This document shows positions 1 through 52,702 of a stretch of 52,702 nucleotides of DNA, one piece after another (the stretch's first letter is position 1; the number at the start of each line of letters is the position of its first letter). The notes beneath the pieces are model-generated. The model made no database searches. It had not been told where the DNA came from and saw only the letters and a program-made list of their open reading frames with translations. The position numbers and the translations under genes were made by a program. Where the stretch lies: positions 1 to 52,702 of the IMG/VR virus record IMGVR_UViG_3300032277_000005; one strand, given 5' to 3'. The stretch comes from a virus (taxonomy: Duplodnaviria; Caudoviricetes).

Positions 1-68
1 TAACCCTTAAAGCAGCGCGTTGATTTGAGCGCAGCGAAAAGCAATCCGCCTGACTTTTGTTGTTAGGC
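1..68 (-). mobile_element. attC-like site (complete copy at 52573..52643)
   Basis: Minus reading across the origin: GCCTAAC-AACAA-AAGTCAGG...GCTGCTT-TAAGG-GTTAAGC (R''-spacer-L''...L'-spacer-R'). Confidence 0.85.
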
Positions 69-127
69 TCAGGAATTACGGTACATACTATGAATGACGA
101 TGAACTAATAGCAAAGATAAGTGAAAA
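1..127. repeat. 127-bp terminal direct repeat (copy 1); circular-assembly overlap
   Basis: 1..127 is identical to 52576..52702. Confidence 0.95.
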
Positions 128-452
128 ACTCCTCGGCTACAGGGAAGGAAGCCCAGAAAACATTATCTGTAAGATAGACGCAATGCAAGATAGAGACTCA
201 ACTCTGTGGATAGGTGCATTCCGCTATTACTGTGGTCGCATGACAATAGCTGTAAGCGGATTTTGCGAAACAATGATCAGCAACATTGAAAACATTCCAG
301 ATGAAGCAGTGTCAATAATTAAGCGCGACCTAATTGAGGCTTTTGCTGATGACGACCGGGATCGCGAAGTTGGGAATGCCGTAAAACGACTTGGTATGGA
401 CTGCGATCGGCAGAAATGGCTGGAGGTTCTAGCCGCGATAAGCGGAGCCTAA
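90..452 (+). CDS. cassette-borne hypothetical protein
   Basis: ORF 57..452, likely ATG at 90; bounded by GTTAGGCTC (62) and GAGCCTAAC (445-453). Confidence 0.75.
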   Translation: MNDDELIAKISEKLLGYREGSPENIICKIDAMQDRDSTLWIGAFRYYCGRMTIAVSGFCETMISNIENIPDEAVSIIKRDLIEAFADDDRDREVGNAVKRLGMDCDRQKWLEVLAAISGA

Positions 453-499
453 CAAAGAGATAGACGGCGCACCGCGTCCGTTGCATCGAGGTGTTATGA
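447..499 (-). mobile_element. attC-like site (short family A)
   Basis: GCCTAAC...GTTATGA hairpin; shares AGAGAT..GCATCGAGG(T/C)GTTA with sites at 2317 and 44279. Confidence 0.8.
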
Positions 500-589
500 G
501 TAATACAAGCGAACATTAAATAACGGAGATAATATGAAAACACTAGAAGAAGTACAAGCGCAGTTACTAGGCGAGAAGGAGAGTAAGTA

Positions 590-1336
590 ATGCCTAAAAT
601 CGTGAACATGGAAGGGCTAAAGTTTGGAATGTTATCCGTTGTAAATAGGGCTGGGGTCAATAGTGATGGGAGGGTAACATGGCATTGCCAGTGTGATTGC
701 GGCAATGAAAAAGTGGTTAGTGGTAAAGCCATGAGAGGGGGGGAGACTTCAAGCTGTGGCTGTCTTCGCTGGGGCGATAAACGGAAAGCGGATGACATGA
801 AAATCACAAAAGCAGACATCGAAGCAGTAGTAACGTATAACCCTGAAACCGGCGCACTGATATGGAAGGAGCGCACAGCAGAGCAGTTTGAAGATAAAAA
901 TCTTCGGCGCGCATGGAATGATCAATGGGCGGGCGGCAAAGCAGGCCACTTCGAGGCAGACGAAGGGCATGTTAGGTTGAAAATAAAAAACAGGCAGATC
1001 TACGCTCGTAGAGCTATTTACATTCTAATGACCGGGAGAAACCCACCAGGGCCATTGATATTAAAAGATGGGGACAAGGGTAATTTAAAATGGGCAAATA
1101 TCGCTGTTAAAGAAACAAAGAAGTCTCTAGCAGAGAAAAGAGCGGCGCGACTCGCAGCAAGAAAGCCTAAGCCTGTATATCCAGGTGTAGTCTATGACTG
1201 GTATGACAAGAAATGGTTAGCTGTGATAAATCTAGCCAAGTTCGTCACTATCAGGGTTGGTGTATTCGCAACAGACAGCGAGGCTATCAAGGCCAGGGCT
1301 GATAAGCTGGAATCAATGGGGCTGGCTAGCTGTTGA
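590..1336 (+). CDS. HNH/AP2-type homing-endonuclease-like protein, HNH residues degenerate
   Basis: N-terminal FGMLSV..WHCQCDCG..SCGC motif; YNPETGALIW; HNH-like segment lacking His; C-terminal YPGV..KKWLAVI..GVF AP2-like region. Confidence 0.75.
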   Translation: MPKIVNMEGLKFGMLSVVNRAGVNSDGRVTWHCQCDCGNEKVVSGKAMRGGETSSCGCLRWGDKRKADDMKITKADIEAVVTYNPETGALIWKERTAEQFEDKNLRRAWNDQWAGGKAGHFEADEGHVRLKIKNRQIYARRAIYILMTGRNPPGPLILKDGDKGNLKWANIAVKETKKSLAEKRAARLAARKPKPVYPGVVYDWYDKKWLAVINLAKFVTIRVGVFATDSEAIKARADKLESMGLASC

Positions 1337-1351
1337 TGAGAAGGTGAGCAT

Positions 1352-1425
1352 TTATAACCCCTTGCTATGCGGCGCGACGTTAGGATCGTCCGGCGCGTAG
1401 CGCGAACATGAGCAAGTTGTTATGG
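1352..1425 (-). mobile_element. attC-like site
   Basis: Minus reading CCATAAC-AACTT-GCTCATGT...GCATAGC-AAGGG-GTTATAA; extra C in L''. Confidence 0.85.
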
Positions 1426-1811
1426 CGGATTTGCACAACATTAACGACCACATGGCAAGATATTGTGAGTGTGGATGCGTGAGATTTAACCTGCTGCGTA
1501 GTGGCGCTATTGAGTGCGACGACTGCCAGCTTAAACAACCAAAACTAAATTGGAGTGAAGACATGAACCCGGATTACAAACCAGAAGCAGAAGTAACTTT
1601 TAGCGATGACCAGATTGAGCAAGGCAAGGAAATTATTCGCGCGGCGATAACCAAAAATCAGCAGTGCTTTTGGCCTGACATTGTTGCAGAGGGTAACGGC
1701 TCTCTGCCTGCTTGGGTGCTACTTAAAGCGATCAGTGAAATGCAGAAAACAAAAGAGCTACGCTTGCGCGAAGACAGCTACGAACACGCAATGGAATATA
1801 TTTTGCGGTGA
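1422..1811 (+). CDS. cassette-borne hypothetical protein with CxCxC/CxxC zinc motif
   Basis: ORF; ends GTTATGGC (1419) and GCCATAAC (1812). Confidence 0.7.
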   Translation: MADLHNINDHMARYCECGCVRFNLLRSGAIECDDCQLKQPKLNWSEDMNPDYKPEAEVTFSDDQIEQGKEIIRAAITKNQQCFWPDIVAEGNGSLPAWVLLKAISEMQKTKELRLREDSYEHAMEYILR

Positions 1812-1812
1812 G

Positions 1813-1875
1813 CCATAACGCCATAGCTAAATGGGCCACGCAGTTTGTGGCTCCAATTTCAGTGACTTGTTATAC
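1813..1875 (-). mobile_element. attC-like site
   Basis: Minus reading GTATAAC-AAGTC-ACTGAAAT...ATTTAGC-TATGGC-GTTATGG; 40 bp identical to the site at 45606. Confidence 0.9.
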
Positions 1876-1889
1876 GAGGATAAATAAAG

Positions 1890-2075
1890 ATGGATAGAAG
1901 AAACGAAGACTACGAGCTAGCTGCAAAAATTGTTGACGAAGTGCTAAATAAGTCAAGCTTGCATAGACTACCTCACGAAGACGGGACATCTCCAACCTAC
2001 TGCCTTGGGCTAGAGGAAGGAGGAACTCTGCCATATATTGCGGAGCTGTTAGCTAAACACAGGCTTGGCGTATAA
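1890..2075 (+). CDS. cassette-borne hypothetical protein
   Basis: RBS GAGG; ends GTTATACG and CGTATAAC; stop overlaps TAAC. Confidence 0.7.
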   Translation: MDRRNEDYELAAKIVDEVLNKSSLHRLPHEDGTSPTYCLGLEEGGTLPYIAELLAKHRLGV

Positions 2076-2130
2076 CGCTTTAATTAAAAGGCTGCGCTTT
2101 TCGCAGTCCGTTTTGAACTACTTGTTAGCT
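2070..2130 (-). mobile_element. attC-like site
   Basis: Minus reading AGCTAAC-AAGTA-GTTCAAAA-CGGACTGCG..CGCAGCC-TTTTAAT-TAAAGC-GTTATAC; textbook attC spacing. Confidence 0.9.
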
Positions 2131-2142
2131 GTGGAGGCTACG

Positions 2143-2322
2143 ATGAAAAAACCAACGATTGATGATTTGAAAAAAGAGCTTGAAGCTGCAAGCAAGCGGA
2201 TAGAAATTCAAGAACGGTATTTAACTGAAGCGGACACTGTGCGCCGACTTATTGTTGCAGCGGGGCTGATTGATGAGGATAAGTTTCGACAAGCAGAGGA
2301 ACTTATAAGTAAGGACAGCTAA
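2143..2322 (+). CDS. cassette-borne small coiled-coil protein
   Basis: GGAGG RBS then ATG 2143 (MKKPTIDDLKKEL); ends GTTAGCTGT and ACAGCTAAC. Confidence 0.7.
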   Translation: MKKPTIDDLKKELEAASKRIEIQERYLTEADTVRRLIVAAGLIDEDKFRQAEELISKDS

Positions 2323-2369
2323 CAGAGAGATCGGAGGCGCGTAGCGACCTCTGCATCGAGGCGTTATAG
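2317..2369 (-). mobile_element. attC-like site (family A)
   Basis: AGCTAAC-AGAGAGATC...GCATCGAGGC-GTTATAG. Confidence 0.8.
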
Positions 2370-2546
2370 ACCCGCAACAATACGGAGTGAAAGGCAATAT
2401 GAGGATAGGACAAGGCATAGCTCGTGCTGCGCTTGTGGCCGGGGCTACAGTGCTTGAGATTTTTGACAAGCCAGCGGCGGGTTTGTGGGCCGTTATTGTT
2501 GTATGGGTTTTCCTAGCAGACTGGCACCTAAAAGAGATAGGCAAAG

Positions 2547-3029
2547 ATGACTAACCCAACACACATAACAGCAGACACCCTGCCCGGCATTATCGACAAC
2601 CTGAAAGCGGCTTGTGAGTCAGACAAAGATTACCAGTCGTCAATAACGCTGTTCGATAACTCACTGAAAGCCCGCCAGAGGGCGCTGGCTAACTGTTGGT
2701 ACAAAGATATAGCCGATAGCGAGGGTTATACATCAGGCTACGCAGAGGCGCTTTGCAAATATCATTACGGGTTCCGCATCAGGTGTGAGAATGACCCGGA
2801 TTTAGAGCGCATTATTCGCAGTATGCTTGACGGCAGGGCCTACGATGCAAAGCTTAAAATAATAGAGGTGTATCGTGAGTTCTTCCCAATACTGAGAAGC
2901 AAAGACGGAATGTCCACAGAGCAGCAAGGCCGATACCTATTCGAGATACAGCGCGGTATGGGTGCAGAGGGAATATTCCTATCAACACCTAAAGAGCGAT
3001 CACTATTGAGTTACCCGGAGGCAGGATAA
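2547..3029 (+). CDS. NinB/YbcN-like recombination protein
   Basis: SLKARQRALANCWYKDIA and STEQQGRYL..I motifs; position among nin-like genes. Confidence 0.55.
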   Translation: MTNPTHITADTLPGIIDNLKAACESDKDYQSSITLFDNSLKARQRALANCWYKDIADSEGYTSGYAEALCKYHYGFRIRCENDPDLERIIRSMLDGRAYDAKLKIIEVYREFFPILRSKDGMSTEQQGRYLFEIQRGMGAEGIFLSTPKERSLLSYPEAG

Positions 3030-3307
3030 TGGCTAAGAAAACAAAAATAAGGCAGTCAGCTAGAAACGAGGCTTGTTCGCTTCGCGTATCGCCACAGTGC
3101 CAAGATGGCGAGACAGTTGTTTTCTGCCATCTAAACAGCCCGAACAAAGGCATGGGCATCAAAAGCCCTGATATTTTCGGCGTGTACGGCTGCTACTGGT
3201 GTCATCAACAACTTGACTCAGGCAATGTAAATTACAGCGACAAACTAAGGGCGCTGATGGAAACACAATACAAGCTGGTCGAAAAAGGGCTTATTAGTTA
3301 TGGGTAA
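3029..3307 (+). CDS. DUF1364/YbcO-like HNH-fold protein
   Basis: IRQSARNEACSLR..C..ETVVFCHL..GMGIK..D..GCYWCH. Confidence 0.75.
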   Translation: MAKKTKIRQSARNEACSLRVSPQCQDGETVVFCHLNSPNKGMGIKSPDIFGVYGCYWCHQQLDSGNVNYSDKLRALMETQYKLVEKGLISYG

Positions 3308-3743
3308 GAATGTTGTTATCGGGTGTGACCCAGACTCAAAAGCTCATGGCGTGGCTGTTTACATGGATGGGAGGTTGATAGAGCTACGCAGCTTTGAGCT
3401 GCTAGAGCTACAGCAATACATCGAGCAGGACTGTTGTGGTTCTAACAGTATAGAGCTGCATATCGAAAATGTTTGCGGGGTAAGTGCGGCATTCAACGCA
3501 AGGGATAGGAAAACAAATCTCAATGTGAAGTTAAAAATTGCGCAGCATATTGGAATGTGCAAGCAAGCCCAGGTTGAAGTTGAAAGAATGGCTGAGGCTA
3601 ACGGCGTGAAAGTAGTTAAGCACAAAATATCTAAGATGTGGAAAAAAGACAAAGCGCAATTTGAGAAGGTAACAGGCTGGAGTGGGCATAGTAATGAAGA
3701 CACGCGCAGTGCAAGCTGGTTTGGCTATCTAGGCTGTAAATAA
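3300..3743 (+). CDS. RuvC-like Holliday junction resolvase
   Basis: IGCDP, HIEN and NEDTRSA acidic motifs of the RNase H fold. Confidence 0.55.
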   Translation: MGKNVVIGCDPDSKAHGVAVYMDGRLIELRSFELLELQQYIEQDCCGSNSIELHIENVCGVSAAFNARDRKTNLNVKLKIAQHIGMCKQAQVEVERMAEANGVKVVKHKISKMWKKDKAQFEKVTGWSGHSNEDTRSASWFGYLGCK

Positions 3744-3757
3744 ATATAAATTAGCGC

Positions 3758-3786
3758 TTGCATTAGCGCACATAATATAGTATACT
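3758..3786 (+). promoter_or_regulatory. sigma70-type promoter
   Basis: TTGCAT-17 bp-TATACT, followed by a CCAGC..GCTGG hairpin and GGAG RBS. Confidence 0.65.
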
Positions 3787-3834
3787 GGTTTCACCAGCTA
3801 AGGGAAGCTGGCTTTTATTAAACCGGAGAAAGCT

Positions 3835-4071
3835 ATGATTTATGCACAAGTTGGAACAATGCGGAAGGCAGGGTTAGCCGCGAAGTGGGGAAGGTTGAAA
3901 GGAGGTGCGCCAGCCATGTTTGTTAGGAACCCGGCTAGCGACCTAAAACACCAGCGGGAAAAGTGGTGGCATTTTGACGAGGCCATGCAAAAGTTAATGA
4001 CCGCCGAGGGAGTGGTCAAAGGGTTTGATTCTGCGACGTTGTTGGGGGGTATTTTTAGCATTAAAGCATGA
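3835..4071 (+). CDS. hypothetical protein
   Basis: ORF with RBS downstream of promoter. Confidence 0.6.
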   Translation: MIYAQVGTMRKAGLAAKWGRLKGGAPAMFVRNPASDLKHQREKWWHFDEAMQKLMTAEGVVKGFDSATLLGGIFSIKA

Positions 4072-4319
4072 ATGATTGCGATTATTGCAGAGACAGCGAC
4101 GGCGACCTATATAGTTGCCCGAACTGTCACGGCGAAGGATTTAATATAATGACACCAAAAACAAACGCACAACTACAAAAGACCCGCGACGATAAGCAGC
4201 GGGCAATGGGGCGCACTGGGCGCAAGGTCTGGGCGACACCAGAGGAACACGCGCATATTAATCAATGCCTGGCCAAGTACCGAAAAAAGCAGGAAAGGCT
4301 AGCAAGGAAAGCACAATGA
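4068..4319 (+). CDS. hypothetical protein with CxxC pairs
   Basis: ORF coupled by ATGA overlap. Confidence 0.55.
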   Translation: MNDCDYCRDSDGDLYSCPNCHGEGFNIMTPKTNAQLQKTRDDKQRAMGRTGRKVWATPEEHAHINQCLAKYRKKQERLARKAQ

Positions 4320-4675
4320 CTGACATAACCGGAACATGGGCCACCATCCCCGACTGCCCTAAGTACGAGTGCCTTTACGATCAGTCGAAGGGTACAAAGG
4401 TGCGGTTTAAAAAGACGGGGCCCGCTATACGCAACGGGATTAGCCGAAACGGCAGAAAGGCTGGCAAGTATTTAGAGGTTGGGCATGATGGGATGTTGGC
4501 TATAAAAAATCACCCAAACATGATGGCTTGTAGATGGACACCGCAAGAGTTGTGGGAGCACACATTTAAAAGCAAGCGCCTAATCACACCGGCAGAGCGC
4601 AAAGAAATCAGAATGCGCGAGGCGGCAGAGAGAAGGGCAGCAAATCAACTAAACAGGGATATGATAAGTGAGTGA
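4316..4675 (+). CDS. hypothetical protein, NUMOD4-like N-terminus
   Basis: Likely ATG at 4316 (MTDITGTWATIPDCPKYE). Confidence 0.5.
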   Translation: MTDITGTWATIPDCPKYECLYDQSKGTKVRFKKTGPAIRNGISRNGRKAGKYLEVGHDGMLAIKNHPNMMACRWTPQELWEHTFKSKRLITPAERKEIRMREAAERRAANQLNRDMISE

Positions 4676-5096
4676 AATAATGAAGATCAGGCTGCTGTCT
4701 GATTCAGCGACAGTACCAAGCAGGGCGACCAAGGGCAGCGCTGGTTATGACCTGAGTTGTGACAAGGGTTTTATCCTACAGCCCAATGAGCGGCGACTGA
4801 TCGGCACTGGGTTGGCTATAACGCTGCCTGTAGGGTCGTGGGGCGAAGTAAGGTCACGATCAGGGTTGGCGTCAAAGTACGGCATCGACGTTCAGGCAGG
4901 GACGATAGACCAGGATTATATCGGGGAGTTAATGGTGCTGCTGGTTAACAACGGCAATAGGCCGCTACGGTGTGAAACCGGCGACAGGATTGCACAGCTA
5001 GTCGTCCAAAAATGCATGAAGCCAAATATTATGGTAGTGCCGTCGCTGGATAAAACAGACCGTGGCGATGGTGGCTTTGGGCACACTGGGAAATAA
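4668..5096 (+). CDS. dut: trimeric dUTPase
   Basis: All five motifs: AGYDL, RSG, GTIDQDYIGE, GDRIAQL, RGDGGFGHTG. Confidence 0.95.
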   Translation: MSEIMKIRLLSDSATVPSRATKGSAGYDLSCDKGFILQPNERRLIGTGLAITLPVGSWGEVRSRSGLASKYGIDVQAGTIDQDYIGELMVLLVNNGNRPLRCETGDRIAQLVVQKCMKPNIMVVPSLDKTDRGDGGFGHTGK

Positions 5097-5151
5097 CGCT
5101 TTAGCTAAATCGCGCAGCGTAGCGGAGTCGAATTTCAGCGCGTTGTTAGGC
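5091..5151 (-). mobile_element. attC-like site abutting the dut stop codon
   Basis: Minus reading GCCTAAC-AACGC-GCTGAAAT...ATTTAGC-TAAAGC-GTTATTT. Confidence 0.9.
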
Positions 5152-5164
5152 GCATTACGGAGTA

Positions 5165-5395
5165 ATGAGAATGGGCATAAATAGATATAAAAAAGACCAC
5201 AATATAGATGGGTGGCATGTAGTGGACACTGAGCGCGGAGGGATATTGCACGCCGATGATATTGTTAAACGCTTAAACGAATATGAGGCTCTTTTGGCTG
5301 AGGCCGATGAGTACTTAAGCATCAATGAATTAACAAGCATTGGCAGTGGAAGCATTCTTCATCAGAAGTTTATAGCGATAACAGGCAAATACTAA
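5165..5395 (+). CDS. cassette-borne hypothetical protein
   Basis: ORF; ends GTTAGGCG (5145) and CGCCTAAC (5396-5403). Confidence 0.7.
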   Translation: MRMGINRYKKDHNIDGWHVVDTERGGILHADDIVKRLNEYEALLAEADEYLSINELTSIGSGSILHQKFIAITGKY

Positions 5396-5442
5396 CGCCT
5401 AACAGCACAGGCAAGCTAGCTGCAATCAACAGGGCAACCCCA

Positions 5443-5685
5443 ATGAACCCAACACTTAAATACAGATGCGGAGAGTGCGGCGACTCGCACAACGACCACG
5501 ACGAAGCACTCGAGTGCTGCCCTCCACAAATAAACGAAGTGTATCTGTGTGGGCACTGCCATGAAGACTACGGCCACGACGAAGACGCCGCCGAAAATTG
5601 CTGCGATGACGTTGACCCGGACGCCCTACCAATAGTAAGCCAACAAGAACTCGAAGCTGCAGGCCAAATGAGGCTCTGCGCATAA
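5443..5685 (+). CDS. Cys-rich acidic small protein
   Basis: Two CxxC...CC repeats. Confidence 0.7.
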   Translation: MNPTLKYRCGECGDSHNDHDEALECCPPQINEVYLCGHCHEDYGHDEDAAENCCDDVDPDALPIVSQQELEAAGQMRLCA

Positions 5686-5738
5686 CGCTTTAGGTAAAGC
5701 GCCGAGGTACGAGGTCGATTTTGACCGACTTGTTATAT
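5680..5738 (-). mobile_element. attC-like site
   Basis: Minus reading ATATAAC-AAGTC-GGTCAAAA...CTTTACC-TAAAGC-GTTATGC. Confidence 0.9.
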
Positions 5739-5751
5739 TTTGGAGGTTGGT

Positions 5752-5940
5752 ATGAAATTTGAAGATAGCACTGGATGGATTTGGTTTTTTGTTGACGAGT
5801 ATGGCGATGTAGGCACTGAATTTTTTTGGCTTGAAGAAAAGGAAGGTGAAATGCCGTACCAAATGGAAAAGGCTAGTTGGGATACTGAGAATAAAAGCTC
5901 TATACCAACAAGGGCAAGAATAGCGGAATTAAAGATATAA
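5752..5940 (+). CDS. cassette-borne hypothetical protein
   Basis: GGAGG RBS and ATG 5752; ends GTTATAT and ATATAAC. Confidence 0.7.
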   Translation: MKFEDSTGWIWFFVDEYGDVGTEFFWLEEKEGEMPYQMEKASWDTENKSSIPTRARIAELKI

Positions 5941-6022
5941 CCGCGGATTTAACCGGAGAGGAATGGAGCAATGAGTGAAACGAATAGCGGAATGACGAAT
6001 CCGGTTGAAACCTTTGTTAGGG
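5935..6022 (-). mobile_element. attC-like site (family B) encoding RBS, ATG and leader of the next gene
   Basis: ATATAAC...GGAG..ATGAGTGAAACG...GACGAATCCG...GTTAGGG. Confidence 0.85.
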
Positions 6023-6306
6023 TGCCGTGGCCTGAGGATAAATTGCCCTTGAAATTGAAAAACCCTAAGTGCCCGATTTGTGGCGGGGCATTATTTATTA
6101 CTGGGGTTAACGCTTGTGAGCAGGAGGATAACGGCGACTGGATAGCAAGCGAGATTGACATTGATTGCGAAAACGAGCCGGACATTGACAGTGACGAATG
6201 GGAAGACTGGCACAAGTGGCACTACAGCATGCCATATGTGGATTGGCTGCCGATAGACCGGCAGATTTTGAAAATGGTGCAGAGGACGTTTTACTTTGCA
6301 CCCTAA
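5971..6306 (+). CDS. cassette-borne zinc-ribbon protein starting inside attC
   Basis: CPICGG motif; ends GTTAGGGTGC and GCACCCTAAC. Confidence 0.7.
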   Translation: MSETNSGMTNPVETFVRVPWPEDKLPLKLKNPKCPICGGALFITGVNACEQEDNGDWIASEIDIDCENEPDIDSDEWEDWHKWHYSMPYVDWLPIDRQILKMVQRTFYFAP

Positions 6307-6360
6307 CCTTTACTTAACCGGTGCAGCTTTGCTGCATCCGCGTTTAAGTTGTTGTTATGT
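6301..6360 (-). mobile_element. attC-like site
   Basis: Minus reading ACATAAC-AACAA-CTTAAACGCGGATGCAGC-AAA-GCTGCACCGGTTAAG-TAAAG-GTTAGGG. Confidence 0.9.
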
Positions 6361-6383
6361 TTCGATTGTACAGATTCTAAGCT

Positions 6384-6445
6384 GTGAACTTATTTCACTT
6401 TATTTGTGTTATTTGCTTGACTATGTGAACTTAGTGCACTATAAT
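6384..6445 (+). promoter_or_regulatory. cassette-internal sigma70 promoter with two operator-like imperfect palindromes
   Basis: TTGACT(6417)-17 bp-TATAAT(6440); GTGAACTTATTTCAC (6384) and GTGAACTTAGTGCAC (6425). Confidence 0.8.
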
Positions 6446-6492
6446 TAGTTTCAAGAGTTAGGGAATGGCCCTAACAAAACGGAGCTAAGACA

Positions 6493-6681
6493 ATGATTAA
6501 ATCAGTAGACGAACTAAAAGCAGGCGACATTCTTAAAAACACTAATCATGGTTTTGAGATTGAAATTAAAGAGATTGGTAAAAAGAACACCCGCTACATC
6601 AACTTAGAGACTGGTGAGAAAGTAAAAAGCTTCACTACAAAATTCAACTTCATGCTACGCGAAGGAGTGTTTGTTAAGTGA
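6493..6681 (+). CDS. small basic hypothetical protein
   Basis: GGAG RBS; first gene of the promoter-bearing cassette. Confidence 0.7.
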   Translation: MIKSVDELKAGDILKNTNHGFEIEIKEIGKKNTRYINLETGEKVKSFTTKFNFMLREGVFVK

Positions 6682-7121
6682 ACGCAAAACAGACCAGATT
6701 AGCCCGACAAATGCTGGGCTTAAACCAAACCGAGTTTGCTGCACTGCTTGGCTGGACAAGCAAAAGAAACATAGTGAATTTAGAGCGCGGCGATAAAGAA
6801 GTAATGACACAAACAGCTTTAGCAATTGAATGCTTACTAAGAAGAAATAACAAATTTGGAGAGTTTGAGATGATTAATAAAATGCAGCCAGTTTTGGATT
6901 TTATATTAACTGAGATTAAGCGCGTTAATGGAAGCCGATCCGACAATACCACCATTTCTCAAGACGAAACAAATCAAGAGCTGGTTGATATTTTTCACGA
7001 TACTGCAAATAAGTTTACTGATATTGACTTTGAATTAACTGACAGCGAGGACGATCTAATAGAGCTTTTTGGCTACAAGGGCTATTGCTCTATTCGTGAA
7101 GCTGAAAGCGGTGCGTATTAG
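6678..7121 (+). CDS. XRE-family HTH regulator with C-terminal extension
   Basis: ARQMLGLNQTEFAALLG..IVNLERG. Confidence 0.8.
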   Translation: MNAKQTRLARQMLGLNQTEFAALLGWTSKRNIVNLERGDKEVMTQTALAIECLLRRNNKFGEFEMINKMQPVLDFILTEIKRVNGSRSDNTTISQDETNQELVDIFHDTANKFTDIDFELTDSEDDLIELFGYKGYCSIREAESGAY

Positions 7122-7123
7122 AA

Positions 7124-7185
7124 ACATAACCGATAGCTTAACGGCTGGCGCTTTTGCCAGTCCGATTTACAGCGCCTTGTTAGGC
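7124..7185 (-). mobile_element. attC-like site
   Basis: Minus reading GCCTAAC-AAGGC-GCTGTAAA...GTTAAGC-TATCG-GTTATGT. Confidence 0.85.
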
Positions 7186-7199
7186 GCGGGAGAGACTAG

Positions 7200-7409
7200 A
7201 TGCCAGTTACAGATTACAGCGATGCCGATTTAGTTAAGCGAGCGGTAAGAAACGCAAAACCAAACATAAACGGAACCGCACCTCGATGGGTTGCCGTAAT
7301 GGATACTTTCGGCCTTGGCAGAACATACGCATACGAATTATGCCGGTTGCATGACTTGAATCCAGACGACCCGATTGAGGGCGCACGTTGTATTTCCTGC
7401 AACCCTTAG
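7200..7409 (+). CDS. cassette-borne phage hypothetical protein
   Basis: ORF; ends GTTAGGCGC and GCGCCTAAC. Confidence 0.7.
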   Translation: MPVTDYSDADLVKRAVRNAKPNINGTAPRWVAVMDTFGLGRTYAYELCRLHDLNPDDPIEGARCISCNP

Positions 7410-7410
7410 C

Positions 7411-7488
7411 GCCTAACCCCATAAACACGCGGAAACGAAACAAGCGAAGCGGCGTGTAGTGAATCGCCGTGATTTTACATTGTTATAT
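7411..7488 (-). mobile_element. attC-like site (own cassette apparently truncated)
   Basis: GCCTAAC...CACGCGG..CCGTGATTTT..GTTATAT; no matching ATATAAC end downstream. Confidence 0.75.
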
Positions 7489-7581
7489 TTTGGAGATTTT
7501 ACGATGAGTGAGTTACAAACGGTAGCGGCAAGGCTCTGCAAACAATTGAGATGTTAATTAAGGCGATGAAGGTGAGAGATA

Positions 7582-7914
7582 ATGATTAAATCAAAACGCG
7601 GCGTATCAATCGACAACTGTCGGCCCGAGATACTTATAGCCTTGATCTCAGTTGACCCTATCTATGCCAAGCATGGTGTAGATACTGTGGTCACGTCCGG
7701 GTCAGAGCCTTACAAGCACAGTGCTTTGCGCTCGGCACACTATAGGGGTGACGCTGTGGACTTGAGAATCAAAAACGTAGAGGTCGATAAAAGGGCGCGG
7801 GTATTCCAAGCAATCAAGCGCAAGTTAGGCCCGGATTTTGTTGTTCTGCACGAGGGTAAGGGTAAGGCGTGGGAGCATATTCACATTCATTGGTCGCCTA
7901 TATTCCACAGCTAG
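7582..7914 (+). CDS. endolysin, peptidase M15 family
   Basis: SAHYRGDAVD and HIH zinc-binding motifs. Confidence 0.85.
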   Translation: MIKSKRGVSIDNCRPEILIALISVDPIYAKHGVDTVVTSGSEPYKHSALRSAHYRGDAVDLRIKNVEVDKRARVFQAIKRKLGPDFVVLHEGKGKAWEHIHIHWSPIFHS

Positions 7915-7974
7915 CATAAGCTCTGGTTAGTGGTATAATGCAAAGCCTATGCGTCGCAAGGGCGCTCAAACAAG

Positions 7975-8490
7975 ATGGCCGGAATGGCATTAAGGGCAGC
8001 GATGAGTGACGACGACCAGGGTATATCTATGCTAAGAGATGAGATGTCTCAGATTAAGAGCTGGATAAAGGCGACAGATGCAACAATTAAAGGTTTTCTG
8101 TCACGACTGGTCGATGCGGAGGAGCGGGTAGCTCGCGCAGAGGAGCGAGGCGCGGCAGCCGAAGAGAAGACAGCGACCCGTATGGCTTGGCTGATTATGC
8201 TATTTATAACGAGCTTAGGCGGTCTTGTTGTGATGATGTTGGATGTTTCGGCAAGATCTGATGAAAAGATCAACGCTATCGAAGATAAAACGATGGAGGT
8301 ATTAATTGCCGTTCACGGTAGCAGCGTACTAATGCAACAACATCTCATTACCGCCGGTAATGTTAAAAAGGAGATCTATCACGCTGTTGAGGCTGTAGAA
8401 AAGTCATTGCAAACATCAATAGAAAGAACCCTCAACGCTGTAAAAGACAATAGATCCGCGATACTTAATCACGAAAGGGCGGAAAGGTAA
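7975..8490 (+). CDS. single-TM coiled-coil membrane protein (lysis region)
   Basis: Hydrophobic WLIMLFITSLGGLVVMML segment. Confidence 0.55.
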   Translation: MAGMALRAAMSDDDQGISMLRDEMSQIKSWIKATDATIKGFLSRLVDAEERVARAEERGAAAEEKTATRMAWLIMLFITSLGGLVVMMLDVSARSDEKINAIEDKTMEVLIAVHGSSVLMQQHLITAGNVKKEIYHAVEAVEKSLQTSIERTLNAVKDNRSAILNHERAER

Positions 8491-8858
8491 TGGCATTCCT
8501 GACGACGCTCGATGAATTTGATTACAAGCCTTTAAACAACGGGCTTGTCGAGAATCAGGGTAAGCTGGTCTGGCAAGACCCCGTTACACACGCAGTCTAC
8601 ACAGTTCCCGATGGGTTCCCGTCTAATTTAATGTCGTACCCTTGGTGGTCTGGCTGGCTATTCAATAAATTAGACAATACTGGCCGCGCTTCAATGCTGC
8701 ATGACTATCTAGTCGATAAGACAATCGGTAATAGCATGTGGCGCGATGATCAGTACAGGGCAGCTCTAAAAGCTGACGGTGTTAACAAATTTAAGCGAGG
8801 GATTGCTTATACCGGCCTCCGTATTGTTTCTGGCCCCAGTGGGATTAAAATCAGATGA
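8490..8858 (+). CDS. DUF1353-like protein
   Basis: VPDGF..S.P..ASMLHDYL..D..AL..GV. Confidence 0.7.
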   Translation: MAFLTTLDEFDYKPLNNGLVENQGKLVWQDPVTHAVYTVPDGFPSNLMSYPWWSGWLFNKLDNTGRASMLHDYLVDKTIGNSMWRDDQYRAALKADGVNKFKRGIAYTGLRIVSGPSGIKIR

Positions 8859-9103
8859 ATAAAATCATAGCGGCATTGCTAATCTCTGTGCTTTCCGGTT
8901 GCGCTGAATACCAAATAATCGCAGCCGAGAAGGGCGCACAGGCAGCGGACGACTCACTAAGAGCTGCACGGTGGGGTCATTGCTCCGCAGCATCAGCGGC
9001 ATCGCTAGAACGCAAGTACCAACTGTACAGCAACCCAAACGGCCCCTTAGCTACGGCCTGGCGGGAGCTGTGCTACAACTCAGACGAAGTTATCGAGGAT
9101 TAG
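8855..9103 (+). CDS. lipoprotein (possible spanin component)
   Basis: Signal peptide with LSGC lipobox. Confidence 0.6.
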   Translation: MNKIIAALLISVLSGCAEYQIIAAEKGAQAADDSLRAARWGHCSAASAASLERKYQLYSNPNGPLATAWRELCYNSDEVIED

Positions 9104-9106
9104 ATC

Positions 9107-9316
9107 ATGGACAACAAATTTATTCTTAAATCAAAAACCATTCTGGGCGCTATTTTAACTTTCGCTATTGCGATTCTTCCGCAATTTGGCGTGAGCTTTA
9201 CCGGAGAAGATGCGGCTCTTATTTCCGCAGGTATTGACCAGTTGGCTATTTTAGCGACCACAGCCTTAACCGTTTACGGGCGGTTTGCTGCTAAAACCAC
9301 AGTGTCGGCACTATAA
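9107..9316 (+). CDS. putative holin
   Basis: 69 aa, two hydrophobic segments, SKTI..G..YGR pattern. Confidence 0.55.
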   Translation: MDNKFILKSKTILGAILTFAIAILPQFGVSFTGEDAALISAGIDQLAILATTALTVYGRFAAKTTVSAL

Positions 9317-9349
9317 ATATTAACACACTCTGTTATTGAGGAAACTAAG

Positions 9350-9856
9350 ATGAAAAAGTATTTATTAATTGCACTGTTAGCCTTCAGCCCCTTCACCTTT
9401 GCAGAATTTGACCGCACAGACCCTGCCGATTTGCTTGCCCTAAAATCAGAAGTGGCGAACGACCCTATTGCCATGGGATATGTGCTGACAGGTTCGACAC
9501 CCAAAATACTGAGCCAGCTTAATACGGGCAGTCTCAATGTGGGCGGGGAAACAACCGGCGAAGCGTTCACCGCTGGCTTGTTGCTAGAAGTTATTGATTC
9601 GGACGATATTACTATTGGCAATAAGTTTAGTGAAGGTAATGCTCGCTGGCTAGATTATCTAATGAGTTCCGCCAGTGCTAATCAAAATTTCGCTTTCTTT
9701 GAAGCGCGTGTGAGGGCTATCTTTGATTTCAACCCAACACCCCAAACCATTATCAACCTTGATGCCGCTACTCGGTTAATATCAAGGGCAGAAGTTTTAT
9801 TCGGTGTTGATGTAACTATCAGTAAGGCGGACTGGCTAGCAGCGAGGGATAGCTAA
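9350..9856 (+). CDS. hypothetical protein with signal-peptide-like N-terminus
   Basis: MKKYLLIALLAFSPFTFA. Confidence 0.6.
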   Translation: MKKYLLIALLAFSPFTFAEFDRTDPADLLALKSEVANDPIAMGYVLTGSTPKILSQLNTGSLNVGGETTGEAFTAGLLLEVIDSDDITIGNKFSEGNARWLDYLMSSASANQNFAFFEARVRAIFDFNPTPQTIINLDAATRLISRAEVLFGVDVTISKADWLAARDS

Positions 9857-10251
9857 TGGCTAGGGGGTTTACACGCTACTTAACCAGCTTCACTGTGCAG
9901 GCCAGCGCAGCTATTACTGCGGACGCTGATAGCGCAGGTACGCAAACTGCATTTGATACAGCCGTCTCCGGTAATGCTGATGGTTGTGACAGTGCTTTAA
10001 TTGAGATTGATGTAACATCCGCACCGGCCACCGCTGCAAGGTGTAAAGTTTACATCGTGCCAGAGGAGTTCGACGGTGCTGGCGATGCTGCACAGAAATA
10101 CGCGGGATCTATTGCGATTGCAACGACTGCTGACAAATACAGTTTAGAAATTGACGGATTACCAGAAGCGGGCAAGATAGTAATACACGCCGTTGACTAT
10201 GGCTTTACCGCCAGCGCTGCCATGAAGCCCTCGTATATCGCGGACGCTTAA
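9856..10251 (+). CDS. putative virion protein
   Basis: Ala/Thr-rich ORF, translationally coupled. Confidence 0.5.
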   Translation: MARGFTRYLTSFTVQASAAITADADSAGTQTAFDTAVSGNADGCDSALIEIDVTSAPATAARCKVYIVPEEFDGAGDAAQKYAGSIAIATTADKYSLEIDGLPEAGKIVIHAVDYGFTASAAMKPSYIADA

Positions 10252-10253
10252 TA

Positions 10254-11327
10254 ATGGGTATTTTAATACCTAAAAGGCGAAGGATTTGGAAAGAGAAGCC
10301 CTTAGAGGGCGCTAGATTTCCTAGCTTTGTAGCGTCAGGATTTTTAATCGACGAACGATCTGGCGACCCCTTCGATCATGGAGCGCAGAGTGAAGGCGGG
10401 GCGCTTGGCACCTTTTCTTGGTTTGAAAAAGCGGGCGTTCCCGCAGTTAGCGCGACCGTTAGAGATCAATTGTGCTTATCCGGGGCAAGAAGCGCAACCA
10501 CTCATGCACTGGTTATCGATTTTACCGTAGAAGACCACGATCTTAACAACTACACAGGGTATCTATCTGGGGGGCTTCGCACCGGCACTGTTACTGGTAA
10601 TGCCACTGATGAAACCATTACGCTGGGGCCATTTGGCAGTGGTGATTACAGATATGTTAAAGATATATTTGGCCCAGGTGAATACACGCTCGTACTGTGG
10701 TTTGATGGACAGGATTACCAGTTTTCAGTTAATGGCAGTAAATTAGCTGCATTTGATGGTGCCGGTGGTGGAATAACTTATCTTGTAGATACGACTATTT
10801 CGGGGTCTGGTAAGGGCTACTCAGGAAGCCGCAGGGTATTCTATAAAAGTATTTATATAATAGATCAACCAGTTGATGATGATTTTGCAGTTTCATTATC
10901 CGAAAACCCCTACCAAATACTAAAGCCCCGCCGCAAGTTCTGGGTAGTGCCTAGTGCAACAGACACCACGGCCCCTATACTATCCTCACCCACAGGCACA
11001 AAGACCGGCAGCACTACAGCAGACGGCACAGTATCAACAGACGAAGCCAATGGCACGTTATACTATCTAGCGTCAGAGAACGCGACAGAGACAGCGGCAA
11101 CGATTAAGGCGGGTAGTAGTCAGGCGGTAACAGCAACGGGTGTGCAGAACGTATCATTCACAGGCTTAACGCCATCGACATTGTATTATGCGCACTACGT
11201 TCATGATGACGCAGCTATCAACGAATCAAATGTACAAACGAGCGCAAGCTTTACGACAGATGCCGCCTCGAGTGTAATCGCCATATTTAGACGACGAATT
11301 GAAGGGCAAGGTAATGCTTTTAGGTAA
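10254..11327 (+). CDS. putative virion protein, LamG-like plus FN3-like domain
   Basis: Beta-rich N-terminal part; DTTAPILS..TDEANGTLYY..TGLTPSTLYY FN3-like region. Confidence 0.55.
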   Translation: MGILIPKRRRIWKEKPLEGARFPSFVASGFLIDERSGDPFDHGAQSEGGALGTFSWFEKAGVPAVSATVRDQLCLSGARSATTHALVIDFTVEDHDLNNYTGYLSGGLRTGTVTGNATDETITLGPFGSGDYRYVKDIFGPGEYTLVLWFDGQDYQFSVNGSKLAAFDGAGGGITYLVDTTISGSGKGYSGSRRVFYKSIYIIDQPVDDDFAVSLSENPYQILKPRRKFWVVPSATDTTAPILSSPTGTKTGSTTADGTVSTDEANGTLYYLASENATETAATIKAGSSQAVTATGVQNVSFTGLTPSTLYYAHYVHDDAAINESNVQTSASFTTDAASSVIAIFRRRIEGQGNAFR

Positions 11328-13599
11328 ATACAACCAAGAGAAAACAGTAAGGTTTCGCCTCTTTCAAGTAGATGGTGTTGATTTTGAGTCAGCCGCTACA
11401 TTTGCCGCTGGTGATGTGAAGATCATGAAAGATGAGGGAGTGGAGGCTAACACCACCAATCTGCCCACAGATGAGGGCCAAGGCTATTCACTTGTCTTAA
11501 CCGCCACAGAAATGAGCGCGGCTCGAATAGAGATTTATATTGTCGATCAAACAGCTACAAAAGTGTGGCTCGATACCGGGTTGTCTATTGAGACCTACGG
11601 CAACGCCAGCGCAGAACACGCCTTCGACTTAGACACAGCAAGTACAGCCCAAACAGCCGATCACACAGCAGGCATTGCAGATATACCGACCGTGGCAGAA
11701 TTCAATGCGAGAACATTGGCCGCAGCGGATTACTTCGATCCAGCTACTGACACAGTTGCAGCTGTTACAACAGTTGCGAGCGTAAGCGGTTCGGTCGGTA
11801 GTGTAACTGGTAGCGTGGGAAGCGTAACGGGGGCCGTGGGCAGTGTTACAGCGCAAGTCTCGGCAGACGTAACCGCTATCAGCGGCGACTCGACGGCGGC
11901 TGATAATTTAGAGCTTCAATACGATGGAACAGGACTTGTAGGTGATACATACCCGGCCACACAAACACAGGTCGGCCAGTTATCAACAGGATCGGCGTCA
12001 ATAAGTAAAGCGGCATCTACAGCAGTTATTACAGCAGGTGCAGAGACCAACACTTACACAAGCACAAAATCGCGTGATGGTGTTTACCACGAAATTGCAG
12101 ACGCGGCTGGGGTTATTGACTTTTATTATGAATTCGATATTGGAGGCAATGGCGTAGGCGCTGATGTGCAGTTTTTTGGCAGAATGACAGGGGTAAATGA
12201 CAACCTAGATATCTTTGCTTACGATTGGGCTAATACAACATGGGATCAGGTTGGCACTACAGAAGGCGAAAATACGACAACAGATTGGGCTGGGTTCGTA
12301 AGTTTAGACGTATCGCATACTGGCACAGGTGCAAATGCGGGTAAAGTTCGCGTTAGAGCTTACAAAGCGTCAGGCTTAACGTCGGCTGTATTGTATATGG
12401 ATCAAATCTATATCAGTTACGCTGTAGTTGCTGAATCAGTTGGCTACGCTCAAGGCCGGGTGTGGATAAACACCGACGCAGCAAACACGAATACAAACCT
12501 ATACCGTGATGGCACAGCAGATAATCCAGTGAGCACCTTAACTGCGGCTAAGACGATTGCGGATAGCTTAGGAATAAAAGACTTCCACGTTACCTCAAAC
12601 TCGACGATAACATTGCTGGCCGATCTTAACGGCTACAATGTCTATGGTGTTGGGTACGCACTAAACACAGCAGGCTATGACCTTGCAGGCACACATATAT
12701 TACATTCAAGCCCTATCAACGGGACTGTAACAACAGCAGGAAGCTCTGATCACTGGGACGCGCTAGATTCGATTATAGATACAGTAACAGCCGACGACGC
12801 GCATCTTACGAATTGCATATTTATCGGTACTTACACTTTTGGCACCAGCGCCATTGTTACGCCAGAAGTCAATATGAACCACTGTAAGTCGGGCATCGCA
12901 GGAGCATCAGCCCCAGTATTCACAAAAACACCAGGCGCTACCCTCACATGGTCGGTGCGAGATTGGAAGGGAGGCATGACTATCAACGGTCTGGAAGCTG
13001 GCGATACTGTTACTATCGGTGGTGGCGAGCTAGGCACAATCACGCTTAACGGTGCAGATGCGAGTGTTGAGGTAAGGGGTATTGCTAAAGCAGTAACCAA
13101 CAATCTCACAGGGTCGCCTACAGTAAACCTCGATGGTGTTGTTATAGCCTCGGATGTGGCTAGCATATCCTCTGAGATAGGCACGGCAGGCGCAAACTTA
13201 ACCGATCTAGGCGGCATGTCCTCAACAATGAGGTCGCAGGTCAACACAGAGGCCGATACAGCCCTCACAGACTACGACGGGCCTACCAACACAGAGTTCG
13301 AGGCTAGAACCCCGACAGCGGCGCAATTAGCCTACATTGTGGCCAACGCAGCAACAGGGATGCCCGTCACATTCACTACTAGCGGCGGGTCGACTACAGC
13401 AGCGGTTTTAAATAACGTTGATGGCGCTGCGGCGAGTGCCACAGATGATCAATATAATGGAAGGTTGCTTGTATTCACTGACGGGACTCTGAAAGGGTGT
13501 GTAACAGATATAACCGATTATGTCGGGTCTACTACTACCGCAACCATCACAGCTATCCCGTTCGCGCCAGAATCCACTCATAACGCGAGACTGTTATAA
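11314..13599 (+). CDS. fibre/spike-like virion protein
   Basis: Thr/Ala/Gly-rich; SVTGSVG tandem repeats; DGTADNPVSTL motif. Confidence 0.6.
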   Translation: MLLGKYNQEKTVRFRLFQVDGVDFESAATFAAGDVKIMKDEGVEANTTNLPTDEGQGYSLVLTATEMSAARIEIYIVDQTATKVWLDTGLSIETYGNASAEHAFDLDTASTAQTADHTAGIADIPTVAEFNARTLAAADYFDPATDTVAAVTTVASVSGSVGSVTGSVGSVTGAVGSVTAQVSADVTAISGDSTAADNLELQYDGTGLVGDTYPATQTQVGQLSTGSASISKAASTAVITAGAETNTYTSTKSRDGVYHEIADAAGVIDFYYEFDIGGNGVGADVQFFGRMTGVNDNLDIFAYDWANTTWDQVGTTEGENTTTDWAGFVSLDVSHTGTGANAGKVRVRAYKASGLTSAVLYMDQIYISYAVVAESVGYAQGRVWINTDAANTNTNLYRDGTADNPVSTLTAAKTIADSLGIKDFHVTSNSTITLLADLNGYNVYGVGYALNTAGYDLAGTHILHSSPINGTVTTAGSSDHWDALDSIIDTVTADDAHLTNCIFIGTYTFGTSAIVTPEVNMNHCKSGIAGASAPVFTKTPGATLTWSVRDWKGGMTINGLEAGDTVTIGGGELGTITLNGADASVEVRGIAKAVTNNLTGSPTVNLDGVVIASDVASISSEIGTAGANLTDLGGMSSTMRSQVNTEADTALTDYDGPTNTEFEARTPTAAQLAYIVANAATGMPVTFTTSGGSTTAAVLNNVDGAAASATDDQYNGRLLVFTDGTLKGCVTDITDYVGSTTTATITAIPFAPESTHNARLL

Positions 13600-13760
13600 T
13601 GGCGGTATCTGGTTCTCAAAAGACGCGAATAGGGGGGCAGGTTTCTGGTGTTGGCAAGGCTCAATCGTTTGCTGCTAAATCCCCAGGGTCAATAACTGAG
13701 ACTATATTAGATTATGGTCGAGGGTTTATGAGAGCTATGAGCAGAGGTATTAAGCGATGA
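13599..13760 (+). CDS. small hypothetical protein (53 aa, not in ORF track)
   Basis: MAVSGSQKTRIGGQ..; overlaps both neighbours (TAATG, ATGA). Confidence 0.55.
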   Translation: MAVSGSQKTRIGGQVSGVGKAQSFAAKSPGSITETILDYGRGFMRAMSRGIKR

Positions 13761-14665
13761 TTGTCGCAAAGAAGAACGAAGCGTATTATCTAACATTCCC
13801 AGCTATCGACTCTACAACACCGGCAAGCTACAAAACAGGCTTAAGCCCAGTTGATACGGCGTACTATAAGGATGGGGCAGGAGCATGGACAAGCCTTTCA
13901 ATAACTGACACAGCGACGGAAATAGGGTCAACAGGTGTCTACGAAATAGATCTGACAGCGACAGAACTCAACCACGATAGAGTAATTATAAAATTCTCAG
14001 TTAGTGGCATGGCGGATGACGCATATCAGTTTGATCTACAAACAAAGTTAGTCGACGACCTAAACGACGTGGCGGCCACGGATATAGTTTCAGGTGGGCC
14101 AATAGATACAACAAGCGGCGCGGTTGATACGGTGACGACTAACACCGACATGAGGGGGACTGACTCAGCCGCCACAGCCTCTGCACTGGCTACAGCCCAA
14201 AACGATCTTGATACTATAACGGGTGCAGATGGGGTGACGTTAGCGACAACTCAAGCACTGTACGCTCCCAACAAGACCGCCCCCGATAACGCGGGTATAG
14301 CTGGCATACAAGCCGACTTAGATAACGCGACAGATGGGCTAGGGGCGTTGAAAACTCTTATTGACGCTATACAAGTGGACGTTGATTCTATGGGGATCAC
14401 TAAAAACGTCGCGTTCAGCAACTTCGAATTCCCAATGGTGTTAACGTCTGACCACTACACAGCAGCTACAAGCAAGACAGTTACAGGTGAGCGGTCAATA
14501 GATGGAGGGGCTTTTGCATCGGTTAGCGGAACAATTGCTGAGGTTGGGTCAGGTGTTTATCAATGCGACCTATTAGCTGCCGACACAAATGGCGATGTCA
14601 TAACCTACAAGTTTTCAGCTACGGATTGTGATGACACCATCATTACGATAACGACGCGAGCATAA
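13757..14665 (+). CDS. putative virion protein with duplicated terminal domain
   Basis: EIGSTGVYEIDLTATELN and EVGSGVYQCDLLAADTN. Confidence 0.55.
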   Translation: MIVAKKNEAYYLTFPAIDSTTPASYKTGLSPVDTAYYKDGAGAWTSLSITDTATEIGSTGVYEIDLTATELNHDRVIIKFSVSGMADDAYQFDLQTKLVDDLNDVAATDIVSGGPIDTTSGAVDTVTTNTDMRGTDSAATASALATAQNDLDTITGADGVTLATTQALYAPNKTAPDNAGIAGIQADLDNATDGLGALKTLIDAIQVDVDSMGITKNVAFSNFEFPMVLTSDHYTAATSKTVTGERSIDGGAFASVSGTIAEVGSGVYQCDLLAADTNGDVITYKFSATDCDDTIITITTRA

Positions 14666-14666
14666 A

Positions 14667-15086
14667 ATGCTATTAAGGTGGGGGAGGAGAGGTGTATTTG
14701 TTGCGGCATTAGCTGTGACGCATATAACACCAGCCCCCTCGACATCAACCTATGTTAACAAGGCAGCCTATAGGTATAGCGTAGCAATAGAGTCGCGCCA
14801 TGTTACTCCAGCTAATACCACAGCGACATACATAAACAGGGTTGAATATCGGCCCACTTTAAAACCAAAACATATTACTCCAAGCGCGGACGCATCCAGT
14901 TATATACAACGGATAGCGGTAATACCAGGAGTAACAATAGAATATCGCCACATAACACCAGTCAACACCCCCGTTGTTGATGTGGATACAGGTGGGGGCG
15001 GATCAAGATTAGCCCTTCTACTAAGGGAAGACCAAGAGATTATTGATATAATCACAGCTATAGGGCCATTACTGGTGAATACATGA
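14667..15086 (+). CDS. hypothetical protein with four H(I/V)TP repeats
   Basis: HITPAP, HVTPAN, HITPSA, HITPVN. Confidence 0.55.
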   Translation: MLLRWGRRGVFVAALAVTHITPAPSTSTYVNKAAYRYSVAIESRHVTPANTTATYINRVEYRPTLKPKHITPSADASSYIQRIAVIPGVTIEYRHITPVNTPVVDVDTGGGGSRLALLLREDQEIIDIITAIGPLLVNT

Positions 15087-15218
15087 GCGATAAACCAATA
15101 TACAGAACATTTGACACGGTCGATGCAATGAAGCGCGTTGACCCTAAACCTGTTGTTTACCCTACTTACAAACTAGGCAATGGCAAGGCTGAGTATATGA
15201 AGTCTCGGATAGGAGAGG

Positions 15219-15701
15219 ATGCAAGGTTTGTCAAAAGAAAATAAGGCTGGAAGGCCAACAAAATACAAAGAAGAGTACAGTGAGCAGGTAGAAAAATTAT
15301 GTAGACTAGGCTCTACTGACGAAGATATTGCTGATTTTTTTAATGTGTCGGTGGCAACTATTGGCAATTGGAAAAATGATTATTCTGGTTTTTTAGAGGC
15401 CATAAAAAGAGGTAAGGTTGTCGCGGATGCAGAGGTGGCGGACAGGCTGTACAAGAGGGCGACTGGCTATAGCCATCCCGATGTGCATGTGAGTAATTTT
15501 CAGGGCGAGGTAACATTAACGCCAATCAAGAAGAATTACCCGCCTGATACTACAGCGGCTATCTTTTGGTTGAAAAATCGCCAGAAAGAGTATTGGCGTG
15601 ATAAGCAGCATGTGGAGCAGTCTGGCAGCGTCAGTGTGGCTATTGCGGATATTCTTGGGGAGATAGACGGCACAAGCAAAGGCCTGCCAGTTGACGAATG
15701 A
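15219..15701 (+). CDS. terS: terminase small subunit
   Basis: GRPTKY, HTH, and PPDTTAAIFWLKNRQ motif; precedes TerL. Confidence 0.9.
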   Translation: MQGLSKENKAGRPTKYKEEYSEQVEKLCRLGSTDEDIADFFNVSVATIGNWKNDYSGFLEAIKRGKVVADAEVADRLYKRATGYSHPDVHVSNFQGEVTLTPIKKNYPPDTTAAIFWLKNRQKEYWRDKQHVEQSGSVSVAIADILGEIDGTSKGLPVDE

Positions 15702-17169
15702 GGATAAACTAAAGACCCGGCTAGGCGACCAAGTGTGGAGGCTTAACAACCTTTACTGGATTGTGGATAAGTCAGGCCAAAAGATTAAATTCAAGATGAA
15801 CAAGCAGCAGCAGGCCTTGTTTAACGGCATGTGGTATTTAAACTTAATCCTCAAAGCGCGGCAGTTGGGAATGACGACGTTTATTCTCATTTTCATGCTG
15901 GATAGATGTCTGTTTAACTCAGACACAAAAGCCGGAGTTATCGCTCACAATAGAGAGGACGCGCAGAAATTCTTCCGGGAAAAACTAAAATACGCTTACG
16001 ACAACCTGCCTGAATGGTTGAGAGCAGAAAGGCCAGCGAAAAATGACAGGTCAGGAGAGTTGGTATTCGAGAACGGCAGCTCGGTGACCGTTGGCACATC
16101 AATGCGGTCATCATCGCTGCAATACCTGCATATCAGTGAGTTCGGCAAAGTCTGCGCAAAGTACCCAGACAAGGCCAGGGAGATAGTCACCGGCGCACTC
16201 AACGCGGTAGAGGCAGGCCAGTTTGTGTTCATTGAAAGCACAGCAGAGGGGCAGCAGGGCTATTTCTACGACTATTGCACCGAGGCTGAAAGGGCGGCGA
16301 TAGAGAAGCGCAAGCTAACAAAACTCGATTACAAGTTGTTCTTCTTCCCGTGGTGGGAGAATGAGGGTTACAGGCTAGAGGGTGATGTAATCCACACGCA
16401 GGAAACCACCGAGTATTTTGACGACCTATCGCATAAAGACGGCATCCACCTCGATAGAGAACAAAAAAACTGGTACATCAAGAAGCTATCGACGCAAAAA
16501 GACGATATGAAGCGGGAATACCCGTCAACCATCAGAGAGGCGTTCGAGCAGTCGATACAAGGCGCGTACTACGCTAAAGAAATGGCGTCAGTGCGGAATG
16601 ATGGCAGGCTCCGCAAGCTCCCCTACGAGCCATCACTACCCGTCTATGTGTTTTTTGACTTGGGCCGCAATGACTATACTTCTATGTGGTTTATGCAGGA
16701 TTACCGGGGGCAGTATAGGTTTATCCGCTATTACGAGAACAGCGGCGAGTCGATACAGTTCTACATCAAGAAGATGCAGGAGTACCAGTACGTCTATGAC
16801 ACGCTGTACTTGCCGCATGATGCTAATGTCACTGATCTCAGCCGTGCTGATAACAAATCACGGGCCGATATCGTCCGAGGTATGGGGATGAAAGTGGAGG
16901 TGGTATCAAGAGTACCGTACAAAGCAGAGGCAATACAAGCCGTCAGGGATGTGCTGCCTAAGTGCTATTTTGACGAAGAAAACGCAGCAGGCGGTGTGGC
17001 TAGCCTAGATGGGTTCAAAAAAGAGTGGAACGACAAGTTAGGCGTGTGGCGTGATGAGCCTGTAAGGAATGACGCAAAGCACGGAGCTGACGCATTTGAA
17101 CAGTTTGCGCGAGGGTACACAGCAAGAATGGATCATCAAGGCAGTTTTGAGGCAGAGGATTACGCATGA
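15691..17169 (+). CDS. terL: terminase large subunit
   Basis: LKARQLGMTT Walker A, LHISE Walker B, ESTA, FDLG nuclease, HGADAF. Confidence 0.95.
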   Translation: MTNEDKLKTRLGDQVWRLNNLYWIVDKSGQKIKFKMNKQQQALFNGMWYLNLILKARQLGMTTFILIFMLDRCLFNSDTKAGVIAHNREDAQKFFREKLKYAYDNLPEWLRAERPAKNDRSGELVFENGSSVTVGTSMRSSSLQYLHISEFGKVCAKYPDKAREIVTGALNAVEAGQFVFIESTAEGQQGYFYDYCTEAERAAIEKRKLTKLDYKLFFFPWWENEGYRLEGDVIHTQETTEYFDDLSHKDGIHLDREQKNWYIKKLSTQKDDMKREYPSTIREAFEQSIQGAYYAKEMASVRNDGRLRKLPYEPSLPVYVFFDLGRNDYTSMWFMQDYRGQYRFIRYYENSGESIQFYIKKMQEYQYVYDTLYLPHDANVTDLSRADNKSRADIVRGMGMKVEVVSRVPYKAEAIQAVRDVLPKCYFDEENAAGGVASLDGFKKEWNDKLGVWRDEPVRNDAKHGADAFEQFARGYTARMDHQGSFEAEDYA

Positions 17170-17519
17170 TTGAGGTCGATATAACACTGGACGATATGAA
17201 AGAGGCCGTGCATAACGATCAGGTGTGCAGGCATTTTGGCGCAGCTATCTCAAAAGCCTACCCTGGGCGCAAGTGGCTTGTTGAGGTGTTGGATAGAGGC
17301 TACCTCTGCTACATCAAGATTCCCACTATCTCTATGGAGTACGGTATCGCGGTGAAGTTAAGTAAAACCCTGAGAAGTGATACAATCAACTGCGTAAGAT
17401 CGGCAGGAGAGCTGCTAGAGCGATTCAAGCTAACACGCGGCCAGACTGATAACGCCGATGTATTCCAGCTACCATCGAACTACAAAGGCGTAATAGGCGC
17501 AGAGAAGGGCGAAATCTAA
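17166..17519 (+). CDS. hypothetical protein
   Basis: Coupled ORF between terL and portal. Confidence 0.65.
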   Translation: MIEVDITLDDMKEAVHNDQVCRHFGAAISKAYPGRKWLVEVLDRGYLCYIKIPTISMEYGIAVKLSKTLRSDTINCVRSAGELLERFKLTRGQTDNADVFQLPSNYKGVIGAEKGEI

Positions 17520-19669
17520 TGGATGACAAACACCCCGGCGAAGTAGAAGACGCTATAGCGCCAGAAGGCGTCAATAATGAGATTGACGAGGGGGCGGTCT
17601 GGGTGCAGCGAGCGTCAGAGGCATACGCGGCGTCTACTGATTATATGGAATCGTCTGTTCTCAACCAGTGGGACACGAACATTGATAACTTCCGCAGTCG
17701 GTCAGCTACAAAGAACGGCGGCACTGGCTCTAAGATATTCAGGCCCAAGACGCGATCAGCTATCAGATCACACGAGGCGGCACTAGCTACGGCGCTATTC
17801 TCAAGCAACGACCTAGTATCAGTAGACCCGGCAGATCAAAATAACGAAGTGCAGGCACTCAGCGCCAAACTCAACAAAGCACTGATACAGCACAGGCTAG
17901 AAAAAACGATCCCTTGGTTTATGACTGTGATTGGCGGCTATCAAGACACCCTGAATTACGGCGTGGTGGTCAGCAAAACCTACTGGAAGCATGAAGAAGA
18001 AGAGTCTAGCGACTTTGCAGTGGCTTATGATGAGCAAGGCGAGCCATTGCGTGATAAAGAAGGCTTTGTACTTGGACAGCGAGCAGCACCAGAGGTAACG
18101 GTCGATGAGCCTGTTATTGACCTGCTAGCCCCTGAAAACTTCCGTTTTGATCCGAATGCAGACTGGCGCAACCCGATCAGTGACAGCCCTTATCTTATCG
18201 AGCAAATCCCCATGTACGCAGGCGATGTTATTGATCGTATGCAGAAAGAGGGCGACGATAAGACGGGCGAACCGGAGTGGTACGGCTACACGTTATCGCA
18301 GATTTTAAAAGCCGGTGGCGATACGACAGAGAATAAACAAACCAGGCTGGCCAGAGAGGGCGACCGAGAAGACCCTACTGATGTGTCTCAATACAACGAA
18401 TTCACTCCTGTATGGGTGCATTTCAATATATATCGGCAAGAAGGCGTCGATATGGCGTACTACACGCTGGGCACGACGTTGTTATTGAGTGAGCCTGTAC
18501 CGCTGACTGACATTTATAAGCATGGCCGCGAGGTTTACACCCTGGGTGTTTCGACCATTGAAGCGCACCGAAACTACCCGTCGGCCCTGAACGAACTGGG
18601 TAGCAACACGCAGAATGAGATAAACACGCTAGCCGACCAACGATACGACAATGTTCGCCTAGTGTTGAATAAACGCTATTTCATTAAGCGACAGGGTAAT
18701 GTTGATCTGCCGGCCCTGGCTAATAACCGGCCCGGTGGTGGTGTGTTTGTCGATGACCCTAACGGCGACGTGAAAGTCGTTGATACCCCGGACGTGACAA
18801 GCTCAAGCTATGCAGAGCAAGACCGGCTCAATCAGGATATGGATGAACTGATGGGCACGTTCTCTACGTCAACAGTGCAATCTAACCGGGCGATGAATGA
18901 AACAGTCGGCGGTATGAACCTGATGGCCACAGGTGCCAATGCGTCCCAAGAGTACATCATGCGCACGTTCATTGAGACATGGGTCGAACCTGTACTTCGC
19001 ACACTTGGTAAGCTAGAGCAGTATTTTGAGACAGACGAAACGATTGTCGCTTTAGCAGCAAGCAAGGCCGGAATACCAGCAGAGGCAGCCAAAGACCCAG
19101 AGTTAATGGATAAATTGATCGAGCAGGACTTAAACATCACTGTAAACGTCGGGCTAGGCAACACTAACCCGCAGCAGAAGATGCAGAAGTTAATGATGGC
19201 GGTCAACACAACAGCAGGAATGCCCGAAATGGCCGCCAAGACTGACTGGCCGGCAGTGGTTAAAGAGATATGGGCGTTTGCTGGCTATGGTGATGGCGAC
19301 CGCTTTGTAGCGAAAGAGGAGGAAGGAGGTCAGCCGCAAGAGCAAGCCCCACCTCCCGAGGTGCAAGCCAAGCAGATGGAGCTACAAGCCAAAGCACAAG
19401 AGGCTGATCTAGGACGACAGCACGAAATGGCTATGCTTCAACTGCGATTACAGCAAGAAGGCGAGCAGTCCATCACTGAAATGAATACCCGCCGAGAGCT
19501 AGAGCTAATCAAGCTGTCAGAGGCCAAGGGTATTAAGTTGGAGGAGTTGAGGGCTAAAGTGAATATCGAGAGCAGCAAGGACAAGACTAAGCGGGAGACT
19601 GAGGCATTGAAAGCCAGCCTTGTATCGAGAGAGTTTGGCATCAAGATGGCGACTGGTAGCGGAATATGA
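17519..19669 (+). CDS. portal protein
   Basis: 716 aa after terL; NETVGGM motif; helical C-terminus typical of podoviral portals. Confidence 0.85.
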   Translation: MDDKHPGEVEDAIAPEGVNNEIDEGAVWVQRASEAYAASTDYMESSVLNQWDTNIDNFRSRSATKNGGTGSKIFRPKTRSAIRSHEAALATALFSSNDLVSVDPADQNNEVQALSAKLNKALIQHRLEKTIPWFMTVIGGYQDTLNYGVVVSKTYWKHEEEESSDFAVAYDEQGEPLRDKEGFVLGQRAAPEVTVDEPVIDLLAPENFRFDPNADWRNPISDSPYLIEQIPMYAGDVIDRMQKEGDDKTGEPEWYGYTLSQILKAGGDTTENKQTRLAREGDREDPTDVSQYNEFTPVWVHFNIYRQEGVDMAYYTLGTTLLLSEPVPLTDIYKHGREVYTLGVSTIEAHRNYPSALNELGSNTQNEINTLADQRYDNVRLVLNKRYFIKRQGNVDLPALANNRPGGGVFVDDPNGDVKVVDTPDVTSSSYAEQDRLNQDMDELMGTFSTSTVQSNRAMNETVGGMNLMATGANASQEYIMRTFIETWVEPVLRTLGKLEQYFETDETIVALAASKAGIPAEAAKDPELMDKLIEQDLNITVNVGLGNTNPQQKMQKLMMAVNTTAGMPEMAAKTDWPAVVKEIWAFAGYGDGDRFVAKEEEGGQPQEQAPPPEVQAKQMELQAKAQEADLGRQHEMAMLQLRLQQEGEQSITEMNTRRELELIKLSEAKGIKLEELRAKVNIESSKDKTKRETEALKASLVSREFGIKMATGSGI

Positions 19670-19953
19670 GCGACTTCACCGACTACGACATAGCCCTATT
19701 CGCCCAGGCTGACCTCGGAGAGCAAGCAAGAGACTTCCTGAAAACCGATATAGGCCGGTACTTAACAGGGTGCGCAGAGCAGCAGATCAATGATTGCAGC
19801 CGCGAATTGCTCAAAGTTTTGCCTAGTAACACAGATAAGATACAATTGCTACAGAACAAAGCCCTGACAGCGAGTAACTTCATTGTATGGGTACAAGAGG
19901 CTATTGATATGGGCGATGCCGCCCTTCAACAGGTGCAACAAACCGAGGGTTAA
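19666..19953 (+). CDS. hypothetical head-module protein
   Basis: Coupled ORF. Confidence 0.6.
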   Translation: MSDFTDYDIALFAQADLGEQARDFLKTDIGRYLTGCAEQQINDCSRELLKVLPSNTDKIQLLQNKALTASNFIVWVQEAIDMGDAALQQVQQTEG

Positions 19954-19956
19954 AAA

Positions 19957-21018
19957 ATGTCCGAAGAATTACAAGAAGCGATTGAAGTCGAAGAATCCGA
20001 ACTATCGGCGGAGTTAGATGGCGAAGAGTTATCAACAGAGGATAAGCCCCCGGCATTATCACCTCGAGAAGCTGCTATCGAAGCAATGGCTGCGGCCAAG
20101 TCTGAGCAGTCTCCGGGCACTATTGTTGATGCACTAGGCAATGAGGTTGATGAAAACCTTGACGATGAAGACTACGACAATCTTGACCCAGAGATTAAAG
20201 CGCCAGAGCCAGAGTCGCCAGTATTCCTGAACGATGATGGCAAGTACGCGATGAAGCTGGCAGTCAACGGCTCAGAAGTCGTGCGCTCGTTAGATGAGAT
20301 CGTCGCAGAATCACAGAAACAGATATCCGCCGACCAAAGACTGCAAGACGCAGCAGAGCAGCGGAAACAGATTGAAGTAAGAGAGGCCGAGTTATTGCAG
20401 CGAGAGAACGCTGTCAATGAAGCCTCCTTACAACAAAACAACCAGCTATCCAGCCAGGACGTTGGGGAAGATGCTCGTAGCGAAGCTAGGAGTTTTGTAG
20501 AAGGTGTTTATGAAGGCGACACCGAGGCTGCTATTGAGCAATTAGCAAAGATTATACAAGGGCGGCAACTGCCTACCCAAGTTGATGCTAATGCGATTGG
20601 TCAGCAAGCAGCAAAAGACGCCATCGCCACAATTGAAGCTATGAACGCAGAGAAGGCGTATACAGGCTCACTTGAGGACGGAGTAGCATGGCTTGAGGAA
20701 AATCACCCAGACGTAAGGCAAAACAAATCGCTAGAGCGGTATGTGGACGCTGAAATCAACGTGATTATGACCAAAGAGCCAAGTATTACTCCAGAAGCAG
20801 CAATCAAACGTGCGACAGAGACCGTTTTAGAGCAGATGGGGCAACCCAAAGCCGAGAAAAGTAGTCGCGCATCCAACAAAGCAGGGCTACACCGCGAGCC
20901 TGCCCGAAAATCGCTAAGTAAAAAACGGCCAGTACCGGAAGTTATTGATAACTCCCCGGCTGCTGTAATTGCTCAAATGCGAAAAGAACGGCAGATGATA
21001 GCGGGTAGACGCTCTTAA
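19957..21018 (+). CDS. scaffolding protein
   Basis: Acidic, coiled-coil, KLAVNGSEV motif; directly before capsid gene. Confidence 0.7.
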   Translation: MSEELQEAIEVEESELSAELDGEELSTEDKPPALSPREAAIEAMAAAKSEQSPGTIVDALGNEVDENLDDEDYDNLDPEIKAPEPESPVFLNDDGKYAMKLAVNGSEVVRSLDEIVAESQKQISADQRLQDAAEQRKQIEVREAELLQRENAVNEASLQQNNQLSSQDVGEDARSEARSFVEGVYEGDTEAAIEQLAKIIQGRQLPTQVDANAIGQQAAKDAIATIEAMNAEKAYTGSLEDGVAWLEENHPDVRQNKSLERYVDAEINVIMTKEPSITPEAAIKRATETVLEQMGQPKAEKSSRASNKAGLHREPARKSLSKKRPVPEVIDNSPAAVIAQMRKERQMIAGRRS

Positions 21019-21032
21019 TCAGGTAAATTATC

Positions 21033-21971
21033 ATGGCTGGACAATTATGGTCAGGTGCCAGTGGTTATATGGCCACCGAGACACTTTCAAAAGAACTGCG
21101 AGAGGCTGTGCAACCGCTTTCTCGTTTCACTCAATTTTGCGACACCGAAGAAGCTATCGGAAAAGGCAATGGCGACGTTTACACATGGAACGTACATGGC
21201 GACACGTCTGTTGATTGCCCTACTACCGGGCTTGATGAGAACGCCAAAGTACCCGAAACTGGTTTTGCAACCAGTCAGGGCAGCGTAACTCTCAAAGAGT
21301 TTGGTATTGCCGTACCTTTCAGCAAGAAGTACGACGACCTGTCTGAGCAGCCCGTAAAGGCGATCATTCAGAAGACGCTGAAGAACTCAGCAGCTCGCAC
21401 AGAAGACGCAGTAGCTCATGCTCAGTTCGACGCTTCATTGCTAACGGGCACTGGTGGCGGTAGTGGCGCTGTAACAGTGCAGACTGATGGCACGTTCTCT
21501 GGCGCTGCCGTTGCAATGACTATTGCGCACGTCAAGACCATTGCCGACACTATGCAGGAGCGCAACATCCCTGTATTCGACGGTGAGAACTATGGCGCTA
21601 TCATGCGTCCTACTACCCTTCGCCCCGTTCTCACTGAGCTTGAAAGCATCCATCAGTACACCGATGGCGGCTGGACACGCATTATGAACGGCGAGAAGGG
21701 CAAGTATGAAGGCATCCGCTTTACTACTCAGACTAATATCGCTTCTAAAGGTTATTCGGCTGGTGATGCGGCTTACTTCTTTGGCTCAGACACCGTGACC
21801 CAGGTTATCTCCTGCCCAATGGAGTTACGCGGCAAGATTCCCGATGACTACGGTCGCTCACAAGGCATTATGTGGTATGCGCTAGAGAACTTTGCGCTGA
21901 CTCATAACGATCAAACCAGTGCTGAAACTAAGGCTCAGGCCCGTGTTTTGCGTTGGGGTGGTTCAAGCTAA
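21033..21971 (+). CDS. major capsid protein
   Basis: 312 aa; GEKGKYEGIRF and DYGR..GIMWY motifs; followed by terminator. Confidence 0.85.
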   Translation: MAGQLWSGASGYMATETLSKELREAVQPLSRFTQFCDTEEAIGKGNGDVYTWNVHGDTSVDCPTTGLDENAKVPETGFATSQGSVTLKEFGIAVPFSKKYDDLSEQPVKAIIQKTLKNSAARTEDAVAHAQFDASLLTGTGGGSGAVTVQTDGTFSGAAVAMTIAHVKTIADTMQERNIPVFDGENYGAIMRPTTLRPVLTELESIHQYTDGGWTRIMNGEKGKYEGIRFTTQTNIASKGYSAGDAAYFFGSDTVTQVISCPMELRGKIPDDYGRSQGIMWYALENFALTHNDQTSAETKAQARVLRWGGSS

Positions 21972-21976
21972 TTACT

Positions 21977-21995
21977 GCCCCCTTCGGGGGGCTTT
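21977..21995 (+). terminator. intrinsic terminator
   Basis: GCCCCC stem with TTCG loop followed by TTT. Confidence 0.7.
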
Positions 21996-22010
21996 ATAGA
22001 GGAAATAATT

Positions 22011-22370
22011 ATGAGTTATGCAAACCCTACGACAGTTGGCTATCGTTTTCCGGCTGCCACATTGTCATCTGCGGCGGTAATTGGTCGCATTCAAGCACCA
22101 GACGGCAAGAAAGGTCGAGTAGTTGACGTGTCCTTGGTTACTACTACAGCAACCACAGTGGCCGCCTGTACTGTAACGATTGGCACAGGCGCAGACGCAG
22201 ACGCTTACGCGACCCAAGCTGTACCTGTTACAGCCATCAATCTTGGCGTACAAGGCACTACAGCCGTTTACAATCACGAAATCCCAGAAGACACTTTAGT
22301 ATTAGTGACTGCGGGTGGTGAGTGTACGGCTGGTGCAGGCGACGTTACTGTAATCATCGACTGGTACTAA
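22011..22370 (+). CDS. putative capsid decoration/cement protein
   Basis: Small beta-rich ORF after the capsid gene. Confidence 0.5.
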   Translation: MSYANPTTVGYRFPAATLSSAAVIGRIQAPDGKKGRVVDVSLVTTTATTVAACTVTIGTGADADAYATQAVPVTAINLGVQGTTAVYNHEIPEDTLVLVTAGGECTAGAGDVTVIIDWY

Positions 22371-22537
22371 GGAGTACATTATGAGTATTGAAGATGGCAC
22401 ATCAATGAAAGAAGGCTTCGACGCAAAGAAGCAAGGCGCTAAACCTACTGCGGTAACTCAGCGACCCTCTAAGGGTGGCGGTTTTATCAAGGAAGGCAAA
22501 GGCGGTAAAGGTAAAGGCGGCAAATAAGCCGTAAACA

Positions 22538-22562
22538 AGGGGCTGCTTCGGTGGCCCCTTCT
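22538..22562 (+). terminator. intrinsic terminator
   Basis: AGGGGCTGC-TTCG-GTGGCCCCT-TCT. Confidence 0.6.
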
Positions 22563-22733
22563 CCTTTGAGGAAAAGATTATGCGCAACATCACCATGACC
22601 CACGAAGAGTTTAGAGAGTATCACGAAGGCAAAGACGTTAAGCCTAGCCTTGAAGATGGCCACAGCGGTAAGACCGTTGTCGGTCAATACGAGCGAGACT
22701 GCAAAAAGCACAAGGTAAAGCATATCGGAGAAT

Positions 22734-23051
22734 ATGACGATGCTTGATAAATCCCGCGAGCACTCCACCATCTACGGCGGCACGGGCACAACGCGCTTTA
22801 TCCAAGACGGTCACAGGTACGGCTCGAATGAGAAATACCTGGGGAAAGTAGGTGAAGAAGATCGACCTATCTTTAAGCCTAAACAGGCTGAAACTGTTAT
22901 AATTGGCGACGACCTAACAAGTATGGGTAAAGCGGAATTAATCACGCTAGCAACTTCTCATGGCCTCAAGGCTGACGGAAGAATGTCGGAAGAAACATTG
23001 CGAAATAAGATAGGTAAATATAATGCCGACGTTCTTGGAGCTGGTGAATGA
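22734..23051 (+). CDS. hypothetical protein with C-terminal HeH/Rho-N-like motif
   Basis: MGKAELITLA..GLKADGRMSEETLR. Confidence 0.5.
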   Translation: MTMLDKSREHSTIYGGTGTTRFIQDGHRYGSNEKYLGKVGEEDRPIFKPKQAETVIIGDDLTSMGKAELITLATSHGLKADGRMSEETLRNKIGKYNADVLGAGE

Positions 23052-23679
23052 TCTAAGGCGCGAGTGTAGCGTTTCTGGATCAGCCGTATCGACCGTTGTA
23101 GGTCAGACTGGCGAGTATTTACGCTTAGTTAATTGGATCAATCAAGCCCACGCAGAGATTCAGGGTAAATACTTCGACTGGAAGTTCCTAAGAGCCACTG
23201 CCCAATTCACAACCGCTGTAGGCGTCGAAACAGTCCCCGCGCCTAGCGATCTCAACACATGGGATATGACTAGGTTCTACCAGGGCACAGATCAAATCTG
23301 CGCTAAAGAGTGGATTGATTATCGCCCTAACACCGCGGCAAGCGGCAAGCCTAGCGATATATTTATTCGTTACGACAACGATCTGCATCTTTACCCAAAC
23401 CCAGATGACGCTTACGTCTATGACTATGAGTATTTTAAGACTCCGCTCGTAATGGCCGTCGATAGTGATGAGCCGCTAATCCCTGCGCACTTGCAGCGGG
23501 TTATTGTTTATCGGGCCATGATTATGTATGCCAATTATGAAGAAGCCCCAGAGCTAAAAGCGCAGGCCGGCGAACTGTTCGGTGAGGCAATGAGGCAGCT
23601 TTCAAACCACCAGCTATCGAACAAGTCACAATTCTATGGAAGAAGCGAGACTGACCTGTTCACGGTAGAGGTGCAATGA
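23023..23679 (+). CDS. head-tail adaptor (tail tubular protein A-like)
   Basis: TFLELVN..W.FL..P.PD..YEY..P.IP pattern; position. Confidence 0.7.
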   Translation: MPTFLELVNDLRRECSVSGSAVSTVVGQTGEYLRLVNWINQAHAEIQGKYFDWKFLRATAQFTTAVGVETVPAPSDLNTWDMTRFYQGTDQICAKEWIDYRPNTAASGKPSDIFIRYDNDLHLYPNPDDAYVYDYEYFKTPLVMAVDSDEPLIPAHLQRVIVYRAMIMYANYEEAPELKAQAGELFGEAMRQLSNHQLSNKSQFYGRSETDLFTVEVQ

Positions 23680-25730
23680 AGAATAAAATCATATCAATGG
23701 GTGGCGGGCTGAACTTAGAGTCGCCCCACTTGTCGATAAAAGAAGGACAGGTCATTGAGGCCGAGAACTTTGAGCCAGACCTTAACGGCGGCTACACAAG
23801 GGTTCAAGGCTATGAGCGGCTAGACGGGAGGATAAAACCTTCTGACGCTGTATGGTACTCACTGATCGTCGATGATGCCTCTGGGGTCTCTTTAGGCGCT
23901 ATAACGGGGTCTAGTAGTGGAGCCACGGCTAACGTCGTCGTGATTGATGGTAACGAGCTTTGTATTACCAATCTCACTGGCAACTTTAATACCAGTGACA
24001 CGTTTTCTGGCGCAACTGTAACCGTTGTCGAGGCGCTTGAGGGTCGTGATGACCCGTTCGATTTTGGTGTTTGGGAGTTAGCCGCCCAAGATTATTACCG
24101 CGACCTCATCACAGCCGTGCCGGGTACAGGCAGTATTCTTGGCGTCTGGCACTACAACAGCTACAGCTACGCCTTTAGAAGCAACGGCTCAGTCGTAAAA
24201 ATGTTTAAAAGCTCTTTATCCGGCTGGGTGGAAGTAACGCACTACCAAGTGCTTAACTTTGATGCTGGTGTGGGCGCTGACGGCGATATAGTCGCTACAA
24301 CTGTCATTGATGGTGGCACAAGTTCAGCCCAAGGCACTGTTAAGCGAGTCGTTGTTACTGATGGGACATGGGGTGTTGATGCTTCGGGCTATTTTATTGT
24401 CGATGTGACAACAGGTGCCTTTCAGGATAACGAAGCTATACAGGTCTCAGCGGTAACAAAAGCCACTGCAAACGGTGCTGATACTGATATTGAGTTCACA
24501 CTGGGTGCGAACAAGTTTGACTTTATTAATTACAACTTCAAAGGCAATGAGTCGTCGATCCGAATGTACGGGTGCGACGGCGTAAACAATGCTTTTGAGT
24601 TTGATGGGACATTATTAACCCCAATCTTCACTGGTACGCCAACCGACGCGCCCCATCTTATTGAAGCGCACAAAAAGCATCTATTCTTAGCCTTCGCAGG
24701 AGGCTCCCTACAGCACTCTAGCCTGGGCGACCCAATGATATGGAATGCAATACTAGGAGCCGCAGAGATAGCCTTGGGCGATTCGGTAACGGGTATTGAG
24801 TCAATCACTGGCGATACATTGATAGTTGGGACTGATAGGTCTATCCATGCGCTGTATGGGTCAAGCACACTGGACTGGAATCTATCATTAATCGCATCCA
24901 ATACTGGCGATGTTGCCAATACGCTGGACGTGCTTGGAGCGCCCTTTGTTGTAACTAGAAACGGCATCACCAGGATTGACTCGGTGCAGGCTTACGGCAA
25001 CTTCCAGTCGTCCACAGTATCAAGGCTAGTAAAGCCATTACTTGATGGAATGTTGGCAAACAAAAACCTTATAGGTGTATCGGTATCAAGGGCTAAAAAC
25101 CAGTACAAGATATACTTTGATGATGGGTTTGGTGTTGTCATGTCCTACGATCAGCTTTACGGGCAGGCACAGCTACCCCAATTCACTGTATTTAATTACC
25201 TGTCTAATCCAACAGCGGTTAGCTCAGTATCTCTCGACGGTGCTGATGAAATTCTATTGTTTGGCGATGACTCAGGTTTTGTTTATCAAGAGTTAAGAGG
25301 CCATAGCTTTGATGGAGAGGCTATTGTCAGCGCATTAAGAACACCATTCCTTCATCTTGGCTCACCATCCAACAGAAAGGCATTCAGGCGTTATGACTTA
25401 GAGGTCGATGTAGAGCGCAACGCAGAGGTAAGAATTAGCTATGAGTTCTCCTACGGGCAGTCTCACACAGCGCAAAGCTCACTCGGCAACCTAATAAGCG
25501 ATGCAGAGTCGCAGGAAGTCTTAGCGATTGGTGGTGGTGGTTATTGGGATAGTAACGACTGGTTAGAGTTTAACTGGAGCGCCGATCAGGTTGAGCAAAA
25601 GATAGCGTCTATGGAGGGCACTGGTCACAACCTGTCCATGCTTTTCTACTCATCGAGTGCGACAAGCTCAGAGTTCACAATTAACAATATTACCTTTTCG
25701 TATCTTATGCGACGAGCAAACAGGGGCTAA
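23676..25730 (+). CDS. tail nozzle/stabilisation protein (tubular B-like)
   Basis: 684 aa beta-rich, GGLNL start, follows adaptor. Confidence 0.7.
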   Translation: MKNKIISMGGGLNLESPHLSIKEGQVIEAENFEPDLNGGYTRVQGYERLDGRIKPSDAVWYSLIVDDASGVSLGAITGSSSGATANVVVIDGNELCITNLTGNFNTSDTFSGATVTVVEALEGRDDPFDFGVWELAAQDYYRDLITAVPGTGSILGVWHYNSYSYAFRSNGSVVKMFKSSLSGWVEVTHYQVLNFDAGVGADGDIVATTVIDGGTSSAQGTVKRVVVTDGTWGVDASGYFIVDVTTGAFQDNEAIQVSAVTKATANGADTDIEFTLGANKFDFINYNFKGNESSIRMYGCDGVNNAFEFDGTLLTPIFTGTPTDAPHLIEAHKKHLFLAFAGGSLQHSSLGDPMIWNAILGAAEIALGDSVTGIESITGDTLIVGTDRSIHALYGSSTLDWNLSLIASNTGDVANTLDVLGAPFVVTRNGITRIDSVQAYGNFQSSTVSRLVKPLLDGMLANKNLIGVSVSRAKNQYKIYFDDGFGVVMSYDQLYGQAQLPQFTVFNYLSNPTAVSSVSLDGADEILLFGDDSGFVYQELRGHSFDGEAIVSALRTPFLHLGSPSNRKAFRRYDLEVDVERNAEVRISYEFSYGQSHTAQSSLGNLISDAESQEVLAIGGGGYWDSNDWLEFNWSADQVEQKIASMEGTGHNLSMLFYSSSATSSEFTINNITFSYLMRRANRG

Positions 25731-25732
25731 GA

Positions 25733-26407
25733 ATGACCGCTAATTATTACACCAGGACAATGGCTTTCGCGGAACGAACGAGAGCAAAAGGTGAAGACGT
25801 TAGGCTTGAATACGACGCCATTGATACATCGTTTGATCTTGTCGCGGCTGATGTTGATAGGGCTATAACCCTTCCAGCAGGCACTATCGCAGAGATAACA
25901 GGCACCCCAGCAGAACTTGCGAACAAGGTTGTGGGTTTTGATGGTAGCGGCGTAGCGACAGCTTTAGACATCAACTCAGTTCCTATCGACGGGGCGATGT
26001 ATAACCTTATCGAAGACCTCACACCACAATTAGGCGGGAACCTAGACACACAGTCGTTCACTATTGATGGTCGAGATATTACTGTTGATGGGGCTACGCT
26101 TGATAGTATTGATATAGCAAAGCTAAACGCTATCGAGGCCAACGCGAATAACTATATTCACCCAACCGGCGATGGTAGCAATCACATTCCAACGGCAGGG
26201 ACAGTAGGGCAGATACTTATTAACACTGCATCGGGAACAGCTACATGGCAGGACGAGTACACGCATCCCACTGGCGCGGGGAGTGAGCACCTACCTACTG
26301 GCGGCACGGTGGGGCAAATCCTTACAAACACTGCGAGCGGAGAAGGCTCTTGGCAGAAGAACAGCGCCAAACATTTGTTTGATAAATCTTATTTTGGGGG
26401 CATCTAA
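25733..26407 (+). CDS. tail-fibre-like protein
   Basis: PQLGGNLD motif; two 33-aa YxHPTGxGSxHxPTxGTVGQIL repeats. Confidence 0.6.
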   Translation: MTANYYTRTMAFAERTRAKGEDVRLEYDAIDTSFDLVAADVDRAITLPAGTIAEITGTPAELANKVVGFDGSGVATALDINSVPIDGAMYNLIEDLTPQLGGNLDTQSFTIDGRDITVDGATLDSIDIAKLNAIEANANNYIHPTGDGSNHIPTAGTVGQILINTASGTATWQDEYTHPTGAGSEHLPTGGTVGQILTNTASGEGSWQKNSAKHLFDKSYFGGI

Positions 26408-26410
26408 GCG

Positions 26411-26899
26411 ATGGAAGCGACTTCATATTCAGCTATAAACACTGCAGCAAGCGGCACCAGCGAAGAAGCTTTATATACCGTACCTACAGGCAAGATTGCC
26501 AAGATTATATGGCACACAGGCCATATTGCTGGCACAGCAGGCGTCGCACTACAGCATATAACAGCAAGCGATGCAATATCCGTTTTTCGCACAGCGATCT
26601 ATACTAGTAGCGTGTCTTACGGGATGTATATTAGGTGCGGCTCCGTGAATATATTAAGCACCAAAGAAGGAGGCGCATCATCTTTAATAGGCACATTGGC
26701 ATTGATGGAGAGCGCTGGAGTTATGGATACAATAAGCAATCATACAACATCCTCAGCCGGCAGCGCGGCAGCCAGCGAGATTCAGACAGTAAATAATGGA
26801 ATAATCCTTGTTGCAGGCGAGAGTGTATCAATAAAAACCTCTAATTACCTAAATACGAAGTTCTCCTATGACTTTCTCGTTCTTGAGGATGACATTTAA
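26411..26899 (+). CDS. putative tail protein
   Basis: LYTVPTGK motif. Confidence 0.5.
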   Translation: MEATSYSAINTAASGTSEEALYTVPTGKIAKIIWHTGHIAGTAGVALQHITASDAISVFRTAIYTSSVSYGMYIRCGSVNILSTKEGGASSLIGTLALMESAGVMDTISNHTTSSAGSAAASEIQTVNNGIILVAGESVSIKTSNYLNTKFSYDFLVLEDDI

Positions 26900-27495
26900 T
26901 GCTTATCAACGTAAAGCCTGATGGGTCACTCGGGGGCCGGGTGAATATATCCAACCCTACTACCCTTGAGCAATTCAGGTTGAGCAATCCTACGTTTATC
27001 TACACTGATGGGGATTTCGATCACCCTGATAGATATTACGAGTACAAGGGTGGATCAATATCATTACGAGCAAATTGGGAAGACCTTTTAGCAGAGGATG
27101 AGGCCGCCGATGTAATCCAAAGGGCGGAAGACGCGGCAGCATATCTAGTGCGTAGCAAGGCTCGCAAGATTGCCGAAGCTGCAACCTTGGCAGGCTCAGC
27201 GATGCTAGAAGAGGTTGTTAGTGATGGTGAAAGCTACATTCCAACCAGCGATGTAATTGCAGATATTGCCAATACACTTGGCGTTATGGGTCGAAACCCT
27301 ACAGAGAAGATAGATTTCAAAGGCGCGTCAGGCTGGGCGCTTGTCAATAAAGCAAGCTTACAAGGCTTGCAAAGCGTTATATGGGCCAGAAGCAAGGTGG
27401 TTCGGGCCAATCATAGGCATCATGAAGAAGCCATCACGGCAATCTCAACGCAAATAGAATTAGACGCATACGACATAACTACAGGGTGGGTATAA
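26899..27495 (+). CDS. tail fibre assembly-like protein
   Basis: C-terminal ELDAYDITTGW signature. Confidence 0.55.
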   Translation: MLINVKPDGSLGGRVNISNPTTLEQFRLSNPTFIYTDGDFDHPDRYYEYKGGSISLRANWEDLLAEDEAADVIQRAEDAAAYLVRSKARKIAEAATLAGSAMLEEVVSDGESYIPTSDVIADIANTLGVMGRNPTEKIDFKGASGWALVNKASLQGLQSVIWARSKVVRANHRHHEEAITAISTQIELDAYDITTGWV

Positions 27496-27496
27496 C

Positions 27497-28477
27497 ATGG
27501 CTCTTTCGATATGGGATATTGTTAAAGGCGATATAGCCGCAGGCAAAGTTGGGGCTACGCAAGCAGCAGCAAAACCCGCCGCCCCTGCAGTGATGCCTCC
27601 GGTAACAATATCGACGCCCGCCCCGGCCACCGAGACAATCGAGATAGAGGGGGCGCAAGCGAACGGCTATGAACCCTCATCCTACAAGGCGGCCCCACAG
27701 GCGACCACAACGAGTTATTCTGCTCCTGCTAAAGCGGCAACGCAGTCGTATGAGGCTGTCAGCCAGGATGTTACGAATGACCAGTTAGTGTCAGACCAGT
27801 TAACCAATCTGCTTGATAGTGATAGCCCGTATATAAAACAGGCTAGGCAGCAAGGTCTACTGGCTTCGCATTCAAGAGGTTTATTGAATAGCAGTATGTC
27901 GGCAGGCGCGGCGCAAGGCGAGGCAATTAGAGCCGGTCTTCCTATCGCGCAGCAAGACGCCAATACTTATTATAGCGCGGCCACAAACAACGCTAACGCC
28001 CAAAATAGGCAGCTAGAGTTCGGCGCGAGAGAGTCTAACGCGGCAGCACTACAGCACAGCCAGCAACAAGCAGCAGCAATGCGAGCGACGGCAGACGCTA
28101 AAAACATAGCGAGTAGAGAGGCGACGGCAGCGTCAAACAGAGCTAAAGAGTTTGGGGCAACGGCAGTTAATCGCGCAGGTGAGTTTTATGCCAGCGCCAA
28201 AAACGCAGCCTCAATACAGAATGCAAACAATGAATTGACCGCTTCGCTTCAAGAAATGAAGAATGAAATAAGCACATATTCAACCGACGTACAGCGCAGC
28301 ACGGCGCTCGATAATCTTGGGTTAAACCTATTCAATACGGCGGTCGAGACAGGTGTTTTTAATAACGCTGAAACTGTGACAGGTTATTTCAATACAGTGT
28401 CAGACTTATTCCCTGATCTTGGCATTCAAATGATTAGCGATGCAGCATCAACAACGCCAGAAGGGGTAGTCGTGTAA
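27497..28477 (+). CDS. putative ejection/internal virion protein
   Basis: RGLLNSSM..A..A.PIAQQDA motif; Ala/Gln-rich. Confidence 0.6.
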   Translation: MALSIWDIVKGDIAAGKVGATQAAAKPAAPAVMPPVTISTPAPATETIEIEGAQANGYEPSSYKAAPQATTTSYSAPAKAATQSYEAVSQDVTNDQLVSDQLTNLLDSDSPYIKQARQQGLLASHSRGLLNSSMSAGAAQGEAIRAGLPIAQQDANTYYSAATNNANAQNRQLEFGARESNAAALQHSQQQAAAMRATADAKNIASREATAASNRAKEFGATAVNRAGEFYASAKNAASIQNANNELTASLQEMKNEISTYSTDVQRSTALDNLGLNLFNTAVETGVFNNAETVTGYFNTVSDLFPDLGIQMISDAASTTPEGVVV

Positions 28478-29895
28478 TGCGAACCATCACCCCCAGTAGG
28501 TTCGCGCAGTATTCCGAGCCAATCGCTAACCAGGCTTTAAATCAAAGCCGGCCGAGCGGCCAGAACGCAAGCCAGGTAAGTCAAGGAAGTGTTGGGTCAA
28601 ACATGCTTCAGGAATACGGCGGTATAGCCAAACACGCCCTATCACCAAGCAGCACTAGCATTGCTGGCGGCTACAACAAGGTTTATGACCTTGCGACAGG
28701 ATGGCAAGCCCCAACCACTGTGATGACTTCTGGTGGGGCAACAGCGATACCCGCTGACCAAATAGCAAGCGATAGCGGCACGTTCGGCGGCACAAACTTT
28801 GCTAACGCTGCTTACGGCTACGCTGGCGGAAAGCTAGCCAATGAGCTATTTGACAACAAAGGGTACTCCGATATAGGCGGGGCTACTGGGGCGAGCTTAG
28901 GGGCTTCCGCCGCTGTTGGAACAGGCGCGATAGGAACAACTCTTAGCAGTTTAGGTTGGGCTGCCGGGCCTGTTGGCGCTATAGGCGGGGCAGTGCTTGG
29001 TGCAGCTATCGGCTCATTGTTTGGCGGCGACTCAGATGATTATAGATTTCGCATATATTCTGGTGAGCTGGGCGAAAACTCGCAATTAAATACAGATCAG
29101 CTAACTGAGAAGCAAAGCGATTGGGAGTCGATAAACCGAGGCGGAGGGCTTGGTCGATACCAAGTGGAAGGCGGCGATAACATGACTGGCGCGTATGACC
29201 GCTGGGTGGGAAGTGGTGATTACAGCAAGAACACCAGCTCTGCCTATAAGTGGCTAAAGGAAGGAAACACATTTTCGATAGGTGACAAATACAGCGGCCC
29301 CGAGGGCGATTACTCAGAAGCCATCAGAAAGGACTGGGCTAGCGTGGATACAGCGTTCGGGAAGTACACAGTTGGACACATTGACGATATTCCCGGTAGA
29401 ACAAAGTTTGCAACAGGCTGGGTAGATTCTATTGGAAAGCTAGATGAGGCGGTGGCATCTATATTAACCCCAGATCAAATAGCGGCCAGCAAGGAGGGGC
29501 TAAGCGGATCTATACAGGGAACTCCAGATTGGCATAACAAGTCTGGGCAGAACTACGCAACAGACGCGATGGTATTTGACCGCTATACTGCAATCTTTGA
29601 GCTAGCAGGGCGCGATGATCTCGCAGAGCGATACATTGAGGCTATGGATAGATCCATATCAGGACAGGCAGAAGACGGCGGCAAAACAGCAAGAGCCATC
29701 GATGAGCTAGCAAAGATACTGGAAGCCGAGTCCAAATCACGCCAAGCACAAGCGGCAACGGACGCCACAGATAGTATTACTGCGGATAGAGTTAGCCCTA
29801 CAGCCACATCGAGGGCGCAACCAAACCCTAGACGAATCACAATCACCAGGCCAGAAGGGGTTATAAACCCAGCAATGGAGTTAAATTATGTCTGA
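28477..29895 (+). CDS. putative ejection protein
   Basis: Glycine-zipper GPVGAIGGAVLGAAIGSLFG. Confidence 0.55.
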   Translation: MRTITPSRFAQYSEPIANQALNQSRPSGQNASQVSQGSVGSNMLQEYGGIAKHALSPSSTSIAGGYNKVYDLATGWQAPTTVMTSGGATAIPADQIASDSGTFGGTNFANAAYGYAGGKLANELFDNKGYSDIGGATGASLGASAAVGTGAIGTTLSSLGWAAGPVGAIGGAVLGAAIGSLFGGDSDDYRFRIYSGELGENSQLNTDQLTEKQSDWESINRGGGLGRYQVEGGDNMTGAYDRWVGSGDYSKNTSSAYKWLKEGNTFSIGDKYSGPEGDYSEAIRKDWASVDTAFGKYTVGHIDDIPGRTKFATGWVDSIGKLDEAVASILTPDQIAASKEGLSGSIQGTPDWHNKSGQNYATDAMVFDRYTAIFELAGRDDLAERYIEAMDRSISGQAEDGGKTARAIDELAKILEAESKSRQAQAATDATDSITADRVSPTATSRAQPNPRRITITRPEGVINPAMELNYV

Positions 29896-30532
29896 TCTAT
29901 GGAGCACATTAGTCAAGGGCTTTGATACTGTAGTGGAATTCTCGAACAACGGAAGCCTTATTAGCGATGCTGTTAACGGCGCAATGTTTGGCGCACTTAC
30001 TACAGCTATTGGTGGTGGTGATATTGCAGAAGGCGCAGCATGGGGGGCGGCCGGCAATGCTTTGGCTGGGGCAGGTGATGAGGGTCTTTTTAAGATTGCT
30101 GGGCGAGGTGTAGCTGGCTACGGCATTGACAAAGCAGTCGGCGGCGATGGCCTGATCGGTGGCGCTGGTGGAATGTTGGCGGGCTTTCTTGAAGGCGGGG
30201 AAGGCGTCACAAGGACTGAAAACAATAAGTCTACTGACAGCACAACCACTAGAACAAAAGGTGGCGGCGCGGATATCGGCGGTAAAGAATCACCAGGGAT
30301 GCTTGAAAAATACGGTATTCTTAAAGCTGATGGCGACGGTACAGTGCTTGGCAAAGGGTTGGTATCTGCTATTGGCGCGATGGGAGCCGCCGACGCGAGA
30401 GAAGATGAAATGGAGAAGGCTGCAGAAATACGCGACAAGTCAGACCGCAACAAAAAAGAACTAGATGAAGAATTCCAGCAGCGGAACCTGGCAGGATTTA
30501 GACAGCCATCTATGATTGTGAGGAACGGATAA
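29888..30532 (+). CDS. putative ejection protein
   Basis: Gly-rich hydrophobic segments. Confidence 0.5.
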   Translation: MSDLWSTLVKGFDTVVEFSNNGSLISDAVNGAMFGALTTAIGGGDIAEGAAWGAAGNALAGAGDEGLFKIAGRGVAGYGIDKAVGGDGLIGGAGGMLAGFLEGGEGVTRTENNKSTDSTTTRTKGGGADIGGKESPGMLEKYGILKADGDGTVLGKGLVSAIGAMGAADAREDEMEKAAEIRDKSDRNKKELDEEFQQRNLAGFRQPSMIVRNG

Positions 30533-31020
30533 TGGAAGCCACAGACGAGCAGAAGTCTATACTTGAGCGAGTTGTCGTTAATGCAATGCGCGTAATGAGC
30601 AACAAAGAGACCTCCCCAAAGGTTATGGGGTTTCTAACCAGCGGCAAATCGACGGGCGAAGGGTTTTCACTGGCTCTTACTTATGTTCTTAAAACTGTTA
30701 TTAGCGGGCTGTTAAAGAAAGGGGTTGATGTTGCGCCAGAGGTTTTAATGAGCGAGAACGGCGGCGCATCTCAAGTTGCTCAGTTAATTGTCGCCCTGAT
30801 TGAATCGCAAGGCGGCGATATAACGCCAAACGAAATACAAAAAGGGCTAGAGGTCGGGCTGCAAAACTTTGGCACGATGATGAATGAAGATGCAGCTAAG
30901 GCCCAGCAACCGCAAGACCAGCAAGCGCAACCGCCACAACAACAGCAGCCACAGCAAGCCGCAGTACAACAACAGCCGCAACAAGGTATGCTTGCATCAC
31001 ATCAAGGAGGTGCTCAATGA
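30532..31020 (+). CDS. hypothetical protein with Gln-rich tail
   Basis: Coupled ORF. Confidence 0.6.
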   Translation: MEATDEQKSILERVVVNAMRVMSNKETSPKVMGFLTSGKSTGEGFSLALTYVLKTVISGLLKKGVDVAPEVLMSENGGASQVAQLIVALIESQGGDITPNEIQKGLEVGLQNFGTMMNEDAAKAQQPQDQQAQPPQQQQPQQAAVQQQPQQGMLASHQGGAQ

Positions 31021-31967
31021 ATTTAGGTGCAGCGTTAGCAGGTGGTGCGCAGGGTGTTATGGGTGGCTGGGATGACAACCGAGAGGCTATCAAAGCCCAG
31101 GCAGAGCGTGATTTTAAGATGACGCTTGAAGAAACTCGCATGACTAACACCAGAGCTTTGCGCGATGAAGGGTGGAAGCGAGAGGACGCCAAAGAAGAAC
31201 GATACCTACAAGACGAGGAAGTGCGACTAGGAAATGAACGCGCTGCCGCGATGGAGCAACGCGCCCATGAGATAAGCGAGAATGACAAAGACCGCGAGAG
31301 TAGAGAGAAGGCGTCTGCGCTGAGAGCTGGTAATAGCGACAAGCTACCGTCCAAGATCAAGCTGGCGGCAGAACAGCTAGATATTCTTCTTAAGAAAGAT
31401 ATGCTCACGCCTCAAGACGAAGAAAACATTAAGTATTATCGCGGCATAGTGGACGGGCACATAGGCGGCAGGGAGCCAGACGCTCCAAACCCAGGCGCTA
31501 TCGCCAAGCTAACTAGCGGGAAAGGAACACAGCGAGAGCTTGAGGGCTTCGAACGTGCGTTTGGCTTGGAGCCGGGTACGGCCAAGAAGCTATACGATAA
31601 AGCAAACCCGGCGCCACAAAAGACAGTGGAGGTGGCTGATACAAGCGCGGCAGGGCTGCTAGCAGGGCGTAATAAGGTTGTAGCGAATAAAGCAAAAAAA
31701 GCTAAAACTGATAGAGAGAAGGGAAAAGCCACATCTGATGCTGCCGATTATATAGAGAAGGTAAAAAACGGGTCAATATCTAGCACCCAGTCTTTTTTGA
31801 AAGGAGGAGTTTCATCGGCCATAAAGTCTAGCGCCAATGGGCAGCTTCAAGAGTTAGCGAATATAGCCGACAACCCAAATATCGACGCAGAGGTTAGGCG
31901 CGAGGCAAGGGCGATGATTCAAAAATTTATTTTATTAGAGCAAGGTAAAAAAGCAGAGACGCGCTAA
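31017..31967 (+). CDS. putative internal virion protein
   Basis: Gly-rich N-terminus plus charged coiled coil. Confidence 0.55.
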   Translation: MNLGAALAGGAQGVMGGWDDNREAIKAQAERDFKMTLEETRMTNTRALRDEGWKREDAKEERYLQDEEVRLGNERAAAMEQRAHEISENDKDRESREKASALRAGNSDKLPSKIKLAAEQLDILLKKDMLTPQDEENIKYYRGIVDGHIGGREPDAPNPGAIAKLTSGKGTQRELEGFERAFGLEPGTAKKLYDKANPAPQKTVEVADTSAAGLLAGRNKVVANKAKKAKTDREKGKATSDAADYIEKVKNGSISSTQSFLKGGVSSAIKSSANGQLQELANIADNPNIDAEVRREARAMIQKFILLEQGKKAETR

Positions 31968-34900
31968 TGGCTGAAAATATGCAGGATGACTATGATATTG
32001 GTACATCCGATTATTGGAATAACACCCCCGATGCCGGAGATGACTTTTCTAGTGCAGATTATTGGAACAGTCCATCCGCTGCCAAAGAAGAAGCAGGGGA
32101 CTTCATAAGCGGTGTTAAGTCGGGCTACGAAAACCTCAAGGCTGCCGGGCATGGTGCCAGCGCATTGCTGGGCGGTGCTTTCGGCAATGAGGAGTGGCAA
32201 GCTAGCGCACTCGAAGACTATCAAGCCGCTACTGCTAGGGCTGGCGAGCATCAAGGGCGCGTCACTCATATCGAGCAGATCAAGGGGTTTGGCGATCTCC
32301 TAGACTTCGCACAGTTCCATATGGGCAGTGGTATGGTATCGACCCTGCCTACACTTATTGGTGGTGGTGTTGGCTCTATAGCGGCTAAGAAGGCGCTTAC
32401 CGGGTACATTGAAGGTAAGGTCGCTGATGAGATTAAGAAAGGCGTAGCGGAAGACGTTGCGCTCAAAACTGTAGGCGCATCCATAGCTAAGAAAGGCGCT
32501 GCCGCTGGTGGTTTCGCTGCTGCCGACACTCAATTATCAGGTCTCACCTTCGGGAATATCTACGAAGAAACTGGCGAGATCGAGCGCGGCAAGTCACTTA
32601 TTAGCGGTACTGGCCAGGCTGCGCTTGAAATCATCCCCGGCATGGCTGTCCTTAGAAAAATGGGACTTGGCAAGGTCGCACAAGAAGGCATCCAAGAAGC
32701 TGCCGACGGAATTCTCAAAGCCACAGGTAAGATTGCCGGACAAGAGGCGCTTACTGAGGGCGGTCAAAACATTATCGAGACGGCTACCCTTAAATGGGTG
32801 GACGAGAACCGCGATCTACTAGGCGAGGAAGGCTATTTAGGTGTCCTTAATGCTATGGCAGCGGGTGCTGCTGGCGGTGCTGGTATGGGCGCAGGGTCTC
32901 ACCTTATCGGCAGAGGGCCACTGCGCGGTGTAAAACTCACCCCAGAGCAGAAAGAGCAGAACCGCAAGAAGCTACAAGCCATTCAGCTAGAAAGAGCCAA
33001 TGCCAAGGCGCAGGCAGCGGCAGATGCGACAGGTGGAGACTCTCTCACAAGGTCTATCGCCGAACAACAATCTCACATTGAGACTGATGGCGAGGTTATT
33101 GGCACAGGCCGAACACTACCTGGCGACTTGAACGAGTACCCGGCCGGCGAGATTACCGAGACCTTTGAGCCGCTAGTCGGTGATGATGGTGTTACTCAAC
33201 TTAAGCCCGGTGAACAGCCTATAATGCCGCAGAGAAACGCGGGGCAAGGCATTGACGGCCTTATCGCCACAGCAAACAAGCTCGGGTTTGAAGAAGAGGC
33301 AGTAAGACTTACCACAGCTAAAGACCTATATAAGCGAGCGGCAACGGTATCGAAAGACGGTGACAACGTGTTAGCGGGAAGGCTGGCCGATAAAGCTAAC
33401 GCTATCCGCAATGATATTCTAAAGCAGCCCGTTATTGAGCAAGAGTTCGCCAATCAATACCCGGTCGAATACACCTTTATAGTCGAGGGTGTAGAGGGTG
33501 GCGAGCTAGCGACTACCGATAACCAAAACTTCACTATGCCCGACGCTGATATTGAAGGCGAGTCGCTGCGAGTACCAACCAATAGGTTAGAAGATCGTCG
33601 CGGCACCAATCGACTAGAAGACAGCGGCACCATCTATGCGGGTCAAGACCCAGTAGTGCCGGGCGCACCAGGGGGTGACTATCAGGGTGTTGGCGACAAC
33701 ATTATCAACCGCACCGCAGGAAACCAACCGTTACTAGGCCGCAGAAATCTACCGAGCGAGATTGTTGATGACGTTCGTTTTGATGCGCGACGTGGCAACG
33801 TGTCACGACAGCAATCGCAACCTATAACAAGCGAAGAGCTAGAGCAGCCGGGGCTTGAGCAAGAAGCAATGGGTGCAAAACCCCAGCCTGTCATGACACC
33901 AGAGCAGCCTGTCATGACACCGGCCACGGCAGAAGAGATTGCGCAAGACGCCAAAGACGAGGCTAAGATCAAAAGGCAGGAGCGCGGGAAGGAGCAAGCA
34001 AGAAAGACCAAGATTGTTAACTCAGACAAAGATAGTATCGCTGAGGCCGTTGCGAAACTCGGCGGCCTTAATGAAGACTCGCAGATAAAAGCAACCGGCG
34101 ATAATAAGGCAAACAGGAACGTCCCGTTTGCAGGCCATGTATTTAATCACAAGACAGGCGTAGGCTTTGACGAAATGGCTATGCTTCTCCATGAGCAGGG
34201 CTACATACCTGCCGCTGAAATGGGAAATCTTGGCGGTGAGCCATACCTAACCGAAGCACTCCAAAAGGAATTTGGCGGTATGGGCAAGGTCTTCGCTCCA
34301 GGCTCGAAGGCCGAAAGTGCAGCGATGGAGCAGCAGGAGCAAGACGCAAGGGAGCAGGAGTCGTTTGCAGAAGAAGCCGCGCTTGAGAAGATTAAGCTAG
34401 AACGCGAAGCTGTTGAGCTGGAATTAAAGCAGCTTGAATCGCTATACCCAGAGGCAGCCATCACCGCCGCCCCCAGCAAAATGGAGATAGAAGTCGATGA
34501 ATACTACCAAGGACTTGAAAGCACCCGACCTGAACAGCTACCAGGCCAGGGAGCAGTGGCTCAAGCTGGACAAGAAGCGCAAGGCGATTATCAAGCGGCA
34601 GGTGTTGAGCATACGCAAGATCAAGCAGCAGAAGGCTTAACCCTTGCGACCGAAACTGATGGCATTAAGGCTAAGAAGCCAACAGCGAAGGAAGCCAAAG
34701 CCACAGACGACAAGGCTCAAATCGACCGAGAGCGAGACTTCTTTGGACTGGAACAGCAAAACAACCAGTCTAAATCAGAAGGAAATCAAGGCGGATTAGA
34801 TTTAGCGCCAAAGACTAGCCCGACACTGAGAGAGAAGCTTGCCAAGGCAGCAGAAGAAAAGGCCAAGAAAGGCACTCCATTAAGTGAGATAATAGTCGTG

Positions 34901-35002
34901 CACGAAGACGGCAAGAAAGAAAGCGCAGATAAAGCACTAGCAAATTCGATAAAGCGCCTCGACGCGCTATACGCACTGAAAGCGTGTATTAATGGAGGTT
35001 AG
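31967..35002 (+). CDS. large internal virion/ejection protein
   Basis: 1011 aa; EALTEGGQ motif; Ala/Gly helices. Confidence 0.6.
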   Translation: MAENMQDDYDIGTSDYWNNTPDAGDDFSSADYWNSPSAAKEEAGDFISGVKSGYENLKAAGHGASALLGGAFGNEEWQASALEDYQAATARAGEHQGRVTHIEQIKGFGDLLDFAQFHMGSGMVSTLPTLIGGGVGSIAAKKALTGYIEGKVADEIKKGVAEDVALKTVGASIAKKGAAAGGFAAADTQLSGLTFGNIYEETGEIERGKSLISGTGQAALEIIPGMAVLRKMGLGKVAQEGIQEAADGILKATGKIAGQEALTEGGQNIIETATLKWVDENRDLLGEEGYLGVLNAMAAGAAGGAGMGAGSHLIGRGPLRGVKLTPEQKEQNRKKLQAIQLERANAKAQAAADATGGDSLTRSIAEQQSHIETDGEVIGTGRTLPGDLNEYPAGEITETFEPLVGDDGVTQLKPGEQPIMPQRNAGQGIDGLIATANKLGFEEEAVRLTTAKDLYKRAATVSKDGDNVLAGRLADKANAIRNDILKQPVIEQEFANQYPVEYTFIVEGVEGGELATTDNQNFTMPDADIEGESLRVPTNRLEDRRGTNRLEDSGTIYAGQDPVVPGAPGGDYQGVGDNIINRTAGNQPLLGRRNLPSEIVDDVRFDARRGNVSRQQSQPITSEELEQPGLEQEAMGAKPQPVMTPEQPVMTPATAEEIAQDAKDEAKIKRQERGKEQARKTKIVNSDKDSIAEAVAKLGGLNEDSQIKATGDNKANRNVPFAGHVFNHKTGVGFDEMAMLLHEQGYIPAAEMGNLGGEPYLTEALQKEFGGMGKVFAPGSKAESAAMEQQEQDAREQESFAEEAALEKIKLEREAVELELKQLESLYPEAAITAAPSKMEIEVDEYYQGLESTRPEQLPGQGAVAQAGQEAQGDYQAAGVEHTQDQAAEGLTLATETDGIKAKKPTAKEAKATDDKAQIDRERDFFGLEQQNNQSKSEGNQGGLDLAPKTSPTLREKLAKAAEEKAKKGTPLSEIIVVHEDGKKESADKALANSIKRLDALYALKACINGG

Positions 35003-35004
35003 TA

Positions 35005-35343
35005 ATGGCGTTTTTATCAGAGGAAGACTACGAGGCTAGAAAGAAGTCTAAAGTAGCCAAGCTACCCGCAGCAGACAAAACAGGCGATGCTATCAAAGAG
35101 ATTGCCAAGGTATCTGCCACGCTAGCCGATGTTTCTACCAATACGCTCCGTATGGCCACTGAGAGCGCCGCTGAGAGCGCCACACAGACACAAGAGCTTA
35201 TTACTGCGCTAACTGCCGCCATTGCAAAGATGGGGCAGCACAAGGGCGCAAGGCCAGCCCCAGTAAGACTTGTGATTAACCGCAAAGACCGTCTTATAGA
35301 CACTATCGATGTAATACCTCTTGTCAAAAAGGCTGATAAATAA
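35005..35343 (+). CDS. hypothetical protein
   Basis: Coupled ORF. Confidence 0.6.
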   Translation: MAFLSEEDYEARKKSKVAKLPAADKTGDAIKEIAKVSATLADVSTNTLRMATESAAESATQTQELITALTAAIAKMGQHKGARPAPVRLVINRKDRLIDTIDVIPLVKKADK

Positions 35344-38300
35344 TGTCCAAAGTTTCATGTATTAATACTACTGCCAACCTTGATAAGCGTGATGTAAAGA
35401 CATTCAAGGCTGATATTAAATCAGGAGCCAAACCAGAAGATGTTGTTGAGATTCTTATTAGTGACGCCTTAGCAGAACACGAAAGTCTACTTGAAATCAT
35501 CCGAAGCAAGGGTGGTGTTGTTGAGGGTTATGTTCCCCCGGTAGAGGAGTTAAAGCCCGCCGCCGACGTTAAGGGGGAAGAGATAGAGGCGACCAAGGTA
35601 GGAAAGAAAAAGCCACGAGCAACCCCACCTGAAAAGAAAGCTCAGGCCGCAAAAAAAACTGAAGCTAAACCAAGCCCCACAAGCGCCCGCCCCGGAATCC
35701 TAACCGAAAGCAAAGCCAAGATAATAAGGTCTATGGCTAAAGATGCTGGAGTGAAAAAAGGGTCGCCGGGGTACGAAGATGCTATGACTGAAATAGCGTC
35801 TAAGTATGATGATGAGCTTGAGCGAGCGGAGTTTTCACTGCCTTTTGAAGAGTTTAAGGCTTTGCCTGATAACGGGCGCACAAGTGATGAGCAGTTAAGA
35901 GTTATTTACGACAGTGTAAGGGAAGAGCTGGGGATAAAAGAAAAGACCGCTGCGCCGGTAGACGAGCCTTTAGACGAGGAAGTGCGATTTCAAATCGCAG
36001 TTGATGATAGTAATCAGGCTATCATTGATGAGATTGACGAACTTTCAAAAAAGGCTAAAGCTCGTAAGGCTGAGTCTGAGCCAGAAGGAATGTCGATTGA
36101 TCTTGTTTTGCCTGAGCTTGATTATTTGTCAGATAAAGAAAAAACTCGATTCCATGATCTTAAGCAATCCCTCCCAAGTCAAGGGCAGGAGGCGACTGAT
36201 GCGAAAGCAAGAAACAAGGCGCGTGTTGCTGCGCGAAAAAATGCCAAGGAAAAGACTGTTGAGCTGGCTGACACCTCTGATGTTGGCGGCGAAATGTCAT
36301 TTAATCGCAGAGGCAAGGGGATAACTGCCAGCGAAATAAGAAACACTGAAAACGAGACAGAGCGCGTAGCACTCGCCGTAAAGTCGAAACTATGGAAGCG
36401 CCCAGATTATCAAGTCATGGTTGATGAGGGTGTTCAACCGGCAATCGCCCATGTAATAAAGCAAATATACGACAGCATCCCAACAAAACCCCCGTTTACT
36501 GGCGATAAGTATCTCAATGCCTACGCTGAAACTGTAGAAGCTACCCGGCAAGCCATAGATGACGTGCTGCTGAATCCCAAAAAGCTCGCAGCAATAATGG
36601 CCGCTATAAACGTGCAGATACAGAAAAGACAGGCTGTGTTCGGCGGCAAGGGCATGGATATATCGGAGTTGATGAACAAGGCGTTAGACCCTGTTACTGG
36701 CGCTGACCCGTTAGAGTCGATCACTGATATTGTCTTCCCCGAGAATGACGAAGGCGCTCGGTGGGGGCGCAAGAACGTAGAGGGCAACGATAAGGCTAAT
36801 GCCACCAACAACCTGTATAAAAACACAACCATATCAGTCGAGATGCTAACCAAGGCGCTTATAGCGATTGATAAGAAAGGCTGGCCTGCCAAGCAAGAGT
36901 CGTGGCAGCGGTCGTACCGCATAGAAGAGAAAGACGGCGAATTCCGTTTAATCAAAAACAAACGATACACGCCAGAAAGCATACATAAATCTAAAGATGA
37001 CGCGATAGAGGCCGCAAGGGCGCTTACCAAAAAAAGCAAGGATGATAAGTTTAAAGAACCTGAAACTCCCGTGGAGAACTCAAGGCGATTAGGCGATGAC
37101 TCTCGCGGCGGCAGGAACGTATCTTCCAAAGAACTGCAAGAAAGGTTCGGCTTAAAGGCTATAAATTTTGGCAACTGGATGAGCAAGCCCGCTGCGGCTA
37201 AAGAAAGGCAGGGCCATGTTAACAGTGCTTATGACGCCCTTAGTGATCTTGCGATAACCTTAAATCTTCCTGATAAAGCCATGTCCTTTGATGGTCAGCT
37301 GGGCCTGGCTATCGGCGCTCAGGGCGCTGGTGGTAGGAATGCCGCGCATTTTGTCGCAGGTGTTAATGAGATCAACCTAACCCGAACGTCTGGCGCAGGC
37401 AGCCTGGCCCATGAGTGGGCGCACATGCTTGACCATTACTTTGGTGTCCAGTCAGGAATGGCTGCAAGTTCAGACCCGTTCGCGTCATGGGCGACACTTG
37501 GGGTGAGGAAGATAAAAGAAGGTTCAGAAATTCGCCCGGAGATGGCAGAGGCATTTGGCACAATCGTCGAGGTCATGCGGAAAAAGAAAGAATCCATTGA
37601 GGCTATGAAGGCAAGGGAGCAGAAACACGCTGACCTCGCGGTCGAATCACTTAGTAAATTTATCGACAGCAACGACATAAGAAGCATTGTTGCAGGGGAC
37701 AAAGATGCAGAGGCGGCGCTTGCCAATATAGAGAAGGGCGGCAAGTCAGATTATACCGAGTGGCCCCCTGTTGGTAGGCGAAGAAAGCCAGAAGGGTACA
37801 CGTCGGCAGACGTTAAGTTAATTGCTGACCTAGCAGGATGGGATTTTGCGAAGGCTGACAAACTTAACAGCGAGGCTGGTGCTGTAAGGGTTTATGTTGG
37901 CGATTCCAAGATGGCTCAGAAGCAGCTTACATTGCACACTGATTTTTACCGTAACGCATCGGGGCTAGAGAGTAAAAGCGGCAAGCCTTATTGGACAACG
38001 CCGCATGAAATGTTTGCAAGGGCATTCGAGACATACGTTACCGACAAGCTAGACGGCAAAGATAAACTAAACAGCTATCTTGTAAGCGAGTGGAAAAACA
38101 ATACAGACGGCGAGATGGAGGCTCTTTTTAACGACGGCCCTAACTTCCGATACCCGCGTGATGCTGATAGAGCTGCGATCAACGAAGCCTTTGACACTCT
38201 TATTGGCGGAATAAAGACAAAGGAGACTGACAGCGGTGTGGCGCTGTATAGCCGCAACTACAAAACCAATCCAGCAGCAGCAACCGTCGCTGAAATCAAC

Positions 38301-41300
38301 GCAGAACTATCGACCGCTGTAAGCCGCTTAGACAAGGCGATAAAGCAGCGAGTACAGATCGTTCAGACTACAAGCGATCTTCCCGTAGACGTGCCTACAG
38401 ACGTTCGTGGAATGTATTACGACGGTATTGCCTACGTTGTCGCTGATAACACGCCTGTATCTGACGCAAAGACCGTATTAACCCACGAGATAGTGGGCCA
38501 CATGGGCCTGGAGGAAATGCTAGGCGATTCATTCTCTGACGTTATCGGCAAGATCAAGCGCATGAAGCGAGTAGGTAACAAGCAGGTCGCGGAGATTGTC
38601 AAAACACTAAAGAGAAGCTATGTCGATGAAAACGGGAATTACGCACTAACACCTAATCAAGAAGCAAGGGAAATACTCGCCCATATTGCCGAGACCGACC
38701 ACAACCACTCATTAGTCAAACAGATTATTGCCAAGCTAAAACTATGGCTGGCACGAATGGGGCTGGCTAACAAGGATAGCGCGGAGGTTGGCTACCTGAT
38801 TGCACAGGCCGCAAGGTATGTTGAGGGCAAGGGTGATGCTGTATTAATAACTTCTACGGGAAATATAGAGCCTTATTTCGCTAAAGCCTATCATGGATCG
38901 CCGCACAAGCATGATGGAAGGCTAGACCCCTCTAAGATAGGCACAGGCGAAGGCGCACAGGCTTACGGTTATGGGTATTATGTGGCTGAGAGCGAAAAAG
39001 TCGCCGACAGCTATAGAGTGCAGCTTTCTGACGCGAAAGTAACCTTTGACGGGAAGGTTGCAAAAGACCCTTACCATGTAGAAGAAGGGCGAATGATTAA
39101 AGAATCATATCGGATTGAAATAGCTGAGATAGCACTGTCTTTGCGAGGCCGGTATAAAAATAACAAAGGTAATATGCAGAAAGCTATAATAGAGAATGGG
39201 GCCAAATATATTAATGACAGGGATTCCTTATCGCAATATAGAAAAGACACAAACTATGTTTTGAGCAACTTGGATAGATTCGACTATGAAAAAGGCCACC
39301 TATACGAATACGAAATAGACGACGACGCCATAAGCAAGATGCTTGATTGGGATGCGCCTTTGAGCGAGCAGAGCGACAGTATTCAGGGTGTCGCGGCAAG
39401 GGAGCTTGCTTTAGAAACCGGGATAACCCCAGCCCATGAAAATTTTGAGGCTATGGTGGGGCTGGCTAAGAATCAACTAAATGCTAAGACTGGCGAAGAT
39501 CTATATAAAAGCATGGTGAATAGGCTTGGCATGGATGCAGAGGTGTCACCGGACGAGATTGCTAGCCGTTATTTGTGGGCAGAGGGCGTCCCCGGCATTA
39601 AATACTACGACGGGCAATCAAGAGGCGAGGGGGAGGGAACCCGCAACTTTGTCATATTCCCTGGCGCAGAAGATATTGCAACGCCTATAAGCCGTAATGG
39701 AGTAATGTTTAGCAGAGAAACCCCAGGCACTCCAGAGTACGAAGCCGCTAAAGCTAAGGGCCTGGATATGTCCAAAAAAGCCAGGATGCAGCGAGCGCGG
39801 GATATGGGCTTTGATACCGATACCGTTTGGTATCATGGGACAGGTCGCCAATTCAGTTCATTCGACCCTAAAGCTGAGGGGGAGTTTTCTTCAATAGACA
39901 CTAATAATGTTGTTACTTTTACCACAGATGAAAATATAGCCAAAAGATACGCTAAGGAGTCAGCCGTTTCTGAAAAACAATGGGACGACGAACTAAACAG
40001 GTATATAAAAAATGGAAACCCGCGCATTGTTGAGGCATATTTGCCCTCAAACATAAAAAACATTGATGCTATCGGGAGACACCATGATTCTAAATGGATG
40101 ATTGGAGAGCAAGAAAAAGCGCGAAATCAAGGGTTTGATGGCGTTCGCTTTAATGGGTTAGCTGACGATGTTTACTACAATCCACTGGCAGGCGCGTCAG
40201 ATATAACACAGATATTCGACCCCTCTAATATCCGCTCAGTAAACGCCGCCTTCGACCCTATGGAAAAAGACAGTGCTGAACTGTTGTTTTCTCGGGGTGA
40301 TGGGAACTGGAAGGATGATTCCACAGGCTTCGCCATACCAGACGAGACTTGGAAGACAGTTGCTATCCGAAAGCTACAGGATAAATTTAAAGTCCTGAAA
40401 GACTTACAGGCTAACATTATTGAATCTGGAGGTGAGATTAGCGAGGAGGCAAACGCCTATATTGCGGAAGAGCTATTCCACGGCAAGGCGGAAAACGATA
40501 TTGCCATAATGAGGGATGAATTTGTCGCGCCAATGGCTGAGAAGATGGCGGAGTCTGGTATCACACAGGCACAGCTTGACAAATATCTTTATGCGCTACA
40601 CGCCGAAGAGCGGAACGATCATATAGCGTCAATAAACCCTGATATGCCCGACGGCGGGTCTGGGATGAAGACATCTAAAGCCAAAAAAATTATTGCCGAT
40701 ATAGAGCAGGGAGGCAAGGCGGCTGACTACAAAGACCTTGCCGGCATTGTCCATGCGATGCTAAGAGAGCGCCGCAGAGTTATTATTGACGGCGGCCTTG
40801 AGGATGACGGCCTAATTGATGCATGGGAAGATAAGTACAAAAACTACGTTCCGTTAAAAGGCTTTGCTGAGAACGAGCTAGATGACTCAAGACCAAAAAC
40901 AGGGCAAGGCTTTAACATTGGTGGCAAGGAATCCAAACGTGCACTAGGCCGAGGCTCAGAGGCCGCTAGCCCATCATCGTTCGCTATTATCGACCTGACA
41001 GAAACATTGGTTCGCAATCGCAAGAACGAAGTGGGTAACGCGCTGTTAAAGCTGATTGAAGACAACCCGCAAGAAAGCTATTGGGCATCTTATACCGAAG
41101 ACAACCCAGACACCGACCGGCGCATTGTGAAAGTGGATGGCAAGGATGTTGTCAAAGAGACAGTCATCCCAATGGCTTTGATGAAAGACCAATACTTCAC
41201 CACTAAGCGTAATGGAAAAACGCATTACATGAAGCTGGAAGACCCTCGCTTAATGGACGCGATGAAGAACCTTGGCGTAGAGCATGGCGGCACTGTCATT

Positions 41301-43040
41301 AAGACTATGGGTAATATCACAAGGATAATGTCTGCGCTGAACACAAGCTACTCACCAGAATTTATTACGGGCAATTTTTTAAGGGATGTCCAAACCGCCG
41401 TGTTAAACCTAAAGGCCGAGCAAACAGCCAGTAGCGGGAAAATTAACGGTGAGGAAATTGTATCGCAGACGGTAAAAGATATTCCTTTAGCCATGCGGTC
41501 GGTGTATGCGTCTCTTTCTGGCAAGAAAATAAAAGGAGCCAAGGGTAAAGAGTTTCAAGATTGGTTTGAGGAGTTCAAGAAAGCTGGCGCTAAAACAGGC
41601 TGGTTTGACATGAAGGATCTCGACGGCCAAGCAAGAGAAGTAGAGCAGCTTGTCGAAATGTCCAGCGGCACCACGAAAGGCAATGCGTTGAAGTGGGCTA
41701 AATCCGCAGCAGGCGTTGTTGAAAATATGAATTCAGCGGTAGAGAACGCCGTTAGATTATCCGCTTACGTCAATGCTCGCAGAGCTGGAATATCTGAGCA
41801 AAAAGCGGCGTCTCTTGCCAAGAATATGACTGTAAATTTCAATCGAAAAGGGGAGGTAGGCGCGACACTAAACGCTCTATTCATGTTTAGTAACGCATCT
41901 ATCCAGGGTGTGGCCAACTTCGCTAGGACTATGGGGACGCTCAAAGGCGACAAATCGTTGAAGTGGCAAAACCTTAACAACGCGCAAAAGCTAGGCGTAG
42001 GTATGGCCGCAGGCGCTTTCTTCATTGCGATGGCTAACAGGTCTTCTGCTGGAGAAGATGACGACGGGGTAAACTGGTTCGACAAGGTGCCGGATTACGT
42101 CAAAGAGAGAAACATCGTCATTATGAAATCTTTGTTTGGGGGCGAGCAGGACGGCACATATTGGAAGATCCCGCTCCCTTATGGCTACAATATTTTCAAT
42201 GTCCTTGGTGATTCAATGGAGTCAGTGGCGTTTAGCGACAAGCCAGTCACTAATACAGCGGGAAGACTCACGCTTGCCACGCTTGGCTCATTCTCGCCTA
42301 TCGGGTTCCAAGACTCTAAAACCGTTATGGGCGGCGTATTAAAGAACGCGACCCCGACAGTATTTAAGCCGGTGACAGACATAGCTCTAAATGAGAACTT
42401 CTTTGGCAGCAGCATCTATAGTGAAAACTTCCCGTTTGGCACACCTAAGCCTGATAGCGCAATGGCTCGCAGGTCAACACCAGAAGGCTACCGCAAGGTG
42501 GCTGAATGGCTTAACGAAGGCACAGGCGGCAGCAAGCAGCGTCCAGGGGCTGTTGATATAAACCCCGATGTTATGAGGTACATCGCTGATTACTTTGGCG
42601 GGGCGGCTTACGGATTCTTCGGCTCTAAAGTCCCAGACGTAGTGCATCGCGCAATTAACGACGTTGATGTTGAAGTTAACAGAATGCCATTTGTTAGCCG
42701 TATATCGGGGCGAGTGATGCACTATGATGATATGGGCGACTTTTACGAGCGCAGGGATGAGATAAACCAGATCCACGCAGAGTACAAAACGCTTGAGGGT
42801 GGCGAGAGAGCCGGTTTTTACCGCAAGTATGGCGACAAGATGCGGTTATCCGCTGGAATTAAATCAGCAGAGAAGCGGCTAAAGCTGCTACGTAAGCAGC
42901 GTGACCGAGTGTACGCGAACGAAGATCTTAGCTTTGCGCAGAGGGATGAGAGATTGAAAGACGTACAAGCGAAGATGAAGAAGGTGGTTGACGAGATAAA
43001 TAAAAACTACAACAACGCCTTAACGAAGTCGCTGAAGTGA
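35343..43040 (+). CDS. giant polyvalent protein (zincin peptidase-like, ADP-ribosyltransferase-like and LPD38-like domains)
   Basis: 2565 aa; HEWAHMLDHY; HEIVGHMGL; AYHGSPH..GTGEGAQAYG; WYHGT..F..FD; C-terminal KIPLPYG..NENFFGSSI. Confidence 0.8.
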   Translation: MSKVSCINTTANLDKRDVKTFKADIKSGAKPEDVVEILISDALAEHESLLEIIRSKGGVVEGYVPPVEELKPAADVKGEEIEATKVGKKKPRATPPEKKAQAAKKTEAKPSPTSARPGILTESKAKIIRSMAKDAGVKKGSPGYEDAMTEIASKYDDELERAEFSLPFEEFKALPDNGRTSDEQLRVIYDSVREELGIKEKTAAPVDEPLDEEVRFQIAVDDSNQAIIDEIDELSKKAKARKAESEPEGMSIDLVLPELDYLSDKEKTRFHDLKQSLPSQGQEATDAKARNKARVAARKNAKEKTVELADTSDVGGEMSFNRRGKGITASEIRNTENETERVALAVKSKLWKRPDYQVMVDEGVQPAIAHVIKQIYDSIPTKPPFTGDKYLNAYAETVEATRQAIDDVLLNPKKLAAIMAAINVQIQKRQAVFGGKGMDISELMNKALDPVTGADPLESITDIVFPENDEGARWGRKNVEGNDKANATNNLYKNTTISVEMLTKALIAIDKKGWPAKQESWQRSYRIEEKDGEFRLIKNKRYTPESIHKSKDDAIEAARALTKKSKDDKFKEPETPVENSRRLGDDSRGGRNVSSKELQERFGLKAINFGNWMSKPAAAKERQGHVNSAYDALSDLAITLNLPDKAMSFDGQLGLAIGAQGAGGRNAAHFVAGVNEINLTRTSGAGSLAHEWAHMLDHYFGVQSGMAASSDPFASWATLGVRKIKEGSEIRPEMAEAFGTIVEVMRKKKESIEAMKAREQKHADLAVESLSKFIDSNDIRSIVAGDKDAEAALANIEKGGKSDYTEWPPVGRRRKPEGYTSADVKLIADLAGWDFAKADKLNSEAGAVRVYVGDSKMAQKQLTLHTDFYRNASGLESKSGKPYWTTPHEMFARAFETYVTDKLDGKDKLNSYLVSEWKNNTDGEMEALFNDGPNFRYPRDADRAAINEAFDTLIGGIKTKETDSGVALYSRNYKTNPAAATVAEINAELSTAVSRLDKAIKQRVQIVQTTSDLPVDVPTDVRGMYYDGIAYVVADNTPVSDAKTVLTHEIVGHMGLEEMLGDSFSDVIGKIKRMKRVGNKQVAEIVKTLKRSYVDENGNYALTPNQEAREILAHIAETDHNHSLVKQIIAKLKLWLARMGLANKDSAEVGYLIAQAARYVEGKGDAVLITSTGNIEPYFAKAYHGSPHKHDGRLDPSKIGTGEGAQAYGYGYYVAESEKVADSYRVQLSDAKVTFDGKVAKDPYHVEEGRMIKESYRIEIAEIALSLRGRYKNNKGNMQKAIIENGAKYINDRDSLSQYRKDTNYVLSNLDRFDYEKGHLYEYEIDDDAISKMLDWDAPLSEQSDSIQGVAARELALETGITPAHENFEAMVGLAKNQLNAKTGEDLYKSMVNRLGMDAEVSPDEIASRYLWAEGVPGIKYYDGQSRGEGEGTRNFVIFPGAEDIATPISRNGVMFSRETPGTPEYEAAKAKGLDMSKKARMQRARDMGFDTDTVWYHGTGRQFSSFDPKAEGEFSSIDTNNVVTFTTDENIAKRYAKESAVSEKQWDDELNRYIKNGNPRIVEAYLPSNIKNIDAIGRHHDSKWMIGEQEKARNQGFDGVRFNGLADDVYYNPLAGASDITQIFDPSNIRSVNAAFDPMEKDSAELLFSRGDGNWKDDSTGFAIPDETWKTVAIRKLQDKFKVLKDLQANIIESGGEISEEANAYIAEELFHGKAENDIAIMRDEFVAPMAEKMAESGITQAQLDKYLYALHAEERNDHIASINPDMPDGGSGMKTSKAKKIIADIEQGGKAADYKDLAGIVHAMLRERRRVIIDGGLEDDGLIDAWEDKYKNYVPLKGFAENELDDSRPKTGQGFNIGGKESKRALGRGSEAASPSSFAIIDLTETLVRNRKNEVGNALLKLIEDNPQESYWASYTEDNPDTDRRIVKVDGKDVVKETVIPMALMKDQYFTTKRNGKTHYMKLEDPRLMDAMKNLGVEHGGTVIKTMGNITRIMSALNTSYSPEFITGNFLRDVQTAVLNLKAEQTASSGKINGEEIVSQTVKDIPLAMRSVYASLSGKKIKGAKGKEFQDWFEEFKKAGAKTGWFDMKDLDGQAREVEQLVEMSSGTTKGNALKWAKSAAGVVENMNSAVENAVRLSAYVNARRAGISEQKAASLAKNMTVNFNRKGEVGATLNALFMFSNASIQGVANFARTMGTLKGDKSLKWQNLNNAQKLGVGMAAGAFFIAMANRSSAGEDDDGVNWFDKVPDYVKERNIVIMKSLFGGEQDGTYWKIPLPYGYNIFNVLGDSMESVAFSDKPVTNTAGRLTLATLGSFSPIGFQDSKTVMGGVLKNATPTVFKPVTDIALNENFFGSSIYSENFPFGTPKPDSAMARRSTPEGYRKVAEWLNEGTGGSKQRPGAVDINPDVMRYIADYFGGAAYGFFGSKVPDVVHRAINDVDVEVNRMPFVSRISGRVMHYDDMGDFYERRDEINQIHAEYKTLEGGERAGFYRKYGDKMRLSAGIKSAEKRLKLLRKQRDRVYANEDLSFAQRDERLKDVQAKMKKVVDEINKNYNNALTKSLK

Positions 43041-43183
43041 AAAAACAAAGAACAGGCCGACGCGATAAAGAACGGGATAAGGCATCCGGCACCCAGCACC
43101 ATTAGCTCAGGTGTGCTGGAAAGCCACGCCAAGATAAACAAAGCAATGGACGCTATAAGCAAGCTTGGTATAAACCGTTTCAA
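43007..43183 (-). CDS. small two-TM membrane protein (not in ORF track)
   Basis: TTG start; MKRFIPSLLIASIALFILAWL..LGAGCLIPFFIASACSLFF. Confidence 0.4.
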   Translation of the reverse strand: MKRFIPSLLIASIALFILAWLSSTPELMVLGAGCLIPFFIASACSLFFHFSDFVKALL

Positions 43184-43217
43184 AGTCAGCCCCTATGTTA
43201 AGTAAGGGCTGATTATA

Positions 43218-43430
43218 TCACTCTCCAGCTTTCGCTATAAATTCACCGCACCACCATATCTCTCGAACTGTCGGGAAGTAAAAATTATAAGTGTCGAGAA
43301 ATGCAAGCTCGCTATCTTGCGCCTGTCTTACAGGAGGGTATCGCCTACATTCCCCTAGCGTGAAAATTTCGTCGTCTCCATCGGAAAGAAAATCCCAGTA
43401 TTTGCAATCAATACATTTATCCTTTTTCAT
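43218..43430 (-). CDS. small Cys-rich phage protein
   Basis: CIDCKYW..GECRRYPP..WCGEF. Confidence 0.7.
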   Translation of the reverse strand: MKKDKCIDCKYWDFLSDGDDEIFTLGECRRYPPVRQAQDSELAFLDTYNFYFPTVREIWWCGEFIAKAGE

Positions 43431-43433
43431 GGG

Positions 43434-43715
43434 CTAATCAAACTTCTCAAGCTCAAACTCAAACCGGCTAGGCTTTCGCGTCGCTTCAACCTCGATAGTC
43501 TCATAGGTATTAGTGTTGTTATTATAAGTCTCTATCGTTGTCGTCCCTCCGTATGTCCTTACACTATCCACGTCAATATCCTTTGTTCGCCCGGTTGAGT
43601 GGTTGTAGGTGCGTATATTCTGCCCTGCCTCCACTCCCGCCGGCTCTTTCCAGTAGTCGCTGGCCGAGGCTGTGACTGTGGTCGTTGCTAGCATTGTCGC
43701 CATAAGTAGTTTCAT
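43434..43715 (-). CDS. exported hypothetical protein
   Basis: Signal peptide MKLLMATMLATTTVTASA. Confidence 0.6.
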   Translation of the reverse strand: MKLLMATMLATTTVTASASDYWKEPAGVEAGQNIRTYNHSTGRTKDIDVDSVRTYGGTTTIETYNNNTNTYETIEVEATRKPSRFEFELEKFD

Positions 43716-43734
43716 TGTATATCCCTATTGTTGA

Positions 43735-43989
43735 TTAATGTACAATCTCTTCGCTTGTCAAATCCTCGCTACAAAGTCTAACCATGGTTAGCAAATACTC
43801 GAGGTCTAAGGACAGTCGCCCAAGCCAATCCAGGTCTTCTGTATGCGCAGCTATTTCTTCGGAAATACAGCTTAAAGCATAGTCCAGCTCATTGGACGCC
43901 TCTCGTGTATCTTCCAAAATACTGATCTCAGTCAACAGGCTGGCAAGTTTGGTAATTAAATTAGACTCATTGTGCTTATTTTGTGTCAT
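43735..43989 (-). CDS. hypothetical protein
   Basis: GAGG RBS; helical acidic ORF. Confidence 0.6.
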   Translation of the reverse strand: MTQNKHNESNLITKLASLLTEISILEDTREASNELDYALSCISEEIAAHTEDLDWLGRLSLDLEYLLTMVRLCSEDLTSEEIVH

Positions 43990-44032
43990 AATATCCTCTC
44001 TCCGATTGGCGGTTTCACATCCCGCTATCCTT

Positions 44033-44058
44033 ATCCCGCTTAATTGCGGGATTTTTTT
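44033..44058 (+). terminator. intrinsic terminator (plus orientation)
   Basis: ATCCCGC-TTAATT-GCGGGAT-TTTTTT. Confidence 0.65.
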
Positions 44059-44278
44059 GTCTAAACATCACCTACCAATACTTTCTTAATAACCTCAAGC
44101 CTCTCCTCGTCCTTGGCCTTTTCACGATTGCCTTGCTTGGCTGATGATTTTCTCCATAGCGTCAATTGCTGCCATCACTGTGCCTGGTTGTGCTGTTAGT
44201 TGTTTATTCATTGGTTGCCTCGTTTTTAAATTGATCAGCAATGTCCGCGAATATGATCGTCTTGCCGTATAATTATGT

Positions 44279-44327
44279 ATATAACACCTCGATGCAGCGG
44301 GCGGAGCCGCCGATCTCTTTGTTAAAT
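44279..44327 (+). mobile_element. attC-like site (family A)
   Basis: ATATAAC-ACCTC-GATGCAGC..GCCGATC-TCTTT-GTTAAAT. Confidence 0.8.
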
Positions 44328-44519
44328 TGCCGCAAACTCAGATACAACCGTGTTTTCGTAAGAATTCCCCTCAGTTGTCATCCAGTGAAAGTTGCCGTCC
44401 TCGTCTTTTTCCCAGTACGCGACAGCTTTGCGCCAATTAGTTTTTATCAAATAATGAGTGTGGCGCTTTGGTTTGGCGGTCCCGTTATTTACAATCCAGT
44501 TAATCGTTTGTTTTGCCAT
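44322..44519 (-). CDS. cassette-borne hypothetical protein
   Basis: MAKQTINW..; ends GTTAAATTG (44321) and CAATTTAAC (44532). Confidence 0.7.
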   Translation of the reverse strand: MAKQTINWIVNNGTAKPKRHTHYLIKTNWRKAVAYWEKDEDGNFHWMTTEGNSYENTVVSEFAAI

Positions 44520-44533
44520 CAATCGAACCCTCA

Positions 44534-44590
44534 ATTTAACAAAGCAGTCAAAACGACTGCGTAAACTTGCGTTTTACCTCGTGGTTATGC
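44534..44590 (+). mobile_element. attC-like site
   Basis: ATTTAAC-AAAGC-AGTCAAAA...TTTTACC-TCGTG-GTTATGC. Confidence 0.85.
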
Positions 44591-44785
44591 GCCTTTCTTT
44601 AAGGCTCTTTTACTGTAGTCTCTGTATATTTTGTGGCCGCATTTCCAGCACCTTGGTTCGCTCTTAGCAGTAGATTTGGCTGTGTCATAGCCACAGTTGC
44701 CACAAGGCTCGTACCATATATCAAAATCACGTAGCGCATAACAACGCGCTGAACTCGGATTCGTCTCTTTACTCGCTTCGCTCAT
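44585..44785 (-). CDS. cassette-borne zinc-ribbon protein starting inside attC
   Basis: MSEASKETNP.. with CGNC and CWKC; ends GTTATGCGC and GCGCATAAC. Confidence 0.7.
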   Translation of the reverse strand: MSEASKETNPSSARCYALRDFDIWYEPCGNCGYDTAKSTAKSEPRCWKCGHKIYRDYSKRALKKGA

Positions 44786-44817
44786 TTCGTTCCTCACCGG
44801 TTAGCTCAAGGTTAGGC
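44736..44817 (+). mobile_element. attC-like site (family B, leader-encoding)
   Basis: GCATAAC-AACGC-GCTGAACT-CGGA...CCGGTTAGC-TCAAG-GTTAGGC. Confidence 0.9.
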
Positions 44818-45063
44818 GCTAGGGCCGTAGGACTCAAATTCAACCCAGTCAGAAATCATCTGCCAAACTTGGTTATACATAGGCCAGTCTTTCTCGACCA
44901 CAACACAGTCAATGTCAGCGCAATCTCCAGAGTCAAGATCCTTATCAGGCTGCTTGATACTTGATAGCTCCAATAAAATATTATTGAGCTTCAGCTTTGA
45001 CTCAGTGGGCAGCAAATCAATATCTTTCCTCTTGAGTACTAAGTACCTATTTTCACGTTCCAT
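44812..45063 (-). CDS. cassette-borne phage hypothetical protein
   Basis: MERENRYLVLKRKD..CVVVEKDWPMY; ends GTTAGGCGC and GCGCCTAAC. Confidence 0.7.
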   Translation of the reverse strand: MERENRYLVLKRKDIDLLPTESKLKLNNILLELSSIKQPDKDLDSGDCADIDCVVVEKDWPMYNQVWQMISDWVEFESYGPSA

Positions 45064-45082
45064 AATTCTCACTCCGTAACGC

Positions 45083-45154
45083 GCCTAACAACAAATTGTT
45101 GCAGACTGTTCAATCGCTGCGCTCAATCACAGCGGCAAAATAAAAAGGTTAGCT
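45083..45154 (+). mobile_element. attC-like site
   Basis: GCCTAAC-AACAA-ATTGTTGC...GCAAAAT-AAAAAG-GTTAGCT. Confidence 0.85.
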
Positions 45155-45367
45155 GCCCTTAAACTTCTGCATTATTTCTTTGCATTTATCAATATCACCA
45201 CTTCGCCTAAGATCGTCTATATCCATCTCACCCATAGCTCGTCTATCTTCTGACCAAGGGTCGCCATCGTGTTCGTATTCATCATAATCAATTACCGCGT
45301 TTAGAAGCAGCTCAAAAGCAGCTAACAACACGTTCAAATCTGACTCGCTACACTTCGTTTCGCTCAC
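45149..45367 (-). CDS. cassette-borne protein starting inside attC
   Basis: AGGAG RBS and GTG start within attC; ends GTTAGCTGC and GCAGCTAAC. Confidence 0.7.
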   Translation of the reverse strand: MSETKCSESDLNVLLAAFELLLNAVIDYDEYEHDGDPWSEDRRAMGEMDIDDLRRSGDIDKCKEIMQKFKGS

Positions 45368-45388
45368 AATTTAACTCCTACGTTATAC
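45320..45388 (+). mobile_element. attC-like site (leader-encoding)
   Basis: AGCTAAC-AACAC-GTTCAAAT...ATTTAAC-TCCTAC-GTTATAC. Confidence 0.9.
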
Positions 45389-45392
45389 GGCT

Positions 45393-45584
45393 TTATCTGC
45401 TGCTGGTAACATCACAGCCGTGTTCTTGGAGCCACTTTTTTACAACGTAGTGAAATTGACGGTGGATTACGTCTATAGCCGCTTTGCTGACCTCGGGCCT
45501 CATCGGCGACTCTTCTAAATTCTTAAGTTTAAGCTGGTCGAGCAGCGCCTTAGCGTCCGCGTCTTGGATAATAATTGCTCGCAT
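45393..45584 (-). CDS. cassette-borne hypothetical protein
   Basis: AGGAG RBS; ends GTTATACGGC and GCCTTATAAC (9/10 complementary). Confidence 0.7.
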   Translation of the reverse strand: MRAIIIQDADAKALLDQLKLKNLEESPMRPEVSKAAIDVIHRQFHYVVKKWLQEHGCDVTSSR

Positions 45585-45605
45585 TGGTCTCTCCTACCTG
45601 TCGCC

Positions 45606-45670
45606 TTATAACAAGGCACTGAAATTGGAGCCACAAACTGCGTGGCCCATTTAGCTTGATTGCGTTATGC
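45606..45670 (+). mobile_element. attC-like site
   Basis: TTATAAC-AAGGC-ACTGAAAT...ATTTAGC..GTTATGC; 40 bp identical (inverted) to 1825..1864. Confidence 0.9.
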
Positions 45671-45838
45671 GCCCATAGCCCTTAAGCAAAGCTTGCATGT
45701 GACTTTAGTTTTTCTGGTTGTCGTTCCTTTTCTCACATACCCGCAGGCCGCTCCGTCATAACCTCTATCTCGATAATCGCGTACAGCGTAATCAGGTGCG
45801 TTTTTTAAAATTGTCGGGTCGTAGTAATGTACTTTCAT
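45665..45838 (-). CDS. cassette-borne 57-aa protein (not in ORF track)
   Basis: MKVHYYDPT..ACG..VTCKLCL; GAGG RBS; ends GTTATGCG and CGCATAAC. Confidence 0.65.
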   Translation of the reverse strand: MKVHYYDPTILKNAPDYAVRDYRDRGYDGAACGYVRKGTTTRKTKVTCKLCLRAMGA

Positions 45839-45863
45839 TTCACGCCTCTAATGTATTAAATTC

Positions 45864-45919
45864 GCATAACAAGTCGTCAATCGGACGGCTGCGCCAGCCG
45901 GTTACTTTTGGCGTTATGC
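45864..45919 (+). mobile_element. attC-like site
   Basis: GCATAAC-AAGTC-GTCAATCGGACGGCTG..CAGCCGGTTAC-TTTTGGC-GTTATGC. Confidence 0.85.
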
Positions 45920-46177
45920 GCCAAGTCTTCGTATTATGGCGGCAATTTTCTTTGTCATCGTTCCCCAAAAGCTGCCGTTAATCCATTCGTAGTTGGCACC
46001 TCTATCTTGGGTTTCAACAACTTTTGCACACTCTTCAATGGCCTCCGATCTAACGTCTGCCAATATCTTTAAATGATCGCTGTATCTAACCCATTCGCCA
46101 GCGGCGTCTACCTTTTCAAAAAGGCTCTGTCCCGTGTTGGGGCAATACCCAACGTCAAATTCATATCTATCAACCAC
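45914..46177 (-). CDS. cassette-borne phage protein (second gene of a two-gene cassette)
   Basis: GEWVRYSDH..AIEECAK..IAAIIRRL. Confidence 0.65.
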   Translation of the reverse strand: MVDRYEFDVGYCPNTGQSLFEKVDAAGEWVRYSDHLKILADVRSEAIEECAKVVETQDRGANYEWINGSFWGTMTKKIAAIIRRLGA

Positions 46178-46364
46178 AGCAACCTCCGTTCACTTTCTCA
46201 GCGTCTTTATATTCTTTGTCAATATCTTCTATTAACCCAACCTCAATTAACGGTATAGGCGTCCCATCTTCTAAGGTGGGTCGCCCGCACCATCCGCACC
46301 GATAGCGCATAACAACACGCTCAAGGCTCGCCTTCGGCTGGACTTCGTTCTTCGCTTCGCTCAT
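46170..46364 (-). CDS. cassette-borne protein starting inside attC
   Basis: MSEAKNEVQ..; CGWCG; cassette ends GTTATGCGC (45913) and GCGCATAAC (46305). Confidence 0.65.
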   Translation of the reverse strand: MSEAKNEVQPKASLERVVMRYRCGWCGRPTLEDGTPIPLIEVGLIEDIDKEYKDAEKVNGGCCG

Positions 46365-46391
46365 CTCTCGCCCCTTAGCTCTGGGTTATAT
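46307..46391 (+). mobile_element. attC-like site (family B, leader-encoding)
   Basis: GCATAAC-AACAC-GCTCAAGG...CCTTAGC-TCTGG-GTTATAT. Confidence 0.9.
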
Positions 46392-46625
46392 TTCCTTATC
46401 TAGTTCTGTTTTAGTCACGTATATACAATCACCTTCGCAAGAGTAATCGGCGTAAAATATCCAACCATCATCCTTGCCGTAATCGCGCTCTTCGTAATCC
46501 ACTGGATCTCTGGCGTAGTCTTTTGCTTTAGCCTTCGCCCATTCAACAGCCTTGTCAGCGTCAGTAAATGGGTGCGCGGTTGTATCTCTATGCCTGTCCT
46601 TCCAAATCGCTATGTAAATTTCCAT
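46386..46625 (-). CDS. cassette-borne hypothetical protein
   Basis: Ends GTTATATTT and AAATATAAC. Confidence 0.7.
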   Translation of the reverse strand: MEIYIAIWKDRHRDTTAHPFTDADKAVEWAKAKAKDYARDPVDYEERDYGKDDGWIFYADYSCEGDCIYVTKTELDKEI

Positions 46626-46647
46626 ACTTGCAAACCTCTTAGTTAAA

Positions 46648-46677
46648 ATATAACCAGGCGCTCAACTCGGATTCGTC
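46648..46677 (+). mobile_element. half attC site (R''-L'' arm only)
   Basis: ATATAAC-CAGGC-GCTCAACT-CGGATTCGTC matches the left arm of 44736; no L'/R' follows. Confidence 0.65.
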
Positions 46678-46833
46678 GCTATTCTCACCCCGCAAAACAC
46701 CTTTCTCGCACAATATGCGCTTTCTCATATAGCCCAGACTCAACAATCATTTCGGCAGATTCTTTGTTCATAGTGCCAGATAGACACCATCGCGGGTTAT
46801 CGTCCCCGGTGTACCAGTATTTGATTCTGTACA

Positions 46834-47895
46834 TTAAATACCATCCATAACGCTATTAGCGAAGCGTACAAGCCCAATATCTAACGATTCAATCAGCGCA
46901 GCCCTTTGTGCCTCGTTTGCCTCTTCCAGTATCTCAGCGGCCCCTGTTGTATCTTCACCCTCACAAGCCTCTGTAAGCGCGTCTAGCATATCGCGGTATG
47001 TTGCCCATCCTTTGTCCTCTATCGCCTTGCAGAGCTGCTTACCTTTCGTCTTATCGCCCTTCGGGAATGAGTTATACAGGGAGATTTTTATCATGTCGTC
47101 GAGTTCACGCCACCACAGCACATAATCAACCGGGTCGCCTTTGAGTAGTTCGTGGAATGTATTGGCTTGCTCTTTCGAGTGCTGGAGGTATTCGACCTCA
47201 CCAGTATCAAGACTTTCAAGCCCTTCATGCTGGTTGAGAATGTTAATGGCTTCCTCAATACGAGCCAAGCCACCAGACTGAGGCCATGACTTGTAAGCGC
47301 GTTTGATTAGCGTTTTCTTCGCCATCTCCCCGGCCCACTTGCCAGCCCACGGGCCGCCTCTAGCCTTTGATGAGTTTCTGACCTCTAGTATTTCGCCAGC
47401 GGTCATGCGGTCAACAAGATAGCCGCCAGATGTAAGTTTAGCCACACAGTACCCACCTATCAGGTTTTTTAGAGGGTTGGCAGCGTCAAACCTATTCGGG
47501 TCAAAAGCCTTAAATTCATGGCCGGGAATTTCAGTCATACTCTTCCACGTCACTACGTCGCCTTCGTATGCAAGCTCTGCTTTTGCCCATTCAATAGCCC
47601 CGGCATCTGTGGCTAGTTTAACCAATCCCTTAAAACTAAGATCAAGGCAAACCATGCCGCCACGAGGCACCAGATAGGCGTGAGCAGACGCAGGGTTCAA
47701 GCTAATGCCAATGGCGGCCACGTTTAAAATTGCGTTACGCAGTGAGTCCTGGTTATTCTCCGCCGTCTTTAGTGTTAAATCGTTTTTCATTATCTGTTGC
47801 TTGGCAAACAGACATTCAGTTTCAAACACTAAATTATAGTTATTCTGCTTGGCAAACGACTCTTTTAATTCAACTAACTGATTAACGATGCTCAT
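46834..47895 (-). CDS. recT: RecT-family single-strand annealing protein
   Basis: AAIGISLNP..AYLVPR..SFKGLVKLA..EMAKKTLIKRAYKSWP; likely ATG at 47895. Confidence 0.85.
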   Translation of the reverse strand: MSIVNQLVELKESFAKQNNYNLVFETECLFAKQQIMKNDLTLKTAENNQDSLRNAILNVAAIGISLNPASAHAYLVPRGGMVCLDLSFKGLVKLATDAGAIEWAKAELAYEGDVVTWKSMTEIPGHEFKAFDPNRFDAANPLKNLIGGYCVAKLTSGGYLVDRMTAGEILEVRNSSKARGGPWAGKWAGEMAKKTLIKRAYKSWPQSGGLARIEEAINILNQHEGLESLDTGEVEYLQHSKEQANTFHELLKGDPVDYVLWWRELDDMIKISLYNSFPKGDKTKGKQLCKAIEDKGWATYRDMLDALTEACEGEDTTGAAEILEEANEAQRAALIESLDIGLVRFANSVMDGI

Positions 47896-48155
47896 TATGC
47901 TTCCCCTATGCTTGCAACGTAGTCGAGACATTTTTTCTCGATGAGTTTTGGCCAAATATCCATGTCACTTATGTTTAAGTCCTGCCATGTGGTCAATAGC
48001 GTTACGTCAGCAACTTCAAGCGTTGGGCCTCCTGCTGGCTCGCTATCTTCAACAGCCCCGGTAAGTTTTGCCGGCGTGCCGGGGAAATACTCGAACTCAA
48101 TCTCAACAGGCACATTGCCATCCCCAATCTCAGTTTTTAGTGTGTAGTCAGGCAT
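47895..48155 (-). CDS. hypothetical protein
   Basis: Coupled ORF. Confidence 0.6.
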   Translation of the reverse strand: MPDYTLKTEIGDGNVPVEIEFEYFPGTPAKLTGAVEDSEPAGGPTLEVADVTLLTTWQDLNISDMDIWPKLIEKKCLDYVASIGEA

Positions 48156-48421
48156 TAGTCTTCTCCGATTAGTAATTTATCAACAATAGCCGCACGTTTC
48201 TTGTCGCCCTTGAGTCGCCACGCCTCGGCAGCCGCTAGCATTGTTCCCGGTAACGCAGTGAGACTGCCTAGTGCTTTTTCCCTATCCGGTCGCCTATCCC
48301 CAGGCGGGGTAGACAGTGCCTCCTCCTCAGTCCAGCCGCGGCGTACGCGCTGATGAACAAGTTCTGAATCAAGCCCCATACGCTCGGCCTTCTGCTTTAG
48401 CGTACCCACAAAGCGGCTCAC
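48155..48421 (-). CDS. small HTH-like protein
   Basis: TLKQKAERMGL..RVRRGWTEEEAL. Confidence 0.55.
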   Translation of the reverse strand: MSRFVGTLKQKAERMGLDSELVHQRVRRGWTEEEALSTPPGDRRPDREKALGSLTALPGTMLAAAEAWRLKGDKKRAAIVDKLLIGED

Positions 48422-48651
48422 AGTAGCGCCTCCAGTTCTTTCTGTGCCATTTCGATTCGATTTTGTACTGCTTCGACCTTTAGCGCTTTGAGCGCGTCAC
48501 TCTCTGCGCGGGCGTCGATAATATTAAATTCAACCTCAATAACGTCTGACACCAGAATATATTCGTTGTTGTAACTGCCAATCTTCCCCACACCTTCGGC
48601 TCCATGCTTTATATGCCGATAAATCCCTACCTTTACTTTTTGTGCTGTCAT
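48418..48651 (-). CDS. hypothetical protein, first gene of the leftward operon
   Basis: GGAG RBS and ATG at 48651. Confidence 0.6.
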   Translation of the reverse strand: MTAQKVKVGIYRHIKHGAEGVGKIGSYNNEYILVSDVIEVEFNIIDARAESDALKALKVEAVQNRIEMAQKELEALL

Positions 48652-48679
48652 GCTTTCTTCTCCGTTTGCTTGAGAGCTA

Positions 48680-48708
48680 ACAATAGCACCGCGCATTTAA
48701 GAATGCAA
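48680..48708 (-). promoter_or_regulatory. leftward early promoter
   Basis: TTGCAT-17 bp-TATTGT on the minus strand. Confidence 0.6.
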
Positions 48709-48722
48709 TGGTTTATATACGC

Positions 48723-48750
48723 TTGACATATAAGGGCAGCATGCTAGAGT
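48723..48750 (+). promoter_or_regulatory. rightward early promoter
   Basis: TTGACA-16 bp-TAGAGT with extended -10 TG. Confidence 0.6.
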
Positions 48751-48772
48751 GTTGGCTCAATAAGGAGATCCA

Positions 48773-48934
48773 ATGAAATATTTACTAGCACCTGTGAACT
48801 TAACCAAAGAGCAGCACACATGGCTTGCGAAGCAAAGCAAAGACACGCTTGAATCTAAATCAGTGATTATTCGCCGTCTAATCCAGTCTGAAATGGACAA
48901 GGCAAGCGCGTTTATTAAGAAGGGCGAGTCATGA
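48773..48934 (+). CDS. ribbon-helix-helix (CopG/Arc-like) regulator (not in ORF track)
   Basis: AGGAG RBS; MKYLLAPVNLTKEQHTWL..SKSVIIRRLI. Confidence 0.55.
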   Translation: MKYLLAPVNLTKEQHTWLAKQSKDTLESKSVIIRRLIQSEMDKASAFIKKGES

Positions 48935-49113
48935 AAGTCTACATAATATGCGCAATTATCTTGGTTGTAGCATTCTTGCAAGGCTGCGGCTATGACGACG
49001 AGACCCTTGCTGCCGAGCATTATGTAAGCATGGTGTGTTCTGGGGCGTGGCCAGATTATCGAAGTGTACAGCCTGATTGCACAATACCGCCAGCACGACC
49101 AAATCAATACTAA
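48931..49113 (+). CDS. small lipoprotein
   Basis: Signal peptide with LQGC lipobox. Confidence 0.6.
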   Translation: MKVYIICAIILVVAFLQGCGYDDETLAAEHYVSMVCSGAWPDYRSVQPDCTIPPARPNQY

Positions 49114-49163
49114 CGCCATGGCTAGCCGGAGAGGAGCGAAATGAGCAAAGCGAATGAAGACGA
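49108..49163 (-). mobile_element. half attC site (L'-R' arm, family B)
   Basis: TACTAAC-GCCATG-GCTAGCCGGAGAGGAGCGAAATGAGC.. resembles the corresponding arm of 44736 and 5935. Confidence 0.6.
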
Positions 49164-49239
49164 TTGACCACCAACACCTAGTCGGATTATAATTAACGTA
49201 GGAAACCGACTTCCTACCTCTGGGCCTTCCCTCCCAGGC

Positions 49240-49275
49240 AAAAAACCCTAGTCCTTCTCCGTGCTGGGGTTTTTT
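49240..49275. terminator. bidirectional-looking terminator
   Basis: AAAAAACCCTAG...CTGGGGTTTTTTT. Confidence 0.55.
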
Positions 49276-49407
49276 GCGTCCGGATACAAATAATTCCAGC
49301 CTAATACTTGTTTTCTGAAAGCAGGTATATACACCAAATAAATACCACAGTAATCCGCATTCATGATTTGAATGTTGATAATGTTCGCGTATAGATTATA
49401 CTAATTC

Positions 49408-49461
49408 AGCTCACCTAGCCTTAGCGGGCGAACGACAGACTTATCACCTGTCTGGTGAGTG
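49408..49461 (+). ncRNA. candidate structured 5' leader RNA
   Basis: CTCACC/GGTGAG outer stem enclosing GCC..GGC and GACAG..CTGTC hairpins; TTGATA-16 bp-TATACT promoter just upstream. Confidence 0.45.
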
Positions 49462-49503
49462 CTTTAACTTTCGATACAAACCTAATTGATAGAGGTTGTA
49501 CCT

Positions 49504-50028
49504 ATGGAACAAAACAAAAACATTGAAAATGGAAGTGATGTAAGCACTTCATCTTGCTGTATATGTGGCGAAATAAAGCCAGTTAGTTTGTTTTACAAAC
49601 ACGCAAAGACTAAAGACGGGTGCTCCTCTCGGTGCAGAGAGTGTCAAAAGGCGTATGCGCGGCAACACCGTATAGATAACAAAGATTATTACCTAAGAAA
49701 AAATAGAGAATACAGCAGAACAGAAAAATATAAGCAAAAAAAAAAGGATTATTATCAAAGTGAAGTTGGGCGAGAGTCACAGCGCAAGGCCAAAGTGGTA
49801 TACAAAAGCAAAAATGTAACAAAGGTTGCAGCGTCAGCAAAGCTCAACGGGGCAATTCGCGCCGGGGATATATTAAGGCCAGAGATATGTGGAGAATGCG
49901 GCAAGCCGTCCAAGGTAATCCACGGGCATCATGATGACTATCTGTTGCCGCTAGAGGTTAGGTGGATGTGTCCTATGTGCCACATGGCTTGGCATGGGAA
50001 GAATGGGCCAGGCCTGAATGGAGATTGA
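49504..50028 (+). CDS. HNH endonuclease-like protein
   Basis: CCIC..CREC N-terminus; CGECG..HGHHDDY..RWMCPMCH. Confidence 0.75.
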   Translation: MEQNKNIENGSDVSTSSCCICGEIKPVSLFYKHAKTKDGCSSRCRECQKAYARQHRIDNKDYYLRKNREYSRTEKYKQKKKDYYQSEVGRESQRKAKVVYKSKNVTKVAASAKLNGAIRAGDILRPEICGECGKPSKVIHGHHDDYLLPLEVRWMCPMCHMAWHGKNGPGLNGD

Positions 50029-50409
50029 CTATATGTAGTCGATTGAATTAATATCAGGCAAAGAAAACCCCGGCGTAGAAACCGGGGTTAGTTTCAAGCA
50101 AGCTTTGACGGGCAACTTGAAACAGGATCACATCTTACCATACCAATATCCTATCTACAAAGCCCGTCGCAGTCACATTTTTAGCGGGTTTTGATACTGT
50201 CAAACGCAATAACCTGAGTCGCATAGCACGATATTGGCTGCCTCGCGTATTAGGCAATCAATTATGCAATGGTATACGCCAGTCCACACCGCGCACTGAC
50301 TGCCACCTGAATGGAGCCACTTGGAATGGGGAACCTGATTACAACGCTTGGTTATATACCAGCTTGGAAAGGGCGGTAGGTATGACTTAAATTTAACAAA
50401 GGTGAAGAT

Positions 50410-50577
50410 ATGAAACTAAGCAAGCGAGAGAGGTTTTTGACCCACAACGCATACGAGGCCGGGGCTGAATGGGAGTACGCTAACAGCGAAGCATGGCTAG
50501 CATCGCCCTACCACGACACTGGCGACGATATGGAGGAGCAATTGGCCCAGTCTGCGGCTGAAATAAAAGAGGATTAA
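50410..50577 (+). CDS. small hypothetical protein (55 aa, not in ORF track)
   Basis: AGGTG RBS; MKLSKRERFL.. Confidence 0.5.
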   Translation: MKLSKRERFLTHNAYEAGAEWEYANSEAWLASPYHDTGDDMEEQLAQSAAEIKED

Positions 50578-50636
50578 CCCTTGCGCTATACAAGCACAAT
50601 GTGGCACAGTGTGGGAACACTAAGCAAGGGGGACGT

Positions 50637-51140
50637 ATGAAGCTACACAAAACGATTAGATTAGATGAGAAGTTAGTCGAGGCCATTAACGAGCTGGCTA
50701 TCAAAAATCGGCGCAAGTGGAGCAATCAAGTTGAGTGTTTGCTTGAAGATGCGCTAAATAGGGGAAAGGTTGAATTGCCGACCTGCAAGCTAACAGAGTT
50801 TGCGGAAAGATTAGAAGAGGAGCGAGCAAGTAGTAGTGTTGTGCCAGTTAAGCCGAAAAAGCCGGTCGCTAGGTTTATCAAACCAACGGTGGATGATGTG
50901 CGCGGCTACTGTCAGGAGAAGGGCTACACATTCGACCCGGAGGCATGGATGGCGCACTATGAGGCAAACGGCTGGAAAGTTGGCCGCAATGGCATGAAGT
51001 CGTGGAAAGCAGCCTGTACAACGTGGAGCAAGCGAGAATCTAAAAACACTGGTCAGCAAAAACAATACCTCACAGCCGCAGAGAAAACAGCACAACGCCT
51101 GCGAGACTCACGCGACCCTGTAAAAGCGATGGATTTTTAA
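50637..51140 (+). CDS. replication initiator-like protein with N-terminal Arc-like RHH domain
   Basis: KTIRLDEKLVEAINELA..RKWSNQVE plus FIKPTVDDV..HYEANGWKVG..MKSWKAACTTW. Confidence 0.65.
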   Translation: MKLHKTIRLDEKLVEAINELAIKNRRKWSNQVECLLEDALNRGKVELPTCKLTEFAERLEEERASSSVVPVKPKKPVARFIKPTVDDVRGYCQEKGYTFDPEAWMAHYEANGWKVGRNGMKSWKAACTTWSKRESKNTGQQKQYLTAAEKTAQRLRDSRDPVKAMDF

Positions 51141-51141
51141 C

Positions 51142-51678
51142 ATGGAAAACATTAACGATTTATCAAACATGGTTGTGAGTAATGCGAGGAGCGGCCAGGC
51201 TGAACCAGTAACTCAGTCGAAATTCACAAAGGAAGAACGCGCCCCGATTGCTTACTTCTTTGTGCGCTTGTCTGAAATCTACGGCACAGAGTACAGCCGC
51301 CAACTGGTCGATAACCATGCAGAGACTTGTGCAAAACGCGAGTGGGGCGACAAGCTAAAGCATTACGACAGGGCGCAACTAGAAAAAGGCATGGAGTATA
51401 TTAAAAACCTGATCGTTGATGATGACGAAGGCTGGAAGTTTATGAATATCGGCCGGTGTGTTGGCGCGATACTCGAAGCAAACAGGTCTACAGCCGCGCA
51501 CAAAGCTCTACCGGCCCCAGAGGGCGAAAGAATGGAGAAAGATGACGCAATGGCAAGACTGGCAGCAATCAGGGCGGAATCATGCCCAGAGCCAGCCGAA
51601 CCCAAACGCATAGATACAACATCGGTAGAGTCAGAGCTAGAGGCTATGCCGGTAATCAGGAGAGATAGTGATGAGTAA
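51142..51678 (+). CDS. lambda P-like helicase loader
   Basis: Follows initiator; FVRLSEIYG..AKREW..QLEKG pattern. Confidence 0.5.
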   Translation: MENINDLSNMVVSNARSGQAEPVTQSKFTKEERAPIAYFFVRLSEIYGTEYSRQLVDNHAETCAKREWGDKLKHYDRAQLEKGMEYIKNLIVDDDEGWKFMNIGRCVGAILEANRSTAAHKALPAPEGERMEKDDAMARLAAIRAESCPEPAEPKRIDTTSVESELEAMPVIRRDSDE

Positions 51679-51940
51679 TACTAAAATACCGGAAGCGTTA
51701 GAAGCAAGGCTACAAATCAACATCTTTGTAGATTGCCCTAATAAAGATTGTGGCTGGTTAATTGATCTGTTGGATGAAAGCGATACGAATGGATGTTATC
51801 AAAACGAGGAAGGCAGCTTGCTAGAACAAGCCTGCCCATCAGAGGGTCACTGGTCAATAGAGCACAAGAAATTCGAATGCAACAACGTCGTATGTACGCA
51901 ATGCAAAACAGAATTTAATGTAAAAGGCTTAGGTTGGTAA
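51668..51940 (+). CDS. hypothetical zinc-ribbon protein
   Basis: CPNKDC and CTQC motifs. Confidence 0.6.
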   Translation: MMSNTKIPEALEARLQINIFVDCPNKDCGWLIDLLDESDTNGCYQNEEGSLLEQACPSEGHWSIEHKKFECNNVVCTQCKTEFNVKGLGW

Positions 51941-52069
51941 TTGAGAGAGGTGGAGAATGAAATGGAAAGCACCTACAAGGAAGTAAAGCACTGCATAGTA
52001 TTTCTATCGTGCATACTAGGGCCGTGGCTGATAGCTTACATTGTTTTTAGGGCGAGATAGTCGAAGAAA

Positions 52070-52133
52070 GAATAACGCCAGAGCTGTGCGGCGTGGAGCG
52101 CAGCGTAACGTCCGAACGAGCGACTTGTTAAGC
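52070..52133 (-). mobile_element. attC-like site
   Basis: Minus reading GCTTAAC-AAGTC-GCTCGTTC...GCACAGC-TCTGGC-GTTATTC. Confidence 0.85.
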
Positions 52134-52149
52134 AAATTATTTGGAGATA

Positions 52150-52578
52150 ATGATGGAGATTGAAAAAATTGGCGAGTTAATCAAGACCCAGGACAATCGG
52201 ATAACCGACCAGCCTATTTTTATCGTGCAGCAAAAACACAGGGAATGGGGTTATGACTCTGCTTATTGTGATGATTACAAATGGCTAGAAACTGAAAGCG
52301 GTGACTACTGTGAAGCAGATGAAGAAATAATTGAAGAACTTGAAATTAAAGAAAATGAATTGTTTGAAAGCACAAAGCCGTATGAAAAACACTATTACAA
52401 GGATCATTGGAAATTTGTAACTTCATGCTTCACAGAGCAAGGTTGCAAAGATTACATTGAAAGTAATGGGCACAATTTGAGAGAGCCAAGAATTTACGCT
52501 GAAGGTAGTTATAGAAATGAAGAATTTAGGGCAGTACGAAATATGCTAATTGAGCAGGCCGCCTGCAAGGCTGCTTAA
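52150..52578 (+). CDS. cassette-borne Ead/Ea22-associated-type phage protein
   Basis: TQDNRITDQP..FVTSCFTEQGCKDYI..NGHNL..PRIYA..SYRNEE; ends GTTAAGCA and TGCTTAAC. Confidence 0.7.
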   Translation: MMEIEKIGELIKTQDNRITDQPIFIVQQKHREWGYDSAYCDDYKWLETESGDYCEADEEIIEELEIKENELFESTKPYEKHYYKDHWKFVTSCFTEQGCKDYIESNGHNLREPRIYAEGSYRNEEFRAVRNMLIEQAACKAA

Positions 52579-52643
52579 CCCTTAAAGCAGCGCGTTGATT
52601 TGAGCGCAGCGAAAAGCAATCCGCCTGACTTTTGTTGTTAGGC
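52573..52643 (-). mobile_element. attC-like site (same locus as 1..68)
   Basis: GCTTAAC...GTTAGGC. Confidence 0.85.
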
Positions 52644-52702
52644 TCAGGAATTACGGTACATACTATGAATGACGATGAACTAATAGCAAAGATAAGTGAA
52701 AA
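52576..52702. repeat. 127-bp terminal direct repeat (copy 2)
   Basis: Identical to 1..127. Confidence 0.95.

What the first reader, a model, noticed from the sequence alone, without database searches (positions are those of the whole stretch)
44279..46677. Second, contiguous cassette array (8 cassettes) in the leftward early operon behind recT
Seen: attC-like sites at 44279, 44534, 44736, 45083, 45320, 45606, 45864, 46307 and a half site at 46648, each separating one short minus-strand gene (two genes in one case). The array mirrors the right-arm arrays about the divergent promoter region at 48.7 kb. Inference: cassettes accumulate where an early phage promoter plays the role that Pc plays in an integron.
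Basis: partly seen in the sequence, partly recalled or inferred. Interest (0 to 1): 0.88.

Follow-up and report, generated by a model that had tools for sequence, protein, structure and literature searches.

The report
Reversed integron-type cassette array in phage
A complete phage genome with no integrase carries integron-type recombination hairpins between its tiny early genes, lying on the opposite strand, relative to the genes, from bacterial integrons, which suggests that phages keep their own pool of swappable gene cassettes.

Summary
A covariance model (R1) built only from 11 right-arm sites finds all eight left-arm sites at the stated coordinates on the minus strand (E 3.7e-6 to 5e-3). 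It finds nothing with E below 0.6 across the 7.5-44.2 kb structural region.

The sites belong to the attC family of integrons. The same model hits attC arrays beside integron integrase genes in Cycloclasticus, Methylophaga and Sedimenticola. A model built only from bacterial attCs (R2) finds 7 of the 8 sites in return.

The polarity is reversed. In an annotated class 3 integron the model matches the strand opposite the cassette genes, the attC bottom strand. In this phage, and at 54 of 71 sites in other viral contigs, it matches the coding strand, and the upstream ORF ends at the TAA of the crossover box TAA|C.

The phage has no tyrosine recombinase. A Sedimenticola prophage and a viral contig carry full intI genes (two more contigs partial matches) at the downstream end of such arrays.

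Best reading: phage-type [attC + ORF] cassettes recombined by an integron integrase supplied in trans. Recombination itself is not shown.

The parts
44279..44327 (-). attC-type site S1 (short type, 49 nt), last site of the array
   Evidence: R1 E 3.6e-5. Not found by bacterial model R2 at E<=1. DNA MFE shows R box, spacers and bulged stem. 91% identical to a site in viral locus L006.
44122..44241 (-). 39-aa ORF after the last site (open-ended last unit)
   Evidence: ORF list. No family search done.
44322..44519 (-). 65-aa ORF; stop codon is the TAA of the S1 5' box
   Evidence: No Pfam or PHROG match.
44534..44590 (-). attC-type site S2
   Evidence: R1 E 6.3e-4. R2 E 5.1e-5. The site alone recurs in contigs of runs X2 and X3.
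44585..44785 (-). 66-aa ORF starting inside S3 (MSEA leader); stop in the S2 box
   Evidence: Only weak sub-threshold zinc-ribbon matches.
44736..44817 (-). attC-type site S3 (long type, 82 nt) holding the RBS and ATG of the next ORF
   Evidence: R1 E 3.8e-6. R2 E 1e-6. 83% identical to sites in L007 and L015.
44812..45063 (-). 83-aa ORF; stop in the S3 box
   Evidence: phrog_7432 and phrog_7810, unknown function. Nearest Atlas clusters are viral hypothetical proteins.
45083..45154 (-). attC-type site S4
   Evidence: R1 E 5e-3. R2 E 9.3e-3.
45149..45367 (-). 72-aa ORF starting (GTG) inside S5; stop in the S4 box
45320..45388 (-). attC-type site S5 (long type) holding the start of the next ORF
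   Evidence: R1 E 1.9e-3. R2 E 2.9e-4.
45393..45584 (-). 63-aa ORF; the one case of eight whose stop lies just upstream of the box, not in it
45606..45670 (-). attC-type site S6, 94% identical in reverse complement to right-arm site 1813-1875
   Evidence: R1 E 3.8e-6. R2 E 1e-6. Identity. It causes the assembly-graph break in run X1.
45665..45838 (-). 57-aa ORF; stop in the S6 box
45864..45919 (-). attC-type site S7
   Evidence: R1 E 2.8e-3. R2 E 4.5e-5. DNA fold z -2.3. 92% identical to sites in L007 and L015.
45914..46364 (-). two overlapping ORFs (87 aa, 45914-46177; 64 aa, 46170-46364) forming one unit with S8
   Evidence: This unit alone (45913 to 46390) is tiled by contigs of three other metagenome runs, with unlike flanks. 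A 90%-identical protein cluster exists.
46307..46391 (-). attC-type site S8 (long type, 85 nt) holding the ATG of the 64-aa ORF
   Evidence: R1 E 3.7e-6. R2 E 7e-6.
46386..46625 (-). 79-aa ORF between the half site and S8; stop in the S8 box
   Evidence: No family match.
46648..46690 (-). half site: the 3' arm and 3' box of a long-type site, with no 5' box; promoter-proximal edge of the array
   Evidence: Aligned to S3, S8 and S5. No R1 or R2 hit.
46685..47955 (-). 49-aa ORF and recT (373 aa) upstream of the array
   Evidence: RecT relatives found.
44033..44052 (+). plus-strand terminator-like hairpin with T run, facing the end of the leftward array
52070..52133 (+). right-arm attC-type site
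   Evidence: R1 E 1.7e-7. R2 E 1.7e-6.
52573..52643 (+). right-arm attC-type site lying in the terminal repeat (also seen as 1-68)
   Evidence: R1 E 0.084. R2 E 0.01. Repeat seen.
447..499 (+). right-arm attC-type site (short type)
   Evidence: R1 E 4.3e-7. R2 E 0.086.
1352..1425 (+). right-arm attC-type site
   Evidence: R1 E 1.3e-6. R2 E 6.4e-4.
1813..1875 (+). right-arm attC-type site, twin of S6
   Evidence: R1 E 4.4e-9. R2 E 1.6e-9.
2070..2130 (+). right-arm attC-type site
   Evidence: R1 E 4e-8. R2 E 8e-9.
2317..2369 (+). right-arm attC-type site (short type)
   Evidence: R1 E 6.1e-6. Not found by R2 at E<=1.
5091..5151 (+). right-arm attC-type site after the dUTPase gene; nearly identical to a site in L007 and L015 with unrelated flanks
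   Evidence: R1 E 1.3e-9. R2 E 6.1e-9. Alignment.
5680..5738 (+). right-arm attC-type site
   Evidence: R1 E 1.4e-8. R2 E 2.1e-9.
5935..6022 (+). right-arm attC-type site (long type) holding the ATG of ORF 5971-6306
   Evidence: R1 E 0.055. R2 E 9e-3. Alignment.
6301..6360 (+). right-arm attC-type site
   Evidence: R1 E 4.7e-8. R2 E 4.5e-6.
7124..7185 (+). right-arm attC-type site
   Evidence: R1 E 5.8e-8. R2 E 1.8e-8.
7411..7488 (+). right-arm attC-type site, last before the late genes
   Evidence: R1 E 1.9e-5. R2 E 0.15.
49100..49160 (+). remnant: the 5' half of a long-type site with a truncated leader ORF
   Evidence: Alignment. Sequence.

Best explanation
The stretch 44279-46391 is an array of eight integron-type attC recombination sites (49-85 nt imperfect hairpins). 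It lies in the leftward early operon of a complete 52.6-kb tailed phage genome that has no integrase. It is one of two mirror-oriented arrays that together hold 21 sites.

The sites belong to the same sequence and structure family as attC sites of bacterial integrons, but their polarity relative to the genes is reversed. The strand that is recombinogenic in integrons, the bottom strand, is here the coding strand. That strand reads 5' box ..TAAC, a 5-6 nt unpaired spacer, a stem carrying an extra base on its 3' arm, a 5 nt spacer, and 3' box GTTA...

The mobile unit is therefore [attC, then RBS, then ORF]. The ORF ends at the TAA of the next site's TAA|C, which is where an integron integrase cuts. 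In three left-arm sites the RBS and start codon lie inside the hairpin loop. That arrangement keeps the start and its ORF together only under this polarity.

Most likely mechanism (inferred): an integron integrase supplied in trans folds and recombines these sites during infection. The source would be a host chromosomal integron or a co-resident prophage that encodes IntI. Units would be excised and inserted, shuffling small early accessory genes among phages. The genes would be expressed by read-through from the early promoters.

Shown here: site family, stem covariation, homology to integron attC sites, strand polarity, stop codon at the crossover point, absence of a recombinase in this phage, conservation limited to the sites, and one unit recurring in other contexts. 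Inferred: catalysis by IntI, supply in trans, a single transcript, and the function of the cargo.
For: 1. Detection by an independent model. R1, built from 11 right-arm sites only, finds 8 of 8 left-arm sites (E 3.7e-6 to 5e-3), and nothing with E<0.6 in about 36.7 kb of late genes. It gives 0 hits in 761 kb of related prophage loci and 0 hits in 5 RecT-relative loci.

2. Structure. TAAC and GTTA pair in 21 of 21 sites. All 7 stem pairs show changes on both sides. 95.2% of cells are paired against 73.1% in shuffles. The covariation score is 0.559 against 0.123, reached by 0 of 500 shuffles, and slid controls give at most 0.094.

3. Link to integrons. The shared pattern was found in bacterial genomes. 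4 of 5 of those tested carry intI above the TIGR02249 cut-off. The R1 sites lie next to intI in Cycloclasticus (10 sites), Methylophaga and Sedimenticola. Model R2, built from 18 bacterial attC sites, finds 7 of 8 left-arm sites at E<=0.0093. All 20 of its window hits at E<=1 lie on the sites.

4. Polarity. In the annotated class 3 integron of plasmid NC_017097.1, R2 hits the attC of blaOXA-256 and of aac(6')-Ib on the intI3 strand, opposite to both genes (2 of 2). In Cycloclasticus all 10 hits are on the intI strand and the ORFs on the other strand. In the phage all hits are on the coding strand. This geometry matches the published bottom strand: AAC in the 5' R' box, extra bases near L'' (passages of PMC5027507).

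5. Stop codon at the crossover. An open frame of at least 35 codons ends at the TAA of the 5' box on the model strand at 16 of 21 window sites (7 of 8 in the left arm) and at 54 of 71 sites in other viral loci. On the opposite strand the counts are 3 of 21 and 14 of 71. In bacterial integrons they are 5 of 17 and 7 of 17.

6. Conserved sites, unrelated cargo. All 10 blastn matches of 44000-46900 to the other fetched loci and the rest of the window fall inside sites S1, S3, S6 and S7. Site 5091-5151 is nearly identical to a site in L007 and L015, with unrelated flanks on both sides.

7. A unit in other contexts. Contigs of three seawater metagenome runs from other studies cover only 45913-46390, the unit S8 plus its two ORFs. 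Likeness stops at 45913 and at 46388-46390, while the contigs continue unlike the window.

8. Integrase. This phage has no tyrosine recombinase candidate. The Sedimenticola prophage has CI, CII, primase, terminase, portal, head and tail genes plus an ordinary integrase, and it carries an IntI (407 bits) at the downstream end of a same-strand array. Viral contig L128 has an IntI of 394 bits and L130 and L131 have partial intI-like matches, in the same layout. 15 of 15 R2 hits in these four loci lie on the intI strand.
Against: No recombination event was observed. Read laying found no joints, but all four runs are kept as contigs, which cannot show rare events.

Neither this phage nor 10 of 10 other array-bearing viral records tested has an integron integrase. 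The enzyme must be assumed to come from elsewhere, and the host is unknown.

The hairpins are not unusually stable as single-stranded DNA. Z-scores run from -2.3 to +1.6. The three long sites fold worse than shuffles, and the MFE reproduces the model structure clearly in only 3 of 8.

Most boxes miss RYYYAAC or GTTRRRY at one position (read).

Blocks of identity confined to the site, with both flanks unrelated, are not what a single IntI crossover at one box predicts. They fit site spread or homologous exchange as well.

A6, the training set of R2, was picked with R1, so the reciprocal test is not fully independent. The alignment used for covariation was fitted to the model.

Several viral loci are near-duplicates (L007 and L015; L009 with L026 and L016; parts of L013 and L021), so the 71 sites are fewer independent observations.

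The short site S1 is not found by the bacterial model.
Confidence: 0.68

Rival explanations
1. The sites are used by the phage's own homologous recombination functions (RecT, a NinB-like protein, a Holliday junction resolvase). They would act as conserved intergenic linkers at which related phages exchange genes by short homology, with no integron integrase involved.
For: The phage encodes RecT, a NinB-like protein and a resolvase. Identity between this phage and unrelated viral contigs is confined to the 50-75 nt sites, with both flanks unrelated. No integrase in this phage or in 10 of 10 other array-bearing viral records.
Against: This does not explain the strict strand asymmetry, with about 40 bits between strands. 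It does not explain stem covariation with sequence turnover, ORFs ending at the TAA|C cut point, or the same family flanking cassettes next to intI in bacteria and in IntI-bearing phages. Most site pairs within the phage are only about 50% identical, which is poor substrate for homology.
Confidence: 0.15
2. The hairpins act in the mRNA, as processing, stability or translation-coupling elements between short cistrons. Their likeness to attC is ancestry without present recombination.
For: The asymmetric strand is always the transcribed sense strand in both arms. Each site sits just upstream of the next RBS, or contains it.
Against: In bacterial integrons the same polarity lies on the antisense strand of the cassettes, so the family's conserved function is at the DNA level. 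One unit recurs with different flanks that end at the boxes. IntI genes sit at the end of such arrays in a prophage and three viral contigs.
Confidence: 0.1
3. A dead relic: a piece of a bacterial integron array once picked up by the phage and now decaying.
For: Phages carrying fragments of chromosomal integrons are described (PMC9892861, section 3.1). Two half sites exist.
Against: The genes are on the wrong strand for a captured array. There are two arrays in mirror orientation within the early operons. The cargo resembles viral small proteins; this is a lead only. The same design is seen at 54 of 71 sites in other viral loci.
Confidence: 0.05
4. Chance palindromes or ordinary terminators.
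For: The terminator scan picks up two of the sites weakly. Folding energies are near those of shuffles.
Against: Model E-values, 0 hits in 761 kb of control loci, and stem covariation. No T runs follow most sites.
Confidence: 0.01

Closest known systems
Integron gene cassette arrays and their attC sites (bacterial chromosomal and mobile integrons)
   Same: Same site family by two covariance models. Same architecture: R boxes with AAC/GTT, unpaired spacers, a bulged L stem and a variable loop. Same layout of one small promoterless ORF per unit. The sites are conserved and the cargo is unrelated.
   Different: The ORFs lie on the attC bottom strand, so the attC precedes its ORF within the unit. 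No intI and no attI in this genome. There are two arrays in mirror orientation inside phage early operons. The seven fully bounded left-arm units are very small, 227-472 bp (from the coordinates). Three left-arm sites contain the start codon.
[quoted passage not shown] 2023, PMC9892861 (read: outline, sections 3.1, 3.3, 3.4 and term searches; supplements closed)
   Same: Phage genomes with attC sites and no integron integrase. That paper showed that five of six tested phage attC sites recombine with IntI1.
   Different: That paper reports 17 CALINs with a minimum of two sites each, and calls same-direction cassettes 'most typical of bacterial arrays'. The parts I read describe neither a reversed gene-to-attC polarity, nor arrays filling both early arms (21 sites in 52.6 kb), nor IntI at the downstream end of a co-directional array. 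Its supplementary tables, which I could not see, may bear on this.
Promoter-early stem-loop (PeSL) modules of T4-type phages and conserved linker sequences of lambdoid phages (recalled; not checked in any call)
   Same: Repeated intergenic elements flanking small early genes in the plastic regions of phage genomes, proposed to mediate modular shuffling.
   Different: Those are thought to work through homologous recombination and carry promoters. The sites here belong to the integron attC family, carry no promoter consensus above chance, and covary as hairpins.
Integrons with an intI gene co-oriented with the cassettes, the 'inverted integrase' group such as Treponema (recalled; not checked in any call)
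   Same: intI and the cassette ORFs are on the same strand, as in the Sedimenticola prophage and viral contigs L128, L130 and L131.
   Different: As I recall, in that group the array lies downstream of intI. Here the ORFs run towards intI, and the attC polarity relative to intI is the canonical one.

Membership tests
attC recombination site (integron) | Inverted R boxes containing the conserved AAC / GTT triplets (consensus RYYYAAC / GTTRRRY) | tested here: met
   TAAC and GTTA are present and paired in 21 of 21 sites. The full 7-mers of the eight left-arm sites match the consensus at 5-7 of 7 positions (read).
attC recombination site (integron) | Hairpin with an L-box stem kept by covariation, an unpaired central spacer, extra bases on one arm and a variable terminal loop | tested here: met
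   7-bp stem, with all 7 pairs changed on both sides in some sequences. Spacers of 5-6 and 5 nt. One bulged column on the 3' arm. Site lengths of 49-88 nt.
attC recombination site (integron) | Same family as sites that flank cassettes next to an integron integrase gene | tested here: met
   R1 hits arrays beside intI (TIGR02249 above cut-off) in three bacterial genomes. R2, built from bacterial sites, hits 7 of 8 left-arm sites and both attCs of an annotated class 3 integron.
attC recombination site (integron) | Score above threshold with the reference attC covariance model (IntegronFinder) or HattCI | not testable with these tools
   That model is not available here. Rfam has no such family; the one sub-threshold Rfam hit in the region is unrelated.
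attC recombination site (integron) | Recombined by an integron integrase as folded single-stranded DNA, with cleavage between A and C of the bottom-strand R' box | not testable with these tools
   Indirect evidence only: ORF stops at TAA|C, and likeness of a shared unit ending at the boxes.
Canonical integron gene cassette | ORF on the attC top strand, followed by its attC, so that insertion at attI puts it sense to Pc | tested here: not met
   The ORFs are on the model (bottom) strand at all eight left-arm sites. The annotated class 3 integron shows the opposite for 2 of 2 cassettes.
Complete integron | intI gene with an adjacent attI and a cassette array | tested here: not met
   No tyrosine recombinase candidate in the complete 52.7-kb record.
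[quoted passage not shown] | Two or more attC sites in a cluster with no integron integrase nearby | tested here: met
   8 sites within 2.1 kb and 13 in the other arm. No intI.

The most novel reading that the evidence does not exclude
Phages maintain their own integron system with mirror-image logic. Cassettes are [attC then ORF] units, with the recombinogenic bottom strand as the sense strand. Each ends in the stop codon that forms the TAA|C cut site. They are strung along the early operons and transcribed towards a phage-borne IntI where one is present, as in the Sedimenticola prophage and viral contig L128 (partial intI-like matches in L130 and L131). IntI-less phages such as this one would borrow the enzyme. 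This would give a phage-specific cassette pool, plausibly host-takeover or anti-defence genes. It could move between phages, and it would be silent if captured by a bacterial integron, just as bacterial cassettes would be silent in the phage.
Probability: 0.45. Interest if true: 0.92.

Novelty: new variant of a known kind. Interest (0 to 1): 0.82.

Why it matters
Integrons are regarded as bacterial devices, and phage attC clusters have been reported as rare passengers. Here an integrase-less phage has 21 attC-type sites organising both of its early operons. The same design recurs in at least a dozen other viral contigs. In a prophage and three viral contigs it ends in an integron integrase gene (full in the prophage and one contig, partial matches in two).

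The reversed polarity gives a testable rule: which strand recombines, where the cut falls, and why start codons can sit inside the site.

If IntI acts on these sites, this would be a site-specific route to the modular mosaicism of phage early regions. It would also give a way to recover phage accessory genes as discrete units, and a new angle on the unsolved question of how cassettes and their attC sites arise.

Tried and rejected
- Megablast of 43000-49000 against the phage collection: no match.
- A crude hairpin scan of my own gave false positives in late genes and missed true sites. I replaced it with covariance models.
- The exact 9-mer GTTATGCGC with one mismatch was not above chance window-wide: 24 found, 16 expected, and 4 of 100 shuffles reached 24. 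Only the clustering was informative.
- The repeat finder found little, because the sites differ in sequence.
- tblastn with the terminase and with RecT found only distant phages, under 60% identity.
- RecT relatives (5 loci) and giant-protein relatives (47 loci) carry no sites. They served as controls but gave no close kin for a gain/loss comparison.
- The 87-aa cassette protein has only weak viral relatives and 3 database clusters. This gave no context evidence.
- Pfam and PHROGs: 8 of 10 left-arm proteins had no match. One had only sub-threshold zinc-ribbon matches and one matched two PHROGs of unknown function.
- The Atlas gave only viral hypothetical clusters, which are leads.
- Rfam: nothing on the sites.
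- Promoter scan at chance level.
- DNA folding energies not distinctive.
- GC skew follows the coding strand and gives no separate evidence on replication direction.
- No RNA holder was listed among sequencing runs, so the single-transcript idea is untested.
- Read laying showed no joints. All runs are contigs, so this says nothing about recombination. The break at 45607-45656 in run X1 is the repeat of S6 at 1813-1875, not an event.
- 17 of the 34 genome contigs pattern hits are Helicobacter pylori, each a single match. The one I scanned (L028) has no R1 hit at E<=0.01. I treated these as false positives.
- 6 of 22 pattern-matching viral loci had no R1 hit at E<=0.01 with default filters.
- Literature: searches found no paper describing reversed-polarity arrays or 'phage integron', 'phage-borne integron', 'phage-encoded integron' or 'viral integron' among the listed results. 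This covers only that library.

Full report
**What the window is.** The window is a complete IMG/VR virus record of 52,702 bases with direct terminal repeats. Bases 52577-52702 repeat bases 1-126. It encodes a terminase, tail genes and a 2,565-aa protein on the plus strand from about 7.5 to 43 kb. Two early arms diverge near 48.7 kb. The leftward arm carries recT (46834-47955, minus strand). The rightward arm runs through the terminal repeat to about 7.5 kb and carries HNH endonucleases, a NinB-like protein, a Holliday junction resolvase and a dUTPase. A search with the integron integrase family TIGR02249 found no candidate of any tyrosine recombinase, although the same search rings in all 14 control genomes.

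**Checking the observation.** Reading 44000-47000 showed intergenic elements of the form ..TAAC, 40-75 nt, GTTA.. on the minus strand. The hexamer TAACAA clusters at 44537-46310 on the plus strand, and TTGTTA clusters at 60-7480. To avoid circularity I aligned 11 sites from the right arm only. RNAalifold gave a consensus with the TAAC/GTTA box, unpaired spacers and a 7-bp stem with one bulged column on the 3' arm; 6 of its 11 pairs showed compensatory changes. From this I built model R1.

Between 7.5 and 44.2 kb nothing scores better than E 0.65. The opposite strand of the same sites scores about 10-15 bits against 25-56 bits. In all, 21 sites have E<0.1: 13 on the plus strand and 8 on the minus strand.

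On the 21-site alignment, TAAC/GTTA pair in every sequence. All seven stem pairs show changes on both sides. 95.2% of cells pair, against 73.1% in shuffles. The covariation score is 0.559 against 0.123 and is reached by 0 of 500 shuffles. Slid controls stay at or below 0.094. That alignment was fitted to the model, which favours the structure.

The half site at 46648 is the 3' half of the long site type without a 5' box. A converse remnant lies at about 49100-49160.

As single-stranded DNA the eight sites are not unusually stable, with z from -2.3 to +1.6. Published attC sites can also have very low folding probability (passage of PMC5371416).

**Are they attC sites?** A pattern taken from three of the sites matched 21 loci in IMG/VR. 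My own rough estimate is that well under one chance match would be expected there. R1 then found 71 sites at E<=0.01 in 16 of the 22 viral loci fetched, with up to 8 per locus. Several loci are near-duplicates of each other, so these are fewer than 71 independent observations.

The same pattern matched 34 loci in bacterial genomes. 17 are single Helicobacter pylori matches, which I regard as false. The rest include marine Gammaproteobacteria. Of five such genomes, four carry an integron integrase above the curated cut-off, and in three the R1 sites lie directly beside it:
- Cycloclasticus: 10 sites.
- Methylophaga: the attC of the first cassette.
- Sedimenticola: an array described below.

Model R2 was built only from 18 attC sites of these bacterial arrays. 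It finds 7 of the 8 left-arm sites at E<=0.0093, and 10 of the 13 right-arm sites at E<=0.01. All 20 of its window hits at E<=1 fall on the sites. The training sites were picked with R1, so this reciprocal test is not fully independent.

R2 also finds both attC sites of an annotated class 3 integron, plasmid NC_017097.1, with E 6.2e-9 and 0.0081. R1 gave 0 hits in 761 kb of prophage loci related through the giant protein and 0 hits in five RecT-relative loci.

**Polarity.** In the class 3 integron, both R2 hits lie on the intI3 strand, opposite to blaOXA-256 and aac(6')-Ib. In Cycloclasticus all 10 hits lie on the intI strand, with the cassette ORFs (165-342 aa) on the other strand. The models therefore describe the attC bottom strand.

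This agrees with the published description. On the bottom strand the conserved AAC lies in the 5' R' box, and the extrahelical bases lie near L'', which is the 3' arm (passages of PMC5027507).

In the phage every hit is on the coding strand of its arm. Strand composition supports minus-strand coding over 44-48 kb, with GC skew of -0.16 to -0.19 against positive values elsewhere.

A frame test makes the contrast quantitative. I counted sites where an open frame of at least 35 codons ends at the TAA of the 5' box:

| Set | On the model strand | On the opposite strand |
|---|---|---|
| Window | 16 of 21 (7 of 8 in the left arm) | 3 of 21 |
| Other viral loci | 54 of 71 | 14 of 71 |
| Bacterial integron sites | 5 of 17 | 7 of 17 |

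[quoted passage not shown] The phage unit therefore runs from the C of one box, through the hairpin, RBS and ORF, to the TAA of the next box. By this count the left-arm units measure 472, 249, 282, 234, 337, 227 and 263 bp, plus an open-ended last one.

Three left-arm sites (S3, S5, S8) and right-arm site 5935-6022 contain the RBS and start codon of the following ORF inside the loop. Only under this polarity do the start and its ORF stay together when a unit moves.

**Signs of modularity.** blastn of 44000-46900 against all the other loci fetched and the rest of the window gave 10 matches. All lie within sites S1, S3, S6 and S7, at 81-94% identity, and none lies in an ORF. Site 5091-5151 is nearly identical to a site in two unrelated viral contigs, with both flanks unrelated.

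Contigs from three seawater metagenome runs of other studies cover only 45913-46390, which is S8 with its two ORFs. Likeness stops at 45913 (the G of G|TT) and at 46388-46390, while the contigs run on unlike the window. These are short contigs that tile the unit, and no single contig spans it.

The dUTPase gene is 94% identical in protein to one in another viral contig. Nucleotide likeness (84%) ends at the box, and the next gene differs.

The cargo proteins are mostly orphans. The nearest Atlas clusters are viral hypothetical proteins, which is a lead only.

**Where the integrase could come from.** Ten other array-bearing viral records have no integron integrase. Four of them are at least 91% complete.

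The Sedimenticola locus is a lambdoid prophage. Reading from the bacterial flank it holds:
- an ordinary integrase (phrog_1);
- an IntI of 407 bits;
- an array of small same-strand ORFs, many ending in TAAC, with attC-type sites between them, read directly in the sequence (two found by R1, three by R2);
- a CI-like repressor, a CII-like protein, a primase and a helicase;
- terminase, portal, head, tape measure and tail genes.

One of its array ORFs is 50% identical to window ORF 51668-51940.

Viral contig L128 has an IntI of 394 bits, and L130 and L131 have partial IntI matches. In each, same-strand ORFs ending in TAAC, and sites, lie upstream of the integrase. In these four loci, 15 of 15 R2 hits lie on the intI strand.

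So the polarity of attC relative to intI is the canonical one. Only the genes are flipped: they run towards intI.

**Interpretation.** The best-supported reading is a phage-type cassette array recombined by an integron integrase supplied in trans. I hold this at about 0.68, because no recombination event was seen, the host is unknown, and site-only identity blocks would also fit homologous exchange at the sites (rival, 0.15) or an RNA-level role (0.10).

Published work shows that attC bottom strands fold and recombine more readily on the lagging-strand template (PMC5371416). With genes co-oriented away from the central early region, the sense strand would be that template if replication starts there. 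This is inference; nothing here locates the origin.

**Comparison with the literature.** Qi et al. 2023 (PMC9892861; I read the outline, sections 3.1, 3.3 and 3.4, and term searches) report 17 phage CALINs with at least two sites each, and show that five of six tested phage attC sites recombine with IntI1. In the parts I read they do not describe reversed polarity, arrays filling both early arms, or IntI at the downstream end of a co-directional array.

**Verdict.** I class it as a new variant of a known kind, with interest 0.82.

Noticed in passing
L070 (G004:C10:1-20000) and L132 (20001-40000): The Sedimenticola prophage carries both an ordinary phage integrase (3801-4898, phrog_1) and an integron integrase (5386-6429, 407 bits). 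The two are adjacent, at the end of the leftward operon and downstream of a same-strand attC/ORF array.
   Followed up: partly
window 49408-49476 (+): Sub-threshold Rfam match to int-alpA RNA (30.2 bits against a gathering score of 35.8; E 0.003), just upstream of the HNH endonuclease gene at 49486.
   Followed up: no
window 35343-43040 (+): A 2,565-aa ORF at the end of the late operon. Its C-terminal 599 aa has relatives of 48-55% identity in 47 viral or prophage records, none of which has attC-type sites.
   Followed up: partly
window 590-1336 and 49486-50028 (+): Two HNH endonuclease genes in the rightward early arm. The first sits as a unit between attC-type sites 447-499 and 1352-1425.
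   Followed up: no
L023 505-540: After a dUTPase gene 94% identical in protein to the window's, the other viral contig has a minimal site of about 30 nt (TAAC, 18 nt, GTTA). It looks like an attC with the central part deleted.
   Followed up: no
window 1-126 and 52577-52702: The terminal repeat of the record begins inside an attC-type site. The repeat is probably the overlap of a circular assembly, not a physical genome end.
   Followed up: no
window 44033-44052 (+): A strong plus-strand terminator-like hairpin with a T run lies between the end of the leftward array and three further minus-strand ORFs (43218-43989). No plus-strand gene ends nearby, so its role is unclear.
   Followed up: no
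window 46335-46390 and run contigs: The 5' half of long site S8, with its RBS and MSEAK leader, occurs in the other metagenome runs joined to a different 3' continuation. The leader-bearing site type seems to be shared by several different cassettes.
   Followed up: partly
L028-L059 (Helicobacter pylori loci): The search pattern matches one place in each of 17 H. pylori records. The one scanned with R1 had no hit. Probably a conserved unrelated sequence.
   Followed up: partly

Follow-up and report, generated by a model that had tools for sequence, protein, structure and literature searches.

Introduction

The usual integron cassette consists of a gene followed by its attC site and is expressed from a promoter in the integron platform. 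Translation signals embedded in a recombination site are described for class 1 integrons, in which the SD and ATG of ORF-11, ORF-17 and ORF-18 lie within attI1 (PMC8876359). Short ORFs inside attC are likewise reported to relieve the barrier that the stem-loop of the site poses in mRNA (Jacquier et al. 2009, as cited in PMC8876359 and PMC11511950), and the effects of attC on downstream expression covered by PMC11511950 are mostly small. In virulent phages, attC sites lie between small genes in the absence of intI (CALINs), and attC sites of phage PH101 are recombined by IntI1 (Qi et al. 2023, PMC9892861). The phage CALINs reported there hold at least two attC sites each and one holds three (PMC9892861, section 3.4); neither 'translation' nor 'start codon' appears as a term in its main text. 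The window examined here, the whole 52,702-nt stretch of viral record IMGVR_UViG_3300032277_000005, is a complete 52.6-kb phage genome in which small accessory genes appear to be arranged as integron-type cassettes, each with its attC on the 5' side of the gene.

attC-like sites and their polarity

Twenty attC-like sites and two half sites were located in the window, all in the same orientation as the small genes between them. The sites were scored with R1, a covariance model of the phage sites built in gene-sense orientation, whose training set included the four MSE-type sites of the window described in the next section. By this model the sites are divided between two divergent arms, 12 belonging to the + arm and 8 to the - arm, and those outside the MSE type are as follows.

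447..499, +, ordinary attC-like site (37.8 bits)
1352..1425, +, attC-like site (42.9 bits); downstream ORF begins at the distal-core ATG (1422)
1813..1875, +, ordinary attC-like site (50.1 bits)
2070..2130, +, ordinary attC-like site (46.4 bits)
2317..2369, +, ordinary attC-like site (30.9 bits)
5091..5151, +, ordinary attC-like site (58.8 bits)
5680..5738, +, ordinary attC-like site (55.4 bits)
6301..6360, +, ordinary attC-like site (47.4 bits), ending the + arm run
7124..7185, +, ordinary attC-like site (51.1 bits)
44279..44327, -, ordinary attC-like site (33.3 bits)
44534..44590, -, ordinary attC-like site (41.6 bits); SD and ATG 21 nt past the core
45083..45154, -, ordinary attC-like site (36.1 bits); SD and ATG 26 nt past the core
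45606..45670, -, ordinary attC-like site (45.4 bits); SD and ATG 28 nt past the core
45864..45919, -, ordinary attC-like site (33.3 bits); SD and ATG 32 nt past the core
52070..52133, +, ordinary attC-like site (37.2 bits), found by the model and outside its training set
52573..52643, +, ordinary attC-like site (39.1 bits), spanning the terminal repeat and matched also as 1-68

The sites are imperfect palindromes bounded by RYYYAAC and GTTRRRY, with TAAC and GTTA invariant in all 19 that were aligned. Since RNAalifold returned no structure from the raw MAFFT alignment, a 13-pair structure was written by hand. Within it, five of the six pairs of the L-box helix have changes in both partners, and the share of paired cells is 90.2%, compared with 26-50% in slid controls, the inner helix being kept in structure rather than in sequence. 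All 20 distinct matches of R1 in the window are gene-sense, with antisense scores of at most 12 bits, and DNA folding places the bulges on the 3' arm of the gene-sense strand, the strand asymmetry known from attC.

The initial annotation had proposed that the polarity of the sites is inverted, and canonical class 1 sites bear this out. R1 gives the aadA1 attC of R100 a score of 49.9 bits opposite the gene and 9.6 bits on the gene strand; the four attC sites of R46 score 30.1, 29.5, 19.7 and 14.0 bits opposite their cassettes and no more than 7 bits on the other strand. All five canonical sites are thus matched solely on the strand that does not carry the gene, which puts the phage genes on the bottom strand of attC. 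Applied to PH101, the same model finds four sites, all on the gene strand.

The phage sites may be recombined by an integron integrase, as other phage attC sites are (PMC9892861). Profiles TIGR02249 and PF00589 have no match in the complete phage record, which contains no integrase and no tyrosine recombinase by this search. With at least two attC close together and intI absent, the arrays have the composition of CALINs; the phage does not carry the intI and adjoining attI of a complete integron. A megablast search of positions 10000-33000 against an isolate-phage collection gave no close relatives, a blastn search of the 43000-49500 arm against it gave RecT-gene matches only, and TerL relatives are less than 50% identical. 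In the RecT relatives (L001-L005, 50-60% identity) R1 finds no site at E up to 1, which makes them useless for comparison. Related contigs carry arrays similar to those of the window.

Sites that contain start codons

In the four longer sites of the window, an SD tract and the codons ATG/GTG AGY GAA lie within the central loop, and the ORFs that begin there continue through the distal arm and the GTTRRRY core. These MSE-type sites, their ORFs and the two half sites are listed below.

5935..6022, +, MSE-type attC-like site, 88 nt (39.6 bits); SD GGAGAGG at 5955-5961
5971..6303, +, 111-aa CPICGG ORF, ATG start MSETNSGMTNPVETFV; residues 1-17 encoded by the site
44736..44817, -, MSE-type attC-like site, 82 nt (56.7 bits)
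44791..44795, -, SD-like GAGGA, 5 nt before the ATG at 44785
44588..44785, -, 66-aa zinc-ribbon-like ORF, ATG start MSEASKETNPSSARCY; residues 1-16 encoded by the site
45320..45388, -, MSE-type attC-like site, 69 nt (51.4 bits), with a GTG start
45375..45379, -, SD AGGAG, 7 nt before the GTG at 45367
45152..45367, -, 72-aa ORF of the YEHDGDPWSED family, GTG read as M SETKCSESDLNVLL; residues 1-15 encoded by the site
46307..46391, -, MSE-type attC-like site, 85 nt (48.7 bits)
46173..46364, -, 64-aa RCGWCG ORF, ATG start MSEAKNEVQPKASLERVV; residues 1-19 encoded by the site
49108..49167, +, proximal half of an MSE-type site, after the + strand gene pair 48773-49113; leader ORF MSKANEDD* (49141)
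46650..46693, -, distal half of an MSE-type site, 80% identical to 44738-44781 and matching the half site 49108-49167

All five starts named in the initial annotation were recovered, including that of MSKANEDD* at 49141 (+), and its claim that start and RBS-like tract lie inside the hairpin holds for the four full starts, each within a site called attC-like at 39.6-56.7 bits. The 13-mer RTGAGYRAARCGA occurs five times in the window against 0.05 expected (100 shuffles), exclusively at the five starts, and SD-like tracts (GAGG, AAGG(GG), AGGAG and GAGG) precede the four full starts by 6-9 nt. As the hairpin thus holds the RBS, the start codon and the first 14-19 codons of the gene that follows, one stretch of DNA would be both recombination site and protein start. 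In two of the - strand sites the TAA stop of the upstream ORF is contained in the proximal core (GCCTAAC in 44736..44817, ATATAAC in 46307..46391), each with GTTATGC as distal core. The distance from upstream stop to in-site start is 21-30 nt at MSE-type sites, compared with about 75-100 nt from stop to start at ordinary sites. From the start codon to the G of the core there are 45, 43, 41 and 51 nt for the ORFs of 111, 66, 72 and 64 aa, so that the core is crossed at codon positions 1, 2, 3 and 1, in three different frames as had been annotated.

The half site at 49108-49167 (+) retains the proximal arm, SD and ATG and lacks the distal arm and core; in the equivalent place, L016 has a complete site. 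The two half sites were considered as the sides of a single inversion, an idea set aside because re-inverting would flip the RecT operon to the opposite strand.

Mobility of the site with its downstream gene

The site preceding the 111-aa gene was found together with that gene in five different neighbourhoods, in which the upstream flanks diverge before TAAC and the downstream DNA diverges right after CCCTAA|C. With breaks at the proximal-core AA|C and neighbours that differ, as expected of a mobile cassette, the site travels with its downstream gene, and the earlier proposal that the leader moves with its own gene is borne out. Between the window and G001, the SD and leader are identical at 74 of 75 nt, the remainder of the ORF at 233 of 281 and the upstream flank at 21 of 48 (P 1.3e-5). 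The cassette 45913-46390 is present in contigs of four runs, which are DNA or of unspecified type, and no RNA run is listed among its carriers. In contigs of runs X2 and X3 the match ends at 45913, where the C of the next proximal core lies, and the contigs extend a further 102 and 52 nt, respectively. In five modules (L016, L017, L021, L023, L059) the proximal-core AAC is missing and the SD, ATG and leader are still in frame.

Were the polarity canonical, each site would belong to the upstream cassette, crossover would take place in the distal core and the leader would be fused to the next gene by chance, with ORF-11 and ORF-18 of attI1 as precedent (PMC8876359). The homology of modules before different genes does end sharply at the distal GTTA, and random fusions would also give three crossing frames, so the three frames do not discriminate between the polarities and lose the role of independent support for inversion that the initial annotation had given them. 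This reading is hardly credible, however, and is already contradicted by the bottom-strand match of all five canonical attC sites, by the five contexts in which site and downstream gene stay the same while the upstream gene and the downstream site differ, by the two contigs that break at the next proximal core and by the joint inheritance of leader and gene in the 45367 protein and P0027 and in L021 and L105. Polarity and contexts place the crossover in the proximal core, upstream of the SD, so that the leader ORF, unlike ORF-11, does not span it. RNase III-type processing hairpins and plain terminators, considered as other identities for the sites, were rejected on the strong strand-specific match to canonical attC together with the cassette-like changes of context.

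MSE modules in public contigs

The pattern used to search public contigs for further modules was taken from the window's own sites, and the resulting set therefore samples one lineage of sites. Among matches in genome contigs, 25 of 26 were not attC-like by R1. Metagenome matches were accepted as site-like if they had a T[AG]ACCGG L box and T[GA]TTA 30-75 nt after the ATG; 36 of 58 failed this rule and one more was cut by the contig end. R1 matched the module in 11 of 12 non-duplicate site-like metagenome loci at E <=0.01, and at E 0.01 did not match it in L064, whose contig starts inside the site.

In total, 36 pooled modules gave 24 distinct proteins, of which 22 are read in frame from the module into ORFs of 63-111 aa belonging to 16 unrelated families. 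The other two (L031 and L085) have leader ORFs of 19 and 6 aa and precede genes with their own SD and ATG; the first stops 3 nt before the next ATG and the second ends within the site, from which it follows that the ATG can be vestigial or open an upstream ORF. Like ORF-11, the MSE modules have a canonical SD and ATG inside the site. A short peptide ending near the next gene's start was seen at none of the four window sites and only in L031 among 20 distinct proteins outside the window. In RCGWCG homologues, indels that compensate each other preserve the frame (51+12 nt vs 41+10 nt), and a leader variant of +6 nt (L114) preserves it as well. These counts sustain the earlier proposal that the site supplies SD and start, and we infer from sequence that the in-site ATG is the start actually used.

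Translation might instead begin at or after the distal core, with the leaders untranslated or unneeded and the in-site ATG a by-product of a conserved DNA motif. In its favour, site 1352-1425 does use a core ATG, the leader ORFs of L031 and L085 are short, and other starts are conceivable in two window ORFs. The 5971 ORF has an internal ATG, and past the core in-frame GTG and TTG codons; the 46364 ORF has an in-frame ATG within the 3' core (46310-46308), a possible alternative start that corrects the initial annotation, and its attC-less homologues L013 and L014 begin MSKLYRCGWCG, four residues before the conserved motif. Against it, past the core the 44785 ORF contains no in-frame ATG, GTG or TTG and no other start codon (an in-frame GTG at 44797, 12 nt upstream of its ATG, is a further correction), and in the 45367 ORF the next ATG comes only at residue 45. 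The candidate starts past the core are without an SD, the TTGs at +27 and +33 in 5971 excepted, 22 of 24 modules share the frame of the gene, against an expectation of one in three, and indels that keep the frame are seen. Late initiation is accordingly quite unlikely.

The nucleotide conservation of SD and leader could reflect constraints on the DNA instead of translation. It is known that GCGAAGC forms an exceptionally stable DNA mini-hairpin, and this heptamer, which lies in AGC GAA GCG, may nucleate folding of the single strand and so account for the retention of MSE(A/T). The bottom strand of the aadA1 attC likewise has this heptamer at its apex, synonymous changes are absent from the first five codons of the 41-nt modules, and SD and leader are conserved more than the gene body. 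In three modules (5971, 45367, L085), however, GTGAAAC or GCGAAAC takes its place, DNA folds put the apex elsewhere, and the SD and the maintenance of frame are left unexplained. As the whole explanation this is improbable, and it is compatible with, rather than exclusive of, a translation start that moves with its gene.

Proteins behind the leader

The initial annotation had suggested a search for homologues in which the leader is absent or varied, and for each of the four window proteins the distant homologues are without it. Homologue L012 of the 44785 protein has no leader; P0027, 66% identical to the 45367 protein, has one of the same type, and four other relatives have none. A search of viral contigs with the 45367 protein gave no homologue. 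Three fragments of 66-69 aa with at most 50% query coverage (P0011, P0014, P0025) were left out of alignment A2. Pfam and PHROGs searches with ten leader proteins gave nothing above the cut-off; below it, there were weak Pfam zinc-ribbon matches for the 44785 protein and a weak phrog_4074 match for L015. As judged from these sequences, the leader is an add-on to the proteins.

A shared leader might also serve as a functional peptide tag, for example in targeting or stability control of accessory proteins, as could be supposed from MSEAKSDESxLxxLL-like leaders on proteins of at least nine unrelated families. Only the first 4-5 residues are universal, however, the rest being variable and read in three frames; between L021 and L105 the leader is identical at 12 of 15 residues vs 36 of the first 40 of the body, and distant homologues work without it. 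A tag is therefore very improbable, and the leader peptide itself is probably unimportant.

RNA folding and coupling to the upstream stop

It had further been suggested that the mRNA hairpin may gate translation. On this reading, the attC hairpin would hide the initiation region until a ribosome terminating at the upstream TAA melts it. Several features point this way. The stop of the upstream ORF is part of the proximal core, leaving 21-30 nt to the start, and the SD is base-paired within the L-box stem at its first three bases (GGA of CCGGAGAGG). In G001 the upstream ORF extends into the site as far as a TGA that overlaps ATGAGTGA, the L031 leader ORF terminates just before the next ATG, and 5935-6022 forms a stable RNA fold (-22.3 kcal/mol, z -3.0). 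The other three MSE-type sites, however, fold no better than shuffles (z +0.6, +0.5 and +1.0), and the main SD and start are in an unpaired, purine-rich loop of 30-45 nt. The accessibility predicted for them, 0.40-0.49, falls partly within the range of 12 ordinary starts of the same phage (0.43-0.65), and published effects of attC on downstream expression are mostly small (PMC11511950). Gating by the hairpin, which the folds do not uphold, is thus unlikely; coupling to the upstream stop is plausible, given the short distance between stop and start.

Comparison with known systems

The comparisons made here demonstrate the anatomy of the sites, their strand polarity, the boundaries of the cassettes and the maintenance of frame across many genes. 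We consider it likely that the loop of the MSE-type attC is a translation initiation region that moves with the gene on its 3' side, in cassettes that have attC at the 5' end and the bottom strand of attC as coding strand. Given this strand, the crossover is predicted at AA|C of the proximal core, where it would usually fall directly after the TAA of the upstream gene. In the MSE-type subfamily, the variable central loop would have been turned into an initiation region made up of a purine-rich SD and ATG AGY GAA RCG. Starting in this loop, ribosomes would translate the distal L/R arm and the GTTRRRY core and continue into the cassette ORF, so that 14-22 N-terminal residues are dictated by the recombination site. 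The module would be the only SD and start of its gene, would cut the gap between stop and start from about 75-100 nt to 21-30 nt, and would be acted on, together with the other sites, by a host integron integrase.

More tentatively, and with rather less than even confidence, this phage lineage may have its own 5'-attC bottom-strand cassettes, in which site, spacer and start form one portable module moved between phages by the host integrase. If so, complete gene units that bring their own translation start can be passed from phage to phage by a host integron integrase, the strand that recombines is also the one displaced as non-template during transcription, and the MSE module is a natural 'expression adaptor' on at least 16 unrelated genes. 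The same ~45 nt would fold as an arm of the recombination hairpin and encode protein in three frames, a dual use of DNA. A site that precedes its gene and brings RBS and start would explain how cassettes without their own initiation region can be expressed anywhere, and the combination of recombination site and initiation region makes the module a candidate ready-made part. In such phages, starts or orientation will be set wrongly by gene callers and integron finders built on the assumption of top-strand genes, and 20 sites in one 52.6-kb genome point to integron-type exchange as a driver of mosaicism among phage accessory genes.

In their RYYYAAC/GTTRRRY cores and overall sequence, the phage sites resemble the canonical aadA1 attC (In2 of R100; In1 of R46), which shares an L-box helix in which one arm has an additional base and is scored by R1 at 49.9 and 29.5 bits, respectively. 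The aadA1 gene, however, lies on the top strand and 5' of its attC, whereas the phage genes lie on the bottom strand and 3' of theirs. The window differs from the CALINs reported in PMC9892861 by its 20 full sites, arranged in two divergent arms, and by a subfamily of sites that encodes the gene start. The literature search found no report of cassette ORFs that start inside attC with a conserved leader, and the supplementary tables of PMC9892861 may record how sites are oriented with respect to genes.

The attC ORFs of Jacquier et al., as cited in PMC8876359 and PMC11511950, are alike in that translation starting inside attC affects the next gene, a case that L031 resembles. They differ in concerning top-strand transcripts of the upstream cassette's attC and termination-reinitiation, with neither a conserved leader family nor an in-frame N-terminus in those accounts. 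There is also a likeness to ORF-11 of attI1 as described in PMC8876359, which has an embedded SD and ATG and crosses the core of the adjoining cassette as a short ORF. It aids the expression of cassettes that have no initiation region themselves, and N-terminal fusions sometimes result. There, the site is the attI of the platform and the crossover falls inside the ORF, so that the leader stays behind when cassettes move, whereas the phage site is an attC with its predicted crossover upstream of the SD. Unlike the ORF-11 mini-peptide, the phage leader moves with its gene and is normally fused to it in frame (22/24). The MSE modules are therefore a variant of the known attI ORF-11 and attC-ORF effects, and the variant itself is new.

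Start codons within the attC-like sites

Five start codons with MSE-type leaders had been singled out in the initial annotation, and each is present in the sequence as described. They share the 13-mer RTGAGYRAARCGA, which occurs five times in the window against 0.05 expected and is confined to these starts. In the four complete cases, hereafter the MSE-type sites, an imperfect palindrome encloses the start, with xxxTAAC on the upstream side (the proximal core) and GTTAxxx next to the gene (the distal core), and an SD-like tract is present 6-9 nt 5' of the start. The ORFs, named by their starts, continue through the distal arm and core to lengths of 64-111 aa. The core G is 45, 43, 41 and 51 nt away from the start in ORFs 5971, 44785, 45367 and 46364, respectively, and the core is met at codon positions 1, 2, 3 and 1, in agreement with the three crossing frames reported earlier.

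The fifth start, at 49141, is located in a proximal half site, and its ORF ends after 8 codons. A public contig (L016, 1722-2214) carries a segment with 88% identity to window 48899-48964, followed after some 330 nt by a complete MSE-type site and gene, and because these occupy the equivalent place, the half site looks like a deletion remnant. The gene pair beside it in the window comprises one putative RHH-like and one putative lipoprotein-like product, as judged by eye from the translations.

Genome organization and array layout

In its source record the virus genome is labelled complete, with direct terminal repeats, and the terminal 127 bases at both ends of the window are identical. It encodes a large terminase that shares less than 50% identity with its counterparts in isolated phages, a RecT-type recombinase and a 2565-aa protein; no integron integrase or other tyrosine recombinase was found in the complete 52.6-kb phage record. 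Small genes fill the + strand between about 52070 and, across the genome ends, about 7200; on the - strand they extend from about 48700 to about 43200. A covariance model of the phage sites built in gene-sense orientation (R1), with the four MSE-type sites in its training set, identifies 20 distinct full attC-like sites in the window, and sequence comparison adds 2 half sites. All are co-oriented with the neighbouring genes, and none falls within the structural-gene block at 7186-44278.

Arms and half sites of the array, with the basis of each
52070-7185, through the ends, + strand: arm of attC-like sites (R1)
44279-46391, - strand: arm of attC-like sites (R1)
46650-46693, - strand: distal half site (sequence comparison)
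Within 48773-49167, + strand: proximal half site, behind a + strand pair of small genes (sequence comparison)

The TAA of the proximal core is also the stop codon of the upstream ORF at 15 of the 20 sites, and at 11 ordinary sites, which have no in-site start, an SD and ATG follow 19-36 nt past the distal core. The ORF at 1422-1811 (+) begins at an ATG within the distal core GTTATGG of site 1352-1425 (+); the same site contains ATGAGCAAG at 1408, which has no SD, lies in another frame and yields just 24 aa. Sites 1813-1875 (+) and 45606-45670 (-), on opposite arms, have a nearly identical centre of about 40 nt, a sequence resemblance pointing to a recent copying or exchange event that involved both arms. 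Direct repeats at 6383-6405 and 6424-6446 (TGTGAACTTA...), 41 nt apart, lie after the last cassette of the + arm and before the gene at 6493, and resemble operators or a promoter region.

Identity and strand polarity of the sites

Nineteen sites were aligned in gene-sense orientation, and a 13-pair structure was written by hand. This structure leaves 83% of cells paired, compared to 26-50% with slid partners, and 5 of 6 inner-helix pairs display changes on both sides. Antisense R1 scores of the window sites do not exceed 12 bits, and in DNA folds of the gene-sense strand it is the 3' arm that carries the bulged bases. Annotated class 1 integrons served for the polarity test. In R100 the attC of aadA1 reaches 49.9 bits when read antisense to aadA1, compared to 9.6 bits in the aadA1 sense; the R46 sites behind oxa2, aadA1, oxa2 and orfD score 30.1, 29.5, 19.7 and 14.0 bits, all opposite the cassettes, and at most 7 bits on the other strand. 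The inverted polarity proposed initially is thus borne out by all five canonical sites, which match R1 on their bottom strand, in a test comprised of these sites from two plasmids (R100 and R46) together with context comparisons. The window sites are therefore attC-like, with the phage genes on the attC bottom strand, and recognition by an integrase is predicted.

Two attC sites of Pseudoalteromonas phage H101 (PH101) were tested by Qi et al., who reported recombination by IntI1 (PMC9892861). Four R1 sites are found at 75919-77987 of PH101 (NC_029094), each of them co-oriented with the annotated genes, and bottom-strand coding may be usual, perhaps the rule, in phage attC arrays.

Cassette boundaries and mobility

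With coding on the bottom strand and the top-strand crossover at G|TT, the crossover would fall at AA|C of the proximal core, giving a predicted unit of C-site-(SD-ATG)-ORF-TAA, which is borne out by natural comparisons. The MSE-type site and its 111-aa gene (5935-6306) recur in four further contexts (G001/L023, L066, L074 and L080/L084), each with a different flank 5' of TAAC and different DNA past the CCCTAA|C of the gene, including different next attC sites. Aligned with G001, the window matches at 21/48 positions in the upstream flank, at 74/75 across the stretch that runs from L box to distal core, and at 233/281 over the remaining ORF, the SD and leader being more conserved than the gene body. 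Four other sequencing runs (three labelled seawater metagenome, one unlabelled) yielded contigs with the two-ORF cassette of 45913-46390 at 97-100% identity. In two of these contigs the match ends at 45913, where the C of the next proximal core lies, although the contigs extend a further 102 and 52 nt. Since context changes at proximal cores, the site and its leader belong to the downstream gene. The earlier claim that the leader travels with its own gene is upheld by this recurrence in changing contexts; the three reading frames, which had been offered in its favour, are not proof by themselves.

One of the four runs also contains a further MSE-type site (depth 195) that mixes window-like centre and arm segments. 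Arrays of 5-12 R1 matches each are present on related metagenome and viral contigs, at L066 940-7588, L015 2340-12295 and L080 335-2294, and the L066 sites lie on both strands in two blocks, as in the window.

The leader and the protein families

Comparison of homologues had been proposed as a check on the leader, and distant relatives of all four window proteins prove to be without it. In the family of 5971 (25 proteins found, 22 aligned), the entire leader is retained by five proteins at 91-93% identity; another five, at 57-70%, begin differently and vary in N-terminal length, and four of these keep the residues coded just around the core; in twelve distant members the protein begins about 10 residues ahead of the CPICGG motif. 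A relative of 44785 (L012) begins 4 residues ahead of the conserved part and has no attC, relatives of 46364 (L013/L014) have the N-terminus MSKLYRCGWCG, and a leader of the same type is present in 1/5 relatives of 45367 and absent from 4/5. Given this absence, the leader is an add-on supplied by the site rather than a part of the protein families.

Among the 41-nt modules (a module being an attC-like site with an in-site SD, ATG and leader), the SD and first five codons do not vary. The L021/L105 pair shares 12/15 leader residues and 36/40 of the first body residues. Because later leader residues vary and three reading frames are used, the constraint acts on nucleotides, and could be for efficiency of the initiation region, site folding, or both. 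The bottom strand of the aadA1 attC likewise has the heptamer GCGAAGC as its apex; as a DNA mini-hairpin, it has special stability.

Distribution and probable use of the in-site start

A survey pattern derived from the modules of the window, which samples one site lineage, gave 10 matches in 9 viral contigs, each of the 10 opening an ORF of 82-111 aa. It gave 26 matches in bacterial and archaeal genomes, one a real site by R1 (L031), and 58 in metagenome contigs, 21 of them site-like and 1 cut; R1 confirmed 11 of 12 non-duplicate loci. Pooled with the window, these make 36 modules and 24 distinct proteins, and distinct proteins and families are counted because several loci are the same contigs in two collections. 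In 22 of the 24, reading continues past the core to give ORFs of 63-111 aa (one ended by the contig end), and the post-core parts of these 22 fall into 16 families unrelated by BLASTP.

The exceptions are L031, with a 19-aa leader ORF that stops 3 nt before an ATG with its own AGGAG, and L085, with a 6-aa leader ORF and a gene with its own GAGGA and ATG 27 nt past the core. L031 (2612-4443), from a Desulfobulbaceae MAG contig, is the sole bacterial-genome match that is a real MSE-type site, and adjoins a putative toxin-antitoxin-like pair, read by eye.

Evidence that the in-site start is used is comparative, and points to initiation within the site. ORF 44785 contains no other in-frame ATG, GTG or TTG, and 45367 no ATG ahead of residue 45. 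From the ATG to the conserved Arg codon of the RCGWCG homologues, there are 51+12 nt in the window versus 41+10 nt in L019, and in the compared sequences the reading frame is preserved through this length change; the L114 leader is 6 nt longer. Five modules without the proximal-core AAC still keep the SD, ATG and frame, a pattern suggesting that the role in expression persists once that in recombination is lost.

Proposed hairpin gating and possible termination coupling

The idea that an mRNA hairpin gates translation fares poorly: RNA folds of the four MSE-type sites give z-scores against shuffles of -3.0 at 5935-6022 (+) but +0.6, +0.5 and +1.0 at the other three, and DNA folds of all four lie at or above the shuffle mean. 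The SD and start sit within a purine-rich loop of 30-45 nt, with SD pairing in the L-box stem limited to the first GGA, and the mean unpaired probability from -20 to +14 is 0.40-0.49 at in-site starts versus 0.43-0.65 at 12 ordinary starts. A hairpin switch is not supported by these predicted folds. The upstream stop and in-site start are separated by gaps of 21-30 nt, which, with the overlap of upstream ORF and site in G001 and the arrangement at L031, make termination-coupled initiation at MSE-type sites plausible.

Comparison with known integron sites

Phage CALINs have already been published (PMC9892861), and the terms 'translation' and 'start codon' are absent from the main text of that paper. 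The literature search returned no report of an attC 5' of a gene with an in-site start and in-frame leader. Initiation regions inside a recombination site are known from attI1 (ORF-11/17/18), and short ORFs in attC are known to help the next cassette, according to two accounts (PMC8876359; PMC11511950). In contrast to both, the phage site is an attC 5' of its own gene, and its predicted crossover lies upstream of the SD. Its leader normally joins the gene in frame, and at least 16 gene families share the one site lineage.

Follow-up and report, generated by a model that had tools for sequence, protein, structure and literature searches.

The early genes of one uncultivated phage are separated by hairpins that resemble attC, and several of these hairpins contain what looks like the start of the gene that follows. 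This locus raises the question of whether a recombination site can also be the place where translation of its own gene begins. We addressed the question in a window of 52,702 nucleotides, meaning the whole stretch of DNA analysed, which is the complete genome of the phage, with a 127-nt terminal repeat and no integrase. The window contains 21 full attC-type sites and two half sites, located between small early genes in two divergent arms. We consider it probable, at roughly 70%, that the arms are integrase-less attC arrays (CALINs) with their genes on the attC bottom strand, and that in one subfamily of sites a start codon in the hairpin loop gives the cassette ORF a fused leader.

No match to TIGR02249 (integron integrase) was found across the whole record, and a Pfam scan of 57 ORFs detected RecT and no other recombinase. 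There is no intI with attI beside the array, as there would be in a complete integron; two or more neighbouring attC sites with no integron integrase nearby constitute a CALIN as defined in PMC9892861, and the window contains exactly this arrangement. Rfam gave no match at the gathering threshold, and no tRNAs were found. Queries of a phage collection with an arm, structural genes and single sites returned no cultured relatives, close or distant; the matches to the window were RecT-level or chance only, and the RecT relatives (L001-L005) held no sites detectable by the model R1. Between 43000 and 49600 we found 11 promoter-like sites against 10.5 expected from shuffles, so the scan is uninformative on promoters within cassettes.

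We scored sites with R1, a covariance model built in gene direction from phage sites only, with the structure set by hand. Its training set includes ten window sites, and a short type of site (447-499, 2317-2369 and 44279-44327) lies beyond its resolution. The plus-arm array (447..7488, plus strand) has 11 sites: the short-type sites at 447-499 and 2317-2369, attC sites at 1352-1425, 1813-1875, 2070-2130, 5091-5151, 5680-5738, 6301-6360, 7124-7185 and 7411-7488, and a leader-type site at 5935..6022 that is described below. Also on the plus strand are attC sites at 52070-52133 (28.7 bits) and 52573-52643 (14.8 bits), the latter extending into the terminal repeat. On the minus strand, ordinary attC sites lie at 44534..44590 (55 bits), 45606..45670 (62.9 bits; 98% identical over 50 nt to 1813-1875) and 45864..45919 (39.2 bits). 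The short-type attC-like site at 44279..44327 (minus) scored 10.9 bits on the minus strand and 9.0 on the plus strand, so that R1 does not discriminate its polarity; its fold places the bulge on the 3' arm. The site at 45083..45154 (minus, 12.2 bits) has no loop start; its loop contains TTGAGCGCAGCGA, which is closed by the TAG of the 3' box, and a Shine-Dalgarno tract and ATG follow the box. A half site consisting of the 3' arm and box only (46650..46695, minus; 80% identical to 44738-44781) stands at the head of the minus-arm array. In both arms the sites are always co-oriented with transcription, and at 15 of the 21 the TAA of the box is the stop codon of the upstream gene.

Four sites carry a start codon inside the hairpin at the positions proposed in the first-pass annotation, each preceded at 5-9 nt by the purine-rich, RBS-like tract that it had described. 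The plus-strand site 5935..6022 (19.4 bits; 3' box GTTAGGG) has GAGG at 5958-5961, 9 nt before ATG 5971, and opens a 111-aa ORF of family A3 (5971..6306, plus), for which the 5' box of the following site supplies the TAA stop. The other three are on the minus strand. In 44736..44817 (39.7 bits, outside training), GAGGA at 44795-44791 precedes ATG 44785 by 5 nt; the TAA of the 5' box, GCCTAAC, stops the upstream gene, the 3' box is GTTATGC at 44742-44736, and the loop ATG is the only in-frame ATG, GTG or TTG before the conserved domain of the resulting 66-aa zinc-ribbon ORF (44585..44785, minus). In 45320..45388 (52.9 bits, a training sequence; 3' box GTTAGCT), AGGAG at 45379-45375 lies 7 nt before position 45367, where the start is GTG, not ATG; the 72-aa ORF (45149..45367, minus) ends at the next 5' box TAA. 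In 46307..46391 (32.1 bits, outside training), AAGGGG at 46376-46371 lies 6 nt before ATG 46364, the 3' box is GTTATGC, and the cassette behind it (45914..46364, minus) holds two overlapping genes, 46170-46364 (64 aa) and 45914-46177 (87 aa). In three of the four cases the stop codon of the ORF is the TAA of the 5' box that follows; the remaining ORF overlaps the next gene. A truncated leader-type half site at 49108..49165 (plus) has a 5' box, GAGGAG, ATG 49141 and eight codons that read MSKANEDD, as had been noted, before a stop; it adjoins a promoter-like site at 49164-49193 and is 90% identical to an L156 site. With both a Shine-Dalgarno tract and a start codon located in the loop, the site does supply expression signals, as had been suggested, and it also seems to start translation of its gene.

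If the leaders were unrelated to the genes behind them, their frames should agree in one case of three. At all four window sites the leader frame is the frame of the downstream gene (p=0.012 against 1/3), and among leader-type sites confirmed by R1, a count that leaves out the unconfirmed look-alikes L166, L176 near 9415 and L178, 14 of 15 are in frame and open into ORFs of 59-124 aa (p=2e-6). The exception is the L171 site at 6668, which stops 7 codons after the box. Among phage arrays identified by means other than the leader motif, a Shine-Dalgarno-supported start lies within 10 of 42 sites, compared to 2 of 40 bacterial integron sites (Fisher p=0.026).

At least 11 further viral contigs carry the leader module, and the same type of leader is found ahead of genes that are unrelated from phage to phage. 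In L149 and L156, 128-nt sites have a common 24-aa leader with unrelated proteins behind it. Among homologues of the window genes the leader is variable, an outcome that the first-pass annotation had set as a check: P0044, a homologue of the 45149-45367 product with 66% identity, keeps an MSEAKSDESELSALL leader, and four other homologues have no leader. The gene at 46364 and its L174 homologue (42% identical) both have a leader and cross the box in different frames, both of which are open. In alignment A4 of the zinc-ribbon family, the conserved core runs from LGDFDIWY onwards, and only close relatives have the leader. The recurring 'MSE' follows from the conserved loop sequence ATGAGCGAAGCGA... 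and should not be counted as having arisen independently four times. The loop is conserved at the nucleotide level, third codon positions included, and the cause could be a constraint on the DNA or RNA, or recent shared ancestry, instead of coding.

The strongest competing explanation is that the loop ORFs are not real N-termini, with the proteins starting at or just after the 3' box and the upstream stretch acting at most as a leader whose translation eases ribosome passage across the hairpin, a role ascribed to short ORFs of attC and attI1. Several observations fit this explanation. A box ATG (GTTATG) is in frame at 46364, at L156 3295, L149 4193 and L156 738, and at L187 sites, so a shorter product starting at the box is possible; the 45367 ORF has in-frame GTG and TTG codons at the box; the 129-aa ORF at 1352-1425 starts at the box ATG; and distant homologues begin at about the box, with P0038 (MRYKLGDFD) fitting the box ATG. 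However, beyond its loop ATG the 44785 ORF offers no further in-frame start, the Shine-Dalgarno tract precedes the loop start and is absent before the box ATG, frame agreement at 14 of 15 leader sites is unexpected for a separate short ORF, and sites without a loop start are closed by a TAG in the box. Taken together, these data make initiation at the box an unlikely account of the leader-type sites.

For initiation in the loop, RNA folding predicts an accessible start. In MSEAK-type sites the Shine-Dalgarno tract and AUG are predicted to be mostly unpaired in the apical loop, with P(unpaired) of about 0.4-0.9; the suggestion that the mRNA hairpin gates translation gains no backing from these folds. 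The upstream TAA in the 5' box lies 15-30 nt before the start signals, so coupling to the upstream stop is possible, and nothing here requires it.

The sites that hold these signals are true members of the attC family. TAAC and TTGTTA are invariant in all 17 aligned sites, and inverted terminal boxes (RYYYAAC...GTTRRRY, with conserved AAC and GTT) are present at 21 sites. We computed constrained DNA folds for 20 window sites, and in most of them a symmetric internal loop of 4-6 nt separates the R stem from the inner L''/L' stem; multiloops appeared at six of the 20. One-sided bulges of 1-2 nt are present at 13 of the 20 folded sites and absent from the fold of 5935-6022; 23 are on the 3' arm and a single one is on the 5' arm. 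In attC such extrahelical bases lie on one arm, near L'', and the published bottom strand (5' R' RYYYAAC, extrahelical bases near L''; PMC5027507) corresponds to the gene strand of the window sites. R1, although trained on phage sites only, gives the class 1 aadA1 attC of R100 a score of 48.3 bits (E about 1e-8 to 1e-9) and recovers 54 of 55 sites across three bacterial chromosomal integrons, two of Colwellia and one of Pseudoalteromonas. It also finds four sites, on the gene strand, in the cultured Pseudoalteromonas phage H101. Other approaches were less productive. RNAalifold gave no structure for the 17-site MAFFT alignment because the loops misalign; a hairpin heuristic (TAAC...GTTA plus energy) was too noisy, and loci that it marked as 'dense', L016 among them, proved to consist of ordinary genes. 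A 16-base pattern returned mostly chance matches in genome contigs, with four weak R1 matches in the 100 of 120 loci covered by that scan (all but L107-L126).

Two cassettes that recur in viral contigs or metagenomes other than this one indicate which piece of DNA moves. Homology between the window and L197 extends from about 5941-5948 to 6307, that is, from just after ATATAA|C to CCCTAA|C, and is nil outside; in L197 the 5' box upstream is unrecognisable, and the attC body is conserved with the gene. The segment from 45913 to about 46386-46390 is 90-100% identical in runs X2-X5 (four runs from four studies), with unlike flanks and contigs that diverge beyond both ends. It ends at the 5' box of the 45864..45919 site (45913/45914), and contigs of other runs bridge the leader, box and gene of the 46307-46391 site. 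For both shared cassettes, the predicted RYYYAA|C points coincide with the breaks or lie within a few bases of them. In L197 and in the four runs alike, the attC body remains attached to its downstream gene, which upholds the earlier proposal that the leader travels with its own gene. One case departs from this pattern: run X4 holds the 45320-45388 attC (45321-45385) with both flanks unlike the window and a different sequence on the gene side, where it is joined to another ORF, so attC and gene are not always inherited as one piece. A tblastn comparison of 45 window ORFs with 37 viral loci gave five weak matches and was uninformative on cassette boundaries.

The repeats might instead be phage-specific intergenic elements that look like attC and are never used by an integrase, serving as RNA hairpins (in processing, coupling or termination) or as RecT homology patches for gene shuffling. 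The absence of an integrase, the RecT gene of the phage, and the constant co-orientation of sites with transcription in both arms would all be expected of such elements. So would the 45320-45388 attC found alone in another context, and conserved modules that pass the box and reach the start codon (5142-5174 vs 45060-45092, with contigs breaking at 45061). We nevertheless regard this explanation as improbable, and more so than initiation at the box. A model trained only on phage sites finds the aadA1 attC and whole chromosomal arrays in a strand-specific manner, both cassette boundaries fall at, or a few bases from, AA|C crossover points, and IntI1 recombined attC sites of virulent phages (five of the six phage sites tested; PMC9892861), in one of which R1 finds four sites.

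The R1 matches also establish the orientation of the genes relative to their sites. The R100 match is on the strand opposite aadA1, and 54 of 55 matches in the Colwellia and Pseudoalteromonas integrons are on the intI strand. Of 45 bacterial intervals, counted after removal of short partial matches, 31 have their cassette ORFs opposite the R1 match and one has them on its strand; 13 are undecided. In 11 phage arrays, by comparison, ORFs share the strand of the match in 29 of 43 intervals and are opposite in none, with 14 undecided; 20 of the 21 window sites score on the gene strand. In a canonical cassette the attC follows the gene, whose coding strand is the attC top strand. Here, phage matches are on the gene strand and bacterial matches are opposite, so the phage genes are on the attC bottom strand and each attC is 5' of its own gene. 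The phage arrays are opposite in polarity to bacterial integrons. The first-pass annotation had claimed inverted polarity, which the strand-specific matches, the ORF counts and the 3'-arm bulges bear out. It had also cited as independent support that the core is crossed in three frames; the crossing is real (the box G occupies codon positions 1, 2, 3 and 1 at 5971, 44785, 45367 and 46364), but by itself it does not speak to polarity. Canonical polarity, with the leader of an upstream cassette fused to whatever lands behind it in the manner of attI1 ORF-11, could account for the same leader type before unrelated genes in different phages, for the common 24-aa leader of the 128-nt L149/L156 sites, and for the X4 junction of the 45320-45388 site with another ORF, but it is very improbable given the strand-specific matches, the bulges on the 3' arm, and an attC body kept with the downstream, not the upstream, gene in L197 and four runs.

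The reading we favor is that the early genes are organised as two divergent CALINs in which the hairpin would be the gene's own 5' leader. Because the genes are on the attC bottom strand, a cassette in gene direction is C + attC + gene + RYYYAA. In one subfamily the variable loop contains the Shine-Dalgarno tract and ATG or GTG, with its conserved sequence (ATGAGCGAAGCGA...), and the frame runs through the L''/R'' arm, which is the uncut arm, into the cassette ORF, probably adding a dispensable N-terminal extension of 14-19 aa (MSEAK...). Crossover would take place at the opposite box, where the previous gene has its TAA|C, and start signals, leader, ORF and stop codon would then move together. 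Ribosomes may start at the loop codon, host IntI may move the cassettes, and the arrays may be transcribed early as polycistronic units.

The usual description of an integron cassette is a gene followed by its attC, with expression reliant on outside signals. The window sites share boxes, spacers, extrahelical base, size range and TAA stop with canonical cassettes such as aadA1 of R100 and those of Colwellia and Pseudoalteromonas; they differ in that the gene strand is reversed relative to the site and in that intI and attI are absent. Phage CALINs, reported in virulent phages in 2023, likewise have attC between small genes of integrase-less phages; the minimum there is two predicted sites, whereas the window has 21 full sites in two divergent arms, and the available text makes no mention of bottom-strand genes or start signals inside attC (PMC9892861). 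A second precedent comes from attI1, where ORF-11, ORF-17 and ORF-18 have a canonical Shine-Dalgarno tract and ATG on the recombination site. As in the window, the site and a short ORF overlap, cassettes without start signals of their own are served by that ORF, and in-frame fusions occur; but those ORFs are in attI, once per integron, span the crossover, and act mostly by termination-reinitiation (review PMC8876359). The window signals are in attC, once per cassette, and the window ORF passes through the uncut box and continues into the gene as a fusion. The window leader would therefore work in a similar way to ORF-11 without being a member of that type of enhancer. According to the same review, attC hairpins block ribosomes, and a short ORF inside attC relieves the block (Jacquier et al. 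2009). Both cases involve an attC RNA structure that ribosomes would encounter and invoke an ORF within the attC; in the Jacquier type the hairpin is top-strand and downstream of its own gene, with a short ORF separate from the next gene, whereas in the window a bottom-strand hairpin displays start signals in its loop. We rate the window case as a variant of phage CALINs and attI1 ORF-11, set apart by inverted polarity and loop starts. An incomplete literature search found no reports of inverted phage arrays or of start signals in attC loops.

Much of the early regions consists of these reverse-built cassettes, which are also found in many uncultivated phage contigs and in the cultured phage H101. 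More speculatively, marine phages may keep a pool of sense-bottom-strand cassettes in which attC, besides being the recombination site, would act as a portable module of 5' UTR and start signals. If true, any ORF landing behind an attC would become an expressed early gene, swappable between phages via host integrases or RecT. The orientation places the recombinogenic strand on the non-template strand, and, should replication initiate around 49.3 kb in the divergent region, that strand would be the lagging-strand template in both arms. Placement of the recombinogenic strand on the lagging-strand template is reported to favour attC folding and excision (PMC13108822), and would, if true of this phage, maximise cassette turnover. 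Use of the loop start would turn each cassette, by means of its recombination site, into a self-contained unit of translation, and such units would explain how ORFan genes are exchanged between phages with immediate expression. The phage arrays offer a concrete system for studying the origin of the association between attC and genes and the choice of attC strand.

The 52,702-nt window, which is the whole virus record and carries a direct terminal repeat of 127 nt, has its genes on the + strand over 1 to 43040, on the - strand from 49119 to 43218, and on the + strand again from 49486. Among the 57 small or early ORFs scanned, Pfam named few (dUTPase, YbcO, HTH, and RecT) and found no integrase; the integron-integrase model TIGR02249 had zero matches across the record, and no DNA-level similarity to cultured phages was found for the window. 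One ORF of 2565 aa fills 35343-43040 (+). The best sigma-70-like match of its region (TTGACC, 18 nt, TATAAT; 11/12) lies at 49164-49193 (+), faces the + arm, and begins directly after a truncated leader-type site. At 6383-6446 (+), a TTGACT...TATAAT motif recognised by eye overlaps two direct repeats of 23 nt (beginning TGTGAACTTA). A 62-aa gene and an HTH protein (6678-7121) lie downstream, and for this reason the segment is likely an operator and promoter region.

Nearly all the small genes in 1-7500 (+), 52070-52643 (+), and 44279-46700 (-) are separated by imperfect palindromes of 49 to 88 nt, each starting ...TAAC and ending TTGTTA...; these two motifs are the sole invariant parts of a 17-site alignment. 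Curation gave 21 full and two half sites. DNA-parameter folds of 20 sites, with AAC/GTT pairing forced, mostly showed an outer stem, a symmetric internal loop of 4 to 6 nt, and an inner stem followed by a variable loop; six sites gave multiloops. One-sided bulges of 1 to 2 nt fell on the 3' arm 23 times versus once on the 5' arm (13 sites) and were absent at 5935-6022. Two sites of opposite arms, 1825-1874 (+) and 45607-45656 (-), share 98% identity across 50 nt, suggesting recent arm-to-arm exchange or copying. Elsewhere, viral contigs L134 and L149, from two different samples, hold one attC array in opposite orientations, with identical scores site by site under R1, our covariance model of the phage sites.

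The first-pass annotation had proposed that these sites have inverted polarity relative to their genes, and our in silico comparisons support this. The spacer of the aadA1 attC of plasmid R100 is 5 nt long on the coding strand, where the 5' L arm has an extra C; on the complement the spacer is 6 nt long, and the 3' arm has an extra G. Nivina et al. 2016 define the bottom strand in the same terms as the complement (PMC5027507). Phage sites read in gene direction resemble this complement. R1, trained on ten window sites in gene direction, placed 20 of the 21 curated sites on their gene's strand, with three extra matches at chance level elsewhere in the window, and its 48.3-bit match to the aadA1 attC lay on the strand opposite that of aadA1. 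The exception, 2317-2369 (+), scored only on the opposite strand (9.9 bits) and belongs to a short type of 49 to 53 nt with a GC-rich inner stem (also 447-499 (+) and 44279-44327 (-)), for which R1 cannot assign the strand; in folds, the bulge of this type is on the 3' arm. In bacterial test loci (two of Colwellia piezophila, with integron integrases above the curated cut-off, and one of Pseudoalteromonas sp. MMG010, with an intI pseudogene), 54 of 55 R1 matches were on the intI strand. Bacterial cassette ORFs, counted only in intervals between full-length matches, lay on the strand other than that of the R1 match in 31 of 45 intervals and on the same strand in one (13 undecided), whereas the ORFs of 11 phage arrays shared the strand of the match in 29 of 43 intervals and lay opposite it in none (14 undecided). 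Given the strand-specific matches, the likeness in bulge and spacer, and these counts, the window sites are attC family members, and the phage genes are on the attC bottom strand. Pseudoalteromonas phage H101 has four R1 matches at 75919-77987, with all annotated genes of the region on the same strand. According to Qi et al. (PMC9892861), attC sites of phages including H101 are IntI1 substrates; the inverted build therefore also occurs in a virulent phage that is in culture and whose attC sites have been tested by experiment.

The box that is cut, RYYYAA|C, is thus the 5' box when sites are read in gene direction, and each attC goes with the gene behind it. The TAA of this box is the stop codon of 15 of the 21 upstream genes. 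Viral contig L197 holds a 90% identical copy of the 111-aa gene 5971-6306; the alignment is unbroken from just past ATATAA|C to CCCTAA|C at 6307, with partial identity from 5941 and full identity from 5948, and the sequences are unrelated on either side. Similarly, 45913-~46390, containing the attC 46307-46391 (-) and its two genes, is 90 to 100% identical in Logan contigs from four runs of four studies, which span leader, box, and gene and depart from the window sequence below 45913 and beyond 46375-46390. Predicted crossovers match the observed ends to within 1 base at 45913 and 6307, and lie a few bases from those near 46375-46390 and 5941-5948. Two observations count against strict linkage: L197 lacks a recognisable 5' box, and in one of the four runs (X4) the 45320-45388 site has other sequence on both flanks.

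The four starts originally reported at 5971, 44785, 45367 (a GTG), and 46364 are real, each lying in a loop with a Shine-Dalgarno-like tract 5 to 9 nt upstream, and the box is crossed in three frames as described (1, 2, 3, and 1). The leader ORFs occupy their cassettes; that at 44785 encodes a CxxC...CxxC protein with no alternative start possible. Just before the 5971 leader, a four-codon mini-ORF (ATG GAG CAA TGA, 5962-5973 (+)), kept in L197, ends on its ATG. The sites have a loop sequence in common. A motif search (GAGGAR, a gap of 2 to 4 nt, ATGAGCRAAGCGA) returned 32 viral DNA stretches, about half of them ordinary genes with an MSEA or MSKA N-terminus; the remainder have the same attC subtype upstream of unrelated ORFs. 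Further loop-start subtypes are GC-rich sites with a GTG start (L198 and L199) and the 128-nt sites L149 4193-4320 and L156 738-865, which share a 24-aa leader, M[KQ]ED...AGLNER.VM, with the box ATG in frame and unrelated proteins behind. Among 15 R1-confirmed leader-type sites, 14 open into ORFs of 59 to 124 aa (p = 2e-6 for the gene-frame match versus a one-in-three chance); the exception, in L171, stops after 22 codons. In-site starts with Shine-Dalgarno support occurred in 10 of 42 phage sites, from arrays retrieved independently of the leader motif, versus 2 of 40 in bacterial arrays. The proposal that the site supplies expression signals thus gains in silico support from a tract and start in the loop and an ORF through the box, with translation from these starts being predicted.

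Behind the 3' box of two unrelated cassettes, 5142-5174 (+) and 45060-45092 (-) share a module of box, GGAG, and ATG (82% identity over 33 nt), and so ready-made start regions exist also downstream of the box. Contigs from two of the four runs (X2 and X3) carry the 45060-45092 module and diverge immediately past the start codon (loose ends at 45061). At 1352-1425 (+), the 3' box ATG (1422), which no Shine-Dalgarno tract precedes, is the first start of a 129-aa ORF; a ATGAGCAAG mini-ORF in the loop, out of frame, overlaps that start, an arrangement that looks like coupling rather than fusion.

RNA folds predicted for the MSEAK-type sites place a mostly unpaired Shine-Dalgarno tract and AUG in the apical loop, which argues that the hairpin would display the start instead of sequestering it and leaves the suggested gating of translation by an mRNA hairpin unsupported. 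In the GC-rich type of L198 and L199, the GTG is hidden in the predicted fold. The leader start may be coupled to the upstream TAA. Phage CALINs are already published (PMC9892861), and a review describes start signals and short ORFs for attI1 and a short ORF inside attC that relieves a hairpin block (PMC8876359). The literature passages searched mention neither phage arrays whose genes lie on the bottom strand nor fused start modules in attC loops.

The first-pass annotation had also proposed checking whether homologues lack or vary the leader, and both cases were found across the families of the 5971, 44785, and 45367 ORFs. In the 5971 family, all three aligned relatives at 91 to 93% identity keep the leader, those at 57 to 70% have different leaders still reading through the box-encoded VRV, and those at 35 to 51% start near the expected box position; in L198 and L199, the upstream attC is of another subtype. 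About 4 of 17 members of the 44785 family have an MSE, MSK, or MSG leader followed by C-Y-x-L, most others start a few residues ahead of the conserved LGDFDIWY, and a few have longer, unrelated N-terminal extensions. The MSEAKSDESELSALL leader is kept in one of five members of the 45367 family. Leaders are present both on the 46364 gene and on its 42% identical homologue in L174, and they cross the box in different frames. Because homologues change or omit it, the leader is a variable, dispensable extension that is tied to the attC and lies outside the conserved protein.
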